UHGV virus genome: UHGV-0037346
DNA from: a virus
Length of the DNA: 30,178 bases
Reading direction: 5' to 3' (one strand)
How positions within the stretch are numbered: position 1 is the first letter of the stretch; each line of letters starts with the position of its first letter. The notes under the pieces were generated by a model, which did no database searches, was not told where the DNA came from, and worked only from the letters and a program-made list of their open reading frames with translations. Positions 1 to 30,178 of the stretch are shown here, one piece after another. The position numbers and the translations under genes are program-made.

Positions 1-49
1 CCATTTTAGTTAATTTATCCTTATAAAACAAACAGATAAAATAAAAACA

Positions 50-1213
50 TCACTCATCATCTTCTGTTTCGTACTCCACATCAGAAAGCCTGACCTCAAG
101 CTCTAAGGACGTCGTGAAGCCGCTATTATTCAGAAAATGTGTCACCTTAGTGATTGTCCAGTCCTGCTCGTCTATGACGCGCTTAAAGCCAGACACTCTG
201 GCTGGCGTTTCCGTGTAAATATCTGCCCGACCGGTAGCCAGGCTGATGGAGAACTCCGCCACGCCCCGTTGCAGCTTATCCCACTTCGCCTGAGCGGCGC
301 GCATGGCCTGCGCTTTTGTGGCATATACCGTGGTCAGGACAAAAACGTTGTCAGCTTCACCGGCCATGTATTCACCTTCGCGCGCCTCCGGTACTTTTGG
401 CGCTTTCTTCTGCCGGACCGGTTTAGCTTTCGGGTGCTCCAGTGCGCGCAGGTGTTTCTCTTTCTTTTTGCGTTTCAGTTTTACCTTCTGCTTTTGTGGC
501 TTCGGGTCTTTGGTGTGTAACCACTTTGCCGTTACGCCGGTGTAGGCTCCACGGTCAGCAATCGCAAAATGATGACGGTCGCCGTCGCTGCGGGTGATGG
601 TAATCTGCGGGATTTTTTTACCGCTGGCCGTCACCCCCTGCCCCGCTTTGAGAAACAACAGTTTTCCCATTTTTACCGACACCTCACCGCCGTTGCGTTC
701 TGCAAGGCGGGTCAGGAATTTTGCATCAGACTCCTGCGACTGGTCGATGTGCGGGATTTTAATTCCGGCCAGTGACGGAGCGACACTGGCTTCCAGCCTG
801 TTACGGGAGGCTATCACCTCAACAATCGCACCGAGCGTGGTGTCATGCCATGAGCCTTCACGGCGGGAATTGAGCGTCCCGCGAAAATCTGCACTCCGGG
901 CGCGGATGGTGACCACATCCGGCGCGCCCCGGTGTTCAACCTCATCAACGGTGAATTTCCCTTTGCATACCAGGGCAAAACCTTTCCAGCCGATATACAC
1001 CGTCAGGACAGCGCCACGAACCGGCAGCCCGACCTGCCCGTCAGCATCGTTCAGTTCAATATCAAGCTGGTCAGCCTCAAAGCCCCGGTTATCCGTCAGG
1101 GTCATGCTCATCAGACGGTCGCTGATATTGCCGGTAATATCCCTGCTGTCGAGCATCAGCATGTAATCCGGCGTCAGCGTACTGCCTGCATCAAATGTCC
1201 GCGCATCCAGCAT
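50..1213 (-). CDS. D: Tail protein D (P2 gpD family)
   Basis: 387-aa ORF, ATG at 1213; last gene of tail operon after U; size and position match P2 gpD. Confidence 0.85.
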   Translation of the reverse strand: MLDARTFDAGSTLTPDYMLMLDSRDITGNISDRLMSMTLTDNRGFEADQLDIELNDADGQVGLPVRGAVLTVYIGWKGFALVCKGKFTVDEVEHRGAPDVVTIRARSADFRGTLNSRREGSWHDTTLGAIVEVIASRNRLEASVAPSLAGIKIPHIDQSQESDAKFLTRLAERNGGEVSVKMGKLLFLKAGQGVTASGKKIPQITITRSDGDRHHFAIADRGAYTGVTAKWLHTKDPKPQKQKVKLKRKKKEKHLRALEHPKAKPVRQKKAPKVPEAREGEYMAGEADNVFVLTTVYATKAQAMRAAQAKWDKLQRGVAEFSISLATGRADIYTETPARVSGFKRVIDEQDWTITKVTHFLNNSGFTTSLELEVRLSDVEYETEDDE

Positions 1214-1692
1214 TATTCCGCCCCCGTCATACCCGTGAATTTAGCCGCCATACTGCCAGCCTTACCGATGAGCGATTCCGCCTGTTTACCGATATCGCCA
1301 TAAAGCGCGGCCAGTGATTCATCAACACGGGTGAGCGACAGCGTAAAATCAATTTTCCGGGGTGTGCCGTCTGCAAAGAAAATACTCCCTGTTTCACTCA
1401 CCCTGCTGATGACATACATGCCGTAAATCATGCCTGTGCCATCCAGCAACGGCCACGCCCGGCCTTCCTCTGCCATCAGTCTGAGCGTGGTCATCGTCAG
1501 CTTGCCGCCGGTCAGTTCGGGATAAAGCACACCGGCAAGCGTCATGTTTTCCTCACCAACGCCGAGAAACTGGTAGGCATCCCGTTTACCGATACGGGAA
1601 TTTGACGGCCAGCGATAATCTGATTCACGCTGCATGGTCTGGTGTGGCAGCGTCTGGCGCATAAAAACAAACATACCTAACGCGAGCATCAT
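1213..1692 (-). CDS. U: Tail protein U (P2 gpU family)
   Basis: 159-aa ORF between tape measure and D; tandem ATG start at 1692/1689. Confidence 0.8.
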   Translation of the reverse strand: MMLALGMFVFMRQTLPHQTMQRESDYRWPSNSRIGKRDAYQFLGVGEENMTLAGVLYPELTGGKLTMTTLRLMAEEGRAWPLLDGTGMIYGMYVISRVSETGSIFFADGTPRKIDFTLSLTRVDESLAALYGDIGKQAESLIGKAGSMAAKFTGMTGAE

Positions 1693-1706
1693 TTTTCGTC
1701 ACCTCC

Positions 1707-4154
1707 TTAACCGTCATGCATCATGCTGGCACGGGCGCGCGCACGTTTATCCCGCTCGTATTTTTCGAGCGCATCCTGTAACTGGCGGTCAAGCTGTGTC
1801 CCCGGTGCAGTACCACCCGTCAGGCTGATGTGATATTCGTTTTTACTCTGGTCCACATAAGAGCGGCCAGCCGGTGCCGTGACCGGCTGATAAGCCTGAT
1901 AACCTGCATAAGAGCTGGTCGCCGGAATATAACCACCGCTGCCATACGTGGCGGCTTGAGTTCTGGCGGCGGTCTGGTCAAGTGTGTCTGACTCTTTGTT
2001 GATAACACCGAGTTTTTCCAGTACCCAGTCAATACCACTGCGCAGTTTGTTGAACGCATTAAGCGGCAGCATCAGCGCGTCAGCCAGTGCCTGCCCGAAC
2101 ATGACGCCCGTGTCACGGCAACGGTTCAGGGTGTCCTGGGTAGCTTTGACCGGGGCAATCAGGTTTTTAAACCACTGCCACGCGGCCTGTAACTTTTCAC
2201 CCAGCCAGTCAAACACCGGCTTAAGTGGCGTGAACAGTTCCCCCACAGGCGCAAATGCTGCTTTCAGCCCTTCAACCACACCGCCAAAGAATGCGCTGAC
2301 AGGCTCCCAGTATTTACGGATAAGCAACGCCCCGGCGACAATGGTGGCCACCACGGCCACAACCGGCCAGCTAATCGCCCCGATGGCGGTCATAACAGCA
2401 CTGCCAACCGTCGTGAAGACTGCCCCCATTGCGCCTGCTGCCGCGATGATGGCATTAATGCCGGTGATAACCGGCCAGGCTACAAGACCAATTGCACCGA
2501 TGATGCCAGTAAGCGCCAGTGCACCACCGACAATAAGGCCGATGGTTGACGCCAGTGATTTGTTTTTCTGGATCCAGCCGTCGAGTTTTAACACATACTT
2601 TGTGGCCGTCTGCGTGAGCTTACGCAGTGCGCCTTCCTGCTGGTCAAACAGGTCAGTCCCCACCGCCTCATAAGCGGACTGAAACTCCTTAAAGTCACCG
2701 CCGAGGTTGTCCTGCATGATATTTACCAGCTCTGCGGTCTTTCCGTCTGAGGCTTTAAACGCAGCGGTCAGTTTGTCCAGCTTTCCGGTTGAGGCGGCAG
2801 TCATCAGCACGGCGGCGGCTGAACTGGCCTCCTCCCCGAAAATGGTTTTCATGTATTCAGCCTGCTGGGCAGTACCGAGCCGGTTTTTCTCAAAGCTGGC
2901 CTGCATTTCTTTCAGAATGGTAAATACTGGTCGGGTGTTTCCCTTACTGTCTGAGGTTTTCACGCCAAGCTCTTTCAGTGCATCCCATGCTTTTCCCGTC
3001 GGTGCCTGCAGGCGGCTTAACACGGCACGGCTTCCCGTCCCCGCCATTGAACCGGTAATTTTTGCATCATGCAGCGCCCCGACCATTGCGGCGGTTTCTT
3101 CAATGCTGACACCGGCATTTTTTGCCACAGGTGCGGCATAGGTCAGCGCATCGCTCATGCCGTCAAAATCGGCGGCGGTTTTGTTCATCGTCATGGAGAG
3201 AACATCCCCGATATGAGCGACCTTATCGTTTGAAAGCTGAAAGGCGGATTTCATCCCCATCAGCAGGGCGGCATTTTCTTCCATCGTGCGACGGTTCGCC
3301 AGCGCCATATTCAGCGTGACCGGCGTTGCCGCCTGAATGGCATCAACATCCCCACCGGCTTTCGCAATAATAATCTGCGCACCGGCCGCATCATCCGCCG
3401 AGGCGGCGGTATTGTCGCCGAGCTGGCGCGCCTGTTTGCGTAATGCGGCCATTTCGGCGGAGTCTTTTGCCACACCGAGCACAGCCTGCAATTCTGAGTT
3501 TTTCTGCGCAAACTCATAACCGGGCATCAGCAGCTTAACTCCGGCCATCGTTCCCGCCGCCGCAATCCCCACACCGGCAGCGCCCACTGAGGCCATATTT
3601 CCGGCCAGTTCCTTTCCGGCCTGATAACGCTGTTTGACTGCGTTAAGTTTTGCCTGTTGCGCACTGACACGCGCCAGCGCGTCGCGCTGACGGTTAAGCT
3701 GTGCGGTGGTTTCACTGATACGGTTTTTCAGTCCCTGCTCATCATGTGCAAGATTGCGGGTATTAATTCCCACAGCGGCCAGTTCCCGCTGCTGGCGTTT
3801 AACGGAATCCGTCAGGCGGTTATATTTCGCCTGTAAGTCCTCCGCCGCTCGCTTTGCGGATTCCAGCACTTTCGCCTGAGCACGGGTCGGACGTTCGGTG
3901 TTTTTAAACTGTGTGGCAAGGGCTTCGGCTTCCTGCCGTGCCTTTTCAAGTGCATGACCAGTCACGGCGAGTTGCGCACTGGTCTTGCGAAATCCCTCAA
4001 TACGGGATGCGTGACCGTTCAGCTCGCGCAGTGATTTTTGTGTTTCCCGGATATCCCCCGACAGCGACTTGCTCGCTGTGCGGATGGATTTAAACGGGCG
4101 GGATGCCTGGTCAACAGCCCTGAGCAATACCTGTAATTTTACATTGTTACTCAT
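1707..4154 (-). CDS. T: Tail tape measure protein (P2 gpT family)
   Basis: 815-aa ORF; coiled-coil N-terminal region, Ala/Gly-rich transmembrane-like middle segments typical of tape measure proteins; ATG at 4154 overlaps E' stop. Confidence 0.9.
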   Translation of the reverse strand: MSNNVKLQVLLRAVDQASRPFKSIRTASKSLSGDIRETQKSLRELNGHASRIEGFRKTSAQLAVTGHALEKARQEAEALATQFKNTERPTRAQAKVLESAKRAAEDLQAKYNRLTDSVKRQQRELAAVGINTRNLAHDEQGLKNRISETTAQLNRQRDALARVSAQQAKLNAVKQRYQAGKELAGNMASVGAAGVGIAAAGTMAGVKLLMPGYEFAQKNSELQAVLGVAKDSAEMAALRKQARQLGDNTAASADDAAGAQIIIAKAGGDVDAIQAATPVTLNMALANRRTMEENAALLMGMKSAFQLSNDKVAHIGDVLSMTMNKTAADFDGMSDALTYAAPVAKNAGVSIEETAAMVGALHDAKITGSMAGTGSRAVLSRLQAPTGKAWDALKELGVKTSDSKGNTRPVFTILKEMQASFEKNRLGTAQQAEYMKTIFGEEASSAAAVLMTAASTGKLDKLTAAFKASDGKTAELVNIMQDNLGGDFKEFQSAYEAVGTDLFDQQEGALRKLTQTATKYVLKLDGWIQKNKSLASTIGLIVGGALALTGIIGAIGLVAWPVITGINAIIAAAGAMGAVFTTVGSAVMTAIGAISWPVVAVVATIVAGALLIRKYWEPVSAFFGGVVEGLKAAFAPVGELFTPLKPVFDWLGEKLQAAWQWFKNLIAPVKATQDTLNRCRDTGVMFGQALADALMLPLNAFNKLRSGIDWVLEKLGVINKESDTLDQTAARTQAATYGSGGYIPATSSYAGYQAYQPVTAPAGRSYVDQSKNEYHISLTGGTAPGTQLDRQLQDALEKYERDKRARARASMMHDG

Positions 4155-4574
4155 TCGTGTTTCCGCTTCGCCGGAGCGCCTTTTCGCGCCATGTGATGAG
4201 TTCGGTCAGGCTCATGGGATACAGTTCTGATGGCGGCCAGTGAAATATCACTGCCACATCCGCCATCAGGTCATCGACCGAGAGATTTTTCGGAAACGTC
4301 ACTGCACCGAGTTCGGCGACAAAAAACCGACCACCTTACCGGCCAGCGCCACAAGGTCAGGCAGTTCCAGCGCGGCGACTTCCTGCTCGGTCAGCATCGG
4401 TGCCGTCATGCGCGGCAGCACTTTAATCAGTGCATCGACTTCGGAGTTCGCGACTGCAGCCAGACTGACACCGCGCAGCGTCCCGGCACTGGGTTTCATC
4501 AGCGTGACCTGTTCGATAACCTGCTCACCACGTTTGACCGGATTGTCCAGGGTAATGACGTTTTCTTTGTTCAT
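4147..4574 (-). CDS. Tail assembly chaperone E+E' (programmed -1 frameshift product)
   Basis: Manual translation: E frame reads GTC GGT TTT TTG TCG ... TGA (stop 4301-4299); -1 frame from the T TTT TTG heptamer stays open for ~58 codons (…FFVAELGAVTFPKNL…LITWREKALRRSGNTNE) and stops at TAA 4149-4147, overlapping the T start ATG (4154-4152). Confidence 0.75.
4299..4574 (-). CDS. E: Tail assembly chaperone E (P2 gpE family)
   Basis: 91-aa ORF immediately upstream of T; ends ...GFLSPNSVQ; contains slippery site near 3' end. Confidence 0.85.
   Translation of the reverse strand: MNKENVITLDNPVKRGEQVIEQVTLMKPSAGTLRGVSLAAVANSEVDALIKVLPRMTAPMLTEQEVAALELPDLVALAGKVVGFLSPNSVQ
4320..4326 (-). other. Slippery heptamer T TTT TTG for E/E+E' -1 translational frameshift
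   Basis: Minus-strand sequence GGT TTT TTG in the E frame; X XXY YYZ-type motif in the same position as the P2 E/E' frameshift. Confidence 0.7.
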
Positions 4575-4630
4575 GGTTTTCTCACTTCTGAATCGGGGTT
4601 AACCGGTCAGCCAGGCTGACCGGATGAAAA

Positions 4631-5149
4631 TCACAGGCCGATATTGCGGCGGTGTTGCTCCAGCCGGTCGACGCCGTTCACCTTCTCAATCATGTTGATG
4701 GTGTCGATTTCGACCAGCTCCTTACCGTCCATCGTCAGCCGGAAATAGGTGCAGACCACGGAGATTCTCGACTCGGTGTCTTCTCCCTGTTTGCCCTCGC
4801 CGGTGTCGATTTCTTTCTGACGTCCACGCATGACCACTTCGACGGCCACCGTTTCGCCGGTATCGTCGCGCTGGTAAGAGCCTGCAAAACGAATCGGCAC
4901 GGCATCCACACCGGTTGCGGCGTAAAGCTCCCAGATAACCGAATCCGGGAAGCCACCGAGCGACCACTCCATTGACAGCGCATCGTCATCAAGGCCGAGG
5001 TCTACCGGTGCGCTGCCGTTCATCCCCGCACCGCGATAGTTTTCGAGCTTACGGGTCAGTTTTGGCAGCGTGACGGACTTTGCAACGCCCTGATAGCTGT
5101 AGCCGTTCAGAAAGACGTTCATTAACTTGAGTTTGCGCGGCATTGCCAT
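4631..5149 (-). CDS. FII: Tail tube protein FII
   Basis: 172-aa ORF, ATG at 5149, directly downstream of sheath gene; size matches P2 gpFII. Confidence 0.88.
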   Translation of the reverse strand: MAMPRKLKLMNVFLNGYSYQGVAKSVTLPKLTRKLENYRGAGMNGSAPVDLGLDDDALSMEWSLGGFPDSVIWELYAATGVDAVPIRFAGSYQRDDTGETVAVEVVMRGRQKEIDTGEGKQGEDTESRISVVCTYFRLTMDGKELVEIDTINMIEKVNGVDRLEQHRRNIGL

Positions 5150-5161
5150 CGGTCAGGCTCC

Positions 5162-6352
5162 TTAATTGCTGTTAACCGAGGTGACCAGATTTGCCAGGTA
5201 TTTATCGGTAATACGCTGGCGCAGGGTCAGGTTTTCAAGAGGAGGCACCGGGGTATAGTCGTAGTCGATATACAGTTTTCCGGCCTTGAGGGTTTCCGCA
5301 TCGTTGGATTCTTCGCTGAACCAGCAGGTCGCATCCACGATATAGCCGTTTGTTTTCAGCTCACGGAATTTGGCATTGATGCCGTCAACGATGTCGCGAA
5401 TCAGCGTGGCGGTGATGGGCTTGTCCACCGCCCACATGTGCGCCTCAGCCATCGTGTCGGCCAGCACCTGCGCGGTGCGGGTGTAGTTTTCAAAGAGGAA
5501 CAGCGGGTCATCAGAGCAGGTACGGTTACCCCAGAAGCGGAAACCGTCACGGCGAATCAGCGTAGTGACGCCTGACTCGTTAAGCAGGTCAGCATCGGTG
5601 CCGGACTCCTGCAAATCCCAGAATACAGAGGCGCTGATGCCGGTAACACCGTTTACCCCGACGTTGGACAGCGTTTTATGCCAGCCCTGCTCCTGGTCGA
5701 TTTTAGCGCGCAGACCCAGCGCACGGGCGGTGGCATACGCGGTGGCGGTGGTACTGGTGACCGTATCCCATGCGAGGAAATCCGGCCAGATGACCATCAG
5801 CTCACGCTGGCTGAAATTCTGGCGGTAGGCTTTCACCTCGGAAATGGTTTTACAGCCCCATGCGCTGATATACCCGAAAGCGCGCAGCTTCTGACAGACG
5901 GATGCCAGTGCAACAGCCACCTCTTTGGTATCCAGTCCCGGCACACCGAGAATACGCGGTTTAACACCGGTTACCGACTCCGCCGCCAGCAGGGCTTTCA
6001 GTCCGGTGTACTGACCGTTTTCGTCAGTGGTGCCGATGATATTGGAAACGGTCTGCGCGAGTTTCGTTTCTTCGTCGTCGCCGGTTCCGTCTTCCACGCG
6101 CACGACAACGGTGACCGGTTTTGACTGGTCAGCGATGGCCTGCAACGATGCCGCCAGCGTGCCTTTTTTACCGGCCTTTGCAATCGCGCTCTGCACATTG
6201 GTGATCAGCACCGGTTTATTGACGGGGAAGGTTTCCGCATCCGCATCGCTGGCCGTGCAGACCATGCCAACAATGGCGGTGGATACGGTGGAAATGACGC
6301 GGGTGCCGTCGTTAATCTCCAGCACCTGCACGCCGTGATGATAGTCACTCAT
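5162..6352 (-). CDS. FI: Contractile tail sheath protein FI
   Basis: 396-aa ORF, ATG at 6352 preceded by GGAG; size and position match P2 gpFI. Confidence 0.9.
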   Translation of the reverse strand: MSDYHHGVQVLEINDGTRVISTVSTAIVGMVCTASDADAETFPVNKPVLITNVQSAIAKAGKKGTLAASLQAIADQSKPVTVVVRVEDGTGDDEETKLAQTVSNIIGTTDENGQYTGLKALLAAESVTGVKPRILGVPGLDTKEVAVALASVCQKLRAFGYISAWGCKTISEVKAYRQNFSQRELMVIWPDFLAWDTVTSTTATAYATARALGLRAKIDQEQGWHKTLSNVGVNGVTGISASVFWDLQESGTDADLLNESGVTTLIRRDGFRFWGNRTCSDDPLFLFENYTRTAQVLADTMAEAHMWAVDKPITATLIRDIVDGINAKFRELKTNGYIVDATCWFSEESNDAETLKAGKLYIDYDYTPVPPLENLTLRQRITDKYLANLVTSVNSN

Positions 6353-6411
6353 CCGTTTAACTCCGTGGTTAATGGGTGAGTGTTATTTTCAGTTGTGCCG
6401 GAGATGTCAGG

Positions 6412-7005
6412 CTATTTGTCCCGGTTGGTTAAGGGATGACACAATTTATTCTTTGTCGCTGATGAGGGGAATTTTTTATAGAGCGTGGACAGGCCAATAT
6501 CAAAAATCAGCGCCACACGTTGACGAGATTCCCCCGCAGCCAGCAACCGTCCGACCTGCTCCCACTCACTCGCGGTGAGTTTCGGACGTCTGCCACCAAT
6601 ACGACCTTTGGCTCTGGCCGCTTCCAGTCCGGCGCGTGTCCGCTCGACAATGAGTTCTCGTTCCATTTCAGCCAGGGCACCCATCACATGGAAGAAAAAA
6701 CGCCCCATCGGCGTGCTGGTATCAATAGCATCCGTCAGGCTGCGAAAATTAATGCCGCGTTCGCGCAGTTCCTCAACCAGAATGACCAGATGCCGCATAC
6801 TACGCCCCAGCCTGTCCAGCTTCCAGACAACCAGAGTGTCACCTTCCGATAATGTTCTGAGCAGTTTTTTCAGTCCCGGTCGGTCGGACTTAGTGCCGCT
6901 GATTTTATCCTCAAAAATCAGCTCACATCCTGCGCACTCCAGCGCGTTACGCTGCAATTCCGTGTTCTGGTCATTTGTTGACACGCGTACATAGCCAATA
7001 AGCAT
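6412..7005 (-). CDS. Serine recombinase, DNA invertase (Gin/Pin/Cin/Hin family)
   Basis: N-terminus MLIGYVRVSTNDQNTELQRNAL with catalytic Ser motif, resolvase core ...VVWKLDRLGRSM..., C-terminal HTH ...ALIFDIGLSTLYKK; second in-frame ATG (7005) gives the canonical invertase N-terminus; ORF track start is 7011. Confidence 0.9.
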   Translation of the reverse strand: MLIGYVRVSTNDQNTELQRNALECAGCELIFEDKISGTKSDRPGLKKLLRTLSEGDTLVVWKLDRLGRSMRHLVILVEELRERGINFRSLTDAIDTSTPMGRFFFHVMGALAEMERELIVERTRAGLEAARAKGRIGGRRPKLTASEWEQVGRLLAAGESRQRVALIFDIGLSTLYKKFPSSATKNKLCHPLTNRDK

Positions 7006-7224
7006 GAGCATCCCCCTGAATAAAAACCGGAGATGATGCCAGTTGCCCGTTATCTCTGCATTTTCTTAAACGTTGCTTTAAGATGGGCGTGGTCACCACC
7101 ACATCATCAAAGTGGAACGCGCTGGGAGCGTACCGCTGCAGAATGGGGCATCTCATTAAGCAGTTGATTACTTCCATTGCGAGTGATTCAATAGATATTG
7201 AAAATTCACCCGAAGAGAAAGAAA

Positions 7225-8370
7225 ATGCAAGGAAATAGAATTGACTTTGTCAATACTTTGAGAGGATTTGCAGCATTAGCCGTTGTTATTGCTCACTATA
7301 CTGGTAATTTTTGGTCAATGCGAACAGCAGTAGCAAGTCTTACAAATGCTCCTGAATTACCATCTGAAACATATGCTTGGCCTAGTTATCTTGTATGGCT
7401 CCATGCCTTCCCTTTGTTTAACTGGGGGGCTTTCGGCGTTGCTATATTTTTCATCATTAGCGGGTTTGTCATTCCACTCTCGCTACAAAAAATAACATTT
7501 CACGGTTTTTTATTAAGCAGAATCATTAGAATAATACCAACATATATTATTGGTTTTACTATAACGCTTACAGCCATATTGATAAGCAGTAAATATTTTT
7601 CAGTGGAATGGCCATTTAATAACAAAGAAATATTGATTCACTACATCCCTGGAATCAGAGACTTGTTGTACTCCAGGAGCATTGATGGAATCATTTGGAC
7701 ACTGGAGATAGAAATGAAGTTTTATCTCATTTGCGCTATATTAATAGCAGTATTTCGCAAGCACTCCATAAAAGTTTTCATTACCCCGCTTATTCTTTTT
7801 TTGTTTGCTCTCTATATTAACAAGGTTGCTCCTGAATGGATTAACTCCAATATATCAGCATTCCATCTTGCCATGGCATACATGTTTTTTTCTCAGTATA
7901 TTATTTATATGTTTATCGGAACCATGTTTTATTATATGTATTGTGGTTATATAAATGCCAACAAGGCTTATCTTGGAATCGGCATATTATTTACTTTATT
8001 CTGCATTCTTTGGTGGGCTGGTCCATATTCAGCCAGTATAAATGTCGCCTGGAGCTATGCATTTGCGCTTTTGGTCTTTGCTTTTGCTTATGCTCACCCA
8101 AAATTATTTAAATCCAATAGGTTTTTTGATTTTTTTGCCAACATAAGCTATCCGCTATATATTATCCACGGGGTAGCTGGGTATGTCGCCCTTCGAATTT
8201 TACTTGAAATGGGGTTTAAAGCATGGGTATCTCTCTTAATTGTGACTTTTTCCATTATATTTTCGTCATGGTTAATACACATCTTGATTGAATCCCCTTC
8301 TCAGAGAGCAGGCAAGCGCCTCGTAGCTAAACGAGGTAGGCCATTAAAAAAAACAGCGCAACCAACCTAA
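7225..8370 (+). CDS. Acyltransferase family 3 integral membrane protein (Oac/OafA-like; putative O-antigen acetyltransferase)
   Basis: N-terminal motif NRIDFVNTLRGFAALAVVIAHY typical of acyltransferase_3; ~10 hydrophobic segments; strongly AT-rich and rare-codon-biased compared with flanking phage genes; ATG at 7225 (ORF track start 7198 is TTG). Confidence 0.8.
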   Translation: MQGNRIDFVNTLRGFAALAVVIAHYTGNFWSMRTAVASLTNAPELPSETYAWPSYLVWLHAFPLFNWGAFGVAIFFIISGFVIPLSLQKITFHGFLLSRIIRIIPTYIIGFTITLTAILISSKYFSVEWPFNNKEILIHYIPGIRDLLYSRSIDGIIWTLEIEMKFYLICAILIAVFRKHSIKVFITPLILFLFALYINKVAPEWINSNISAFHLAMAYMFFSQYIIYMFIGTMFYYMYCGYINANKAYLGIGILFTLFCILWWAGPYSASINVAWSYAFALLVFAFAYAHPKLFKSNRFFDFFANISYPLYIIHGVAGYVALRILLEMGFKAWVSLLIVTFSIIFSSWLIHILIESPSQRAGKRLVAKRGRPLKKTAQPT

Positions 8371-8410
8371 TAGATCTTATCAAGTAAAGGCAGCTGCTCT
8401 TATTATACAA

Positions 8411-8437
8411 GAGGTGCACTTTCTTCGAGTGCACCTC
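8411..8437. terminator. Candidate bidirectional hairpin between convergent acyltransferase and tfa genes
   Basis: Perfect 9-bp inverted repeat GAGGTGCAC-(9 nt)-GTGCACCTC in the 127-bp convergent intergenic region; flanking U-tracts are weak. Confidence 0.4.
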
Positions 8438-8497
8438 CTCTGAAAAACAACTTTATAAAATTATTTTCATCGCCATATTATTCATTAATCACCCATC

Positions 8498-8890
8498 TTA
8501 CGGAATAATAGGCCAGCTAATCTCTGCATCAGTGTTAGCGTCAATCCTGCTCAGCAGCACACGGTATTGTTTCCACAGAGGCAACGTGGCGGATTCTGCA
8601 TCTGTAGCCATACCCAGATCGACGGCATCCTGTAGCACACCAATTTGCTGCGTTGCTTCATTCATCAGCGAATTTTTCATAGCGAAGTTATTGGTAATTC
8701 GCAGTTGTTTTGCTGCTGCTAATTCTTCATCGGTCGGAGTTGGCGCACTAAAAACGCCATTGACGTAATGCCAACCGATACCCATACCTTCAGTAGAGAG
8801 AATGGCGCTGGCTGATTCAGGCCATTCTGACTTGCCATCCCAGATAACAATATTTTCTACGATGCCATTTTTGATAATTGCATAGTTCAT
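8498..8890 (-). CDS. Tail fibre assembly protein (P2 gpG-like Tfa)
   Basis: 130-aa ORF directly downstream of tail fibre; C-terminal ...LPLWKQYRVLLSRIDANTDAEISWPIIP resembles the conserved Tfa C-terminus. Confidence 0.8.
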   Translation of the reverse strand: MNYAIIKNGIVENIVIWDGKSEWPESASAILSTEGMGIGWHYVNGVFSAPTPTDEELAAAKQLRITNNFAMKNSLMNEATQQIGVLQDAVDLGMATDAESATLPLWKQYRVLLSRIDANTDAEISWPIIP

Positions 8891-10404
8891 TTACGCATAC
8901 TCCATAACAATAACCACACCCGCAGAGCCATTACCGCCATTAACGTTTTGATTTCCACTGATTGTTGCCGCGCCATTACCACCCGCACCATACCCACCAG
9001 GGCCAGAAATAAAGCTGCCGCCGCCAAGACCGGAACCTACAGTCCCTCCGACTGCTGTTGGGGTTGCCATCACACCGGGTAGCCCGGCGTACCCGTTGCA
9101 CAAAATGGCACCCACGGTCGAAGTGCCACCCTGACCGCCCATGCCACATGACGCAGAGGAGCCTGACGCAGTGCAGCCGTTGCCTGGCTGGCCTCCACTT
9201 GCTGAGAGATAAGAGCCAAAAGTCGTCGTACCACCCTGCGTGCCATTGGTCATCGTCGAGGCAATACCGCCATTACCACCCGCACCAATCGTGACAAGCA
9301 CGGTTGATATTGCAGACAGGTTAAAGAGACCACGTGCCATTCCGCCGCCACCGCCACCACCACCCGCGGCGTTATAGTTTCCTGTGGAAGTTGCCCATCC
9401 GCCGCCCNNNNNNNNNNGTTATAGTTTACTGTGGAAGTTGCCCATCCGCCGCCCCCACCGCCCCCAATAGCGATGACATCCGCGAACATTGCTCCGGGAG
9501 TTTTGGTGTAAGTGCCAGACGTCTTGATTATCTGCATGCCAATCAGACGACCGACTGCGCCGTTATTTACTAAACCAAGGTATGCGAGAAGACCGGCAAC
9601 ATCCTTTCCACTCAAATGAGTCAGCGTATTGTCCAGCGGTTGTTTACCTGCCAGCGCATTGTTAATGGTGGTGCTGAATTTCGGGTCATTGTTAATGGCT
9701 GCGGCAATTTCTTTCAGTGTGTCCAGCGTGGCAGGCGCACCATTAATCAGAGCGGTAATAGCAGCCTGTACAAACGCAGTGGTCGCAATCCGCGTGGTGT
9801 TATTTCCTGCATCAGGAGTCGGCGCTTTTGGTTCTCCGGTAAATGTCGGATTATGTTTCTGTGCATACTGGGTATGAGGATCCTGTGCGGCAATGTGGTT
9901 TCTCATCTGGTCATCCACATACAGCCTTAATTCCAGGACTTCATCATCCACGTATTTACGGGTCGCCAGTACCACCGACGGGTCGATTTTCAGCGTGATG
10001 GCTTCGGTATTCGTGACAACCAGAATCATGCGGATAGTCTGGGTACGACCACTGCCTTCCTGCAACTGCGGTTTGTACGTTTCCGGGCAGTTCGCCACCG
10101 CAATGAGTACGCCTTCATCATCATAAAGCCCAATCTCACGGATCCAGAATCCGCCCTCGTTCTCAGGGATGATTTGCTCCGCAATAATCTGGCTCTGGTT
10201 GTTCGGGTCAACACTCAGAAGATTCAGCGGCGCGATGCGTTTCTGGTTAATCAGTTTTGTCTGTGCCGGGTCTGGTGTCGGCAAGACACCATTCGCATCA
10301 CCAACGGCCATTTGCGTCAGATTCAGCTTACTGCCGAGCATCGTCGCGTTAGCCAGCCGTGCTGCGCCCTGATTAGTCAGAATGGCGTAGTATTTCACTG
10401 TCAT
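8891..10404 (-). CDS. H: Tail fibre protein (P2 gpH-like), interrupted by assembly gap
   Basis: N-terminal ~150 aa resemble the P2 H N-terminal domain (…MAVGDANG…GGFWIREIGLYDDEGVLIAVAN…YKPQLQEGSGRTQ…); Gly-rich C-terminal part (8891-9340) joins in frame when read through the repeat downstream of the N-run; the reading frame on either side of the 10-N gap differs, so the true length is unknown. Confidence 0.7.
9408..9417. other. Assembly gap (10 N) inside tail fibre gene
   Basis: Run of n characters; flanked by a ~37-bp direct repeat (9371-9407 and 9418-9454, one mismatch). Confidence 0.95.
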
Positions 10405-11012
10405 GCGTTTACTCTCAGGTTATCAATTAAATGAATGGCCGAGGCCGGGAAATAATCCCCTCCGACAATAATGGCCTCCGGGGTGTAGGGATAAACCGTC
10501 AGGGCGTCACCGTGATAGCATCCCGCACCGGCAAAAATGTTGCCGGTTGTACTTAAACTGATAGCCAGTCCCGTCAGATGGCGGCTTGCCGGTTTTGCAT
10601 CAGCAACGAGGCGCTCCAGCTCCTGATACATTTCCTCGGTAATACCCTGCTCAAGCACGCCAACAACGATGCGGAACGTCCCCGGCTCCTCGTTGAGTTG
10701 CCACCACTCCCTCACCTCAATCAGATAGCCGAGCGGCTCCACCACACGCCGGATTGCGCCTATAGTGCCCTTATGGCAGTGAATGAAATACGCATCGCGG
10801 ATAACAGCGCGTTTTGTCGCTTCCGGCCACTTATCATCCCAGCGGTCAACCGAAAATGACCACGCCAGCCACGGCAGCAGATTTGCCGGGCAGGTGTCCG
10901 GGTTCCACAGCTCACGAATACTGACCGGTGTTTTTTCAATTTCCGCACAGGCTTTTGCAGCAGCGACTTCAAGCGGTGATGAGCCGGTCGGCAGCAGTCG
11001 CGAATCACTCAT
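10401..11012 (-). CDS. I: Baseplate/tail protein I (P2 gpI family)
   Basis: 203-aa ORF between J and H; stop overlaps H start. Confidence 0.8.
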   Translation of the reverse strand: MSDSRLLPTGSSPLEVAAAKACAEIEKTPVSIRELWNPDTCPANLLPWLAWSFSVDRWDDKWPEATKRAVIRDAYFIHCHKGTIGAIRRVVEPLGYLIEVREWWQLNEEPGTFRIVVGVLEQGITEEMYQELERLVADAKPASRHLTGLAISLSTTGNIFAGAGCYHGDALTVYPYTPEAIIVGGDYFPASAIHLIDNLRVNA

Positions 11013-11913
11013 CCGAGCCTCCGGTCACGACGCGGTATTCGGTACAGAAAGACGCCTGCGTACTGTTGAGCACGATGTCGGCCAGTGGTGAAGCCAGTTC
11101 AACACGCTGCACGCCTTCCACATGCAAAGCGGCATAAATGGCAGACAGACGGATGTCACGCCCCAGCCGGTGCTGTGCCGTGATGTACGCTTCCAGTTTT
11201 TTCACGGCGGCAGCGCGTATGGGTTCGCTTTCGGGACCAGGGTAAAGGTAAAGCGTGGCGTTTATCTGGTATTCAACGATGGCGGCAGACTGCACGGTCA
11301 CGCGGTCGGCCACCGGCCTGACGTCCTCGCCATTAAGGGCGTTACGCACCACAGCCAGCAGGTCTTCGGATGCGACGCCGTTATTTTCACGTGACAGCAC
11401 AGAGATGGTGACGCAGGCCGGAGACGGACTGGTGACAGAAATATCCGCGACACGCCCGTCAGCACTGCGACCATGATACTGATAGGCTCCCACCGACCCG
11501 GCGACGCTTAAGCCCTCAAACGCCTGCTGAATACGCAGACGATAATCGGTGTCAGACTCCATCACTGCCGGTGTCGGCGGGATAGTCGAATCATCTGCCG
11601 GGGTGATAATCAGGCGCGTGGTGTTGTAATTGGCACCAATCACATCAAGGTCATTACCGGCGGCACAGGCCAGCATCACCGCCCGTGCGGCCTCATTCAC
11701 ACGCTGACGCCAGATAAGCTCACGATAAGCGTTTTCTTCCAGCAGTTTGACGAGAGGCTCGGATTCCAGCGTCAGGGTACGGGCGACCGCCTCCTGCTGG
11801 TCTTCCGGGTAAAGGGAAATCAGTGTCGCCTTGCGTTCGGCAAGAATGGTTTCAAAGTCCAGCTCCTCGATCACATCCGGTGCGGGTAGCTGGTTCAGGT
11901 CGATAATCGGCAT
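11005..11913 (-). CDS. J: Baseplate assembly protein J
   Basis: 302-aa ORF, same size as P2 gpJ, between W and I. Confidence 0.88.
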   Translation of the reverse strand: MPIIDLNQLPAPDVIEELDFETILAERKATLISLYPEDQQEAVARTLTLESEPLVKLLEENAYRELIWRQRVNEAARAVMLACAAGNDLDVIGANYNTTRLIITPADDSTIPPTPAVMESDTDYRLRIQQAFEGLSVAGSVGAYQYHGRSADGRVADISVTSPSPACVTISVLSRENNGVASEDLLAVVRNALNGEDVRPVADRVTVQSAAIVEYQINATLYLYPGPESEPIRAAAVKKLEAYITAQHRLGRDIRLSAIYAALHVEGVQRVELASPLADIVLNSTQASFCTEYRVVTGGSDE

Positions 11914-11917
11914 GGTT

Positions 11918-12265
11918 TCAACTCACAGGGATGGTTAACGAAAGTGGCTGGCCGGTGTCGTTGTGCTGGCCGGTTAACGTGACCGTCATTCGCCCGTCAA
12001 AACTGCGCGCCGTGGTGACAGATGACAGGGTGACGCGAGGTTCCCATTTCAGCACCGCCATGTAACAGGCGACCTTAATCTGCAACTCAAGCGCCGGGGT
12101 CTGCGGCTGGTCAATCATTGATGCCAGCAACGAGCCGTAATCACGACGCATCACCCGTGAGCCGACCGGTGTGCGCAGGATATCGCCGATACTCTGGCTG
12201 ATATGCTCAAGGTCAGTGACCGTCAGGCCATCACTGCGATTCATTCCGAGATAACGCGCAGTCAT
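11918..12265 (-). CDS. W: Baseplate protein W
   Basis: 115-aa ORF, same size and position as P2 gpW. Confidence 0.85.
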   Translation of the reverse strand: MTARYLGMNRSDGLTVTDLEHISQSIGDILRTPVGSRVMRRDYGSLLASMIDQPQTPALELQIKVACYMAVLKWEPRVTLSSVTTARSFDGRMTVTLTGQHNDTGQPLSLTIPVS

Positions 12266-12897
12266 AGAGGTCCCCCTGTTGTGCCGCCACTGTCGCCGGG
12301 GTGTTTATGGGTATGCAGTACCTTACCGTTTGATGAGAGTTCACCGCCGGTGTGTTCAATGTTGCCGCGCATCGTCCCGCCCTTCTGCACTTCCAGCGTG
12401 CCGGTAATCAGCCTGTTGGTGCAGACCACCTCCGGTGCGTCCATGGTGATGCGGGTTGATGCTTTCACCATGACCACCGGCACCGTGGCAGTAACAGAAT
12501 CAGAAGCCGTCACGCTGACCGTTTTAATTCCGCTTACCATGAGTGCACTGGTTTCGGGTTCATACTCAATCACCGCCCCGTCAGGGAAACGGATATGCAG
12601 GGCATCCGCCGACGCAGACGGCGCGGGGTTATCACCGGAATAAATCCCCGGCAGAACAAACGCCGTGTCAAGTTCACCGCCCACGGCCAGAATCAGCACC
12701 TGTTCCCCCACGGAAGGTGCCCACCATGTACGCGAACGCCCGGCACGATGGGTCAACCACTGAAGCCAGTCGGTGCACATGCCGCCGGTCTGCACACGGC
12801 AGCGACCGGCGTTAAGGTCGGTTTCGACGATAACGCCGGTGCGAATCATATTGCGCAGTGCGCGCGCGAGTTCCTGAATATTTGCGAGAGTGTTCAT
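12262..12897 (-). CDS. V: Baseplate spike/assembly protein V
   Basis: Start taken at internal Met (MNTLANIQELARALRNM…), giving 211 aa, matching P2 gpV; ORF track start is 12933. Confidence 0.85.
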   Translation of the reverse strand: MNTLANIQELARALRNMIRTGVIVETDLNAGRCRVQTGGMCTDWLQWLTHRAGRSRTWWAPSVGEQVLILAVGGELDTAFVLPGIYSGDNPAPSASADALHIRFPDGAVIEYEPETSALMVSGIKTVSVTASDSVTATVPVVMVKASTRITMDAPEVVCTNRLITGTLEVQKGGTMRGNIEHTGGELSSNGKVLHTHKHPGDSGGTTGGPL

Positions 12898-12974
12898 AAC
12901 GGAAAGGATGCCGCTGGACGATACCAGCAGCAATCATGGAGGGTTCTGTCAGCTGTGACACAACATAACAAATA

Positions 12975-13730
12975 TTAGTTGTAGCACTTCTCTATAATCT
13001 TCATACACTCCTCATGAGCTAAATCATGGCTGTCAAATTCTTTATTAAAAAAGAAGAAAAACGCCTTCTTAACCTGAGGAATTTCAATAAAAATAAATTC
13101 ATCAACCTTATGAAAGAAATGAAAACTCTTGTTTGATGTTTCAAAAACCATCAAAGAATTATGTTTTTTATCCTTCCATTTCGACATCAGATTGCGTCGC
13201 GATTTTCGTATAATCCTGAAGACATCCCCCGGCGTCGTATCGACATTCCCCCAAAACATTGCAACCGGGAAGTTTGCAAGAAACGGGATATAATCACCAC
13301 CTTTATACCTGAGAAAGCGGTTCCGCAAATCCATTAATTGCAACTTAAAACCCATGTATTGCAACCACCATATGATGCAATCATACTCATAATCTGTTAA
13401 CTCCTCCCCTCTCTTTTCCGTAAGAAATTTCTTCAGGTTATACTCAAACACTCCCAGCAAATCAGAATTGCACACTCTGCATGCTGGTACAGTGGCTTTA
13501 ATGTAATGAGTTGACTGATTATTCTTTTTATTAATTAAAGATTTTTCAGCATTTGACTCAAAGGCCCACTGAGGAATAATGTGCTCACGAGTAATATCGT
13601 CAGAACTCCCGCATAACACACATATATCAGCATTATGGTCAGCAATAATACAATCCATAACTTTCTTTTGAGAATGCTTTACTCTTTTTCTCAAAATGGA
13701 AAACTTTTTATCCACAAACACCCGTCTCAT
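12975..13730 (-). CDS. HNH-motif protein, AT-rich cargo at the S-V (P2 orf30) locus
   Basis: 251-aa ORF in clearly AT-rich DNA; motif C-VL-C…REHIIPQW…N…C-RV-CN matches the HNH (beta-beta-alpha-metal) signature; start ATG overlaps S stop (13727-13730). Confidence 0.6.
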   Translation of the reverse strand: MRRVFVDKKFSILRKRVKHSQKKVMDCIIADHNADICVLCGSSDDITREHIIPQWAFESNAEKSLINKKNNQSTHYIKATVPACRVCNSDLLGVFEYNLKKFLTEKRGEELTDYEYDCIIWWLQYMGFKLQLMDLRNRFLRYKGGDYIPFLANFPVAMFWGNVDTTPGDVFRIIRKSRRNLMSKWKDKKHNSLMVFETSNKSFHFFHKVDEFIFIEIPQVKKAFFFFFNKEFDSHDLAHEECMKIIEKCYN

Positions 13731-14185
13731 ATAACATCTTTCGATAGAATCACTAATAACTCCCTTTCTATCAATTGTATAGATTCCTTGTCAAAACCAA
13801 ATAACTCACGAACAGGATATTCCACCACAGCACTATTACGCCCCGGCTTATCCCTAAGCCCTAATTGATGTACTCGCGCAATTCGTTGTACTCCGCTGGC
13901 AAACGCCACCACCGCCGCACTCTCGCTACCTGTTGCTTTCATAAACCGGTTAGTGCGTAATTTCACAAACATTTCCCGCTTTATCCGGCCTTTCTTATTT
14001 CGTACTGGTTGGTTTTTTCTCGGTACATACGGCGTACCATCCGGGGCTTTTTGTAATTTAATTCGCTGCTGCTGGCGCTGGCGCAGCTTCTTCGCAATAT
14101 CTACCGCCAGTCGCCGACGCCCTGACGTTGACAGCGATTCAATCAGTCCGGTCAGACGGTCTTCAAAACACTTAAACTCATTCAT
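13727..14185 (-). CDS. S: Tail completion / virion morphogenesis protein S
   Basis: 152-aa ORF directly after R; size and position match P2 gpS. Confidence 0.78.
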   Translation of the reverse strand: MNEFKCFEDRLTGLIESLSTSGRRRLAVDIAKKLRQRQQQRIKLQKAPDGTPYVPRKNQPVRNKKGRIKREMFVKLRTNRFMKATGSESAAVVAFASGVQRIARVHQLGLRDKPGRNSAVVEYPVRELFGFDKESIQLIERELLVILSKDVI

Positions 14186-14645
14186 CCCACTTACTCACCA
14201 GTTCACCATTGATATAAAGCTCCATCGGGCGGGTGACCGGCTCCGGCGGCGGGGGTTCCGGGATATTCTTCACATGCAGTGCGCCGTCCACCTCACTGAC
14301 CAGCGTGCGCTCGGTCAGCATCAGGCTGATGCTGATATCAAAGCTGCTGTCATTGTTGATGTCTGCATAAAACGTGAAGCCCTTTTTCTGGCCTGCGTCG
14401 GTGGTCATGATGTCGGGCTGATTTTCCCGCAGCCACGCCAGCACCGGCACGATGAGCAGGTCAAAATCACCGGTAAAGTCGGTCACAATGACATTGAGCG
14501 TGTAACGCTTTTCGAATGACAACGACGCCGCCAGTGTGGAGGCAATACTCCCGTTATCCACGAATATCCGCAGCATATCGGGGTTAGTTTTCAGCACCGT
14601 GACGGCATCAGTCAGCGCCCTGCGCAGGCTGTCGGGTTTGAGCAT
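14178..14645 (-). CDS. R: Tail completion protein R
   Basis: 155-aa ORF, same size as P2 gpR, downstream of lysis genes. Confidence 0.8.
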   Translation of the reverse strand: MLKPDSLRRALTDAVTVLKTNPDMLRIFVDNGSIASTLAASLSFEKRYTLNVIVTDFTGDFDLLIVPVLAWLRENQPDIMTTDAGQKKGFTFYADINNDSSFDISISLMLTERTLVSEVDGALHVKNIPEPPPPEPVTRPMELYINGELVSKWDE

Positions 14646-14898
14646 CGTTTTCGTCCTGACAGTGTTTAATCATTTTTACCTGGCTGGCACAGCGTGCCAG
14701 CGCGTTCTCAAGCTGCCGGATATCGGCACTTAAATCGCCGTTCGTCTGCGGGTCACTGCCCGGCATCGGGCAAAGGCTCACTTTCGGGCAGGCGTTGTGG
14801 ACAATCACTGGCGTCGGTGCAGGCCGGGCGCTGGTGCAACCGGCGCACAGCATCAGGCAGGCCAGCGCCGTACCAGCGGCGAAAATCTTCGTTTTCAT
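14608..14898 (-). CDS. lysC: o-spanin lipoprotein LysC (Rz1-like), nested
   Basis: Internal ATG at 14898 preceded by GAGG; MKTKIFAAGTALACLMLCAGC lipoprotein signal with lipobox; 96 aa; lies out of frame within 3' part of lysB and overlaps R start. Confidence 0.65.
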   Translation of the reverse strand: MKTKIFAAGTALACLMLCAGCTSARPAPTPVIVHNACPKVSLCPMPGSDPQTNGDLSADIRQLENALARCASQVKMIKHCQDENDAQTRQPAQGAD

Positions 14899-15178
14899 TG
14901 AGTAACCTCGTGATGGTTTTCTCGCGCTGTGCTTCACGCTTCGCGGCGTTTTCCAGTTCCTGACGCAGTGCCACCTGCGCCAGCTCGTTTTTGTCTGCCC
15001 TGGTGAGTGCAACATGAAGCTGGTTTTTCAGCATGGTGATGGTCGTCTGCTGTTCACTGGCGACGTTGTTCGCCCTGTCCAGCGATGCGCGCAGGCTGGC
15101 GTTTTCATGCTTCGCCAGAAACAGCCCCGCCACCGCCAGCGATAACAACACAACCAGCACAATCATCAGCTTTGACAT
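14753..15178 (-). CDS. lysB: i-spanin LysB (Rz-like)
   Basis: 141 aa; N-terminal TM helix (IVLVVLLSLAVAGLFLA) followed by coiled-coil, Pro-rich C-terminus; position after lysA. Confidence 0.75.
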   Translation of the reverse strand: MSKLMIVLVVLLSLAVAGLFLAKHENASLRASLDRANNVASEQQTTITMLKNQLHVALTRADKNELAQVALRQELENAAKREAQREKTITRLLNENEDFRRWYGAGLPDAVRRLHQRPACTDASDCPQRLPESEPLPDAGQ

Positions 15179-15591
15179 GGTTCCCGCCCCTCAAGACGTT
15201 GACGGCAGGCCGTACGTATCAGCCGGAAGAACACCGACGCCACGAGATAAATCAGCGCGGTAAAAATCCACCCGGCGGCGACCAGCGAGATAAATGTCGC
15301 CACCATCACCACCAGAGCCGCCGCCCGTCTGCACCACGGCACCGGCTGCAAAAACAGCGACATGACAATCTTCACGGCCAGCGACTCCGGTGGCAGCTCC
15401 CGCCCGTAGCGTTCCAGCACATACTCAGTGGCATACACCCCGACACCACCGGCAACCACACAGATAACCGTCGCCAGAATCGCCCAGGCGGCGACAAAAT
15501 TGACGGCCACGCTCTTCGGGTAAATCAGGGACAGTGCCAGCATCAGCGCCAGCGACACGTTCAGCATCAGTGAAAGGGATAATTTCTTCAT
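15166..15591 (-). CDS. lysA: Lysis timing membrane protein LysA
   Basis: 141-aa multi-TM ORF between endolysin and lysB; same size as P2 LysA. Confidence 0.72.
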   Translation of the reverse strand: MKKLSLSLMLNVSLALMLALSLIYPKSVAVNFVAAWAILATVICVVAGGVGVYATEYVLERYGRELPPESLAVKIVMSLFLQPVPWCRRAAALVVMVATFISLVAAGWIFTALIYLVASVFFRLIRTACRQRLEGREPCQS

Positions 15592-15605
15592 GGTGTTTAC
15601 TCCGT

Positions 15606-16103
15606 TTAAGCCGGTACGCCGCCAGCGGTACGCCAGACGGTGACCAGTTTTTCCAGTGAATGCTCACGCTGACCGTAACCGGCACCCGGCAGGGACGCCC
15701 AGATATTGCGACAGCGTGAAATGGCGCGCTCAATGCGTCCCGCCCGGATGTCATCCAGTGCACCGCGTTCGCGGATCAACTGAATGGCGAGCCTGTCCTG
15801 TGACAACGGACTGAAATCCGGCAGGGCAAGCTGTTTGCGGTAATGCGGCCAGAACAGGTAAAGCTGCTGATAGCGACCGGAGGCCGTGGATTTTTCACCG
15901 CGACGGTTAAACACCTTCGCCGGTCGGCCATGCGCGAACGGGTGGTCACTGTAGTCGGTGAAAATTTCCGGCTTTCCGTCCAGTCCGGTGACTATCACGT
16001 CATAGCCCCGGTTTTTCGTCAGCGGATGATTCGCCGTCCCTTCGGACACGGCCAGCATGTCGAGAAAGGCGGCGATATTCTGATGCGTGTTAATTACCGG
16101 CAT
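15606..16103 (-). CDS. K: Endolysin (P2 gpK family)
   Basis: 165-aa ORF following holin; …DMLAVSEGT… catalytic-region-like motif; size matches P2 K. Confidence 0.82.
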   Translation of the reverse strand: MPVINTHQNIAAFLDMLAVSEGTANHPLTKNRGYDVIVTGLDGKPEIFTDYSDHPFAHGRPAKVFNRRGEKSTASGRYQQLYLFWPHYRKQLALPDFSPLSQDRLAIQLIRERGALDDIRAGRIERAISRCRNIWASLPGAGYGQREHSLEKLVTVWRTAGGVPA

Positions 16104-16384
16104 TACGGTTTCCCCCTGCCCTTAAAGCGGCGCTGAATGGCAATCTCAATCACCTGATAACCGGCGATACCCAGCATGGAGCCGATGCCGCACACCGCAG
16201 GCAGTGACAGGTCAGGAAACTGCACCAGAACAACACCGGCAACCATCGAGACAAAACCACCGAGTAACATGCGCCCGATAAACAGACGCGGGGTGATGGG
16301 TTCACCACCGGCAAGCACCTTGCCGACAACAATCAGCACCCCAATCATGAAAAGCGACAGGACGCTTTTTTCTTCTGCTGTCAT
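16103..16384 (-). CDS. Y: Holin (P2 gpY family)
   Basis: 93-aa ORF with several hydrophobic helices and charged C-terminus, immediately upstream of endolysin. Confidence 0.8.
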   Translation of the reverse strand: MTAEEKSVLSLFMIGVLIVVGKVLAGGEPITPRLFIGRMLLGGFVSMVAGVVLVQFPDLSLPAVCGIGSMLGIAGYQVIEIAIQRRFKGRGKP

Positions 16385-16387
16385 GCG

Positions 16388-16591
16388 TTACTCCCACAGA
16401 TTGACAGTTTCAGCCACGGGCGCGGTCTGAACGTCGGGCAGTTCGACGGCGGTGCCGTGCGGCAGCACCGCACCCAGTTCAGCCAGTCCCGGATTTGCGG
16501 CGAGCACGGCCTCGACCACGCCCTCAGTGCGCCCGTAATACCGGACACAGATGGCGTCGAGCGTGTCGCCCTGTAGCGCAAAGGTCTTCAT
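16388..16591 (-). CDS. X: Tail protein X (LysM-domain)
   Basis: 67-aa product from ATG at 16591 (MKTFALQGDTLDAICVRYYG… LysM-like); start overlaps L stop (TGATG). Confidence 0.75.
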   Translation of the reverse strand: MKTFALQGDTLDAICVRYYGRTEGVVEAVLAANPGLAELGAVLPHGTAVELPDVQTAPVAETVNLWE

Positions 16592-17100
16592 CAGATTTGA
16601 CTCACAATGCAGCGCGGCTTGTCCTGGATTCGCGCCACTGCCCAGCGCATATCCCGCCACAGCTCATCAATGGTGCTGTCAATGCTGTCGGCCTTCTTGT
16701 CGCCTTTGGCACTGGCATCCACGCCGCGATAACGCTCATAAAGCGACGCGGTCGCCATCGCACACACGGCGCGCTCGTAGTAAAAAACTTTGATGCTTTC
16801 ACCGTCGATGTCGTCCGCCGGGACTTCCGCCAGACGCGTAAAACCGGCGGCAATTTTCTGTTCGCGGTACTCGTACAGCTCCGCATTCGTCTCCGCCATG
16901 CCTGACTTGATGGCCTCACGTAGACGGGCGGGGGCGACGGTCTGCTCAAGGCGCATACGTTCCCGGACGCGCTTCGGGTCGATATCGGGAAAAAAGAACG
17001 TGTTTTTAATCACCGGCTCGTCGCCTGCCGGTTGCGGGATGACCACCGTACCCTCACCGGACACGGGAGCCTCCTTTCGCGGAATAATCAGCGTCATCAT
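16591..17100 (-). CDS. L: Head completion/stabilization protein L
   Basis: Start at internal MMTLIIPRKEAP gives 169 aa, matching P2 gpL; ORF track start is 17160. Confidence 0.85.
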   Translation of the reverse strand: MMTLIIPRKEAPVSGEGTVVIPQPAGDEPVIKNTFFFPDIDPKRVRERMRLEQTVAPARLREAIKSGMAETNAELYEYREQKIAAGFTRLAEVPADDIDGESIKVFYYERAVCAMATASLYERYRGVDASAKGDKKADSIDSTIDELWRDMRWAVARIQDKPRCIVSQI

Positions 17101-17199
17101 GACTACCTCTGAAAAGTCGGGCGGTGGACGCCGGTGCAGTGTCAGGTGATTCACCCTCACTGACCGGCGTGCCGCCCTGGCGCGGGGCGCATTCGGTTG

Positions 17200-17943
17200 T
17201 TAACTGGCTTTCTTTTTCGGGCGTCCACGTTTTGCCGGTGTCACGCTCCGGGTCTTACGCGGGGCGCGGGTGGCCGCTTTGGGCTGCGGCTCCGGCTTCG
17301 GTTTCAGCTCCCGCTCCAGTCGTTCAATCTCTTTTTTGACGCCTGCCTGACAGTCGAGCTGTGTCGCACGTTGCAGGTGCGCCAGCGCACCTGCGGCATC
17401 ACCACCGTCACGCAGAAACAGACCGGTGATTTTGTGCAGCTTTGCGCGCACTTCATCAGGCATGTCAGCCGTGGCGGTCAGTTCAAGGGTGTCCGTCAGC
17501 AGGCGGGGATCCACAGACTCACCGGCAGCGTGAGCGCGCATGGCCGCAAGCGCCACCTCCTCGGTGAACATGTACGGCGGGGTGCGGCGGTGTTTCCCCG
17601 GCATGGTCAGACCATACTTCAGGGCATAACGGGCAATCTCCAGCGCACCGGCAATATCGCCGGTATCCAGACGCCACAGCATGACCGTCATCAGAATGTC
17701 ATCCTGTGCACCTTTGCCCTGCTCCAGCACGCCGTTCACCCACGGCAACCAGAACGGCAGCAGTTCGCGTTTTTTCGCGGCCTTCAGCTCTTTTGAATAA
17801 ATCGCTTTCAGTGTGCGCTGGTCTGCGGCGAGCTTAACCAGCATCTGCTCATAGACAGTTGCATGTCGCAGCGGGGCGGCTTCCCGCTGCGCGGTCATCG
17901 CTGCCGAGACCCGCATCATGTGGCGCTGTGCGGGACTCGTCAT
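17200..17943 (-). CDS. M: Terminase endonuclease (small) subunit M
   Basis: 247-aa ORF, same size as P2 gpM; basic Lys/Arg-rich C-terminal tail. Confidence 0.85.
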   Translation of the reverse strand: MTSPAQRHMMRVSAAMTAQREAAPLRHATVYEQMLVKLAADQRTLKAIYSKELKAAKKRELLPFWLPWVNGVLEQGKGAQDDILMTVMLWRLDTGDIAGALEIARYALKYGLTMPGKHRRTPPYMFTEEVALAAMRAHAAGESVDPRLLTDTLELTATADMPDEVRAKLHKITGLFLRDGGDAAGALAHLQRATQLDCQAGVKKEIERLERELKPKPEPQPKAATRAPRKTRSVTPAKRGRPKKKAS

Positions 17944-17946
17944 CGG

Positions 17947-19020
17947 TTACGCTCCCGGCTCTGCGGTCGCTTTAGCCGGTGTGGAGAAATCACCGACCTT
18001 AATTTTTTCCACCAGACAACCGGCGGCGTAGTCCTCCACCACGTAATCAATGTTCATTGACTCGTAGTTCTCCACGCGGTCGAGTTTCGGGTTTTCCTCA
18101 ATCACGCGGCGATGGCTGTCATCCATGTAGTAGATGGACAGGTTTTCCAGCTTCGTGATGAGCATCGCATCCGCCGGGAAGTACGGGACGCGTACCGCTG
18201 GCAGGTTGCCGATGCGTTTCTGGCTGATGATGACGTCAGCGGCCAGCATTTCGCTGTTGTCCTGCTCCTTGTTGACGATGGGAAAATACTTGTCCGCCAG
18301 TAGCTGACGTCCCACAATCACCACAAGGTCAGGGTCTTCCTGATACCACGGCTCAATCAGGTTGTTGGTCGCATCCATCACCAGTGCATCAAGGCTGGCA
18401 TAATCACCGCCCTTACCCACGCGGATGACCTCAGAGGTGGTGTGGCCTTCCTCGTCAGTGACCTTGCTCATCACGCGCGCCGGGGCTTCATTGCGGTATT
18501 TCTGCAGCCAGCCGACCGCCACATCCTGCAGCATCGGATTGCTGCTGCGGTCAGAGGTTTCGGCACGCTTCACGCCGTTAAAACCGGCCATGATAAAATC
18601 AAGGGACTGGCGTTTAATAATGGCGTTACGGATACGGAGCTGGAAATCCTGATAACGCGCCCACAGGTCCAGCGTTTTGTAGCGGATATAAAAATCGAAG
18701 TTAATCTGGTCGCATTCGTACTTGTTTGACGCCAGCTTCGAGAAGTCCTTCGGCTGACGCTCGGTGCCACCGGCGGTGTCGGTGGTGCTGGCGATGGAGC
18801 CGGTGACACCAATACCAATTTTTTCCCCTTTCATTTCGCTGACCGGCACAATGTTGATGCGGGTCAGAAAGTCAGAGGACTCCTGCATGGTGTTCATCAG
18901 GGTCTGGGTGACCGACGGTTCAACGGTGAATTTTTTCGACACATCACCGGCGTCGATGCCGTTCAGTTCGGCAACACGGGACAGGTAGGCATTAAATTTA
19001 AAGCGGGTTTCCTGGCGCAT
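17947..19020 (-). CDS. N: Major capsid protein N
   Basis: 357-aa ORF, same size as P2 gpN, between O and M. Confidence 0.9.
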   Translation of the reverse strand: MRQETRFKFNAYLSRVAELNGIDAGDVSKKFTVEPSVTQTLMNTMQESSDFLTRINIVPVSEMKGEKIGIGVTGSIASTTDTAGGTERQPKDFSKLASNKYECDQINFDFYIRYKTLDLWARYQDFQLRIRNAIIKRQSLDFIMAGFNGVKRAETSDRSSNPMLQDVAVGWLQKYRNEAPARVMSKVTDEEGHTTSEVIRVGKGGDYASLDALVMDATNNLIEPWYQEDPDLVVIVGRQLLADKYFPIVNKEQDNSEMLAADVIISQKRIGNLPAVRVPYFPADAMLITKLENLSIYYMDDSHRRVIEENPKLDRVENYESMNIDYVVEDYAAGCLVEKIKVGDFSTPAKATAEPGA

Positions 19021-19078
19021 AGTTTTTCCTGAAATTAAGGGTTAATCGTGAAGGTTTTCCCGGACTGACTGACGCCGG

Positions 19079-19933
19079 TCAGCAGTTCGTCATCAGGGCG
19101 TCACCGCCACCGCCGGTGGCCTTGCTGCGGCGCTGCTGGGTCAGACTTTCGGTGTTGTCGAGACTGTTTTTCAGGCGGGTGAATGCCTGGCTGGTTTCAT
19201 CCGCCCTGTCTGTCACCTCCTGCTTAAGTGCGGAAAAGGCAGTTTCCATCTCAGCGAGGCGCTGCTCAGTGGCGCTCAGTTTTTCCTGCACATGTTCAGC
19301 AACAGCGGTCACCGCTTCATGCACGTCATTCAGACGGGCGTCATCGCTGGCCTGTTTGCGGCCAAAAATGGATTTCACCTTTTCGGTCAGGGCGGTGAAC
19401 ACGGTTTCAGGCAGGTCTTCAAATTCCAGCTCAACGGGCGTTGCCACTGAAATCAGATTTTCAGGGCTTAATTTGAAGCGGTTCAGGGGGTTGTGTTTTG
19501 CCGTGCGGCAGAATTCCAGGTATTCCGTGCCGAGGCTTGCCGGGTCATCGGTGACAGCCAGCCCCACCAGATAACATTTGCCGGTATTGGCAAAGTTCGG
19601 CTGAATTTCCATTGAGGTGTAGACCTTCTGCGCGGCCTTGTTCATCGCGATAAGGTCATCGGTCGGGGTGATTTTCGCAAACAGCGCCCATTTGCCTTTC
19701 AGCGCCGAATCGTCGTCAATCTTTTCGGCCTTCAGTTCGACCACATCGCCATAACGCTTAAAAATACCGTCAGGCAGGATGCCACGCAGATGTTCCAGGT
19801 TAATGCGGCAACCATAGACACGCGGGTCAAAGGTTTCGGCCATTTCCTGAATATCCTGCGCACTGATGACACGCCCGTCACAGGTGTCACCCTCAACGCC
19901 GATACGAAAGAATTTTGAGACTTTTTTTGCCAT
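19079..19933 (-). CDS. O: Capsid scaffolding protein O
   Basis: Start at internal ATG 19933 (MAKKVSKFFRIGVEGDT…) gives 284 aa, matching P2 gpO; coiled-coil C-terminus. Confidence 0.85.
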   Translation of the reverse strand: MAKKVSKFFRIGVEGDTCDGRVISAQDIQEMAETFDPRVYGCRINLEHLRGILPDGIFKRYGDVVELKAEKIDDDSALKGKWALFAKITPTDDLIAMNKAAQKVYTSMEIQPNFANTGKCYLVGLAVTDDPASLGTEYLEFCRTAKHNPLNRFKLSPENLISVATPVELEFEDLPETVFTALTEKVKSIFGRKQASDDARLNDVHEAVTAVAEHVQEKLSATEQRLAEMETAFSALKQEVTDRADETSQAFTRLKNSLDNTESLTQQRRSKATGGGGDALMTNC

Positions 19934-20106
19934 TGTCAGGAGTCCTGAATAGTGATTAGAGGAGTCACATGTCGGCATCAGTTTCCCGACGATGCGCATC
20001 CTCCGCCATCAGTCCCGGATGGCTTATCACTGACACAACAGCACCTTAGCGAATCGCGGGGCGCGACTCAGTAGCCTTGCCGTGTATTCATCACGGCGAG
20101 GTATTC

Positions 20107-21879
20107 ATGACCATCACCACAGACACCACTCTTTTACACGACCCGCGTCGTCAGGCGGCGCTGCTGTACTGGCAGGGGTTTTCCGTGCCGCAGATTGCCG
20201 CCATGTTGCAGATGAAACGCCCGACGGTGCAGAGCTGGAAACAGCGCGACGGCTGGGACAGTGTTGCCCCCATCAGCCGTGTCGAAATGAGTCTGGAAGC
20301 GCGGCTGACCCAGCTCATCATCAAACCGCAGAAAACCGGCGGTGACTTCAAGGAAATTGACCTGCTCGGACGCCAGATTGAACGACTGGCACGGGTCAAC
20401 CGTTACAGTCAGACCGGCAACGAGGCAGACCTTAATCCGAACGTCGCTAACCGCAACAAAGGCGGGCGTCGCAAACCGAAAAAGAATTTTTTCAGCGACG
20501 AAGCCATCGAAAAGCTGGAGCAGATTTTCTTTGAGCAGTCTTTCGACTATCAGTTGCACTGGTATCGCGCCGGGCTTGAGCACCGCATCCGTGATATCCT
20601 GAAATCCCGCCAGATTGGCGCGACGTTTTATTTTTCCCGCGAGGCGCTGCTGCGTGCCCTGAAAACCGGTCATAACCAGATTTTTCTGTCGGCCAGTAAA
20701 ACGCAGGCGTATGTGTTCCGCGAATACATCATCGCCTTTGCCCGGCTGGTTGACGTTGACCTGACCGGTGACCCGATTGTCCTGGGCAATAACGGCGCAA
20801 AACTGATTTTTCTCGGCACCAACTCCAACACCGCGCAGAGCCATAACGGCGACCTGTACGTCGACGAGATTTTCTGGATCCCGAATTTTCAGGTACTGCG
20901 TAAGGTGGCATCAGGTATGGCCTCACAGAGTCACCTGCGCTCGACCTATTTCTCCACCCCGTCCACGCTGGCGCACGACGCCTACCCGTTCTGGTCGGGT
21001 GAACTGTTCAACCGGGGACGCGCCAGCGCCGCCGAACGCGTGGAAATCGACGTCAGCCATAACGCCCTTGCCGGTGGTCTTCTCTGTGCGGACGGCCAGT
21101 GGCGGCAGATTGTCACCATTGAGGACGCACTGAAAGGCGGCTGCACGCTGTTCGACATTGAGCAGCTCAAACGCGAAAACAGCGCCGACGATTTTAAAAA
21201 CCTGTTCATGTGTGAATTTGTTGACGACAAGGCGTCGGTGTTCCCGTTCGAGGAGCTGCAACGCTGCATGGTCGACACGCTGGAAGAATGGGAAGACTAT
21301 GCGCCGTTTGTCGCAAATCCGTTCGGCTCCCGCCCGGTCTGGATTGGTTACGACCCGTCACACCGTGGCGACAGCGCCGGATGCGTGGTGCTGGCACCGC
21401 CGGTGGTGGCCGGTGGCAAATTCAGAATACTTGAGCGTCACCAGTGGAAAGGCATGGACTTTGCCACCCAGGCGGAATCCATCCGCAAACTCACCGAAAA
21501 ATACAACGTCGAATACATCGGAATTGATGCCACCGGCCTCGGTGTCGGCGTGTTCCAGCTCGTGCGCTCGTTCTATCCCGCCGCGCGCGACATCCGCTAC
21601 ACGCCGGAAATGAAAACCGCAATGGTGCTCAAGGCAAAAGACGTCATCCGCCGTGGCTGTCTGGAATATGACGTCAGCGCCACCGACATCACCAGCTCGT
21701 TTATGGCTATCCGCAAGACCATGACCAGCAGCGGACGCAGCGCCACGTATGAGGCCAGCCGCAGCGAGGAAGCCAGCCACGCCGACCTCGCCTGGGCGAC
21801 CATGCACGCCCTGTTAAATGAGCCACTCACCGCCGGTATCAGCACCCCGCTGACATCCACCATTCTGGAGTTTTACTGA
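20107..21879 (+). CDS. P: Terminase large (ATPase) subunit P
   Basis: ATG at 20107 preceded by GAGG; 590 aa as in P2 gpP; divergent from O; ORF track start 20077 is TTG. Confidence 0.9.
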   Translation: MTITTDTTLLHDPRRQAALLYWQGFSVPQIAAMLQMKRPTVQSWKQRDGWDSVAPISRVEMSLEARLTQLIIKPQKTGGDFKEIDLLGRQIERLARVNRYSQTGNEADLNPNVANRNKGGRRKPKKNFFSDEAIEKLEQIFFEQSFDYQLHWYRAGLEHRIRDILKSRQIGATFYFSREALLRALKTGHNQIFLSASKTQAYVFREYIIAFARLVDVDLTGDPIVLGNNGAKLIFLGTNSNTAQSHNGDLYVDEIFWIPNFQVLRKVASGMASQSHLRSTYFSTPSTLAHDAYPFWSGELFNRGRASAAERVEIDVSHNALAGGLLCADGQWRQIVTIEDALKGGCTLFDIEQLKRENSADDFKNLFMCEFVDDKASVFPFEELQRCMVDTLEEWEDYAPFVANPFGSRPVWIGYDPSHRGDSAGCVVLAPPVVAGGKFRILERHQWKGMDFATQAESIRKLTEKYNVEYIGIDATGLGVGVFQLVRSFYPAARDIRYTPEMKTAMVLKAKDVIRRGCLEYDVSATDITSSFMAIRKTMTSSGRSATYEASRSEEASHADLAWATMHALLNEPLTAGISTPLTSTILEFY

Positions 21880-22913
21880 TGAACAAGAAAAAAGGGAAAA
21901 CACCGCAACCTGCGGCAAAAAAAATGACCGCCAGCGCCCCGAAAATGGAGGCATTCACCTTTGGTGAGCCGGTGCCGGTACTCGACCGCCGTGACATTCT
22001 GGATTACGTCGAGTGTATCAGTAACGGCAGATGGTATGAGCCACCGGTCAGCTTTACCGGTCTGGCAAAAAGCCTGCGTGCTGCCGTGCATCACAGCTCA
22101 CCGATTTACGTTAAACGCAATATTCTGGCCTCGACATTTATCCCGCATCCGTGGCTTTCCCAGCAGGATTTCAGCCGCTTTGTGCTGGATTTTCTGGTGT
22201 TCGGCAATGCGTTTCTGGAAAAGCGTTACAGCACCACCGGTAAGGTCATCAGACTGGAAACCTCACCGGCAAAATATACCCGCCGTGGCGTGGAGGAGGA
22301 TGTTTACTGGTGGGTGCCGTCCTTCAACGAGCCGACAGCCTTCGCGCCCGGTTCCGTGTTTCACCTGCTGGAGCCGGATATTAATCAGGAGCTGTACGGC
22401 CTGCCGGAATATCTCAGCGCCCTTAACTCTGCCTGGCTGAATGAGTCGGCCACGCTGTTCCGCCGCAAGTATTACGAAAATGGCGCTCATGCCGGATACA
22501 TCATGTACGTTACCGATGCCGTGCAGGATCGCAACGATATCGAAATGCTTCGCGAAAACATGGTGAAGTCGAAAGGCCGCAACAACTTTAAAAACCTGTT
22601 TCTCTATGCCCCGCAGGGGAAAGCCGACGGCATTAAAATTATCCCGCTCAGTGAAGTGGCGACGAAGGACGATTTTTTTAATATCAAAAAAGCCAGCGCC
22701 GCTGACCTGCTGGACGCACACCGCATCCCCTTTCAGTTGATGGGGGGCAAGCCGGAGAACGTCGGGTCGCTGGGTGATATTGAGAAAGTGGCAAAGGTCT
22801 TTGTCCGCAATGAGCTTATCCCGCTACAGGACAGGATCCGCGAGATAAACGGCTGGCTCGGTCAGGAGGTCATCCGCTTTAAAAACTACTCACTGGACAC
22901 TGACAACGGCTGA
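21879..22913 (+). CDS. Q: Portal protein Q
   Basis: 344-aa ORF, same size as P2 gpQ; start overlaps P stop; followed by terminator and cos. Confidence 0.9.
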   Translation: MNKKKGKTPQPAAKKMTASAPKMEAFTFGEPVPVLDRRDILDYVECISNGRWYEPPVSFTGLAKSLRAAVHHSSPIYVKRNILASTFIPHPWLSQQDFSRFVLDFLVFGNAFLEKRYSTTGKVIRLETSPAKYTRRGVEEDVYWWVPSFNEPTAFAPGSVFHLLEPDINQELYGLPEYLSALNSAWLNESATLFRRKYYENGAHAGYIMYVTDAVQDRNDIEMLRENMVKSKGRNNFKNLFLYAPQGKADGIKIIPLSEVATKDDFFNIKKASAADLLDAHRIPFQLMGGKPENVGSLGDIEKVAKVFVRNELIPLQDRIREINGWLGQEVIRFKNYSLDTDNG

Positions 22914-22918
22914 ACATC

Positions 22919-22940
22919 GCCGCCTGCGGGCGGCTTTTTT
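22919..22940 (+). terminator. Rho-independent terminator downstream of Q
   Basis: GCCGCC-TGCG-GGCGGC hairpin followed by TTTTTT. Confidence 0.65.
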
Positions 22941-23082
22941 ACACCCCGTCATCACGCCCTCACACGCTCACCACCGCACAAAACACCCCGCAGACACACC
23001 AACGCCTCAACGGGCAGACTAAGCGCCTTCACGACGCGCTCAGACGCTGAAAAAATAAAATCAGCACCACCGCCAGCGCGCA

Positions 23083-23101
23083 GTGCTTTCCCCGCCTCGC
23101 C
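23083..23101 (-). other. cos: cos cohesive-end site (P2 type)
   Basis: Reverse complement of 23083-23101 is GGCGAGGCGGGGAAAGCAC, which I recall as the 19-nt P2 cohesive end; located just beyond Q as in P2. Confidence 0.75.
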
Positions 23102-23316
23102 TGCCCGCTTTATGGGTCGGTTTTAATGCAGGTGCACGAATACACCGGAGGCGCGCCGGCACTGGTGGCGCTCAGACGCAACAGGGGAGGAAAACGCATG
23201 CAATTGAATGCATTTCTAGGCACACCTAAAAATGAAAAAATGTTATGACAATTAATCATTTTAAACACACTGATTAAGGGTAGAATTCTCCTAGTAAAAT
23301 CATAGAAAAACCGCTA

Positions 23317-24246
23317 TCAAACCAGGCTTTTGCCTTGCTTCATTTTTTTAGATGAGTCTAAAAATTTGAAATTATCATTAGATGAAAATATTCTTTCTGC
23401 GGTATGCCGAATGACTGAAGTATTGAAGACCGCAGCCTGCTCCTCATTACAACTGAATACACCCTCATGACCATCAAACTCGCCCGCCAAAAGAAGGTTT
23501 TTTGATACTGGGAACAAAACTAAAGTGTCTTTTACACCAAACCCGGGGGAATAAGGGCCTCGTGCTAATTCAGGATTAGTCCACATTAAGCAAACTGGGT
23601 TATCTGAAGTTATAAATGACCCTTGCCCATCAGATATGGTCATAAGTGACCAGTTGCGTTGATGCAACAACTTGGTGATAACAGGTACACATTTCATTTC
23701 CATATCTATCATGAACTCTCTGATTACATTGATTTCGAAATTATCCCCATCCACAAAATTTTTAATTTTTTCGTAAGCGAGATCATATGGCAAAGACTCA
23801 CCCATTTCTTTCTCATAAGCTAATTTGCAATCGTCCCAACGCTCAGCCGAACTAACTGAGGATTTCATGATAAACTTTGCTATTTGTTTCAATGGAGATG
23901 ATAAATGTTCTCGCTGAGCAGGCGTACGTATTGCCAATAAGGAAATAAACTCCAGAATAACATCTTTGGTTTCGCCTGAAAACTCGCCCCCCTCCTCAAG
24001 TTTTCTTAAATGAGTAGCGACACTGCCTTCAAACTCTGCAAGAGAACTCTCGAGATAGTTTGGGTCAACTCCATCCAATTCTAATCGGTTGAAATCTCTA
24101 ACCCCCCCGACATTGCGAGTATTACTCTCAAAGGTTTTGCGCTCCTTTAAATCTATTACAGTTAATTTTGATTTTTTCCCCCCATTACTTGTAAACCCTT
24201 TCAAATAACATTGGGATAAAAAATGATGATGCCTTGCAACACTCAT
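23317..24246 (-). CDS. Hypothetical protein, AT-rich cargo at the cos-A (tin/old-equivalent) locus; possible DUF4238-like
   Basis: ~310 aa from ATG 24246 (GGAG 7 nt upstream); N-terminal HHHFLSQCYLKGF and later …FITSDNP… motifs; clearly AT-rich; no TM segments seen. Confidence 0.55.
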   Translation of the reverse strand: MSVARHHHFLSQCYLKGFTSNGGKKSKLTVIDLKERKTFESNTRNVGGVRDFNRLELDGVDPNYLESSLAEFEGSVATHLRKLEEGGEFSGETKDVILEFISLLAIRTPAQREHLSSPLKQIAKFIMKSSVSSAERWDDCKLAYEKEMGESLPYDLAYEKIKNFVDGDNFEINVIREFMIDMEMKCVPVITKLLHQRNWSLMTISDGQGSFITSDNPVCLMWTNPELARGPYSPGFGVKDTLVLFPVSKNLLLAGEFDGHEGVFSCNEEQAAVFNTSVIRHTAERIFSSNDNFKFLDSSKKMKQGKSLV

Positions 24247-24349
24247 ACTCAGCTCCGTTATGGCTATAATCGCATAAATAATAAGCACTTATATTGCAAT
24301 CATCTAGTTAAATACACAATATTTATGACTCCGAAATTTCATTAAATCA

Positions 24350-26521
24350 CTATTGATAGGTTTTACCAATTAGTGCCAGCTCGAAATGGATGCGTGGAAT
24401 CTGCGAACGTTCAGCCTTTGTCATCCGCCCTGATGGCGCTATCTGGTACGGTTTTAATGGTTCGCAGTTTCTTTGTTGCCAATTCGGTCTCGGTGCACCA
24501 TGTTTTAATGCACTCCTGAGCACCGTCACAACTTCCGGGTCATCCCATCCGATAACACCACTATCAACCAGATTTAACACCGCTGCGGCATGCTCAGACG
24601 GTGTAGGGTGCATAACCGGAACGTCACCGCCGGTGAACTTTCCACAGTTATTGACAGGACTCCGAGGCGCGGCGATGCCGCTTTTTAAAGTCAAAGGCTC
24701 AACGACCGGCACTTTCGGAACAATGCGCCAGTCCGTCGTTCTGGTGATATGAATATGACGCGCGCCGAGATGCGGCGCGTAAATGCCGACCACTCTCTCG
24801 ACTTCTTCCTCGTACTCGTTAACTTCATCCGACGGACTACGGGCAACCCTGACAGTCTGACAATCGCGCGGAACATTTGCCCCACCCTGCGCGCTGATAT
24901 ACAACGCAAAATCACCACTGTCTGCGGCGGCGCGTGCAGCCTCGACGCGTTCGTCAAACTCATCAGCAATGCTGACGCCGCGAGGCAATTTGCGTAGTTC
25001 ACGGTAAGCCCCCATTGTCGGCAGGCCAACCGTTTTAAATTGCGGAATGCGCCACGTTGACGCCCATGCGGTAACAGCCGCGGCAGTGTCTTTCAGCGGC
25101 CTGCCGGTATCGTTATCGAGCTGACCATCCAGTGCATAGCCATCGATGTTTTTTGAGATGTATTTCGCGATATATCCCGCAGCACCGCCCCGGTTAAGGT
25201 GTTTTGCCTGAAAACGGTTTCGCGCGGCTCCTCTTTCGTCACCATCCTCTTTGAGCGCATAGCGACGCATGATTTCGATAATCTGGTTACGCTGGCGTGG
25301 ATTACAAAAAAGCATCATATGCCAGTGCGGCGTTCCGTCGTGGTGTGGCTCGACGACTCGCAAACCGTAGACCTGTAAATCATTATCCTTGAATGCCGTG
25401 CGCATCAGGCTCCAGATGCGGCAGAGATAACGCTGCGCATCCTTTGGATTAAATGCCTCATCATTCCAGCCGTGATTTAGCTGGACGGTTTTACTTTCGC
25501 CTTTTCCGACCTGACGTGTCGGGTGATACTTTGACGGCGCGGTCAGAGTGATAAACATCCCCACATCACCCTCTGCGGCGGCGTAACGCTCAATACCGGC
25601 GATGGTGTTCATCAGCTCCATCCGGCGAATTTCAGGATTAGAAATACTGCCCATCACCTTACTGATAAGGTCGATGCGCTCGCCGGTTTCCCTGTTTTCG
25701 AGGTCACACGATTTAAGAAATTCCAGATTTGCCTGGCGGCGTGCACGCACATCACGAATGGCATGTTTACTGGCATAAGGAGAACGGTCTTTATTGACCT
25801 CCCCGACAGCAATCAGTAACGCCTCATGCCAGCGCATACGCTGGCCTTTAAGCTGATGAGTCCACCACTCATCGTTAAACAGACGGGCAATGGCAGAATA
25901 TGCCTGCCTCGTGGTCATCTGTCCTTTACGGTATTTTTTCCAGTAGAGAGGGGAAATATTGAAAGCACGTGCAGCGCCAGCAACATGACCATACAGATGC
26001 GCCTGCGCCTCATCTGTAAACAGCGATTCTTTCTCGCCATGTGCATCAACCCATGCATCGCAGAGTTCCTCATACATCATGAAAAGCTGCGATGAGATAC
26101 GGGCGGCAAACTTTTTCAGCTCCTTGTCATTCATCCCCGGCAGACGCGCATAATGGTCACGCTCTGCCAGAAACAGCAACGACGCGTCGGTGTTCATTTC
26201 ATGGCGCTGATTCACGCGCTCAATACGCGGCCATAAACGGCGCTGAAAAGTGGATGTGAGGAAATAAAACCCGTGCACCGGGCTTTTATTGCGCCGGATG
26301 TAGTCATAGCGTGAAGTAAACAGCGAGCGCAAAAAGTAAGGCAGGCGATTAATCGTGGATAAAACACCTTGCACCTGACGCATCTCGTCACGTGTAAGGG
26401 GTCTTTCGCGCCCGACGGCCTCGCGTGGCGCGTTCCATGCATAAGCACCGGTAAACGTCTCACCGGTGCCTGCGGCAAATGCTGACGGAGGGACAAAACG
26501 CCCGGAGGCTTTAACGGCCAT
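24350..26521 (-). CDS. A: Replication initiation endonuclease A (rolling-circle, P2 gpA family)
   Basis: Contains GYIAKYISKN tandem-tyrosine active-site motif; N-terminus MAVKASGRFVPPSAFAAGTG…; start taken at ATG 26521 (upstream in-frame TTG at 26563 also possible). Confidence 0.85.
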   Translation of the reverse strand: MAVKASGRFVPPSAFAAGTGETFTGAYAWNAPREAVGRERPLTRDEMRQVQGVLSTINRLPYFLRSLFTSRYDYIRRNKSPVHGFYFLTSTFQRRLWPRIERVNQRHEMNTDASLLFLAERDHYARLPGMNDKELKKFAARISSQLFMMYEELCDAWVDAHGEKESLFTDEAQAHLYGHVAGAARAFNISPLYWKKYRKGQMTTRQAYSAIARLFNDEWWTHQLKGQRMRWHEALLIAVGEVNKDRSPYASKHAIRDVRARRQANLEFLKSCDLENRETGERIDLISKVMGSISNPEIRRMELMNTIAGIERYAAAEGDVGMFITLTAPSKYHPTRQVGKGESKTVQLNHGWNDEAFNPKDAQRYLCRIWSLMRTAFKDNDLQVYGLRVVEPHHDGTPHWHMMLFCNPRQRNQIIEIMRRYALKEDGDERGAARNRFQAKHLNRGGAAGYIAKYISKNIDGYALDGQLDNDTGRPLKDTAAAVTAWASTWRIPQFKTVGLPTMGAYRELRKLPRGVSIADEFDERVEAARAAADSGDFALYISAQGGANVPRDCQTVRVARSPSDEVNEYEEEVERVVGIYAPHLGARHIHITRTTDWRIVPKVPVVEPLTLKSGIAAPRSPVNNCGKFTGGDVPVMHPTPSEHAAAVLNLVDSGVIGWDDPEVVTVLRSALKHGAPRPNWQQRNCEPLKPYQIAPSGRMTKAERSQIPRIHFELALIGKTYQ

Positions 26522-26786
26522 ATGAGCCAAAAGCCTCTGAACAACGCTTGCTGAGTTGCTCAACCTGCGCGTTTAAATCAGCAAAAGACTTTGCGCTTCC
26601 GGTCAGAATATCGTGATGCATCAGGCCGGAAACAAGCTGGCTTAATTTCGGGTAATAACCAACCACCGCCAGCCATTCCTGACCGGCGTTTTTACCGCTT
26701 TCAGCTCTCTTTTTCTCGTGGAGAATAAACTGAAAGCTGTCACTGGTAACGACATAACGTTCGCCAATTTCAATACGAATACTCAT
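26511..26786 (-). CDS. Small early-operon protein (P2 orf83 position)
   Basis: 91-aa ORF, ATG start overlapping upstream stop; no recognisable motif. Confidence 0.5.
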   Translation of the reverse strand: MSIRIEIGERYVVTSDSFQFILHEKKRAESGKNAGQEWLAVVGYYPKLSQLVSGLMHHDILTGSAKSFADLNAQVEQLSKRCSEAFGSYGR

Positions 26787-27007
26787 GACGTTCTCCGGTA
26801 ATGTTTGTTTTTTGCTTCAAAGACTGACTGGCAGGAAACACAACGCGTGGCTGACGGATAAGCCGCACGACGGGCAGCAGGTATTGGCGCGTCACACTCT
26901 TCGCAAACCAGCGCAGAAACACCGCAATGCTTTACCCTTGCCGCGTTAATCTGGCGCTCCAGTAATTCAGCCTGTTGTTCCTGAATAAAATCTACGTTGT
27001 CCGGCAT
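26783..27007 (-). CDS. TraR/DksA-family C4 zinc-finger protein
   Basis: 74 aa; CEEC-x17-CVSC four-cysteine arrangement near C-terminus; position equivalent to P2 orf82. Confidence 0.6.
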   Translation of the reverse strand: MPDNVDFIQEQQAELLERQINAARVKHCGVSALVCEECDAPIPAARRAAYPSATRCVSCQSVFEAKNKHYRRTS

Positions 27008-27309
27008 TACCAGCTCCTTTTGTCGTTAAGTTTTTTAAATTCATCAGCGCAATAGCTGGCAATTTCTGTCGTTAATTTCGTCAGTTCATCCACGGAGGAG
27101 ATTTGCTTGTGAAATACAGCGCGTTTAACAAGTAAATTGACCACATCAGACAGGAGATTTAATTCGTTCTGATAAATCGCGATAACAGACTCAGTTATTT
27201 CGCGTTTTTCTTTATCAAGACCAAGTTGAATAAGAGATAAATCGCCATTTCTCATAACGGCGATTTTTAAGGCGTTATTCAGTAATACAACTGAACGAGA
27301 ACAGGACAT
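27007..27309 (-). CDS. Small early-operon hypothetical protein
   Basis: ~100-aa AT-rich ORF; ATG at 27309 overlaps upstream stop (TGATG). Confidence 0.5.
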   Translation of the reverse strand: MSCSRSVVLLNNALKIAVMRNGDLSLIQLGLDKEKREITESVIAIYQNELNLLSDVVNLLVKRAVFHKQISSVDELTKLTTEIASYCADEFKKLNDKRSW

Positions 27310-27533
27310 CAAAGCACCTCCCCGCGAGACAATCCGATATTGTGAAATTTTTCCGACTCCTGACTGAGCAGCTCGACTATCTCCACGCGGGATAACTCCG
27401 CCTTTGTGATGTGGCGAATCATGGCGTCAAGATGAGAAGAAAAGCGCGTCGCTGCGTCGGCCTGTGCTTCGGTTCTGGCCTGTTGCAGCAGTAATGCGTA
27501 TTTACCGCACTGATTTTCAGAAACTGTATGCAT
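27309..27533 (-). CDS. Small early-operon hypothetical protein
   Basis: ATG at 27533 with GGAGA upstream (MHTVSENQ…); 74 aa. Confidence 0.5.
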
Positions 27534-27596
27534 GACTTTCTCCAGGCAAAAAGAAGCCCCGCACAATTAAGTGCGTTAAAAACTCTGGTTAATTAC

Positions 27597-28097
27597 TTAA
27601 TGCAGATATTGCTCTGGTTTTACCGACGTCAGAATTGTCGGTGCATACTCAAACAGGCTGAATAATTCACGTAATGCACGGAATAAAGCATCACGCCAGT
27701 AACATGATTCTTCATTAATTCGCCAGTATGGCTGGTTGAATTCTTTTTCAGTCAATCCGGCATGCATAAATAAAGTACGACGCTGACTGACTGTTAAAAA
27801 ACTAATATATGCATACTCACTTGCGCCAACCTGACGGCGTTTTGAGAATGCCCCACGCAATTCATCAATTGCACATACCAGTCGTTCACGTTCGACATCA
27901 TTCATTTCTTCAAAACGCATCGTTGCGTGACGCTGTTTTAACTGCGCATGGAAGCAAACCGTTAGCCGTTCGCGTACCATCATCTGATTATAATAATCGC
28001 ATGTCTCCTGCCAGCGAGGGACGGCAAGATGCTTACCAATTATCCGGCGCATAGCTGCTGGCTGTTTTTCAACGAGATTAAGCGTCATCACTGTCAT
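27597..28097 (-). CDS. B: Replication protein B (helicase loader, P2 gpB family)
   Basis: 166-aa ORF, same size as P2 gpB, upstream of A in early operon. Confidence 0.78.
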   Translation of the reverse strand: MTVMTLNLVEKQPAAMRRIIGKHLAVPRWQETCDYYNQMMVRERLTVCFHAQLKQRHATMRFEEMNDVERERLVCAIDELRGAFSKRRQVGASEYAYISFLTVSQRRTLFMHAGLTEKEFNQPYWRINEESCYWRDALFRALRELFSLFEYAPTILTSVKPEQYLH

Positions 28098-28354
28098 TTC
28101 CAGACCCTCCGGCTTTTCAGAAAGGTCAGAGCCTTCTTTAACGGACTCTGTTTTTTGGTGCGGATAATGATTCCCTTACGCCCCTTACCGTGGGTGATGG
28201 TGAAGTCAATCGCCCTGGGGCTTTCGTTACGCAATAACTGAGCAATACAACGAGGCTCGTTCATCCTTTCCACCTTAAGCCGCACGGCCATGTCTTGATT
28301 TGCTGTAACTAATGCGATTTTTCCAGTCATGCCATTCTGTCGGAGCTTCATCAA
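28094..28354 (-). CDS. Small hypothetical protein (P2 orf78 position); start uncertain
   Basis: ORF overlaps the 3' end of the Cox-like ORF by ~80 bp if started at 28354; internal Met codons allow a shorter product. Confidence 0.35.
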   Translation of the reverse strand: MMKLRQNGMTGKIALVTANQDMAVRLKVERMNEPRCIAQLLRNESPRAIDFTITHGKGRKGIIIRTKKQSPLKKALTFLKSRRVWK

Positions 28355-28646
28355 CTAGCTGGGCTGCGTACTTGTCCCACTCACGGCGATTAATCCATAA
28401 TTCAGCTTTCCCTCTTGGTTTTAATGGGTCTGTCATGTAGAAGGCTGGCAGCTTTCCTGCTTTAGCCATTTCAGCCACCGCGCGTGGTGTCTTACCGATG
28501 TAAAGAGCAAAACCTTCTTTCGACAGCAAATCAGATGGGCGCTCTGAAATCTGAATGCTTTTACGTTTGGCTTCATTTTCGAAACTTGCCTCATCGCTAG
28601 TTGGACAAGAAATTTCTACATTTGTCGTCACTTTGCTATCCTCCAT
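28275..28646 (-). CDS. cox: Cox-like excisionase/early repressor
   Basis: First gene of the early operon, divergent from C; …GKLPAFYMTDP… resembles the Cox HTH/wing region; longer (123 aa) than P2 Cox, weak SD. Confidence 0.5.
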   Translation of the reverse strand: MEDSKVTTNVEISCPTSDEASFENEAKRKSIQISERPSDLLSKEGFALYIGKTPRAVAEMAKAGKLPAFYMTDPLKPRGKAELWINRREWDKYAAQLVDEAPTEWHDWKNRISYSKSRHGRAA

Positions 28647-28739
28647 AAGATTTGCGATTCACCAACTGGAGCCATCTAGAGCCTTTTTGAGCGAATCACA
28701 AATTGCCAAGTAACAATATAATTGGAGATTAGCAAAATT

Positions 28740-29039
28740 ATGTCAAGTGAACAAAGTGAGAAACTAAAGCTCATCCGTGAATCCGAACGCCTTAAAACTA
28801 AGGAACTTGCTGAATTGATTGGAATTAATTACTACACATATCATGGATATGAATCAGGAAAATCAAAAATGCCTATGGAAGCAGGTATGAAGCTGTTTAA
28901 GCATCCACGCTTTCGCAAGTATCGTGACTGGTTCATGTTTGATGAAACAGATCCAGCAGCTGGACAAATAGCCCCGGCTCTCGCACACATTGGGCAAGAC
29001 TCAACAACCTTGCACCACTCAGACCAGAAGACTGGCTGA
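28740..29039 (+). CDS. C: Immunity repressor C (P2 C family)
   Basis: 99 aa from ATG 28740; HTH (…TKELAELIGINYYTYHGYESGKS…); C-terminus …QIAPALAHIGQD…QKTG resembles P2 C; located immediately upstream of int. Confidence 0.75.
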   Translation: MSSEQSEKLKLIRESERLKTKELAELIGINYYTYHGYESGKSKMPMEAGMKLFKHPRFRKYRDWFMFDETDPAAGQIAPALAHIGQDSTTLHHSDQKTG

Positions 29040-29132
29040 CGATTTATTCAGCATATGTGTGTAGTAAATGTACGAAAGAAAATTGCATTAATTTTCAAGT
29101 AGTAGAAGTAAACAGCGTCATCGGAGGGCTTT

Positions 29133-30128
29133 ATGTCTATTAAAAAGCTCGATGATGGTCGTTATGAAGTGGACGTCAGACCGCAGGGTGCAGATGGAAA
29201 ACGTATCAGGCGGAAATTTAAAACTAAAGGTGAAGCTCAAGCATTCGAACGTCATGTACTGGTTAACTACCACAACAAAGAGTGGTTGGAGAAACCAGCC
29301 GACCGCCGAACTCTTACAGAGTTGTTAGGCAGATGGTGGATATATCACGGAAAATCACATGAGCGTGGAGATATTGAACGGGGGCGTTTAACGACAATAA
29401 TCGCCAAATTTGCAGAAATGGGAGTGTCCAGAGCTGACCAGCTAACAAAGAAAACGATAACTGATTATCGCGTTGTAATGATGAACGATGGTCTGAAACC
29501 AGCCAGCGTAAATCGACATCTGGCAATAATGAGCGGGATGTTCACCAAGTTAATTGACGCCGGTGAATACCACTCTCACAACCCGTTCCGTGAGATTAAA
29601 CGGTTACGTGAAGCTGTTACGGAAATGGCTTTTTTGTCCAGTGAAGAGATTACGCGGCTGTTATCCATGCTTGATGGTGATGAATTAAATGCAACTCTGG
29701 TCTGCCTTTCTACTGGTGGACGCTGGAGTGAAGTGTCTAATTTAAAAGCTGAACACATCATTAACCAGATGGTTACGTTTATGAAAACTAAAAACGGAAA
29801 ACGCAGGACAATTCCCGTTTCGCAGGACCTGATTAAACGGATCAAGACCAAAAATTCAGGCAGGCTTTTTAATGCCAGTTACTACAAAGTGCGTAACGCT
29901 CTCAGGGAAGTAAAACCCGATTTACCTGACGGACAAGCAGTACATGTTTTGAGGCATACATTTGCCACACATTTTATAATGAATGGAGGTAACATAATCA
30001 CATTGCAGCGCATCCTGGGTCATTCTAACATTCAGCAAACTATGACCTACGCACACTTTGCACCGGATTTCTTACAAGATGCTGTGACTCTTAACCCGGT
30101 GTCAGGAATGTCCATAATGCGTCCATAA
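29133..30128 (+). CDS. int: Tyrosine integrase
   Basis: 331 aa; C-terminal catalytic region …HVLRHTFATHFIMNGGNIITLQRILGHSNIQQTMTYAHF… (R, H-x-x-R, Y motifs); GGAGGG RBS. Confidence 0.9.
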   Translation: MSIKKLDDGRYEVDVRPQGADGKRIRRKFKTKGEAQAFERHVLVNYHNKEWLEKPADRRTLTELLGRWWIYHGKSHERGDIERGRLTTIIAKFAEMGVSRADQLTKKTITDYRVVMMNDGLKPASVNRHLAIMSGMFTKLIDAGEYHSHNPFREIKRLREAVTEMAFLSSEEITRLLSMLDGDELNATLVCLSTGGRWSEVSNLKAEHIINQMVTFMKTKNGKRRTIPVSQDLIKRIKTKNSGRLFNASYYKVRNALREVKPDLPDGQAVHVLRHTFATHFIMNGGNIITLQRILGHSNIQQTMTYAHFAPDFLQDAVTLNPVSGMSIMRP

Positions 30129-30178
30129 ACCAGAGTTAACTAGAGCCAATTGAAGCGATATGAGTAATTTAACTAATT

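Follow-up and report, generated by a model that had tools for sequence, protein, structure and literature searches.

A probable Gin/Cin-type inversion switch with an acyltransferase gene in place of one tail-fibre arm in a P2-like prophage

The window analysed here is the whole 30,178-nt stretch of the virus genome UHGV-0037346; the features of its invertase and fibre region are collected in Table 1. A serine invertase gene and an acyltransferase gene sit between the tail-fibre assembly gene and the sheath gene FI (5162-6352, minus strand). P2 carries fun(Z) at this spot, also antisense to the late genes, and position and strand agree with the first-pass annotation, which had placed the two genes at the P2 Z/fun locus, in the Tfa-FI interval. 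The acyltransferase gene has the properties of fun(Z)-hotspot cargo, being of foreign composition, located between G and FI and antisense, in the window orientation only.

Table 1. Features of the invertase and fibre region, in coordinates of the window
Feature	Position	Strand	Remarks
Serine DNA invertase (Gin/Cin/Pin/Hin family)	6412..7005	-	197 aa; just outside the segment; gene intact
Putative recombinational enhancer	6916..6987		Within the 5' end of the invertase gene; position as in the P1 cin enhancer
Left crossover site	7061..7086		TTTTCTTAAACG TT GCTTTAAGATGG; core TT at 7073-7074
Invertible segment	7075..9576		2,455 bp after removal of the 47-base scaffold artefact
Short coding remnant	7075..7167	+	When flipped, in frame after H residue 273, adding 33 aa (ALRWAWSPPHHQSGTRWERTAAEWGISLSS) and a stop
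Candidate promoter-like sequence	7164..7192	+	TTGATT, 17 nt, TTCAAT, with TG before it; inside the segment, best upstream of the acyltransferase
AT3-only membrane acyltransferase	7225..8370	+	381 aa from ATG at 7225 (ORF from 7198); replaces the second fibre arm
G+C-rich hairpin	8411..8437		11 bp; between the convergent acyltransferase and Tfa genes
Tail-fibre assembly protein	8498..8890	-	130 aa; Pfam Caudo_TAP, E 1e-21
Fibre protein H, variable glycine-rich C-terminal part	8891..9576	-	Weak Gly_rich_2 matches
Right crossover site	9565..9590		ATTTACTAAACC AA GGTATGCGAGAA; core AA at 9577-9578 (+ strand); inside gene H
Fibre protein H, constant N-terminal part	9579..10404	-	About 273 aa; Pfam Phage_tail_fib, E 2e-62

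The invertase reading frame (6412-7011, minus strand) matches the Pfam families Resolvase (E 3e-52) and HTH_7 (E 5e-13) and has the YVRVS context of the catalytic serine. Its product shares 78.6% identity with Mu Gin across 182 aa (structures 3uj3/4m6f), 79% with P1 Cin and 97.5% with the counterpart in the P2-like phage pro483, in keeping with its initial description as a canonical serine invertase. A GGGGGA ribosome-binding site lies 5 nt upstream of the ATG at 7005, which is probably the true start, the in-frame upstream ATG at 7011 probably not being used. Near the 5' end of the gene, 56 of 72 bases match the annotated P1 cin enhancer (NC_005856), with both ends best kept; as the region is coding sequence, this conservation is only suggestive of a Fis-dependent enhancer acting in cis.

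The divergent gene was described as a very AT-rich 381-aa acyltransferase_3 gene, and both parts of that description hold: Pfam Acyl_transf_3 matches at full length (E 7e-23; residues 16-361 align to positions 2-325 of the 326-position profile), and the G+C content of the cassette is 36%, compared with about 52-57% in its neighbours. The start codon lies only ~35 nt into the imported AT-rich DNA. The three signature motifs of AT3 enzymes, defined as R/K-X10-H in the first helix, FFXISG and RXXR (PMC7448272), are all present, as R13-X10-H24, FFIISG (75-80) and RIIR (99-102), and a crude hydropathy scan gave several hydrophobic stretches along the protein. The closest relatives, at 60-69% identity, come from Pseudomonas, Hydrogenophaga and Aeromonas; some homologues are prophage cargo, found in a second P2-like prophage or next to a phage integrase, and one closes a polysaccharide cluster with glycosyltransferase and ABC-transporter genes. 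A role as a surface-carbohydrate acyltransferase is thus credible. The more specific label given at first, that of an O-antigen acetylase of the Oac/OafA type, goes too far, because the protein has no SGNH domain in Pfam and no close phage homologue: tblastn against 50,697 phage records returned three hits at ~24% identity, none of them from an enterobacterial phage. In these searches the protein neither closely resembled any characterised phage O-antigen acetylase nor showed an AT3-SGNH fusion. There was also no match to an NCBIfam or PADLOC family.

Gene H is interrupted in the window by a scaffold gap of 10 N at 9409-9418 with a duplicated 37-mer on its flanks. Deleting 47 bases (the gap and the duplicate) gives an H of 488 aa, as in locus L006 and other assemblies. 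The constant N-terminal part of H is common to conventional relatives. The window holds no second fibre/chaperone pair, as was already seen at first reading; instead of two fibre C-termini with their chaperones, there is one such arm, and its counterpart consists of a 33-codon stub and the Acyl_transf_3 gene.

The two crossover sites are 26 bp each, lie in inverted orientation and share the central dinucleotide. The half-sites of both resemble P1 cixL (CAATCCTAAACC TT GGTTTAAGAGAA), and the left site also resembles the sites of conventional relatives. Together they enclose the acyltransferase gene, the tail-fibre assembly gene and the variable part of H. They were found only through comparison with a flipped genome; a general inverted-repeat search of the window did not report the pair, because its exact complementarity is too short. 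A dedicated site scan found this single pair in the whole window, and, applied to conventional loci, recovered pairs with matching cores. The first-pass annotation saw no obvious invertible tail-fibre segment here. This is contradicted by the site pair and by the occurrence of both orientations in near-identical prophages; the gix/hix-like 26-bp repeats that it proposed to look for are present and bound a segment of 2.5 kb, and the window holds no further site pair.

Seven loci have the orientation of the window (L005-L007, L010, L011, L013 and L014) and five are flipped (L001, L003, L008, L009 and L012), two of the latter being complete E. coli chromosomes. Across these 13 sequences, the window included, the junction swap in the flipped loci falls exactly at the central TT/AA dinucleotide. 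Segment copies in opposite orientations show 0 differences, and between the window and the flipped L001 there are 0 differences in one 1.5-kb flank and 1 in the other; therefore the switch must have fired recently. Both orientations occur inside one flank haplotype and also across several haplotypes. Taken together, the sequences show that the segment has inverted recently by strand exchange at the core, and the differences between assemblies suggest that it may flip inside a single culture as well. The orientation counts look like an unselected equilibrium. The flip could also be catalysed in trans by other invertases of the same family in the same genome, as PinQ acts in trans on the e14 segment (PMC12529663). 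Scans of JGI metagenomes for the inner-left sequence and of IMG/VR for the window-type left junction gave 0 hits each.

Misassembly, or homologous recombination between inverted repeats, is an extremely improbable source of the two orientations. The window is indeed scaffolded, with its gap within the segment, several contigs stop at the same glycine-rich spot, and a second fibre arm, 88.8% identical, exists in the same strains. However, each of the window's contigs runs across one site, with both junctions in agreement, and flipped copies are found in two RefSeq entries labelled 'complete genome' as well as in NCBI, ENA and Logan assemblies made independently. Moreover, the exchange takes place at the 2-bp core of imperfect 26-bp sites, where exact homology is too short for RecA or for assembly breakage. 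We had also considered assembly breaks as a sign of mixed orientation and dropped this, as the contigs break in the glycine-rich fibre region and not at the sites. Short contigs are the norm in the collection from which those breaks come.

The initial proposal that the invertase is a relic, or acts on another target, fares little better. A functionless invertase, or one acting elsewhere in the genome while the local region stays fixed, would be in line with the lack of a second fibre/chaperone pair and with the existence of fossil layouts, such as Salmonella SopEPhi and an ipaH gene that adjoins an invertase without a site pair. Yet the invertase is intact, two sites with the same core enclose the acyltransferase segment, near-identical prophages have both orientations with exact junction exchange, and the window offers no other site, all of which makes this reading very improbable.

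The two orientations differ in what they do to the fibre. In the window orientation, H is complete and followed by its chaperone, and the acyltransferase gene is on the opposite strand, like P2 fun(Z). In the flipped orientation, H is 306 aa long and ends 33 codons past the site, the chaperone and the fibre tip are disconnected from it, and the acyltransferase gene is on the late-operon strand, 57 nt downstream of the truncated H. The 33 codons come from the short remnant at the left end of the segment, which in the window orientation is the tail of a 45-codon ORF starting at 7033. The 306-aa gene has been called in two of the flipped loci (L009 and L012). The 150 nt that separate the left site from the start of the acyltransferase gene matched only two E. 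coli genomes in a blastn search, both with the same segment. In flipped genomes, PGAP annotates H as a pseudogene 'missing C-terminus' and the detached fibre tip as a 'hypothetical' or 'glycine-rich' protein, and therefore an intact prophage looks defective. Inversion accounts for these recurring annotation artefacts.

Close relatives with flanks 98% identical to ours carry H-Tfa-Tfa'-H' and an invertase at the same spot. This supports the first-pass suggestion of an ancestral host-range switch that was displaced by the acyltransferase, which has taken the place of one of its two fibre arms; the accompanying idea that only a relic of the switch is left does not hold, as the segment has inverted recently. 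The same acyltransferase segment, 99.5% identical, is present in Mu-like prophages. A sister segment, with the fibre tip and chaperone 88.8% identical and the same inner half-sites, has a family-9 glycosyltransferase in the acyltransferase arm and occurs in P2/186-like and e14-like elements. Some loci are locked, with IS3 replacing the invertase or with a truncated invertase. The acyltransferase gene is intact in a degraded prophage with a truncated invertase.

These loci show how a host-range switch can evolve into a cargo site, with the acyltransferase locus and the glycosyltransferase segment as active intermediates and SopEPhi and the ipaH loci as fossils. An invertase next to a non-fibre gene looks orphaned, and here the non-fibre gene turns out to sit inside the invertible segment.

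Promoter candidates lie both inside and outside the segment, so the sequence is compatible with acyltransferase expression in either orientation as well as with expression that depends on orientation. The candidate within the segment scores 8.4 in a weight-matrix scan in which only 39 of 30,138 window positions reach at least 8, and is a consensus match only. It is absent from the output of a stricter scan, which reported no usable promoter ahead of the acyltransferase start codon; in this region that scan gave 10 promoter-like sites against 6.8 +/- 3.0 in shuffled sequences, that is, no enrichment. For both the acyltransferase and the sister glycosyltransferase, the best promoter-like sites are inside the segment, ~30 nt before the start codon. 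A promoter belonging to the gene itself is further supported by the antisense placement of the cargo relative to the late genes, as for P2 fun(Z), and by the survival of the intact gene in the degraded prophage. Another promoter-like site (TTGACA, 16 nt, AAGCAT, plus strand) lies in the 5' codons of the invertase gene and is directed into the segment. The hairpin between the convergent genes folds at -18.6 kcal/mol on the plus strand and -21.4 kcal/mol on the minus strand, has no clean T-run after it on either strand, and may act as a terminator. A Dam/OxyR-type epigenetic switch was ruled out by the absence of GATC in 7075-7224.

It is thus conceivable, although we consider it rather unlikely, that the inversion is a true phase-variation switch of the acyltransferase. 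The gene would then have no effective promoter of its own and be transcribed in one orientation only, either from the late fibre operon when flipped or from an invertase-side promoter in the window orientation, so that the population would be mixed for the surface modification, like in Hin/fljBA. In all three cargo layouts, with the acyltransferase, the family-9 glycosyltransferase and sopE, the cargo points away from the invertase-side site, like the displaced fibre arm. The closeness of the import boundary to the start codon and the site directed into the segment from the invertase gene are consistent with such a switch, and no terminator is predicted between the truncated H and the flipped acyltransferase gene. 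The orientation of the e14 segment alters host phenotype without induction, and the responsible ORF starts at the invertase side (PMC12529663). In each of the two complete genomes that have an e14-like glycosyltransferase segment besides the acyltransferase one, both segments are flipped. Against this, the outward-facing site is built of conserved invertase codons (V-S-T) and may be a coincidence, and the better promoter-like sites are those inside the segment. P2 late promoters are silent in lysogens, and because of this transcription from the late operon would not give lysogenic conversion. In addition, locked copies in the window orientation (L005 and L017) retain an intact cargo, and the numbers of loci per orientation do not depart visibly from what inversion free of selection would give.

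We therefore favour, with a probability of roughly 0.7, a working Gin/Cin-type inversion switch that in this P2-like prophage has lost one fibre arm to an imported acyltransferase gene. Such a switch would no longer pick between two host ranges and would toggle the fibre between complete and truncated, and therefore flipped lysogens should release particles without a receptor-binding tip. The acyltransferase would be a lysogenic-conversion enzyme acylating a surface carbohydrate, probably LPS. In the lysogen, a promoter of its own within the segment would drive the gene whichever way the segment points, with transcription from the late operon added when flipped. The fibre tip, the chaperone and the enzyme would travel as one cassette, and the enzyme may mask the receptor recognised by the fibre tip of the same cassette. 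That one fibre tip is paired with different envelope enzymes in the two segments makes this a testable hypothesis. A switch that disables the fibre in a part of the lysogens has no obvious benefit, and may be a transitional state toward locking.

A broader and more speculative reading, which we hold to be unlikely, is that the segment of fibre tip, chaperone and enzyme is a portable, invertase-driven phase-variation cassette for LPS modification, with orientation deciding whether the enzyme is transcribed. The envelope enzyme may be the AT3 acyltransferase here and the family-9 glycosyltransferase in the sister segment, and clonal populations may be mixed for a surface structure that doubles as the receptor of the neighbouring fibre tip. 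The cassette may have spread among P2-like, Mu-like and e14-like prophages through common crossover sites. If true, phages would carry an equivalent of Hin/fljBA with LPS as its target. Should orientation control the enzyme, E. coli would have an inversion-based phase variation of LPS, with a bearing on serotyping, phage therapy and vaccine targets.

Full-text literature searches gave no report of a Gin-type segment that contains an acyltransferase or glycosyltransferase gene. What comes closest is a general remark on the fun(Z) hotspot in the iLund4u preprint (10.1101/2024.10.15.618418), which describes fibre swapping, mixed cargo and invertases with inversions there. In P2, the fun(Z) cargo lies between G and FI, antisense, while here the cargo belongs to the invertible segment and is turned over with it. 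Among enzymes, Sf6 Oac and Salmonella OafA and OafB belong to the same AT3 family with the same motifs and are likewise prophage-borne. The AT3-only architecture is shared with Oac; by contrast, OafA and OafB have the SGNH domain. Known phase variation of AT3 genes relies on Dam/OxyR or on repeat tracts, not on inversion (PMC9558356).

The Mu G/Gin (segment layout in PMC4406740), P1 C/Cin and e14 P/PinE systems likewise have the invertase just outside the segment, 26-bp inverted sites with a shared 2-bp core, one site inside the fibre gene that divides it into constant and variable parts, and a chaperone inside the segment; the putative enhancer of our locus would lie, as in P1 cin, in the 5' end of the invertase gene. 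Unlike them, our locus has only one arm with a fibre tip and chaperone, and its flip yields a truncated fibre and no second host range. Conventional P2-like prophages (pro483 and the prophage of E. coli 19-5, L002) share the backbone, the outer half-sites and the position between G and FI, but contain H-Tfa-Tfa'-H' in a 1.84-kb segment, where our locus has AT-rich cargo in place of Tfa'-H'. Salmonella SopEPhi has the same layout of H, G, opposite-strand cargo, invertase and FI, with the type III effector gene sopE as cargo. It is a locked fossil of this layout, because its invertase is a fragment and its H site is degenerate (core TC) and has no partner. Finally, Salmonella Hin/fljBA uses an invertase of the same family, and its segment governs a surface antigen and not phage host range; its promoter lies inside the segment and makes expression dependent on orientation, as would hold at our locus only under the phase-variation reading, and hin is inside its segment, where our invertase is outside.

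The window is a P2-like prophage whose late genes are encoded by the minus strand. Pfam profiles and base composition (36% G+C in the acyltransferase cassette vs about 52–57% in neighbouring genes) agree with the first-pass annotation, which had described a Gin-type invertase and, on the opposite strand, an AT-rich acyltransferase-3 (AT3) gene. The invertase shares 78.6% identity with Mu Gin across 182 residues, 79% with P1 Cin and 97.5% with its counterpart in the P2-like phage pro483; a ribosome-binding site and the way PGAP annotates identical genes point to a start at 7005, yielding 197 aa. The split of the tail-fibre gene H into two ORFs is an artefact. Its glycine-rich part contains a 10-N scaffold gap (9409–9418) bordered by a duplicated 37-mer with one mismatch (9371–9454 overall), and deletion of 47 bases (10 N and one 37-mer copy) yields an H of 1,467 nt and 488 aa, as in other assemblies. 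Three contigs with the acyltransferase segment (L012–L014) stop at the same spot. Short-read assemblies probably break in H because related strains have a second prophage that carries a fibre arm with 88.8% identity.

Window positions 6300–10500 were compared by megablast with 5,426 complete E. coli genomes. In many prophages the flanks were matched at ~98% and enclosed a conventional gene set, also present in pro483: fibre, chaperone, second chaperone, second fibre tip, and invertase. Hence the suggestion that the acyltransferase has displaced a fibre arm holds. In strains 102651 and TUM14664, positions 7073–9581 were matched at 99.8% and inverted relative to the flanks, with the gene order I, truncated H, acyltransferase (on the H strand), chaperone and fibre tip (on the opposite strand), invertase, and sheath. 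Reading of the junctions identified two 26-bp crossover sites in inverted orientation with the same central dinucleotide, at which the outer site halves are precisely swapped in the flipped genomes. The half-sites resemble the annotated P1 cixL and the sites of a conventional relative. A similarity scan of the whole window found this single pair, and the same scan recovered core-matched pairs in conventional loci of other species. The window thus has an invertible segment, contrary to the initial reading, and the acyltransferase lies inside it; the invertase is neither a relic, as the segment is found in both orientations with exact exchange at the site cores, nor directed at another target. 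At 6916–6987, at the 5' end of the invertase ORF, 56 of 72 aligned positions match the annotated enhancer of P1 cin; since this is coding sequence, the similarity is only suggestive of a recombinational enhancer.

Many draft contigs (L028, L029, L032, L035, L037, L038, L041–L044, L053) stop 70–200 nt upstream of an invertase-family gene, at the expected position of a crossover site, which fits with breakage of assemblies at conventional invertible segments. In a Salmonella prophage (L040), the crossover site on the invertase side is separated from the invertase by two small genes; these are cargo outside the segment.

Coordinates of the features discussed (window or compared locus)
Feature	Record	Position	Strand	Details
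Sheath gene FI	window	5162-6352	-	
Serine recombinase (invertase)	window	6412-7011	-	Pfam Resolvase E 3e-52, HTH_7 E 5e-13
Left 26-bp crossover site	window	7061-7086		TTTTCTTAAACG TT GCTTTAAGATGG; junction reading
Acyl_transf_3 protein	window	7198/7225-8370	+	E 7e-23, entire profile
Tail-fibre assembly protein (chaperone)	window	8498-8890	-	Caudo_TAP
Fibre gene H, as two ORFs	window	8891-9340 and 9250-10404	-	
Right 26-bp crossover site	window	9565-9590		ATTTACTAAACC AA GGTATGCGAGAA; junction reading
251-aa ORF	window	12975-13730	-	about 38% G+C
323-aa ORF	window	23317-24288	-	Pfam DUF4238 E 5e-39; PADLOC DUF4238-Pers E 1.8e-219
Sister invertible segment	L004	3409-5665		
Sister invertible segment	L015	3486-5742		
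Sister invertible segment	L016, L017			
Degenerate crossover site in H	SopEPhi (L018)	24749-24774		core TC, no partner site
Invertase fragment	SopEPhi (L018)	27819-28022		
IpaH-type type III effector, 608 aa	L030, L031	3674-5500	-	LRR_TTSS and NEL E3 ligase domains
Two small genes	L040	5158-5930		one DUF1493

We then sorted by orientation, with a probe test, all contigs found in NCBI, ENA and Logan assemblies by a look-up with the exact acyltransferase protein. The window orientation was found in L005–L007, L010, L011, L013 and L014, and the flipped one in L001, L003, L008, L009 and L012; with further similar places included, the tally is ~13 to ~6. The flipped state also holds for the two RefSeq complete genomes described above, which may overlap with places already counted. 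The 2,455-bp segment has no differences between copies of opposite orientation, flipped L001 departs from the window at 0 positions in one 1.5-kb flank and at 1 in the other, and both orientations are seen inside one flank haplotype and across several distinct ones. It follows that switching has been repeated and recent, and we infer that both orientations would be mixed within one culture.

The two orientations differ in coding content. In the window orientation, H is complete and followed by the chaperone gene, which converges with the acyltransferase gene across an 11-bp hairpin (8411–8437). In the flipped one, H continues from residue 273 into 33 codons (ALRWAWSPPHHQSGTRWERTAAEWGISLSS) and a stop at 7165–7167, yielding a 306-aa protein predicted to lack the receptor-binding part; the fibre tip and chaperone are separated from the constant part of H, and the acyltransferase start codon lies 57 nt after the truncated H stop on the same strand. 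PGAP annotates the flipped H as a pseudogene with a "hypothetical" or "glycine-rich" protein beside it. Therefore, the switch, which would formerly have chosen between two host ranges, now appears to toggle between complete and truncated fibre.

All three signature motifs of AT3 proteins, defined through mutagenesis of OafA and Oac (PMC7448272), are present in the acyltransferase (R13-X10-H24, FFIISG and RIIR). As it has no SGNH domain, its architecture is AT3-only, like that of Oac. NCBIfam and PADLOC gave no match for it. Its nearest relatives, at 60–69% identity, are from Pseudomonas, Hydrogenophaga and Aeromonas, followed by Legionella homologues at 52–57%. The Aeromonas veronii homologue is cargo of another P2-like prophage, the closest homologue from a public sequencing-run assembly (68% identical) adjoins a phage integrase, and that of Pseudomonas schmalbachii lies at the end of a polysaccharide cluster with glycosyltransferase and ABC-transporter genes. 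Given these motifs and contexts, a lysogenic-conversion function, the predicted acylation of a surface carbohydrate, is well grounded. The narrower label of an Oac/OafA-type O-antigen acetylase is not established, as 50,697 phage records contain no close relative (best match 24% identity).

Two more AT-rich ORFs were seen in the window. The 323-aa ORF, adjoining replication gene A, looks like anti-phage defence cargo at a second P2 hotspot, judging from its profile matches. The 251-aa ORF, for which Pfam and PADLOC gave no match, lies in the tail/baseplate block, upstream of baseplate gene V in the phage direction; L007 has it, between S and V, and L006 lacks it, which makes it a third variable cargo site.

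A sister segment shares the inner half-sites, has a fibre tip and chaperone that are 88.8% identical, and carries in the same arm a family-9 glycosyltransferase weakly matching LPS heptosyltransferases. In P2/186-like prophages it is in the fibre-complete orientation, and in one of them (L017) IS3 takes the place of the invertase. In e14-like elements adjoining rclABC it is flipped (as read in strain 102651; in TUM14664 the match also overlaps stfP), so that these two strains have both this copy and the flipped acyltransferase segment. Moreover, the acyltransferase segment, 99.5% identical, is found in IMG/VR in Mu-like prophages with Mu Gp44–48 baseplate genes (L104, UViG_2924896205_000002; L105, UViG_2703718835_000006); L104 has an IS1 insertion within the acyltransferase gene. 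Since the segments occur in P2/186-like, e14-like and Mu-like prophages, fibre tip, chaperone and envelope enzyme seem to travel jointly among prophage families with common crossover sites, which suggests that the enzyme may modify the receptor of the adjoining tip.

Other loci retain the layout in locked or fossil form. In SopEPhi (AY319521) the genes are H, G, sopE (opposite strand), a fragment of the invertase and FI; sopE lies between the fragment and the degenerate site in H, and the locus is a locked fossil. In Shigella flexneri and E. coli (L030, L031), ipaH lies about 500 nt upstream of an invertase-family gene and divergent from it; no crossover site pair was detected at these loci, which belong to the locked or fossil versions.

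Does orientation control the enzyme? A promoter-scanning tool found no more than in shuffles. By weight matrix, the best usable candidate lies inside the segment, namely TTGATT, 17 nt, TTCAAT with an upstream TG (7164–7192), a score reached at only 39 of 30,138 window positions, and a similar candidate precedes the sister glycosyltransferase. TTGACA, 16 nt, AAGCAT at 6978–7005 (+) points outward from the invertase 5' codons into the segment; as the reverse complement of conserved codons (M-L-I-G-Y-V-R-V-S-T), it may be an outward promoter or a coincidence of the conserved V-S-T codons. As GATC is absent upstream of the acyltransferase, the gene is unlikely to be under a Dam/OxyR switch of the kind that controls gtr and oafB. 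We favour an internal promoter that would be active in either orientation, with flipping adding late transcription: the acyltransferase strand matches fun(Z), the top-scoring promoter-like sites are internal, and the cargo is intact in copies locked in the window orientation, namely L017 and L005 (GCA_050893475.1), whose invertase is truncated. For the rival, expression in one orientation only, it can be argued that all three different cargo genes are oriented as the displaced fibre arm was, that the AT-rich import starts only about 35 nt ahead of the acyltransferase start codon, and that e14 segment orientation changes host phenotype without induction (PMC12529663). The reading in which inversion of a portable cassette of fibre and enzyme drives phase variation of LPS seems unlikely. 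The L005 prophage is heavily deleted (window 1710–6598 and about 12934–28186), with H, chaperone and acyltransferase intact.

In the literature we found no account of an active Gin-type segment that contains an envelope-modifying enzyme, and the only phase variation listed in a review of AT3 proteins is epigenetic or repeat-based (PMC9558356). Mixed cargo, swapped fibres, and invertases with inversions are known from the P2 fun(Z) hotspot (bioRxiv 10.1101/2024.10.15.618418); the window shares with this hotspot the locus and, in the window orientation, cargo antisense to the late genes, and shares with Oac the AT3-only architecture. Where pro483 and other conventional P2-like relatives have a second chaperone and second fibre tip, the window has the acyltransferase. 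With its recombinase, sites, matching cores and observed inversion, the locus is a mechanistic member of the Gin/Cin/Pin/Hin inversion systems, although the two alternative fibre arms that define the phage versions have here given way to one arm and an enzyme.

Follow-up and report, generated by a model that had tools for sequence, protein, structure and literature searches.

The virus genome UHGV-0037346 (hereafter the window, meaning the whole 30,178-nt stretch that was analyzed) carries a membrane acyltransferase gene divergently beside a DNA invertase gene, which raises the question of whether site-specific recombination acts on the acyltransferase. A preliminary description of the interval between the two genes (7006-7224) had taken the 12-mer TGAATAAAAACC at 7017-7028 for a hix/gix-like half-site. 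It had proposed that the acyltransferase promoter could be phase-variable by inversion if a second site lay nearby, and that the 12-mer was otherwise probably a degenerate relic. Our analysis makes it highly probable that the window is a P2-like (pro483-like) prophage with a Gin/Pin-type invertible tail-fibre segment, that the acyltransferase gene replaces the second fibre cassette of this segment, and that the 12-mer is leader sequence only.

Prophage setting and crossover sites

The window corresponds to a near-complete P2-like prophage of the Peduovirus pro483-like type, with Escherichia phage pro483 as the nearest named phage (invertase identity 97.5%). The genes for the tape measure (1707-4154), tube (4631-5149), and sheath (5162-6352) lie on the minus strand, as do the invertase gene, the fibre chaperone gene, tail fibre gene H (8891-10404), and the baseplate genes I, J, W, and V. 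The acyltransferase gene (7225-8370, plus strand) opposes all of them. Contig QRII01000010.1 (assembly GCA_003471095.1; locus L010) equals the window at 100% identity, Ns included. The ten Ns at 9408-9417, within 9371-9454, are flanked by a 37-nt near-duplicate (36/37 identical) that is single copy in relatives, and they are evidently an artefact, a scaffolding gap with overlapping contig ends. This gap breaks the true 488-aa H into two open reading frames; an unbroken 488-aa H is present in locus L006.

The invertase (197 aa, 6412-7005, minus strand) was assigned to the Gin/Cin/Pin family of serine DNA invertases from Pfam, PHROG, and alignments. It contains the Pfam domains Resolvase (2.9e-52) and HTH_7 (5e-13) and falls in PHROG 125 ('DNA invertase'). 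It is about 80% identical to the Mu Gin structures 3UJ3 and 4M6F over residues 1-182, with Ser9 in MLIGYVRVST, and 78-79% identical to P1-type Cin and a Mu-like invertase. Both the alignment to Gin and the RefSeq gene models of relatives place its start at the ATG whose first base is 7005 on the minus strand. An in-frame ATG at 7011 is probably unused, because the Gin alignment begins at MLIGYVRVS.

The invertase and its gene also show possible features of Fis-stimulated recombination. In Hin, Gln151, Arg154, and Leu155 contact Fis and are conserved in invertases and not in resolvases (McLean et al., PMC3798978). The window invertase reads EQVGRLL where Gin reads EQAGRLL, so that Q, R, and L are kept; the equivalence to Hin numbering was derived via Gin. 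A candidate recombinational enhancer (6898-6960) lies within the gene, where Fis-consensus 15-mers at 6946-6960 and 6898-6912 (+53 and +101 of the open reading frame) have their centres 48 bp apart and occupy the same positions as in Mu gin, the motif itself being degenerate. The hin enhancer is 65 bp long, with a Fis site at each end and 47 bp from centre to centre (PMC3798978). Judged by motif and position, the two 15-mers would form a recombinational enhancer, and inversion would be expected to depend on Fis.

Two 26-bp, imperfectly dyad-symmetric sites were located in inverted orientation. The invertase-proximal crossover site (TTTTCTTAAACG TT GCTTTAAGATGG, 7061-7086, core 7073-7074) occupies the position of Mu gixR, and the distal site (ATTTACTAAACC AA GGTATGCGAGAA, 9565-9590, core 9577-9578) lies within gene H. 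Their 2-bp cores are the same dinucleotide on opposite strands (TT and AA on the plus strand), an arrangement that in the serine invertase family leads to inversion and not to deletion. The proximal site aligns column for column with annotated Mu gixR, and its core lies 68 nt from the start codon, compared with 67 nt in Mu. An inverted partner was thus present 2.5 kb away, within the several kb over which its absence would have spoken against any inversion. Both sites were found by a motif search (AAACCNNGGTTT), which picked 7068-7079 and 9572-9583, and by comparison with relatives. A generic inverted-repeat search over 6000-13000 found neither crossover site because the two share too few bases.

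The sites were also scored with a half-site weight matrix built from 20 Gin-type sites, or 40 half-sites, of independent relatives. Across the 30-kb window, the distal site scored best (21.1 bits) and the proximal site second (18.2 bits, partly circular for its outer half-site, since homologous invertase leaders were fed into the matrix). The third-best position reached 6.4 bits, and in 50 shuffles the maximum averaged 9.4 and peaked at 18.9. The segment-internal half of the proximal site (CCATCTTAAAGC) is a weak match at 3.3 bits, and inversion may be slow given this weakness.

The interval 7006-7224 singled out by the preliminary description does include the real crossover site, 33 bp beyond the 12-mer, and the crossover point at 7073-74 maps 45 bp outward of it. 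The 12-mer occurs a single time, 12-23 nt 5' of the invertase start codon, upstream of that start as had been described. It is read here as the T-run and pre-Shine-Dalgarno stretch of the invertase leader on the minus strand and not as a recombination site. The sense strand of this leader reads GGTTTTTATTCA-GGGGGA-TGCTC-ATG, and the 12-mer abuts the ribosome-binding site. The half-site score of the 12-mer, 2.7 bits, ranked 303rd among 60,292 positions, and the second half that it would need scored -12.6, in agreement with the earlier remark that a symmetric partner half is lacking. The leader containing the 12-mer is kept in relatives regardless of the adjoining segment (the classical NCTC9040 prophage, a glycosyltransferase variant, and an NHL-repeat variant), and the leader is recognisable also in Mu and about 20 other Gin-like loci. 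We judge the likeness of the 12-mer to a hix half-site to be superficial.

Two further features of this leader were considered. A terminator-like hairpin on the invertase strand (7044-7025) with the 12-mer as its T-run was rejected: leader folding showed no gain over shuffles (z = -0.14), and no covariation was seen among relatives. Separately, invertase leaders (window 7030-7045; L015, which is Mu, L026, L029, L044, and L054) share TGGCAT, about 8-10 nt, and G(C/G)TTTT, followed by the ribosome-binding site. Several of the relatives' leaders, Mu included, fit GG-N10-GC, the sigma-54 -24/-12 spacing, and the window has GG-N10-GG. This TGGCAT...G(C/G)TTTT element may belong to the invertase promoter.

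Orientation of the segment in near-identical prophages

The 2.5-kb segment between the two cores occurs in either orientation in sequenced E. coli. Of 5,426 complete E. coli genomes, 2 contain the acyltransferase cassette: in strains 102651 and TUM14664, DNA 99.8% identical to window 7073-9581 is turned around with respect to its flanks. Compared over 2,000 nt on each side of the segment, flipped loci L001 and L003 show 0-1 nt of difference from the window per flank. In the annotation of 102651 and TUM14664, H is cut short and followed by the acyltransferase gene on the same strand, and the fibre tip abuts the recombinase gene. The junctions of L001, ttctcgcatacc TT gctttaagatgg and atttactaaacc AA cgtttaagaaaa, are the exact reciprocal products of exchange at both cores. 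Four 42-nt junction strings, all of them found with 0 mismatches among 12 retrieved loci, identified 7 as window-type and 5 as flipped. Flipped L008 and L009 show 0 differences from window-type L005, L006, L007, L011, and L012 in 2,455 nt of the segment. Two of the flipped cases are complete, closed chromosomes. In public assemblies, 85 indexed blocks contain the exact acyltransferase protein.

These comparisons indicate that site-specific inversion has occurred repeatedly and in the very recent past, the events being dated as recent because zero SNPs separate flipped and unflipped copies. In the proposed mechanism, the invertase would recombine the inverted sites 7061-7086 and 9565-9590 at their cores (TT 7073-74 and AA 9577-78). 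Exchange at the cores would flip a segment of about 2.5 kb that comprises the acyltransferase gene with its upstream region, the chaperone gene, and the fibre C-terminus. The conditional claim that the acyltransferase is invertible if a partner lies nearby thus holds for the partner, 2.5 kb off, and for the inversion, documented by natural recombinants; it fails for the inverted unit, which is the 2.5-kb cassette and not a promoter.

Two competing accounts must be set against this mechanism. The 12-mer could still be a hix/gix-like half-site, either marking one boundary of a small invertible element whose promoter controls acyltransferase expression or left over as a relic of such an element. 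It ends in AAAACC, in common with the hix half-site (TTATCAAAAACC), and it adjoins the invertase gene, an expected place for a crossover site. Its low half-site scores and its conservation within a leader that includes Mu-proximal equivalents argue against this account. The 12-mer also moves with the invertase: it remains joined to the invertase gene in the flipped arrangement and so lies outside the invertible DNA. Natural recombinant junctions at 7073-74 already refute a half-site at the 12-mer, where no recombinant has a breakpoint. The relic option is displaced as well by the true site at 7061-7086 and its partner at 9565-9590, since natural recombinants break at both. We regard this account as extremely improbable. 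Scarcely more credible is the proposal that no active invertase produced the two orientations, which would instead reflect misassembly or old, fixed rearrangements due to homologous recombination. Assemblers can be confused by inverted repeats, and the window itself has a scaffold gap within the segment. The repeats, however, are 26 bp long and imperfect, too short for assembler confusion or RecA-type recombination, and the flipped state is seen in two closed chromosomes. The reciprocal junctions are exact at the 2-bp core, and the absence of SNPs between flipped and unflipped copies points to recent events, with the invertase open reading frame intact. Recent, invertase-mediated inversion between the two 26-bp sites is therefore the reading retained here.

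Public assemblies carry further marks of the crossover sites. Draft contigs L030, L031, L034, L037, L039, L040, L043, L045, and L055 break off 70-130 nt 5' of a Gin-like invertase gene, which places their ends at the crossover site, and the 2.7-kb contig L143 has the invertase leader at both ends, in inverted orientation. Contig ends at the site and the L143 pattern are the assembler output expected from orientation-mixed populations, and crossover sites are frequent break points of draft assemblies. The longest contig was just 2-5 kb in 34 of the 85 acyltransferase-bearing blocks. In one of the window-type loci, L005 (3357-4001), the equivalent of window 1711-6597 is missing, from the tape measure to the sheath together with the 3' two-thirds of the invertase gene. 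L005 is a defective prophage, presumably locked in the window-type orientation.

Tail fibre and acyltransferase in the two orientations

The distal crossover site divides gene H. The constant N-terminal part (residues 1-276, 9579-10404, minus strand; Pfam Phage_tail_fib, 1.4e-62) lies outside the segment. Inside are the variable, glycine-rich C-terminal part (residues 277-488, 8891-9576, minus strand; Pfam Gly_rich_2), which contains the gap at 9408-9417, and a 130-aa tail-fibre assembly chaperone (8498-8890, minus strand; Pfam Caudo_TAP, 1.1e-21). When the segment is flipped, residues 1-276 are fused to a 30-aa tail, ALRWAWSPPHHQSGTRWERTAAEWGISLSS, encoded by 7075-7167 on the plus strand with its stop at 7165-7167. 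The 488-aa H of the window orientation is thereby replaced by a 306-aa H', identical through residue 276, and the glycine-rich tip and chaperone are detached from H. Gene calling in flipped loci L009 and L013 yields this 306-aa product, and RefSeq labels the truncated gene 'missing C-terminus'. At the level of coding capacity, inversion demonstrably switches between a complete and a truncated tail fibre, and particles formed in the flipped state would be expected to lack a functional fibre.

The records of L001 (5175-6008) and L003 (2178-3011) treat the flipped-state fibre gene as a pseudogene ('incomplete; missing C-terminus') and call the detached tip a 'hypothetical' or 'glycine-rich domain' protein. 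The 'missing C-terminus' call is in fact one phase of the switch, recorded as gene decay.

The remainder of the segment is occupied by the acyltransferase gene. The 381-aa membrane protein matches Pfam Acyl_transf_3 (PF01757) at full length (residues 7-352, 6.5e-23, 81.7 bits against a cutoff of 31) and PHROG 3333, 'O-acetyltransferase' (2e-45), and had no match in NCBIfam. The GC content is 26-47% over approximately 7150-8500 and 47-64% in the flanking phage genes. A comparison of the cassette DNA with 50,697 phage records gave no match; at the protein level, the acyltransferase is at best 24-27% identical to phage homologues, which are generically named. A 59% homologue adjoins lysis genes in the viral contig L110, which has no invertase there. 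Classical relatives, NCTC9040 and pro483, hold the fibre tip and chaperone twice in the segment. Because the slot of relatives holds fibre tips and chaperone, the acyltransferase gene has, by this comparison, evidently replaced one fibre cassette. Where ordinary relatives have two alternative fibre C-termini, each with a chaperone, the AT-rich acyltransferase gene would have taken the place of one set. The replacement would have brought in the gene and about 150 bp of upstream DNA, acquired horizontally.

A 9-bp GC-rich perfect hairpin (GAGGTGCAC-9 nt-GTGCACCTC, 8411-8437) lies between the convergent acyltransferase and chaperone genes and may terminate both transcripts. It is absent from the output of the terminator scan, which requires a T-run that this hairpin does not have.

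How the acyltransferase gene is expressed bears on what inversion means for it. A sigma-70 scan for its promoter gave a sole match at 7198-7226, which overlaps the start codon, and none that was convincing; a scan for outward-reading promoters identified none. In the window orientation, the gene points away from the invertase and is convergent with the late tail operon. When flipped, its start lies 58 nt 3' of the H' stop and the gene reads in the direction of the V-W-J-I-H late operon; the terminator scan found no terminator-like site from the proximal core to the acyltransferase start. By analogy with morons, we assume that in lysogens the gene runs from its own promoter in the AT-rich stretch 7160-7224, and basal expression would therefore probably be independent of orientation. 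An effect of inversion on acyltransferase expression is possible.

The strongest form of such an effect would be that inversion is a true expression switch for the cargo. External transcription, from the late tail operon or from a promoter in or upstream of H, would drive the gene in the flipped state, and it would be silent or expressed at a much lower level in the window state. Cells would in that case modify their surface in a phase-variable manner or in step with lytic development. Acyltransferase, family-9 glycosyltransferase, and NHL-repeat genes, the last two described below for related loci, all read inward from the proximal site, and the cargo is positioned and oriented like the alternative fibre tip, so that flipping places it directly downstream of H in the late operon. 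The absence of both a terminator-like site before the start and a good internal promoter, and an intact invertase in several cargo-bearing backbones, also favor a switch. On the other side, P2 late operons are silent in lysogens, and read-through could hence give no lysogenic phenotype. Each type of cargo gene comes with an AT-rich upstream stretch of 100-265 bp, like morons with their own promoters (PMC3573123). In CFT073, which lacks an invertase there, neaT is placed and oriented in the same way, and a switch would yield fibre-less particles exactly when the cargo is most expressed. On balance, we consider a true expression switch unlikely, and a basal expression from the putative own promoter remains our working assumption.

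Cargo in related loci and comparison with known systems

The survey covered 18 genome loci with Gin-like invertases, mostly classical. The content of the slot was fibre-type only in a spread sample of 60 E. coli records. Metagenome loci that match the window in invertase leader and outer half-site numbered 67; all but one (L124) were fibre-type, and nearly all run in frame into GLGE-type tips of 94-210 aa. The exception, L124 (8587-9833), encodes a 326-aa NHL-repeat protein in the same slot and orientation, with the same invertase leader, 12-mer included, and outer half-site. A family-9 glycosyltransferase, of the LPS-core heptosyltransferase family, occupies the same slot in L004 (3606-4792) and L020 (4275-5462). 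This cassette occurs in both orientations, window-type in EC21Z-137 (L004) and flipped in an IMG/VR contig (L020). The two loci represent two different P2-like backbones, L020 having a different H and an 85%-identical invertase. The glycosyltransferase cassette has in common with the window only the 11-nt inner half-site GCTTTAAGATG, and H' with this cassette ends after ALR-stop.

The acyltransferase cassette itself also occurs on another backbone. IMG/VR contigs L107 (1-3100) and L109 combine it with a 56%-identical invertase and a Mu-type baseplate (Gp45, Baseplate_J, Gp48). The DNA of this cassette is 94-97% identical overall to the window, and the cargo and chaperone proteins are 99% identical. 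Identity begins right after the proximal core (..AAAAAAGG TT GCTTTAAGATGG..) and ends right after the distal core. The acyltransferase gene of L109 is split by an insertion of about 0.8 kb.

Because a cassette bounded by the cores is found in two unrelated tail backbones and the slot holds at least three cargo genes, these loci suggest that both cargo and fibre tips are exchanged at invertase sites. A further step would be to regard the cargo cassettes as a distinct portable phage module, in which a fibre tip and chaperone are linked to a surface-modifying enzyme, bounded by the cores, transplantable between backbones, and set as a two-state switch. This remains a doubtful proposition. If true, one state would give infectious virions and the other would have the surface-modifying gene transcribed with the late operon or from a promoter outside the segment, resulting in phase-variable or lysis-coupled surface modification.

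An observation on a different type of gene was made in Shigella flexneri and E. coli. In L032/L033 (3674-5500), an IpaH-type effector gene (LRR_TTSS and NEL E3 ligase) lies directly 5' of an 83%-identical Gin-like invertase gene. A poly-C tract takes the expected crossover position, with no site left.

The recombination machinery is that of the classical systems. Mu G/Gin, P1 C/Cin, and e14 P/Pin likewise have 26-bp sites with a 2-bp core, one site about 67 nt 5' of the invertase gene and the other in the fibre open reading frame. As in the Mu G segment, a constant fibre N-terminus joins invertible C-terminal DNA, and the candidate Fis sites are at the same positions as in gin. Unlike the G, C, and P segments, the segment described here has only one fibre tip and chaperone, and its other arm consists of the 30-aa tail and non-structural cargo. 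The alternatives are accordingly a complete and a truncated fibre, whereas in Mu, P1, and e14 they are host range A and host range B. Inversion of the fibre segment in P2-like prophages has been shown experimentally in EPEC E2348/69 (Goldberg et al. 2014, PMC4272514). The window shares with the P2-like invertible loci of E2348/69, pro483, and NCTC9040 the backbone, the order sheath-invertase-segment-H-I-J, the outer half-sites, and the invertase leader; those loci differ in carrying two or three alternative fibre C-termini.

Salmonella Hin/hix, the flagellar promoter switch, is similar in its recombinase family, site type, and enhancer within the invertase gene (PMC3798978). In Hin, however, the invertase and promoter lie inside the segment and the regulated genes outside, whereas here the invertase lies outside and the candidate regulated gene inside, together with upstream DNA of its own. 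With the invertase and constant H outside the segment, the arrangement is not that of a Hin-type promoter switch.

The closest counterpart of the cargo is neaT, an AT-rich Acyl_transf_3 moron of E. coli CFT073 that occupies 'moron position 2' of prophage phi-b0847 (Wiles et al. 2013, PMC3573123). Like the window gene, neaT lies in a P2-like prophage between the fibre chaperone and sheath genes (G and FI), opposite to the tail genes. The CFT073 locus differs in having no invertase and no invertible segment there, and the neaT paper makes no mention of inversion (PMC3573123). An identification of the cargo with neaT, based on the shared family and locus, was rejected: BLASTP gave E = 0.25, which amounts to no detectable similarity, and the two genes would therefore be independent acquisitions.

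A non-exhaustive literature search found no description of acyltransferase or glycosyltransferase cargo in an active invertible fibre segment. Recombination of this kind is textbook knowledge, and cargo in the slot of the alternative fibre appears to be undescribed. With a lysogenic-conversion-type gene in this slot, inversion toggles between a complete fibre and no tip, and it re-orients a surface-modifying gene relative to the late operon. Invertase-controlled lysogenic conversion thus becomes directly testable.

Two other genes of the window deserve mention. A 251-aa open reading frame (12975-13730, minus strand) lies between baseplate gene V and tail-completion gene S and had no Pfam or PADLOC match; in the otherwise near-identical prophages L001 and L008, its position holds merely about 67 nt. 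A 323-aa DUF4238 protein (23317-24288, minus strand) is a full-length PADLOC match to the candidate defence model 'DUF4238-Pers' (E = 1.8e-219), and its gene lies 61 nt 3' of a 737-aa open reading frame (24350-26563) taken as the replication gene.

Follow-up and report, generated by a model that had tools for sequence, protein, structure and literature searches.

The interruption of the tail-fibre gene in the window (the whole stretch of 30,178 nt analysed here) and the apparently duplicated motif on either side of it are very probably an artefact of scaffolding, in which two contig ends that overlap by 37 nt were joined without being merged. Two contigs sharing this overlap would have been linked by a 10-N placeholder, with the result that the same stretch of the fibre gene was written twice. 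The true sequence would then include one copy of the 37-mer, no missing bases and an intact fibre of 488 aa. Most likely, the duplication of the motif has no biological reality and the fibre gene is intact, and the underlying system is ordinary, if rare, and of known kinds, namely a Pam3-type glycine-rich tip on a P2 fibre that is carried by a Gin-type invertible segment. The one feature that is mildly unusual is an acyltransferase gene in place of the alternative cassette. The features are listed in Table 1.

Table 1. Features of the tail-fibre region, with positions in the window
Feature	Position	Strand	Remarks
Putative Gin-like serine DNA invertase gene	6412–7011	-	Pfam Resolvase and HTH_7; adjoins the invertible segment
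Crossover site L	7061–7086	+	TTTTCTTAAACG-TT-GCTTTAAGATGG, core 7073–7074; inverted relative to site R
Invertible segment	7075–9576		~2.5 kb in the record, 2,455 bp without the 47 nt considered artefactual
Predicted membrane acyltransferase gene (Acyl_transf_3)	7225–8370	+	Pfam E value 7e-23; in the usual place and orientation of the alternative cassette
Tail-fibre assembly chaperone gene, gpG/Tfa type	8498–8890	-	Inside the segment; Pfam Caudo_TAP, E value 1e-21
Tail-fibre gene, P2 gpH type	8891–10404	-	488 aa after removal of the 47 nt considered artefactual
Variable cassette, predicted TNF-like and glycine-rich domain	8891–9576	-	Residues 277–488, 31 % Gly
Probable downstream contig end, 37-mer with GGA (Gly326) allele	9371–9407	-	Residues ~317–329, GGGWATSTGNYN
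N-run, probable scaffold placeholder	9408–9417		Only N-run; gap-free relatives exactly 47 nt shorter
Probable upstream contig end, second writing of the 37-mer with GTA (Val326) allele	9418–9454	-	Same L001 interval, 6125–6161
Crossover site R	9565–9590	-	TTCTCGCATACC-TT-GGTTTAGTAAAT, core 9577–9578; located from homology breakpoint and hybrids
Constant N-terminal part of the fibre	9579–10404	-	Residues 1–276; outside the invertible segment

The gap and its flanking sequences

There is a single N-run in the window, and the two copies of the 37-mer that bracket it match at 36 of 37 positions. Both copies, read on the forward strand, are GTTATAGTTT[C/A]CTGTGGAAGTTGCCCATCCGCCGCCC, and the C/A at 9381 and 9428 is the sole mismatch. 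No further match to the 37-mer was found in the window with up to 3 mismatches allowed, nor was any found in 100 shuffles. The near-identical flanking copies noted in the initial annotation are real features of the record, far beyond chance. It had also read WATST(V/G)NYN on either side of the gap, and both alleles are indeed encoded on the minus strand, where the 37-mer upstream of the gap translates as GGGWATSTVNYN and the downstream one as GGGWATSTGNYN.

The minus-strand ORF from 10404 runs ...IAIGGGGGGGWATSTVNYN into the gap. Past the gap, the minus strand reads GGGWATSTGNYNAAGGGGGGGG-MARGLF... in another frame up to the stop at 8891, and the ORF extending from 9340 to 8891 is out of frame with the one from 10404. 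The initial annotation considered the gene to be intact and its split to be only a product of the arbitrary gap length. The frame offset stands, and the gene is most likely intact, as removal of the 47 nucleotides considered artefactual (one 37-mer and the 10 N) gives an in-frame ORF. Translation of the corrected gene had been proposed as a check. The overlap merges in frame, and deletion of the 47 nt leaves an uninterrupted ORF of 488 aa with the expected domains.

Where the distance between two contigs is estimated as zero or below, short-read scaffolders insert an N-run of minimal length. The window resembles other unmerged contig ends in short-read scaffolds in having a short N-run of fixed length with the same sequence on both sides, and in that collapsing the overlap both reproduces finished genomes and restores the ORF. 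It differs from them in that the overlap contains one mismatch, at the SNP that separates copies of the cassette within one genome. The downstream 37-mer is identical to the single copy found in three relatives (L001, L002 and L011, described below), while the GTA allele is located 10 nt from the end of the upstream contig. This Val allele is natural, as it is present in the homologue P0004, and on the upstream contig end it may belong to another copy or may be real. The upstream contig end may perhaps be chimeric, having borrowed its last bases from another copy of the cassette.

Copy number in relatives and the cause of the contig break

Two complete E. coli chromosomes, NZ_CP135649 from strain TUM14664 (L001) and NZ_CP189662 from strain 102651 (L002), are 99.8 % identical to the window over the cassette, and each contains one 37-mer and no gap. 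Both are exactly 47 nt shorter than the window because one 37-mer (37 nt) and the N-run (10 nt) are absent, and when the window was compared to L001 using BLAST, both of its 37-mers aligned to one and the same interval (Table 1). The draft contig L011 (GCA_900196225.1, FZIH01000037.1) contains the same prophage in the same orientation as the window, and is 100 % identical to it over 2,835 nt upstream and 99.86 % identical downstream. Here too the motif occurs once and is read straight through, in an alignment of 1,105 nt with 2 mismatches and no gap. In each of the 5 complete E. coli genomes with the cassette, a merged query of 282 nt aligned without gaps and over its entire length or almost so. 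The GGGGGGGWATST-x-NYNAAGGGGGGGG motif is single in 16 of the 17 closest full-length protein clusters (P0001–P0017), and the remaining cluster, P0017, includes one diverged copy (...LATSTANYN...). In a metagenome scan, only one contig was recovered, and it contains the motif once.

Two adjacent copies were not found in any of the 5 complete genomes (11 places), in L011 or L018, in the 17 closest full-length clusters or in further partial proteins. The suggestion that the gap probably lies inside a tandem repeat of unknown copy number was not borne out, as the motif is single in every gap-free relative examined. Scans for the two-copy pattern in the GTDB species representatives and in IMG/VR also gave no match, but these negatives are without weight because, as controls showed, both collections lack the cassette altogether. 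For the strain from which the window derives, we infer the single-copy state from its relatives, and most likely no real sequence is missing at the N-run.

A genuine tandem duplication would instead mean an extra glycine-rich hairpin, with two WATST-x-NYN tips (one with Val and one with Gly) and with real sequence lost in the gap. A one-base difference between the copies is what diverged repeat units would show, and both contigs end next to a poly-Gly coding tract, where a collapsed extra hairpin would look the same. The number of hairpins is also known to vary between phages, with 12 GRMs in Pam3 gp24 and 10 in S16 gp38. However, the absence of a second copy from every gap-free relative listed above, above all from the near-identical L011, and the fact that G/A/V is an ordinary polymorphism among alleles at codon 326, make a duplication very unlikely. 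That the fibre gene is truly broken at the poly-Gly tracts, by a frameshift or as a pseudogene (for example through slippage in a GGN-run), and that the gap hides this, is a reading for which P0034, an ENA-derived homologue frameshifted in its second poly-Gly tract, offers a parallel. We consider it extremely unlikely here, given that simply merging the overlap keeps the frame and gives a product that agrees with intact homologues at every residue save that of the polymorphic codon, and that the contig ends depart from the reference at that one SNP only. A genuine duplication and a genuine frameshift account for whatever confidence is withheld from the artefact.

The contig break itself was most likely induced by a repeat, the cassette being multi-copy in the host genome, to judge from other genomes. 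We draw this from the recurrence of the breakpoint, the number of cassette copies and the location of the SNP at 9381/9428. Six draft contigs from independent assemblies start at window positions 9341–9370; for the Logan contigs, the start is at 9341 (L012) or 9342 (L013 and L014). Partial proteins also begin or end in the motif, with P0019 beginning at NYN, P0036 ending ...GGGWAT and P0033 ending ...GGGGMAR. The cassette is rare and was found in only 5 of 5,426 complete E. coli genomes, where the number of matching places has a median of 2 and does not exceed 3. Both of the complete genomes that carry this prophage have the cassette in an e14-like StfP locus as well. Starting at the crossover core, the P2 and e14-like copies in TUM14664 have the same sequence for 150 bp. 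The first SNP between them corresponds to window position 9381/9428, exactly where the 37-mers disagree, and the next is at ~9311. When prophages are compared, no position other than 9381 varies between 9578 and ~9312. The first ~150–320 bp of the cassette would be a near-exact repeat that recurs in fibre cassettes of other prophages in that host genome (the e14-like StfP locus, for example), and short-read assemblers would be expected to branch at the 37-mer because the first distinguishing SNP lies inside it.

The same artefact could also have followed a break caused by low coverage or low quality of short reads in the G-rich poly-Gly tracts, rather than by a multi-copy repeat. The GC content of 60-nt intervals around the tracts is 66–68 %, compared to 52 % overall, and all of the draft contig ends fall in or beside the tracts. 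Against this, L012–L014 start 30–31 nt before the inter-copy SNP at ~9311, which would fit branching of a graph with k=31, the value that we take to apply to the Logan contig graph, and the mismatch between the window's 37-mers coincides with an inter-copy SNP. We regard poor coverage as a rather unlikely explanation of the break, while a drop in coverage over the G-rich tracts is a possible alternative or contributing cause.

L011 contains a gap of its own, a single N at position 2836 flanked by a 93-nt duplicate (equivalent to window 9459–9551). It is 40 nt from the gap in the window, likewise splits the fibre ORF, and represents a second case of unmerged contig ends.

The fibre tip and the invertible segment

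The fibre gene is flanked by the I, J, W and V genes in the P2 gene order, and is directly followed by the chaperone gene, giving the order I-H-G. The whole window is P2-like. Pfam matches in the fibre are to Phage_tail_fib (residues 1–150, E value 3e-62) and Gly_rich_2 (PF21722; residues 296–484, 37.4 bits compared to a cutoff of 24.3). NCBIfam has no model for the fibre, the chaperone or the acyltransferase. The DNA for the constant 276-aa part shares 98.8 % identity with P2-named phage records and with ~1,500 E. coli genomes, and this homology ends at ~9572. Past the crossover site, the fibre shows no similarity to the tip in the P2-named records, in agreement with the earlier view that the Gly-rich distal domain is unlike that of P2 H. 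Canonical P2 is not known to carry an invertase. A tblastn search of 50,697 phage records with the cassette gave no match, but this is not evidence of absence because the BLAST low-complexity filter may mask a query with 31 % Gly.

The C-terminal 212 residues were modelled via a close homologue, P0005, using an alignment of 89 sequences (pLDDT 89, pTM 0.83). The predicted fold is a TNF-like sandwich with a glycine-rich hairpin lattice, as in cyanophage Pam3 gp24 (PDB 7YPX/7YFW), and the model matches the ALK glycine-rich domain more distantly. Bxb1 gp33, the S16 gp38 adhesin and the ALK/LTK glycine-rich domain are also among the closest known systems. Here, unlike in these, a recombination site joins the module to a P2 gpH N-terminus. 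The N-terminus (residues 1–276) would anchor the fibre to the baseplate, with the 212-aa cassette forming the tip.

[quoted passage not shown] In the fibre examined here, the 37-mer codes for the tip between the first two poly-Gly strands (the first Gly-Gly hairpin), and this exposed tip, WATST-G/A/V-NYN, is likely to be a receptor-contact loop. Receptor binding through the distal loop tips is suggested by the work on Pam3 (PMC9608196) together with the G/A/V polymorphism at residue 326. The proposal in the initial annotation that the distal domain is the host-range part is supported by the predicted fold and the context.

Among natural alleles, residue 326 is Gly, Ala or Val, and within the first ~270 bp of the cassette only one nucleotide, in codon 326 (9381/9428), varies across prophages. 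This polymorphism may be relevant to receptor specificity.

The cassette is part of a segment that also includes the chaperone and acyltransferase genes. In both L001 and L002 this segment is inverted relative to the window, at 99.9 % identity and with colinear flanks, and the orientation in the window is the fibre-ON state, in which the fibre gene is completed. The crossover sites were located from the homology breakpoints. Each is 26 bp with a TT core, the two are identical at 15 of 26 positions, and both reciprocal hybrid sites are present in L001. They appear to resemble the hix/gix consensus. An automatic search for inverted repeats over 6300–10500 missed the crossover sites because they are too short and imperfect. 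The outer flank (7012–7079) is conserved beside fibre cassettes in ~2,000 E. coli genomes, and at least six unrelated fibre N-termini, that of the e14-like StfP among them, run into the right half-site and cassette at ...LGLVNNG, as predicted by cassette exchange through Din-type sites.

The adjoining invertase gene product is most similar in these comparisons to Gin of phage Mu (PDB 3UJ3/4M6F, 'DNA-invertase'), with an E value of 4e-94 compared to 3e-33 for the gamma-delta resolvase, and it would flip the 2.5-kb segment between the two 26-bp TT-core sites. The arrangement shares with the Din family (Mu G/Gin, P1 C/Cin, e14 P/Pin and the EPEC P2-like prophages) a Gin-like serine invertase beside the segment, two inverted 26-bp sites with a 2-bp core, a constant N-terminus joined to a variable C-terminus at the site, a chaperone gene inside, and both orientations in nature with reciprocal junctions. 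It differs in having only one fibre cassette, with an acyltransferase gene in the position of the alternative cassette. Invertible fibre loci have already been documented in the P2-like prophages of EPEC E2348/69 (PMC4272514).

A population mixed for the orientation of the segment, with the assembler breaking at the recombination site, was also considered as the source of the gap. The invertase looks active, both orientations occur in nature, and the short draft contigs L015–L017 end at 7094–7100, beside site L. However, the gap is ~160 nt inside the segment and off the crossover sites, and the junctions at 7061–7086 and 9565–9590 are read without interruption within the window's contigs. As the gap is 160 nt from the nearest site (R), it was not caused by inversion, and this explanation, which we consider scarcely credible, was dropped. 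Since both junctions are read within contigs, the orientation seen in the window is also not a choice made in scaffolding.

The acyltransferase gene and other observations

The GC content of the acyltransferase gene is 33–39 %, compared to 52 % for the window. Of 5,426 complete E. coli genomes, only the 2 with the same prophage have the gene, and its relatives in the phage collection are all distant (24 % identity). The gene may have been acquired horizontally, and its product is possibly a modifier of LPS or O-antigen. In the flipped state, the fibre would consist of 276 plus 30 aa followed by a stop, and the acyltransferase gene would lie directly behind the truncated fibre gene, in the same direction as the tail operon. 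A search for a second alternative fibre C-terminus found none, as there is only one cassette; because the acyltransferase gene occupies the place of the alternative cassette, flipping leads to a truncated fibre and not to a second specificity. No remnant of an alternative cassette was found in the inner region, 7080–7230, which matches the same two genomes only, and no convincing promoter of its own was found for the acyltransferase gene.

Instead of a choice between two host ranges, this arrangement could represent a one-sided switch, with a complete fibre and its chaperone in the ON state, and a truncated fibre with the acyltransferase gene co-directional behind the tail operon in the flipped state, though we consider this unlikely. 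If it is true, flipping would couple loss of the fibre to changed expression of the acyltransferase.

In another P2-like prophage, L010 (5048–6130 in NZ_CP148034, strain NH-21), the same cassette is fixed in a fibre of 562 aa, and a family-9 glycosyltransferase (GT9) gene followed by an IS3 is found at the position of the acyltransferase and invertase genes. Envelope-modifying genes seem to recur beside this cassette.

Some entries for related fibres are also split. In P0034 (ENA assembly, e14-like fibre), the second poly-Gly tract has 7 rather than 8 Gly codons and the sequence then runs out of frame, which could be due to a sequencing error or to slippage in the GGN-run. L009 (3712–4641) and L019 (2613–3542) are annotated in RefSeq as a pseudogene, 'StfP, missing C-terminus', with a separate 'glycine-rich domain-containing protein', and an intact StfP-cassette fusion of 309 aa (P0001) exists in other genomes. 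This split is probably an effect of annotation at the cassette junction.

Elsewhere in the window, a 323-aa DUF4238 protein encoded at 23317–24288 (minus strand) gave a full-length match to PADLOC 'DUF4238-Pers' (E value 1.8e-219), and is a candidate anti-phage defence gene product of the prophage. The stretch at 12914–14108 is without counterpart in L001 and L002. It includes an ORF of 251 aa (12975–13730, minus strand) that separates the baseplate V gene from the next tail gene, and the sole family match of this ORF, to HNH_5, is below threshold (16 bits, cutoff 27.5).

We recommend that the record should not be read as containing a split or pseudogenised fibre gene or a repeat of variable number, as deletion of 47 nt restores the gene. 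There is also a general trap, in that prophage fibre genes in short-read assemblies break and become duplicated at predictable places, because fibre cassettes exchanged by invertases are near-identical multi-copy repeats within the genome.

Follow-up and report, generated by a model that had tools for sequence, protein, structure and literature searches.

Why does a P2-like virus carry a gene with an HNH motif among its tail genes, and what might the encoded protein do there? P2-like prophages are a model for the carriage of accessory and defence genes by phages. Published attention has gone to their old/tin and Z/fun hotspots, while the S-V (orf30) junction, one of three moron-carrying regions of P2-like phages (PMC6823313), is barely characterised. 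We analysed this junction in UHGV-0037346, a stretch of 30,178 nt that we refer to as the window (Table 1), together with homologues of its HNH gene in phages, prophages and bacterial genomes.

Table 1. Features at the S-V junction. Coordinates refer to the 30,178-nt UHGV-0037346 stretch, in which position 1 is the first letter.
Feature	Coordinates	Strand	Remarks
Gene V (baseplate spike)	12262..12897	-	Pfam Phage_base_V, Phage_spike, Apex; first gene of the V late operon
Mosaic block without nucleotide similarity to P2	12898..13961	.	S 3' ~78 codons, HNH gene and region upstream of V
G+C-rich hairpin	12909..12933	-	11 nt upstream of the V start; overlaps the pV core
Late-promoter activator-like dyad (Ogr/delta site of pV; ATGTTGT..ACAG)	12946..12966	-	Directly past the HNH stop; putative
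HNH-family gene	12975..13730	-	251-aa ORF from ATG 13730
Family-specific C-terminal region	12978..13415	-	Residues 106-251
Zinc-finger HNH (beta-beta-alpha-metal) core	13416..13628	-	Residues ~35-105
Gene S (tail completion)	13727..14185	-	Pfam Phage_tail_S, E 9.5e-29; last structural cistron of the late O operon

The HNH gene and its predicted product

The initial annotation placed a 251-aa ORF in AT-rich DNA at this junction, and we recovered that ORF with a G+C content of 0.36, against 0.55-0.58 in its 2-kb flanks; the gene is low in G+C in every carrier. Its ATG overlaps the stop codon of S as ATGA. This overlap probably marks a false start, because the N-terminus shared by homologues, phage R18C and the PGAP annotation, MDKKF, lies five codons past that ATG. 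In the window the MDKKF start codon is GTG 13715 (-), 11 nt past the S stop, and this conserved GTG is probably the true start, giving a protein of 246 aa. The earlier suggestion of co-translation with the late genes through the overlap with S is therefore upheld in part: position and orientation favour late expression, but the real start probably lies beyond the S stop. The protein matched PHROG 10503, a family of unknown function, over its full length (E = 1.6e-181), and 44 homologue clusters were found; public sources label the family solely as 'hypothetical protein' or 'HNH endonuclease'. ORF16 of phage R18C (QDP43509.1), 98.4% identical and in the same position, was published as a 741-bp hypothetical ORF replacing Orf30, with no motif or function found (PMC6823313), and the HNH assignment, the extent of the family and the placement rule described below are new relative to that paper. 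Searches for direct or inverted repeats flanking the cassette, as transposon or integration scars, found none; Rfam returned no notable RNA-element match at the locus, and PLSDB no plasmid match to the gene.

All parts of the HNH signature claimed for the protein are present, as CVLC (residues 37-40), EHIIP (49-53), N70 and CRVCN (84-88), with C37, C40, E49-H50, N70, C84 and C87-N88 as the key residues of the core. Conservation argues against a chance match: across 34 homologues, down to 24% identity, C40, E49, H50, P53, W55, N70, C84, C87 and N88 were invariant, and C37 was kept in at least 90%, the exception being a truncated sequence. Judged by this conservation, the HNH site is intact and under purifying selection. 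Pfam HNH_5 (PF14279) gave sub-threshold matches in 29 of the 34 family members (16.2 bits for the window protein, gathering threshold 27.5), and the family profile aligned to the HNH endonuclease of Geobacter metallireducens (PDB 4h9d) with the motifs in register (E = 0.22). The protein shares with both the order CxxC ... (D/E)H..P ... CxxCN and the H-N-N set, and differs from them in a 33-residue insert between the His and the second CxxC, an N-terminal helix and a C-terminal region of ~150 residues. In the AlphaFold model, which is confident (pLDDT 91), the motif residues lie on a beta-beta-alpha unit composed of strands 46-50 and 80-84 and helix 85-105, with H50 closing the first strand and N88 at the start of the helix; the final metal ligand of the module is Asn, not His. 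We infer from sequence and model that the gene product would be a stand-alone, zinc-stabilised HNH DNA endonuclease of the H-N-N type, with predicted activity.

The C-terminal ~150 residues had been described as unassigned, which searches of Pfam, NCBIfam and PADLOC confirmed. In the model this region comprises helices 113-136, 167-180 and 235-250, a four-strand sheet (193-227) and a basic stretch (175-190), and is predicted to form one globule together with the HNH core and N-terminal helix. It had no match among solved structures, and a search of these with the whole model retrieved neither a counterpart fold nor an HNH enzyme. Homing-endonuclease DNA-binding modules were not recognised in the protein by a Pfam search. 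The family-specific alpha/beta scaffold around the catalytic unit probably serves in DNA recognition or regulation.

The arrangement CxxC..(D/E)H..CxxCN is presumably the same as in T4 endonuclease VII and terminase-associated HNH proteins, at the motif level only. T4 endonuclease VII and HK97 gp74 likewise have zinc CxxC pairs around the catalytic His and an Asn after the second CxxC, and the HNH protein is unlike them in size, in extra domains and in lacking terminase adjacency. With hhalign the shared motifs were in register, at probabilities of 3.6% to endonuclease VII and 3.5% to gp74. Membership of the endonuclease VII family was ruled out by the former value and by the lack of a Pfam Endonuclease_7 match. 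A packaging HNH of the gp74 type was rejected on the latter value and on a distance of several genes from the terminase genes, which also disfavours the earlier suggestion of a packaging accessory.

Placement at the boundary of two late operons

In the P2 annotation S ends the O operon and V begins the V operon, which makes the HNH gene an addition to the end of a single late operon. Its description as embedded in the late tail operon holds in so far as it lies between S and V, but the junction is an inter-operon boundary, at which the end of the O operon is followed by the pV site. The true start of V (ATG 12897) was checked by translation, and similarity to P2 resumes exactly there. The putative activator dyad aligns with the annotated P2 'activator binding site' (10239-10266) and with the motif of L-413C, L008, L011 and L013; lying upstream of this pV activator box, the HNH gene reads as the last cistron of the O operon. 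The hairpin, with a predicted free energy of -16.6 kcal/mol, has an equivalent, stem substitutions included, in L-413C, L007, L008, L011 and L013, and is a candidate terminator or attenuator of read-through from the O operon. Upstream of the HNH gene no sigma-70-like promoter was found on its own strand, and the regional total was at chance level. From this arrangement we infer that the gene would be expressed late, with the O operon.

As the initial annotation had proposed, the gene occupies the site of P2 orf30, whose product Orf30 (786 bp, 261 aa, NP_046770) is encoded there on the opposite strand. Alignment did not extend the likeness to the family level: BLASTP gave E = 0.47, and this value and the opposite strand rule out membership of the Orf30 family. 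Like Orf30 and the other P2 moron cargo (old, tin, Z/fun), the HNH gene is dispensable, AT-rich foreign DNA. Unlike Orf30, it is on the late-gene strand and is therefore probably expressed late, not in the lysogen. Every case of non-HNH cargo seen at the S-V junction was antisense, namely Orf30, a RelA_SpoT protein, an AAA ATPase, a 357-aa protein, a 216-aa ORF in Klebsiella and an 8xMP protein. Other E. coli cargo at this junction matches the PADLOC candidate systems PDC-S33 and PDC-S59, and the old/tin hotspot of the prophage that carries the HNH gene contains a DUF4238 defence gene (PMC9122126).

Distribution and mosaicism of the cassette

The HNH gene was co-oriented and directly behind S in 48 of 48 P2-like viral contigs. 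We found the same placement in eight P2-like genome or metagenome contexts and in the 36%-identical relative P0048, with V following wherever the contig reaches far enough. S-V flanks were present in 1583 of 5426 complete E. coli genomes (~30%, taken as the frequency of P2-like prophages), 76 of which (~5%) held the HNH cassette, and the empty junction was the commonest state among the junctions sampled. The gene is also missing from P2, L-413C and most cultured P2-like phages. In two of six further E. coli carriers it is split into two ORFs according to their annotation, and these split copies indicate that it is dispensable. The HNH gene is an optional mobile cassette and not a tail component. 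The earlier view that it is not structural stands, given that ~95% of P2-like prophages in E. coli and most cultured relatives lack it; the lack of a structural-family match likewise rules out a tail protein.

In a neighbour-joining tree the S-linked HNH copies formed a single clade. Pairwise HNH distances were uncorrelated with those of R, S and V (ρ = -0.29 to -0.05), compared with ρ = 0.44-0.71 among R, S and V themselves (nine non-independent taxa in both cases), and the history of the cassette is thus decoupled from that of the flanking genes in this small sample. Divergence of the HNH protein from carrier to carrier equalled that of the structural genes (mean 66% amino-acid identity), such that a long, phage-beneficial residence is equally possible. 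Within E. coli, identity was 97.9-99.1% for the cassette vs. 96.9-97.5% for its flanks, which weakly suggests a recent sweep of the cassette.

Nucleotide similarity to P2 stops at 13961 and restarts at 12897 in blastn, and the limits against L-413C are 14028 and 12934. The C-terminal half of S has 35% identity to P2 S vs. 52-68% to the S of other HNH carriers, and in E. coli the S 3' allele (78 genomes) and the HNH cassette (76 genomes) are tightly linked. S proteins of the 186 and PSP3 types resemble the imported allele at 55-66%, so that this allele, as a type, is not exclusive to HNH carriers. By these comparisons the 3' half of S belongs to the imported block, and the cassette lies at the edge of a recombination tract carrying the S 3' allele, in line with a report that nuclease genes of phages tend to lie at the borders of exchanged segments (PMC10448857).

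Homing, defence and other candidate roles

The P2-linked copies lie among tail genes, while members of the wider family, from 128 species genomes, occur singly in diverse non-phage settings, with no conserved partner gene found across 80 genome loci. Bacterial relatives frequently adjoin defence genes and integrases. Among their neighbours, Pfam identified Mrr_cat (three times), SLFN/AlbA_2 and NA-iREase1, and PADLOC identified Hhe, Mokosh MkoA/C, type IV restriction enzymes, PD-Lambda-3_B, bSEFIR, GajB, LmuA and PDC candidates; ~17 of 142 immediate neighbours were strong PADLOC matches, an estimate from summed counts that may overlap, made without a background control. One relative adjoins CBASS genes, two integrases and BrnTA, and an Erwinia copy lies inside a conjugative element beside an integrase and a KAP NTPase. 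The HNH protein itself matched no PADLOC 2.0 model (best E = 0.033 and 0.036), and a known defence system was ruled out, with no PADLOC or NCBIfam match for the protein or its distant relatives.

Homing and an attack on phages or satellites were the other two functions suggested earlier. Our comparisons tip towards a role in homing or competition, and we give about even chances to a free-standing conflict nuclease that is expressed late and resembles homing endonucleases. Among phages, stand-alone HNH homing endonuclease genes include the T4 mob-type genes, I-HmuI of SPO1 and IPA-HNH of ICP1 (PMC10448857). As with these, a lone nuclease gene sits between conserved essential genes, is patchy in close relatives, keeps an identical site and orientation across divergent genomes and borders a recombination tract with a co-transferred flanking allele; it is AT-rich, occasionally decayed and probably expressed late. 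Unlike I-HmuI, the protein has a four-cysteine zinc HNH, and, unlike the group as a whole, it is a predicted compact single globule without a recognisable modular DNA-binding domain and its homologues are common in the chromosomes and defence islands of bacteria, where they share no conserved insertion site. If the homing-like reading is right, the gene would form the last cistron of the late, Ogr-dependent O operon, and its protein would be made only while late transcription is on, probably at a low level through coupling to S. During lytic growth or mixed infection the nuclease would cut related genomes that lack the cassette, or other invading DNA, and recombinational repair would then copy the cassette plus the adjacent S 3' allele, with marker exclusion and spread of the cassette as the outcome.

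The lack of a recognised homing DNA-binding module and the compact predicted globule count against this homing-like reading, as does a cassette that is only slightly more uniform than its flanks within E. coli, and solitary bacterial relatives near defence genes are at least equally in keeping with defence. The main rival is a classical prophage anti-phage defence gene, a single-protein nuclease that would protect the lysogen from unrelated phages, either directly or through abortive infection, and might be sensor-coupled or specific to modified or structured DNA. Such a role draws on the solitary relatives without a conserved partner, on their frequent defence neighbours in Pfam and PADLOC, CBASS in one case, on the Erwinia copy with its integrase and KAP NTPase, on the PDC-S33 and PDC-S59 matches of other S-V cargo and on the DUF4238 gene in the same prophage. 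We nevertheless consider it rather unlikely, given that the HNH protein matches no PADLOC model, that P2-like copies are always sense and end a late operon that is silent in lysogens, and that no promoter-like site was found upstream of the HNH gene of the window on its own strand. Other S-V cargos are antisense, as expected of lysogen-expressed genes, and the S-linked copies form one clade instead of repeated independent captures.

We regard as unlikely that the protein is a late helper of DNA metabolism, a structure-specific or non-specific nuclease that would debranch or resolve replicated DNA, degrade host DNA or aid packaging, and thereby raise burst size in lineages retaining the gene. 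T4 endonuclease VII and HK97 gp74 are late phage functions, and the position of the HNH gene in a late operon, its motif-level arrangement and its divergence comparable to that of the structural genes, suggestive of long residence, agree with such a role. Against it, ~95% of close relatives, P2 and L-413C included, are viable without the gene, some prophages hold pseudogenised copies, the terminase genes are not adjacent, both hhalign probabilities are low and relatives occur in non-phage contexts. Very improbable in our judgement is an inactive nuclease, in which the HNH-like zinc module would be the DNA- or protein-binding fold of a regulator or accessory protein. The HNH_5 score below threshold, the structure searches that retrieved no HNH enzyme and the Asn in place of His as the last metal ligand are compatible with lost activity, but the catalytic His with its preceding Glu, the structural Asn and the helix Asn are invariant in the 34 sequences, and the H-N-N arrangement aligns with that of the solved 4h9d enzyme.

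The late promoter might also act as a sensor, a reading that we hold to be unlikely. The nuclease would remain unexpressed until the O operon of the resident prophage is trans-activated, by Ogr of a superinfecting P2-like phage or by delta, the Ogr homologue of a P4-like satellite (PMC7552001), and would then destroy the intruder's DNA or the cell. The gene would then be an anti-satellite or anti-competitor weapon, with a logic analogous to that of Odn, the nuclease with which the helper phage ICP1 attacks its satellite (PMC8263062). Like Odn, the HNH protein would be an accessory nuclease of a helper phage that derives from or resembles homing endonucleases; the satellites that parasitise P2-like phages are P4-like. 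Odn belongs to another nuclease family, and nothing in the present data links the HNH protein to P4.

The S-V junction thus holds several alternative cargos, candidate defence genes included, one of which is a predicted HNH nuclease family, so far uncharacterised, whose scaffold resembles no solved structure. This cargo breaks the rule of the junction, being sense-oriented and in a late-operon position where the others are antisense, and R18C is a cultivable phage carrying the gene that allows direct testing of the proposed roles. Were the gene merely a dispensable HNH passenger, the result would be an ordinary one. If triggering by Ogr or delta is true, it would represent a new way for helper phages to fight satellites, and if the homing-like reading is true, the cassette would clearly exemplify how such elements shape the mosaic genomes of a family of temperate phages.

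The HNH protein and its family

The window covers the greater part of a P2-like prophage whose late genes lie on the minus strand, and the 251-aa ORF that the initial annotation placed behind S is present as claimed, in a sharp G+C trough (GC 0.36 vs. 0.55–0.58 in the flanks) that bears out its reported AT-richness. The ORF's ATG does overlap the S stop codon as ATGA, as had been stated, but is probably not the true start, since all homologues begin with MDKKF, five codons further on, where the cultivable P2-like phage R18C, which carries a near-identical gene, and PGAP both annotate a 741-nt gene. The MDKKF codon is ATG in R18C and GTG in the window (13715, 11 nt past the S stop), and the close coupling to S holds even with this later start. 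GC was 0.33–0.37 in every P2-like carrier (third codon positions 0.31–0.41), and this low value has been kept although the carriers diverged as far as their structural genes. No RNA family, repeats or transposon-type scars were detected on either strand around the gene.

Along its whole length the protein matched PHROG 10503 (E = 1.6e-181), a family with no assigned function. Homologue clusters numbered 44 at E up to 1e-3, and when 1.84 billion representative proteins were searched with a profile, 868 matched at E up to 1e-3, 35 of them below 1e-30. In an alignment of 34 homologues extending down to 24% identity, C40, E49, H50, P53, W55, N70, C84, C87, N88, L92, W122 and K129 were invariant and C37 nearly so, such that the residues of the HNH signature are conserved across the family, contrary to the refuting condition set in the initial annotation (motif residues that vary among homologues). 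Pfam HNH_5 matched 29 of the 34 members (best E 3.1e-5) and scored below threshold on the window protein itself (16.2 bits vs. 27.5). In a profile search of PDB sequences, the Geobacter HNH endonuclease 4h9d aligned with the two halves of the motif, but only at E = 0.22. Neither PADLOC nor NCBIfam contained a model that matched the protein. T4 endonuclease VII and HK97 gp74 were rejected as relatives (hhalign probability 3.6% and 3.5%), with the shared CxxC, His and CxxCN aligned in register in both cases. We conclude firmly, from conserved residues, that the gene is predicted to encode an intact-looking zinc-finger HNH nuclease.

An AlphaFold2 model built with a deeper alignment reached pLDDT 91.4 and pTM 0.90, the latter indicating that the protein would fold as a single globule rather than as beads on a string. 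In the model, the helix opening at C87-N88 completes a beta-beta-alpha unit. The basic residues R175, K184, K186 and K189 are conserved and plausibly form a DNA-binding surface. A larger set of equally unannotated proteins of 300–360 aa had only the HNH unit and two helices in common with the family.

Features of the HNH gene, its product and related loci (window positions unless prefixed by the handle of a comparison locus; residues are those of the AlphaFold2 model)
Feature	Position	Strand	Remarks
HNH gene	12975..13730	minus	251-aa ORF
Gene S	13727..14185	minus	upstream of HNH gene; Phage_tail_S match
Gene V (gpV)	real ATG 12897		downstream of HNH gene; matches Phage_base_V, Phage_spike, Apex
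ATGTTGT..ACAG motif	12946-12966		directly after HNH stop; aligns with annotated P2 activator site
G+C-rich hairpin	12909-12933		11 nt upstream of V start codon
DUF4238 protein, 323 aa	23317-24288	minus	AT-rich island (GC ~0.40), P2 old/tin hotspot
Acyl_transf_3 acyltransferase, 390 aa	7198-8370	plus	AT-rich island (GC 0.35-0.37), Z/fun hotspot
RelA_SpoT protein	L099:944-2023		E. coli S-V junction
AAA ATPase	L100:905-2149		E. coli S-V junction
357-aa protein	L101:879-1952		E. coli S-V junction
Split HNH gene	L110:3276-4018		E. coli FDAARGOS_1285; annotated as two shorter ORFs
Split HNH gene	L111:3276-4005		E. coli ES5; annotated as two shorter ORFs
N-terminal helix	residues 2-30
Strand	residues 46-50		H50 at its end
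Loop with two short strands			bears N70
Strand	residues 80-84		followed by next helix
Helix	residues 85-105		opens at C87-N88
Helices	residues 113-136 and 167-180
Four-stranded sheet	residues 193-227
C-terminal helix	residues 235-250

The S-V junction and late-operon wiring

According to the P2 reference annotation (locus L016), the O operon ends with S, behind which come a putative terminator, Orf30 on the opposite strand (786 bp, 261 aa, minus strand, NC_001895 9439-10224) and an activator-binding site, after which the V operon begins; the R18C genome paper gives the size of ORF30 as 261 bp. The same junction is empty in phage L-413C (66 bp). In the window, S is followed directly by the HNH gene, an activator-like motif, a hairpin and V. 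The motif also aligned with its counterpart in other P2-like phages, and the hairpin is kept, with stem substitutions, in L-413C and four other P2-like lineages and may be the O-operon terminator, overlapping the core of the V operon promoter. P2 itself lacks this hairpin and has a different terminator directly after S. No sigma-70-like promoter was detected upstream of the HNH gene on its own strand, and from this anatomy we infer that the Ogr-dependent O operon has the HNH gene as its final cistron.

This placement was highly consistent. The HNH gene was co-oriented directly behind S in 48/48 P2-like IMG/VR contigs (identity 45–100%), with V downstream wherever the contig reached far enough, and the arrangement recurred in eight P2-like genome or metagenome contexts inspected and in the 36%-identical relative P0048; only three weaker viral matches (37–39% identity) were located elsewhere. 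A P2-like S-HNH-V region of enterobacterial type (67% identity) also occurred on contigs L020 and L021, which are attributed to a metagenome-assembled genome of 'Sporobacter termitidis' and to 'Chryseobacterium sp. 18061' but are probably misbinned or contaminant.

Among 5426 complete E. coli genomes, S-V flanks were found in 1583 and the cassette in 76. In a spread E. coli sample most junctions were empty and about a fifth held an Orf30-type gene, with rarer cargos comprising a RelA_SpoT protein and an AAA ATPase (PADLOC candidate systems PDC-S33 and PDC-S59, respectively) and a 357-aa protein. These three are antisense to the late genes, as are Orf30 and the extra ORFs of the Klebsiella and P0048 lineages, and the HNH gene, the only same-strand cargo among those seen, is the exception. 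The S-V junction is a small, little-described cargo hotspot, and in P2-like phages no cargo but the HNH gene is wired, judging from its placement, to the end of a late operon. In some carriers a further 0.9–1.1 kb separates the HNH gene from V (L003:6926-7576; L141, L144, L145, L150), so the junction can hold two cargos simultaneously; in Klebsiella the extra DNA is a 216-aa ORF on the antisense strand that matched no family.

Origin of the cassette and its relatives

Nucleotide similarity to P2 ended at 13961 within S and restarted at the V ATG. S is a mosaic gene whose first ~25 codons are P2-like, while its C-terminal half was 35% identical to P2 S, 52–68% to the S of other phages with the HNH gene and 55–66% to S of the 186 or PSP3 type. 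Across complete E. coli genomes the S 3′ allele (78 genomes) was almost perfectly linked to the cassette (76 genomes), and therefore the two reached the E. coli P2 lineage as one piece, through a crossover inside S. Within E. coli the cassette was slightly more uniform than its surroundings (identity 99.1% for the S 3′ part, 97.9% for the HNH gene and 96.9–97.5% for the flanks). Six further E. coli carriers were checked by annotation; in two of them the gene is split into two ORFs and apparently disrupted. A truncated 170-aa form constitutes protein cluster P0037 (23 member sequences).

When 107 family members were placed in a neighbour-joining tree, all S-linked copies formed one clade, with P0048 at the base of the clade and an Erwinia conjugative-element copy nested within. 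This copy (Erwinia sp. S59, L006:6001-6744) follows TraG_N, precedes an integrase and a 1087-aa KAP NTPase, and has a perfect palindrome (GATGTCAAAATAT..ATATTTTGACATC) upstream. Mean HNH identity among nine P2-like carriers was 66%, in the range of R, S, V, W and J (63–73%). Pairwise HNH identities did not follow those of R, S and V (ρ = −0.06, −0.29 and −0.06), which tracked one another (ρ = 0.44–0.71), suggesting, in a small sample of non-independent pairs, that the history of the gene is decoupled from theirs.

Relatives at 30–42% identity occurred in 128 of 185,579 species genomes, from Gammaproteobacteria, Desulfobacterota, many Bacteroidota, Gracilibacteria and a few Firmicutes; the gene was absent from PLSDB plasmids. 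No conserved neighbour was found, the most-shared genuine neighbour family being present in at most 5 of 80 loci. Immediate neighbours included Mrr_cat, relaxase, SLFN/AlbA_2 and NACHT-associated nuclease domains (Pfam) and Hhe, Mokosh, type IV restriction enzymes, PD-Lambda-3_B, bSEFIR, GajB, LmuA and PDC candidates (PADLOC), and one relative adjoins a CBASS operon, two integrases and BrnTA; this is an association, not a measured enrichment. The gene was more AT-rich than its flanks in 42/47 bacterial loci.

Candidate functions and significance

We conclude firmly that the HNH gene is an optional mobile passenger of P2-like phages and has no relation to Orf30, the alignment proposed in the initial annotation having shown the two proteins to be unrelated (BLASTP E = 0.47). 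The gene shares many traits with free-standing homing endonuclease genes, namely a single clade at one site in one orientation, a history decoupled from its flanks, a patchy distribution in which empty sites abound, a recombination-boundary position with a hitch-hiking flanking allele, late expression (here inferred), weak signals for translation, decay in some copies and an AT-richness that persists; boundaries of genetic exchange are a reported site of phage nuclease genes (PMC10448857). However, no recognisable DNA-binding module of the homing type was found in the protein, which counts against homing, and the bacterial relatives resemble solitary defence-island genes, which favors defence acting in the lysogen. 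Because P2-specific homing-like features and defence-like relatives pull in two directions, we give roughly even chances to a late-expressed, homing-like or competition nuclease, which would cut cassette-less related genomes or other invaders, and regard lysogen defence as unlikely, a role as DNA-metabolism helper as more doubtful still and an inactive HNH fold as very improbable. P4 delta is an Ogr homologue and transcriptional activator (PMC7552001); given the late-operon wiring, the arrival of a P4-like satellite or of a P2-like phage could therefore activate the prophage copy of the HNH gene.

The initial annotation thus described a real gene and read its essentials correctly. Its existence was already known: the R18C genome paper recorded the same ORF as a 741-bp hypothetical gene in the place of Orf30, with no motif and only seven database matches (PMC6823313). 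What is new is that the gene is assigned to the HNH nucleases, how far its family extends, the placement rule and the clade structure. Work on P2/P4 hotspots centres on old/tin and Z/fun or touches on tail-region hotspots only in a general way; the terms orf30, gpS, gpV and HNH are absent from the defence-hotspot papers PMC9122126 and PMC13586616, as is HNH from a hotspot-annotation preprint (bioRxiv 10.1101/2024.10.15.618418). The old/tin and Z/fun hotspots are both occupied in the window. Old/tin holds a DUF4238 protein (PADLOC 'DUF4238-Pers', E = 1.8e-219; Pfam DUF4238, 5e-39), and one protein of this type, from P2-like phages, has been validated as an anti-T7 system (PMC9122126). Z/fun holds an acyltransferase gene, antisense to the late genes, whose probable role is lysogenic conversion by surface modification.

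Accessory HNH nucleases are a familiar kind of phage element. This particular family is uncharacterised, as are its scaffold and its wiring to a late operon, and R18C provides a direct experimental route to the gene.

Follow-up and report, generated by a model that had tools for sequence, protein, structure and literature searches.

Between its portal and replication genes, the window (the whole 30,178-nt stretch of virus genome UHGV-0037346 that was analysed) carries a single minus-strand gene of the DUF4238 family, set in AT-rich DNA beside a P2-type cos site. The features of this locus, in window coordinates, are:

20077-21879, plus strand: terminase P, the large terminase (PHROG search)
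21879-22913, plus strand: portal gene Q, conserved anchor across the site from gene A (phrog_68, 586 bits)
22919-22934: terminator-like hairpin following portal gene Q (terminator scan)
23083-23101, minus strand: P2-type cos 19-mer GGCGAGGCGGGGAAAGCAC, bounding the hotspot on one side (exact match; chance expectation 0)
23213-23316, minus strand: AT-rich end of the cargo, 3' of the stop codon (end of the cos-side homology; Rfam null)
23317-24246, minus strand: DUF4238 coding sequence, 309 aa plus stop (open reading frame, PF14022, PADLOC, RefSeq identity, dN/dS)
24253-24256, minus strand: Shine-Dalgarno sequence GGAG, 6 nt 5' of the ATG at 24246 (read from the sequence)
24247-24349, minus strand: AT-rich spacer (29% GC, 103 bp) from the gene A stop to the DUF4238 start, presumed regulatory region (GC content, consensus scan)
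24350-26563, minus strand: replication gene A, a replication endonuclease nicking at the origin and a conserved anchor (phrog_91, 1077 bits)

We take the 19-mer GGCGAGGCGGGGAAAGCAC to be the P2 cohesive end. Its reverse complement is also present in the P2 reference fragment (NC_001895). Gene A bears the label 'replication endonuclease' in RefSeq, where the start chosen gives a protein of 723 aa. On the cos side, homology to other P2-like phages stops at query positions 335-413, corresponding to window positions 23134-23212, and the foreign AT-rich cargo therefore spans approximately 23213-24349, about 1.1 kb containing one gene. This gene lies between gene A and portal gene Q, beside cos, in DNA that is variable among P2-like prophages. 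With both anchors and the cos 19-mer located, the position that an earlier note on this DNA had equated with that of P2 tin and old is indeed the gpA-gpQ variable hotspot. The tin and old genes of P2 share this locus (gene A to cos) and the same role, namely the prophage-encoded exclusion of competing phages. Tin targets the single-strand-binding protein of T-even phages, and Old is an ATPase/Toprim nuclease. The window protein has no sequence relationship to Tin (best BLASTP E=0.37 over 32 residues), and the ATPase/Toprim domain of Old was not found in it by Pfam.

The earlier note had also proposed comparing the locus across P2-like prophages, and in this comparison a query consisting of the flanks and the gene matched 1682 of 5426 complete Escherichia coli genomes, of which 14 alone hold the cargo of the window. 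These 14 copies share at least 99.8% nucleotide identity, occur in unrelated genomes, and all lie between genes labelled 'replication endonuclease' and 'phage portal protein'. Escherichia phage pro483 is the only one of 50,697 phage records to carry the window gene; the protein, WP_001515549.1, is identical to ORF11 of that phage.

The open reading frame list gives the gene as 23317..24288 on the minus strand, with a GTG start and 323 aa. In biological terms the ATG at 24246-24244 is the sensible start and yields a protein of 309 aa encoded at 23317-24246 (-), and the RefSeq coding sequence in identical DNA is exactly 930 nt (309 aa) from the ATG at 24246. GC content is 0.391 over the coding sequence, 0.358 at its third codon positions and 0.291 in the 24247-24349 spacer, compared with 0.522 for the whole window, 0.530 for gene A and 0.534 for portal gene Q. 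These values bear out the earlier reading of one ORF of ~310 aa between cos and gene A in sharply AT-rich DNA (39% GC against 52% for the window) with its own ribosome-binding site (GGAG at 24256-24253, 6 nt before the ATG). Both motifs quoted in that reading are in place, HHHFLSQCYLKGF at residues 6-18 and FITSDNP at residues 211-217. The plausible promoter that it had placed in the 24247-24349 spacer fared less well, as a scan of this spacer for the sigma-70 consensus returned zero matches of 9/12 or better and a best match of 8/12. The computed properties of the protein are those of a soluble, mildly acidic polypeptide of ~35 kDa (pI 6.0, maximum 19-residue hydropathy 1.09). Downstream of the stop codon, the tail at 23213-23316 holds no credible gene or known RNA, and the small ORFs there overlap the cos region. 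A 40-aa ORF at 23126-23248 (+), between cos and the DUF4238 stop, overlaps the cos flank and corresponds to 'hypothetical protein ORF12' of pro483; its support consists solely of the open frame, and it is probably not a gene. No Rfam match and no tRNA gene were found in the whole window, and a repeat and structure search returned nothing meaningful.

The family assignment is unambiguous, and it places the gene well outside what a chance open frame would give. Pfam PF14022 (DUF4238), the only Pfam domain in the protein, matches residues 7-291 on profile positions 2-280 of 281 (E=4.2e-39, 135.1 bits against a cut-off of 27), and the PADLOC model 'DUF4238-Pers' aligns over its entire length (protein 1-309 on profile 1-309 of 309, E=1.5e-219, 725.5 bits). 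We take the system behind this PADLOC model to be the one that DefenseFinder names Rst_DUF4238. The DUF4238 model was the sole defence-model match to the window protein in the PADLOC library, NCBIfam contained no model for it, and its PHROG family is one of no known function. The earlier guess of a DUF4238-type protein was therefore right, on the strength of both the Pfam hit and the full-length PADLOC hit, and the family to which the profile searches assign the protein is a defence family, not a characterised non-defence one.

A profile built from 53 homologues was searched against 1.84 billion proteins (E <=0.001) and retrieved at least 7821 cluster representatives (50% identity) spread over many bacterial phyla. 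The best 150 of these 7821 are nearly all single-domain proteins of 300-350 aa, mostly ~310. All 53 aligned homologues match PF14022, and a second Pfam domain appeared among them as scattered noise only. The same picture of a solitary gene is obtained from the neighbourhoods. When all ORFs within 3.5 kb of the homologues were clustered at 38 species-level genome loci, no neighbour family recurred in more than three of the 38, the one found in three loci being an unrelated response regulator, and neither TIR nor any other conserved partner gene was found around these 38 homologues. We also checked by hand seven annotated contexts of homologues that are 44-84% identical to the window protein: a serine-recombinase island with type I restriction-modification and GmrSD, a Vibrio prophage where the gene sits beside a KAP NTPase, a Pseudomonas island with AAA_13, HNH and T5orf172 genes, two E. 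coli contexts in a phage-like element with an integrase and the YafO toxin, a Citrobacter site beside a putative AbiC gene, and an unrelated chromosomal site. The seven have no neighbour in common, and the majority lie among mobile-element or defence genes. In the window, the gene is flanked by gene A and cos, and by nothing else. The DUF4238 system is thus genuinely single-gene and moves between mobile elements.

The E. coli homologues of 47-54% identity (at 8001-8900 and 6001-6915 of their loci) occupy a variable slot in a large phage-like element with CobT, a DNA ligase, an integrase and YafO; the version with the gene at 8001-8900 additionally has a DnaB-type helicase. The two versions of this element differ around the DUF4238 gene, which suggests another hotspot.

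A phenotype for this family has been published. Rousset and colleagues cloned several cargo systems of the hotspot under their native promoters on a pSC101 plasmid, among them a DUF4238 gene from the gpA-gpQ hotspot of a P2-like prophage in E. coli TA007 (Rousset et al., 2022; Cell Host Microbe 30:740, PMC9122126). The resulting low-copy plasmid, pFR101, conferred 'strong resistance against T7' on MG1655, with the native promoter driving expression; the protection was narrow (T7 only, among eight phages), the anti-T7 data are plaque assays, and the active clone holds a single gene, whose protein is given in Table S2A (PMC9122126). WP_001515549.1, the window protein itself, appears as hotspot cargo in Table S5A of the same study (PMC9122126). 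Aligned with the TA007 protein that was tested, the window protein is identical at 284 of 309 positions (92%) and 98% similar, without gaps. The two alleles have in common the Pfam family, the length of 309 aa, the gpA-gpQ hotspot, the ribosome-binding site, part of the upstream sequence and the single-gene organisation. The sequence TAACGGAGCTGAGTATG at the ribosome-binding site is also found in the cloned, active TA007 fragment, and the block TCATAAATATTGTGTATTTAACTAGATGATT is common to the spacer and the TA007 upstream sequence.

The proposal in the earlier note of a single-gene phage-defence function is well supported by these data: the gene belongs to the DUF4238 family, its 92%-identical TA007 orthologue blocks T7, and there is no partner gene. 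Its description as 'uncharacterised' has to be dropped, since publication of the phenotype dates from 2021/2022, the PADLOC library has a model for the family and the exact accession stands in the hotspot table of Rousset and colleagues. In sequence and in context, the gene has every feature by which Rst_DUF4238 / PADLOC DUF4238 is recognised, and the phenotype is supplied by proxy through the 92%-identical orthologue. We thus consider it very probable that the window gene is the Rst_DUF4238 / DUF4238-Pers anti-phage system, present as exchangeable cargo of the gpA-gpQ hotspot next to cos in a pro483-type P2-like E. coli prophage.

How such a protein might act was approached through its structure and its conserved positions. 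AlphaFold2, run on the 53-sequence alignment, returned a confident model (mean pLDDT 89.1, pTM 0.86) that opens with an N-terminal motif segment and beta-hairpin (residues 7-42), followed by a conserved loop (43-63), an insert of six helices (64-195) and a C-terminal beta-rich domain (198-304) that starts just before the FITSDNP motif. The structure prediction and fold search suggested by the earlier note thus succeeded in the first part; in the second, the fold search found no solved structure resembling the model, and against viral models the match was DUF4238 again. This sole Foldseek match (E=3.8e-10) is gp44 of Stenotrophomonas phage Smp131 (30939-31835), also annotated as DUF4238, which is ~13% identical to the window protein and lies in an accessory region of a Peduoviridae genome. 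There it stands beside an integrase and a gene for an SOS-response-associated peptidase, whereas the window gene stands beside gene A. In a profile-profile comparison with the Smp131 subfamily, the alignment was confined to the 22-residue segment with F-I-x-S-D-x-P; inspected by eye, that subfamily also starts with an HHF motif. The presence of this protein in another Peduoviridae genome indicates that DUF4238 cargo recurs in the accessory regions of P2-like phages of unrelated hosts.

Nine residues (H7, H8, Q12, N45, D51, E66, E183, R197 and N275) are invariant down to ~30% identity, and D32, R50, N53, E73, R112, T213 and D215 are conserved in at least 85% of the sequences. Walker A and PD-(D/E)xK motifs were sought by eye, and neither fits the conserved positions. 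With no solved structure related to the fold, no chemistry can be assigned to the protein. We found no mechanistic study of DUF4238 in the literature, and a 2024 survey places Rst_DUF4238 among the systems that 'could not be classified'.

Tentatively, and with the alternatives below in mind, we propose that the DUF4238 protein could combine sensor and effector in one soluble enzyme. Its active or ligand site might be formed by the His-His motif (H7, H8, Q12), the loop with R50, D51 and N53, the glutamates E66, E73 and E183, R197, and the S-D-N-P loop (D215). Infection by a T7-type phage would supply a specific protein or nucleic-acid cue upon which the protein would act, and the outcome would be either the destruction of a phage-essential substrate or the arrest of the infected cell (abortive infection). 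The proposal of an enzyme with its own sensing leans on the alignment: the same residues are kept in Enterobacteria, Pseudomonas and Verrucomicrobiota, unlike what would be expected of a surface that chases fast-evolving phage proteins, and this may point to catalysis. These invariant polar residues could equally serve to bind a phage protein or a small-molecule signal.

The most serious competitor to this enzymatic proposal, although we regard it as rather unlikely, keeps the gene and its defence role and makes the protein non-enzymatic: it would either poison a T7-specific protein as a stoichiometric binder or decoy, in the manner of P2 Tin, or be a pure sensor that recruits a host effector. 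The narrowness of the published phenotype (T7 only among eight phages) would suit such a protein, as would the lack of a recognisable catalytic fold. A further point in its favour comes from a TIR defence system of E. coli in which a DUF4238 domain is present and the TIR catalytic (NADase) residues are essential (Nat Commun 2024, PMC11350192); DUF4238 could be the sensing part there. That system shares with the window gene the DUF4238 domain and an anti-phage role in E. coli, but it depends on the TIR NADase, whereas the window gene has neither a TIR domain nor a TIR neighbour. Since the TIR catalytic residues are needed, DUF4238 may in some relatives be only the sensor or signal receiver and not the effector. 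For the subfamily of the window gene, however, no TIR or recurrent partner gene is found alongside, and there is no sequence similarity to Tin. Many charged and polar residues are moreover invariant to ~30% identity from Enterobacteria to Verrucomicrobiota, hosts with differing phages, although one would expect a surface in contact with a fast-evolving phage protein to be variable and not the most conserved part of the molecule. We thus retain the self-contained enzyme as the preferred, still tentative, reading.

A bolder form of this reading would make DUF4238 the founder of a structurally new class of self-contained anti-phage proteins, with a two-lobed fold (helical bundle and beta domain), a His-His/Asp/Glu/Arg site performing chemistry unseen in bacterial immunity, and residues 87-301 setting the phage cue, so that the window allele could differ in range. 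We consider this conceivable but doubtful.

A difference between the alleles can also be envisaged independently of the mechanism. The phenotype is that of the TA007 allele, and the window allele departs from it by 25 substitutions and by shorter, partly different upstream DNA; it might act in defence with a different phage range, or be weaker or silent in its native context. All 25 differences fall within residues 87-301, residues 1-86 being identical, ~130 bp of upstream DNA in the TA007 clone are missing from the window, the last ~40 nt before the ribosome-binding site differ, and the spacer has no sigma-70 match of 9/12 or better. We nonetheless judge this alternative unlikely. The alignment comparison shows that none of the 25 differences touches an invariant position, and 98% of positions are conservative. 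The gene is moreover under strong purifying selection: comparison with an 84%-identical homologue found in a different context gives a dN/dS of 0.075, with 0.027 over residues 1-86, and the first 66 codons differ from the TA007 allele by 14 synonymous and 0 non-synonymous changes. The near-identity of the copies in the 14 unrelated E. coli genomes argues in the same direction, as does an intact copy of 98% amino-acid identity in Kluyvera intermedia (NZ_JAKCNS010000008.1, locus coordinates 6001-6927). From the sequences compared, a changed phage range of the window allele is thus possible, and not indicated.

The Kluyvera copy is also informative by its surroundings. Its locus (5347-10328) contains a 1.59-kb block that is 97% identical to window positions 23076-24663, comprising cos, the DUF4238 gene and the 314 bp that end gene A. 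Over the portal region the identity is 73% and long ORFs are absent, and close by on both sides are the host genes for an ABC transporter, YegS and a peptidase U32. The locus looks like a decayed P2-like prophage, and the remnant appears to have kept its defence cargo only. Retention of the DUF4238 cargo while the phage around it decays fits a host-benefiting function. Beyond cos, the product of an ORF at 7278-8945 of this locus (555 aa) combines AAA_21 and DUF4435 domains, the pairing that characterises the PARIS defence system.

The reading of the gene as a non-defence moron (lysogenic conversion or prophage maintenance), or as a toxin with an unannotated small-gene or RNA antitoxin in the AT-rich flanks, could appeal to the non-defence cargo of this hotspot, which includes partition systems and cytolethal distending toxin (PMC9122126), but it is very improbable, being largely refuted by the direct anti-T7 phenotype of the 92%-identical orthologue, for which a single gene sufficed in the published clone, and finding no conserved neighbour or small ORF, Rfam match, or notable repeat or structure in its support.

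The prophage carries further cargo away from the hotspot. At 7198-8370 (+), an AT-rich gene (33-39% GC), opposite in strand to the surrounding tail genes, encodes a 390-aa membrane acyltransferase (Acyl_transf_3, Pfam E=7e-23) without a PADLOC match. It is probably a lysogenic-conversion moron for the acetylation of surface polysaccharide, and its position is presumably the Z/fun-type variable position of P2. Genes at 6412-7011 (-) and 8498-9340 (-) place a serine recombinase/invertase (Resolvase and HTH_7, E=3e-52) beside tail-fibre-assembly genes (Caudo_TAP), an arrangement suggestive of a Hin/Cin/Gin-type inversion that switches tail fibres, and with them host range, in this P2-like prophage.

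Taken as an annotation, the DUF4238 gene of the window is a catalogued defence gene in its canonical location, phenotypically validated through a 92%-identical orthologue and, its mechanism aside, already known. For genome annotation little is gained, as PADLOC, DefenseFinder and Pfam already call the gene and its phenotype class is published, and the window allele does not render the mechanism of DUF4238 newly testable. What the window adds is a second natural allele, a set of invariant residues as targets for mutagenesis, and evidence that purifying selection is strong, for a system that is among the few validated defence systems listed by reviews as unclassifiable and that belongs to a widespread family with an apparently new fold.
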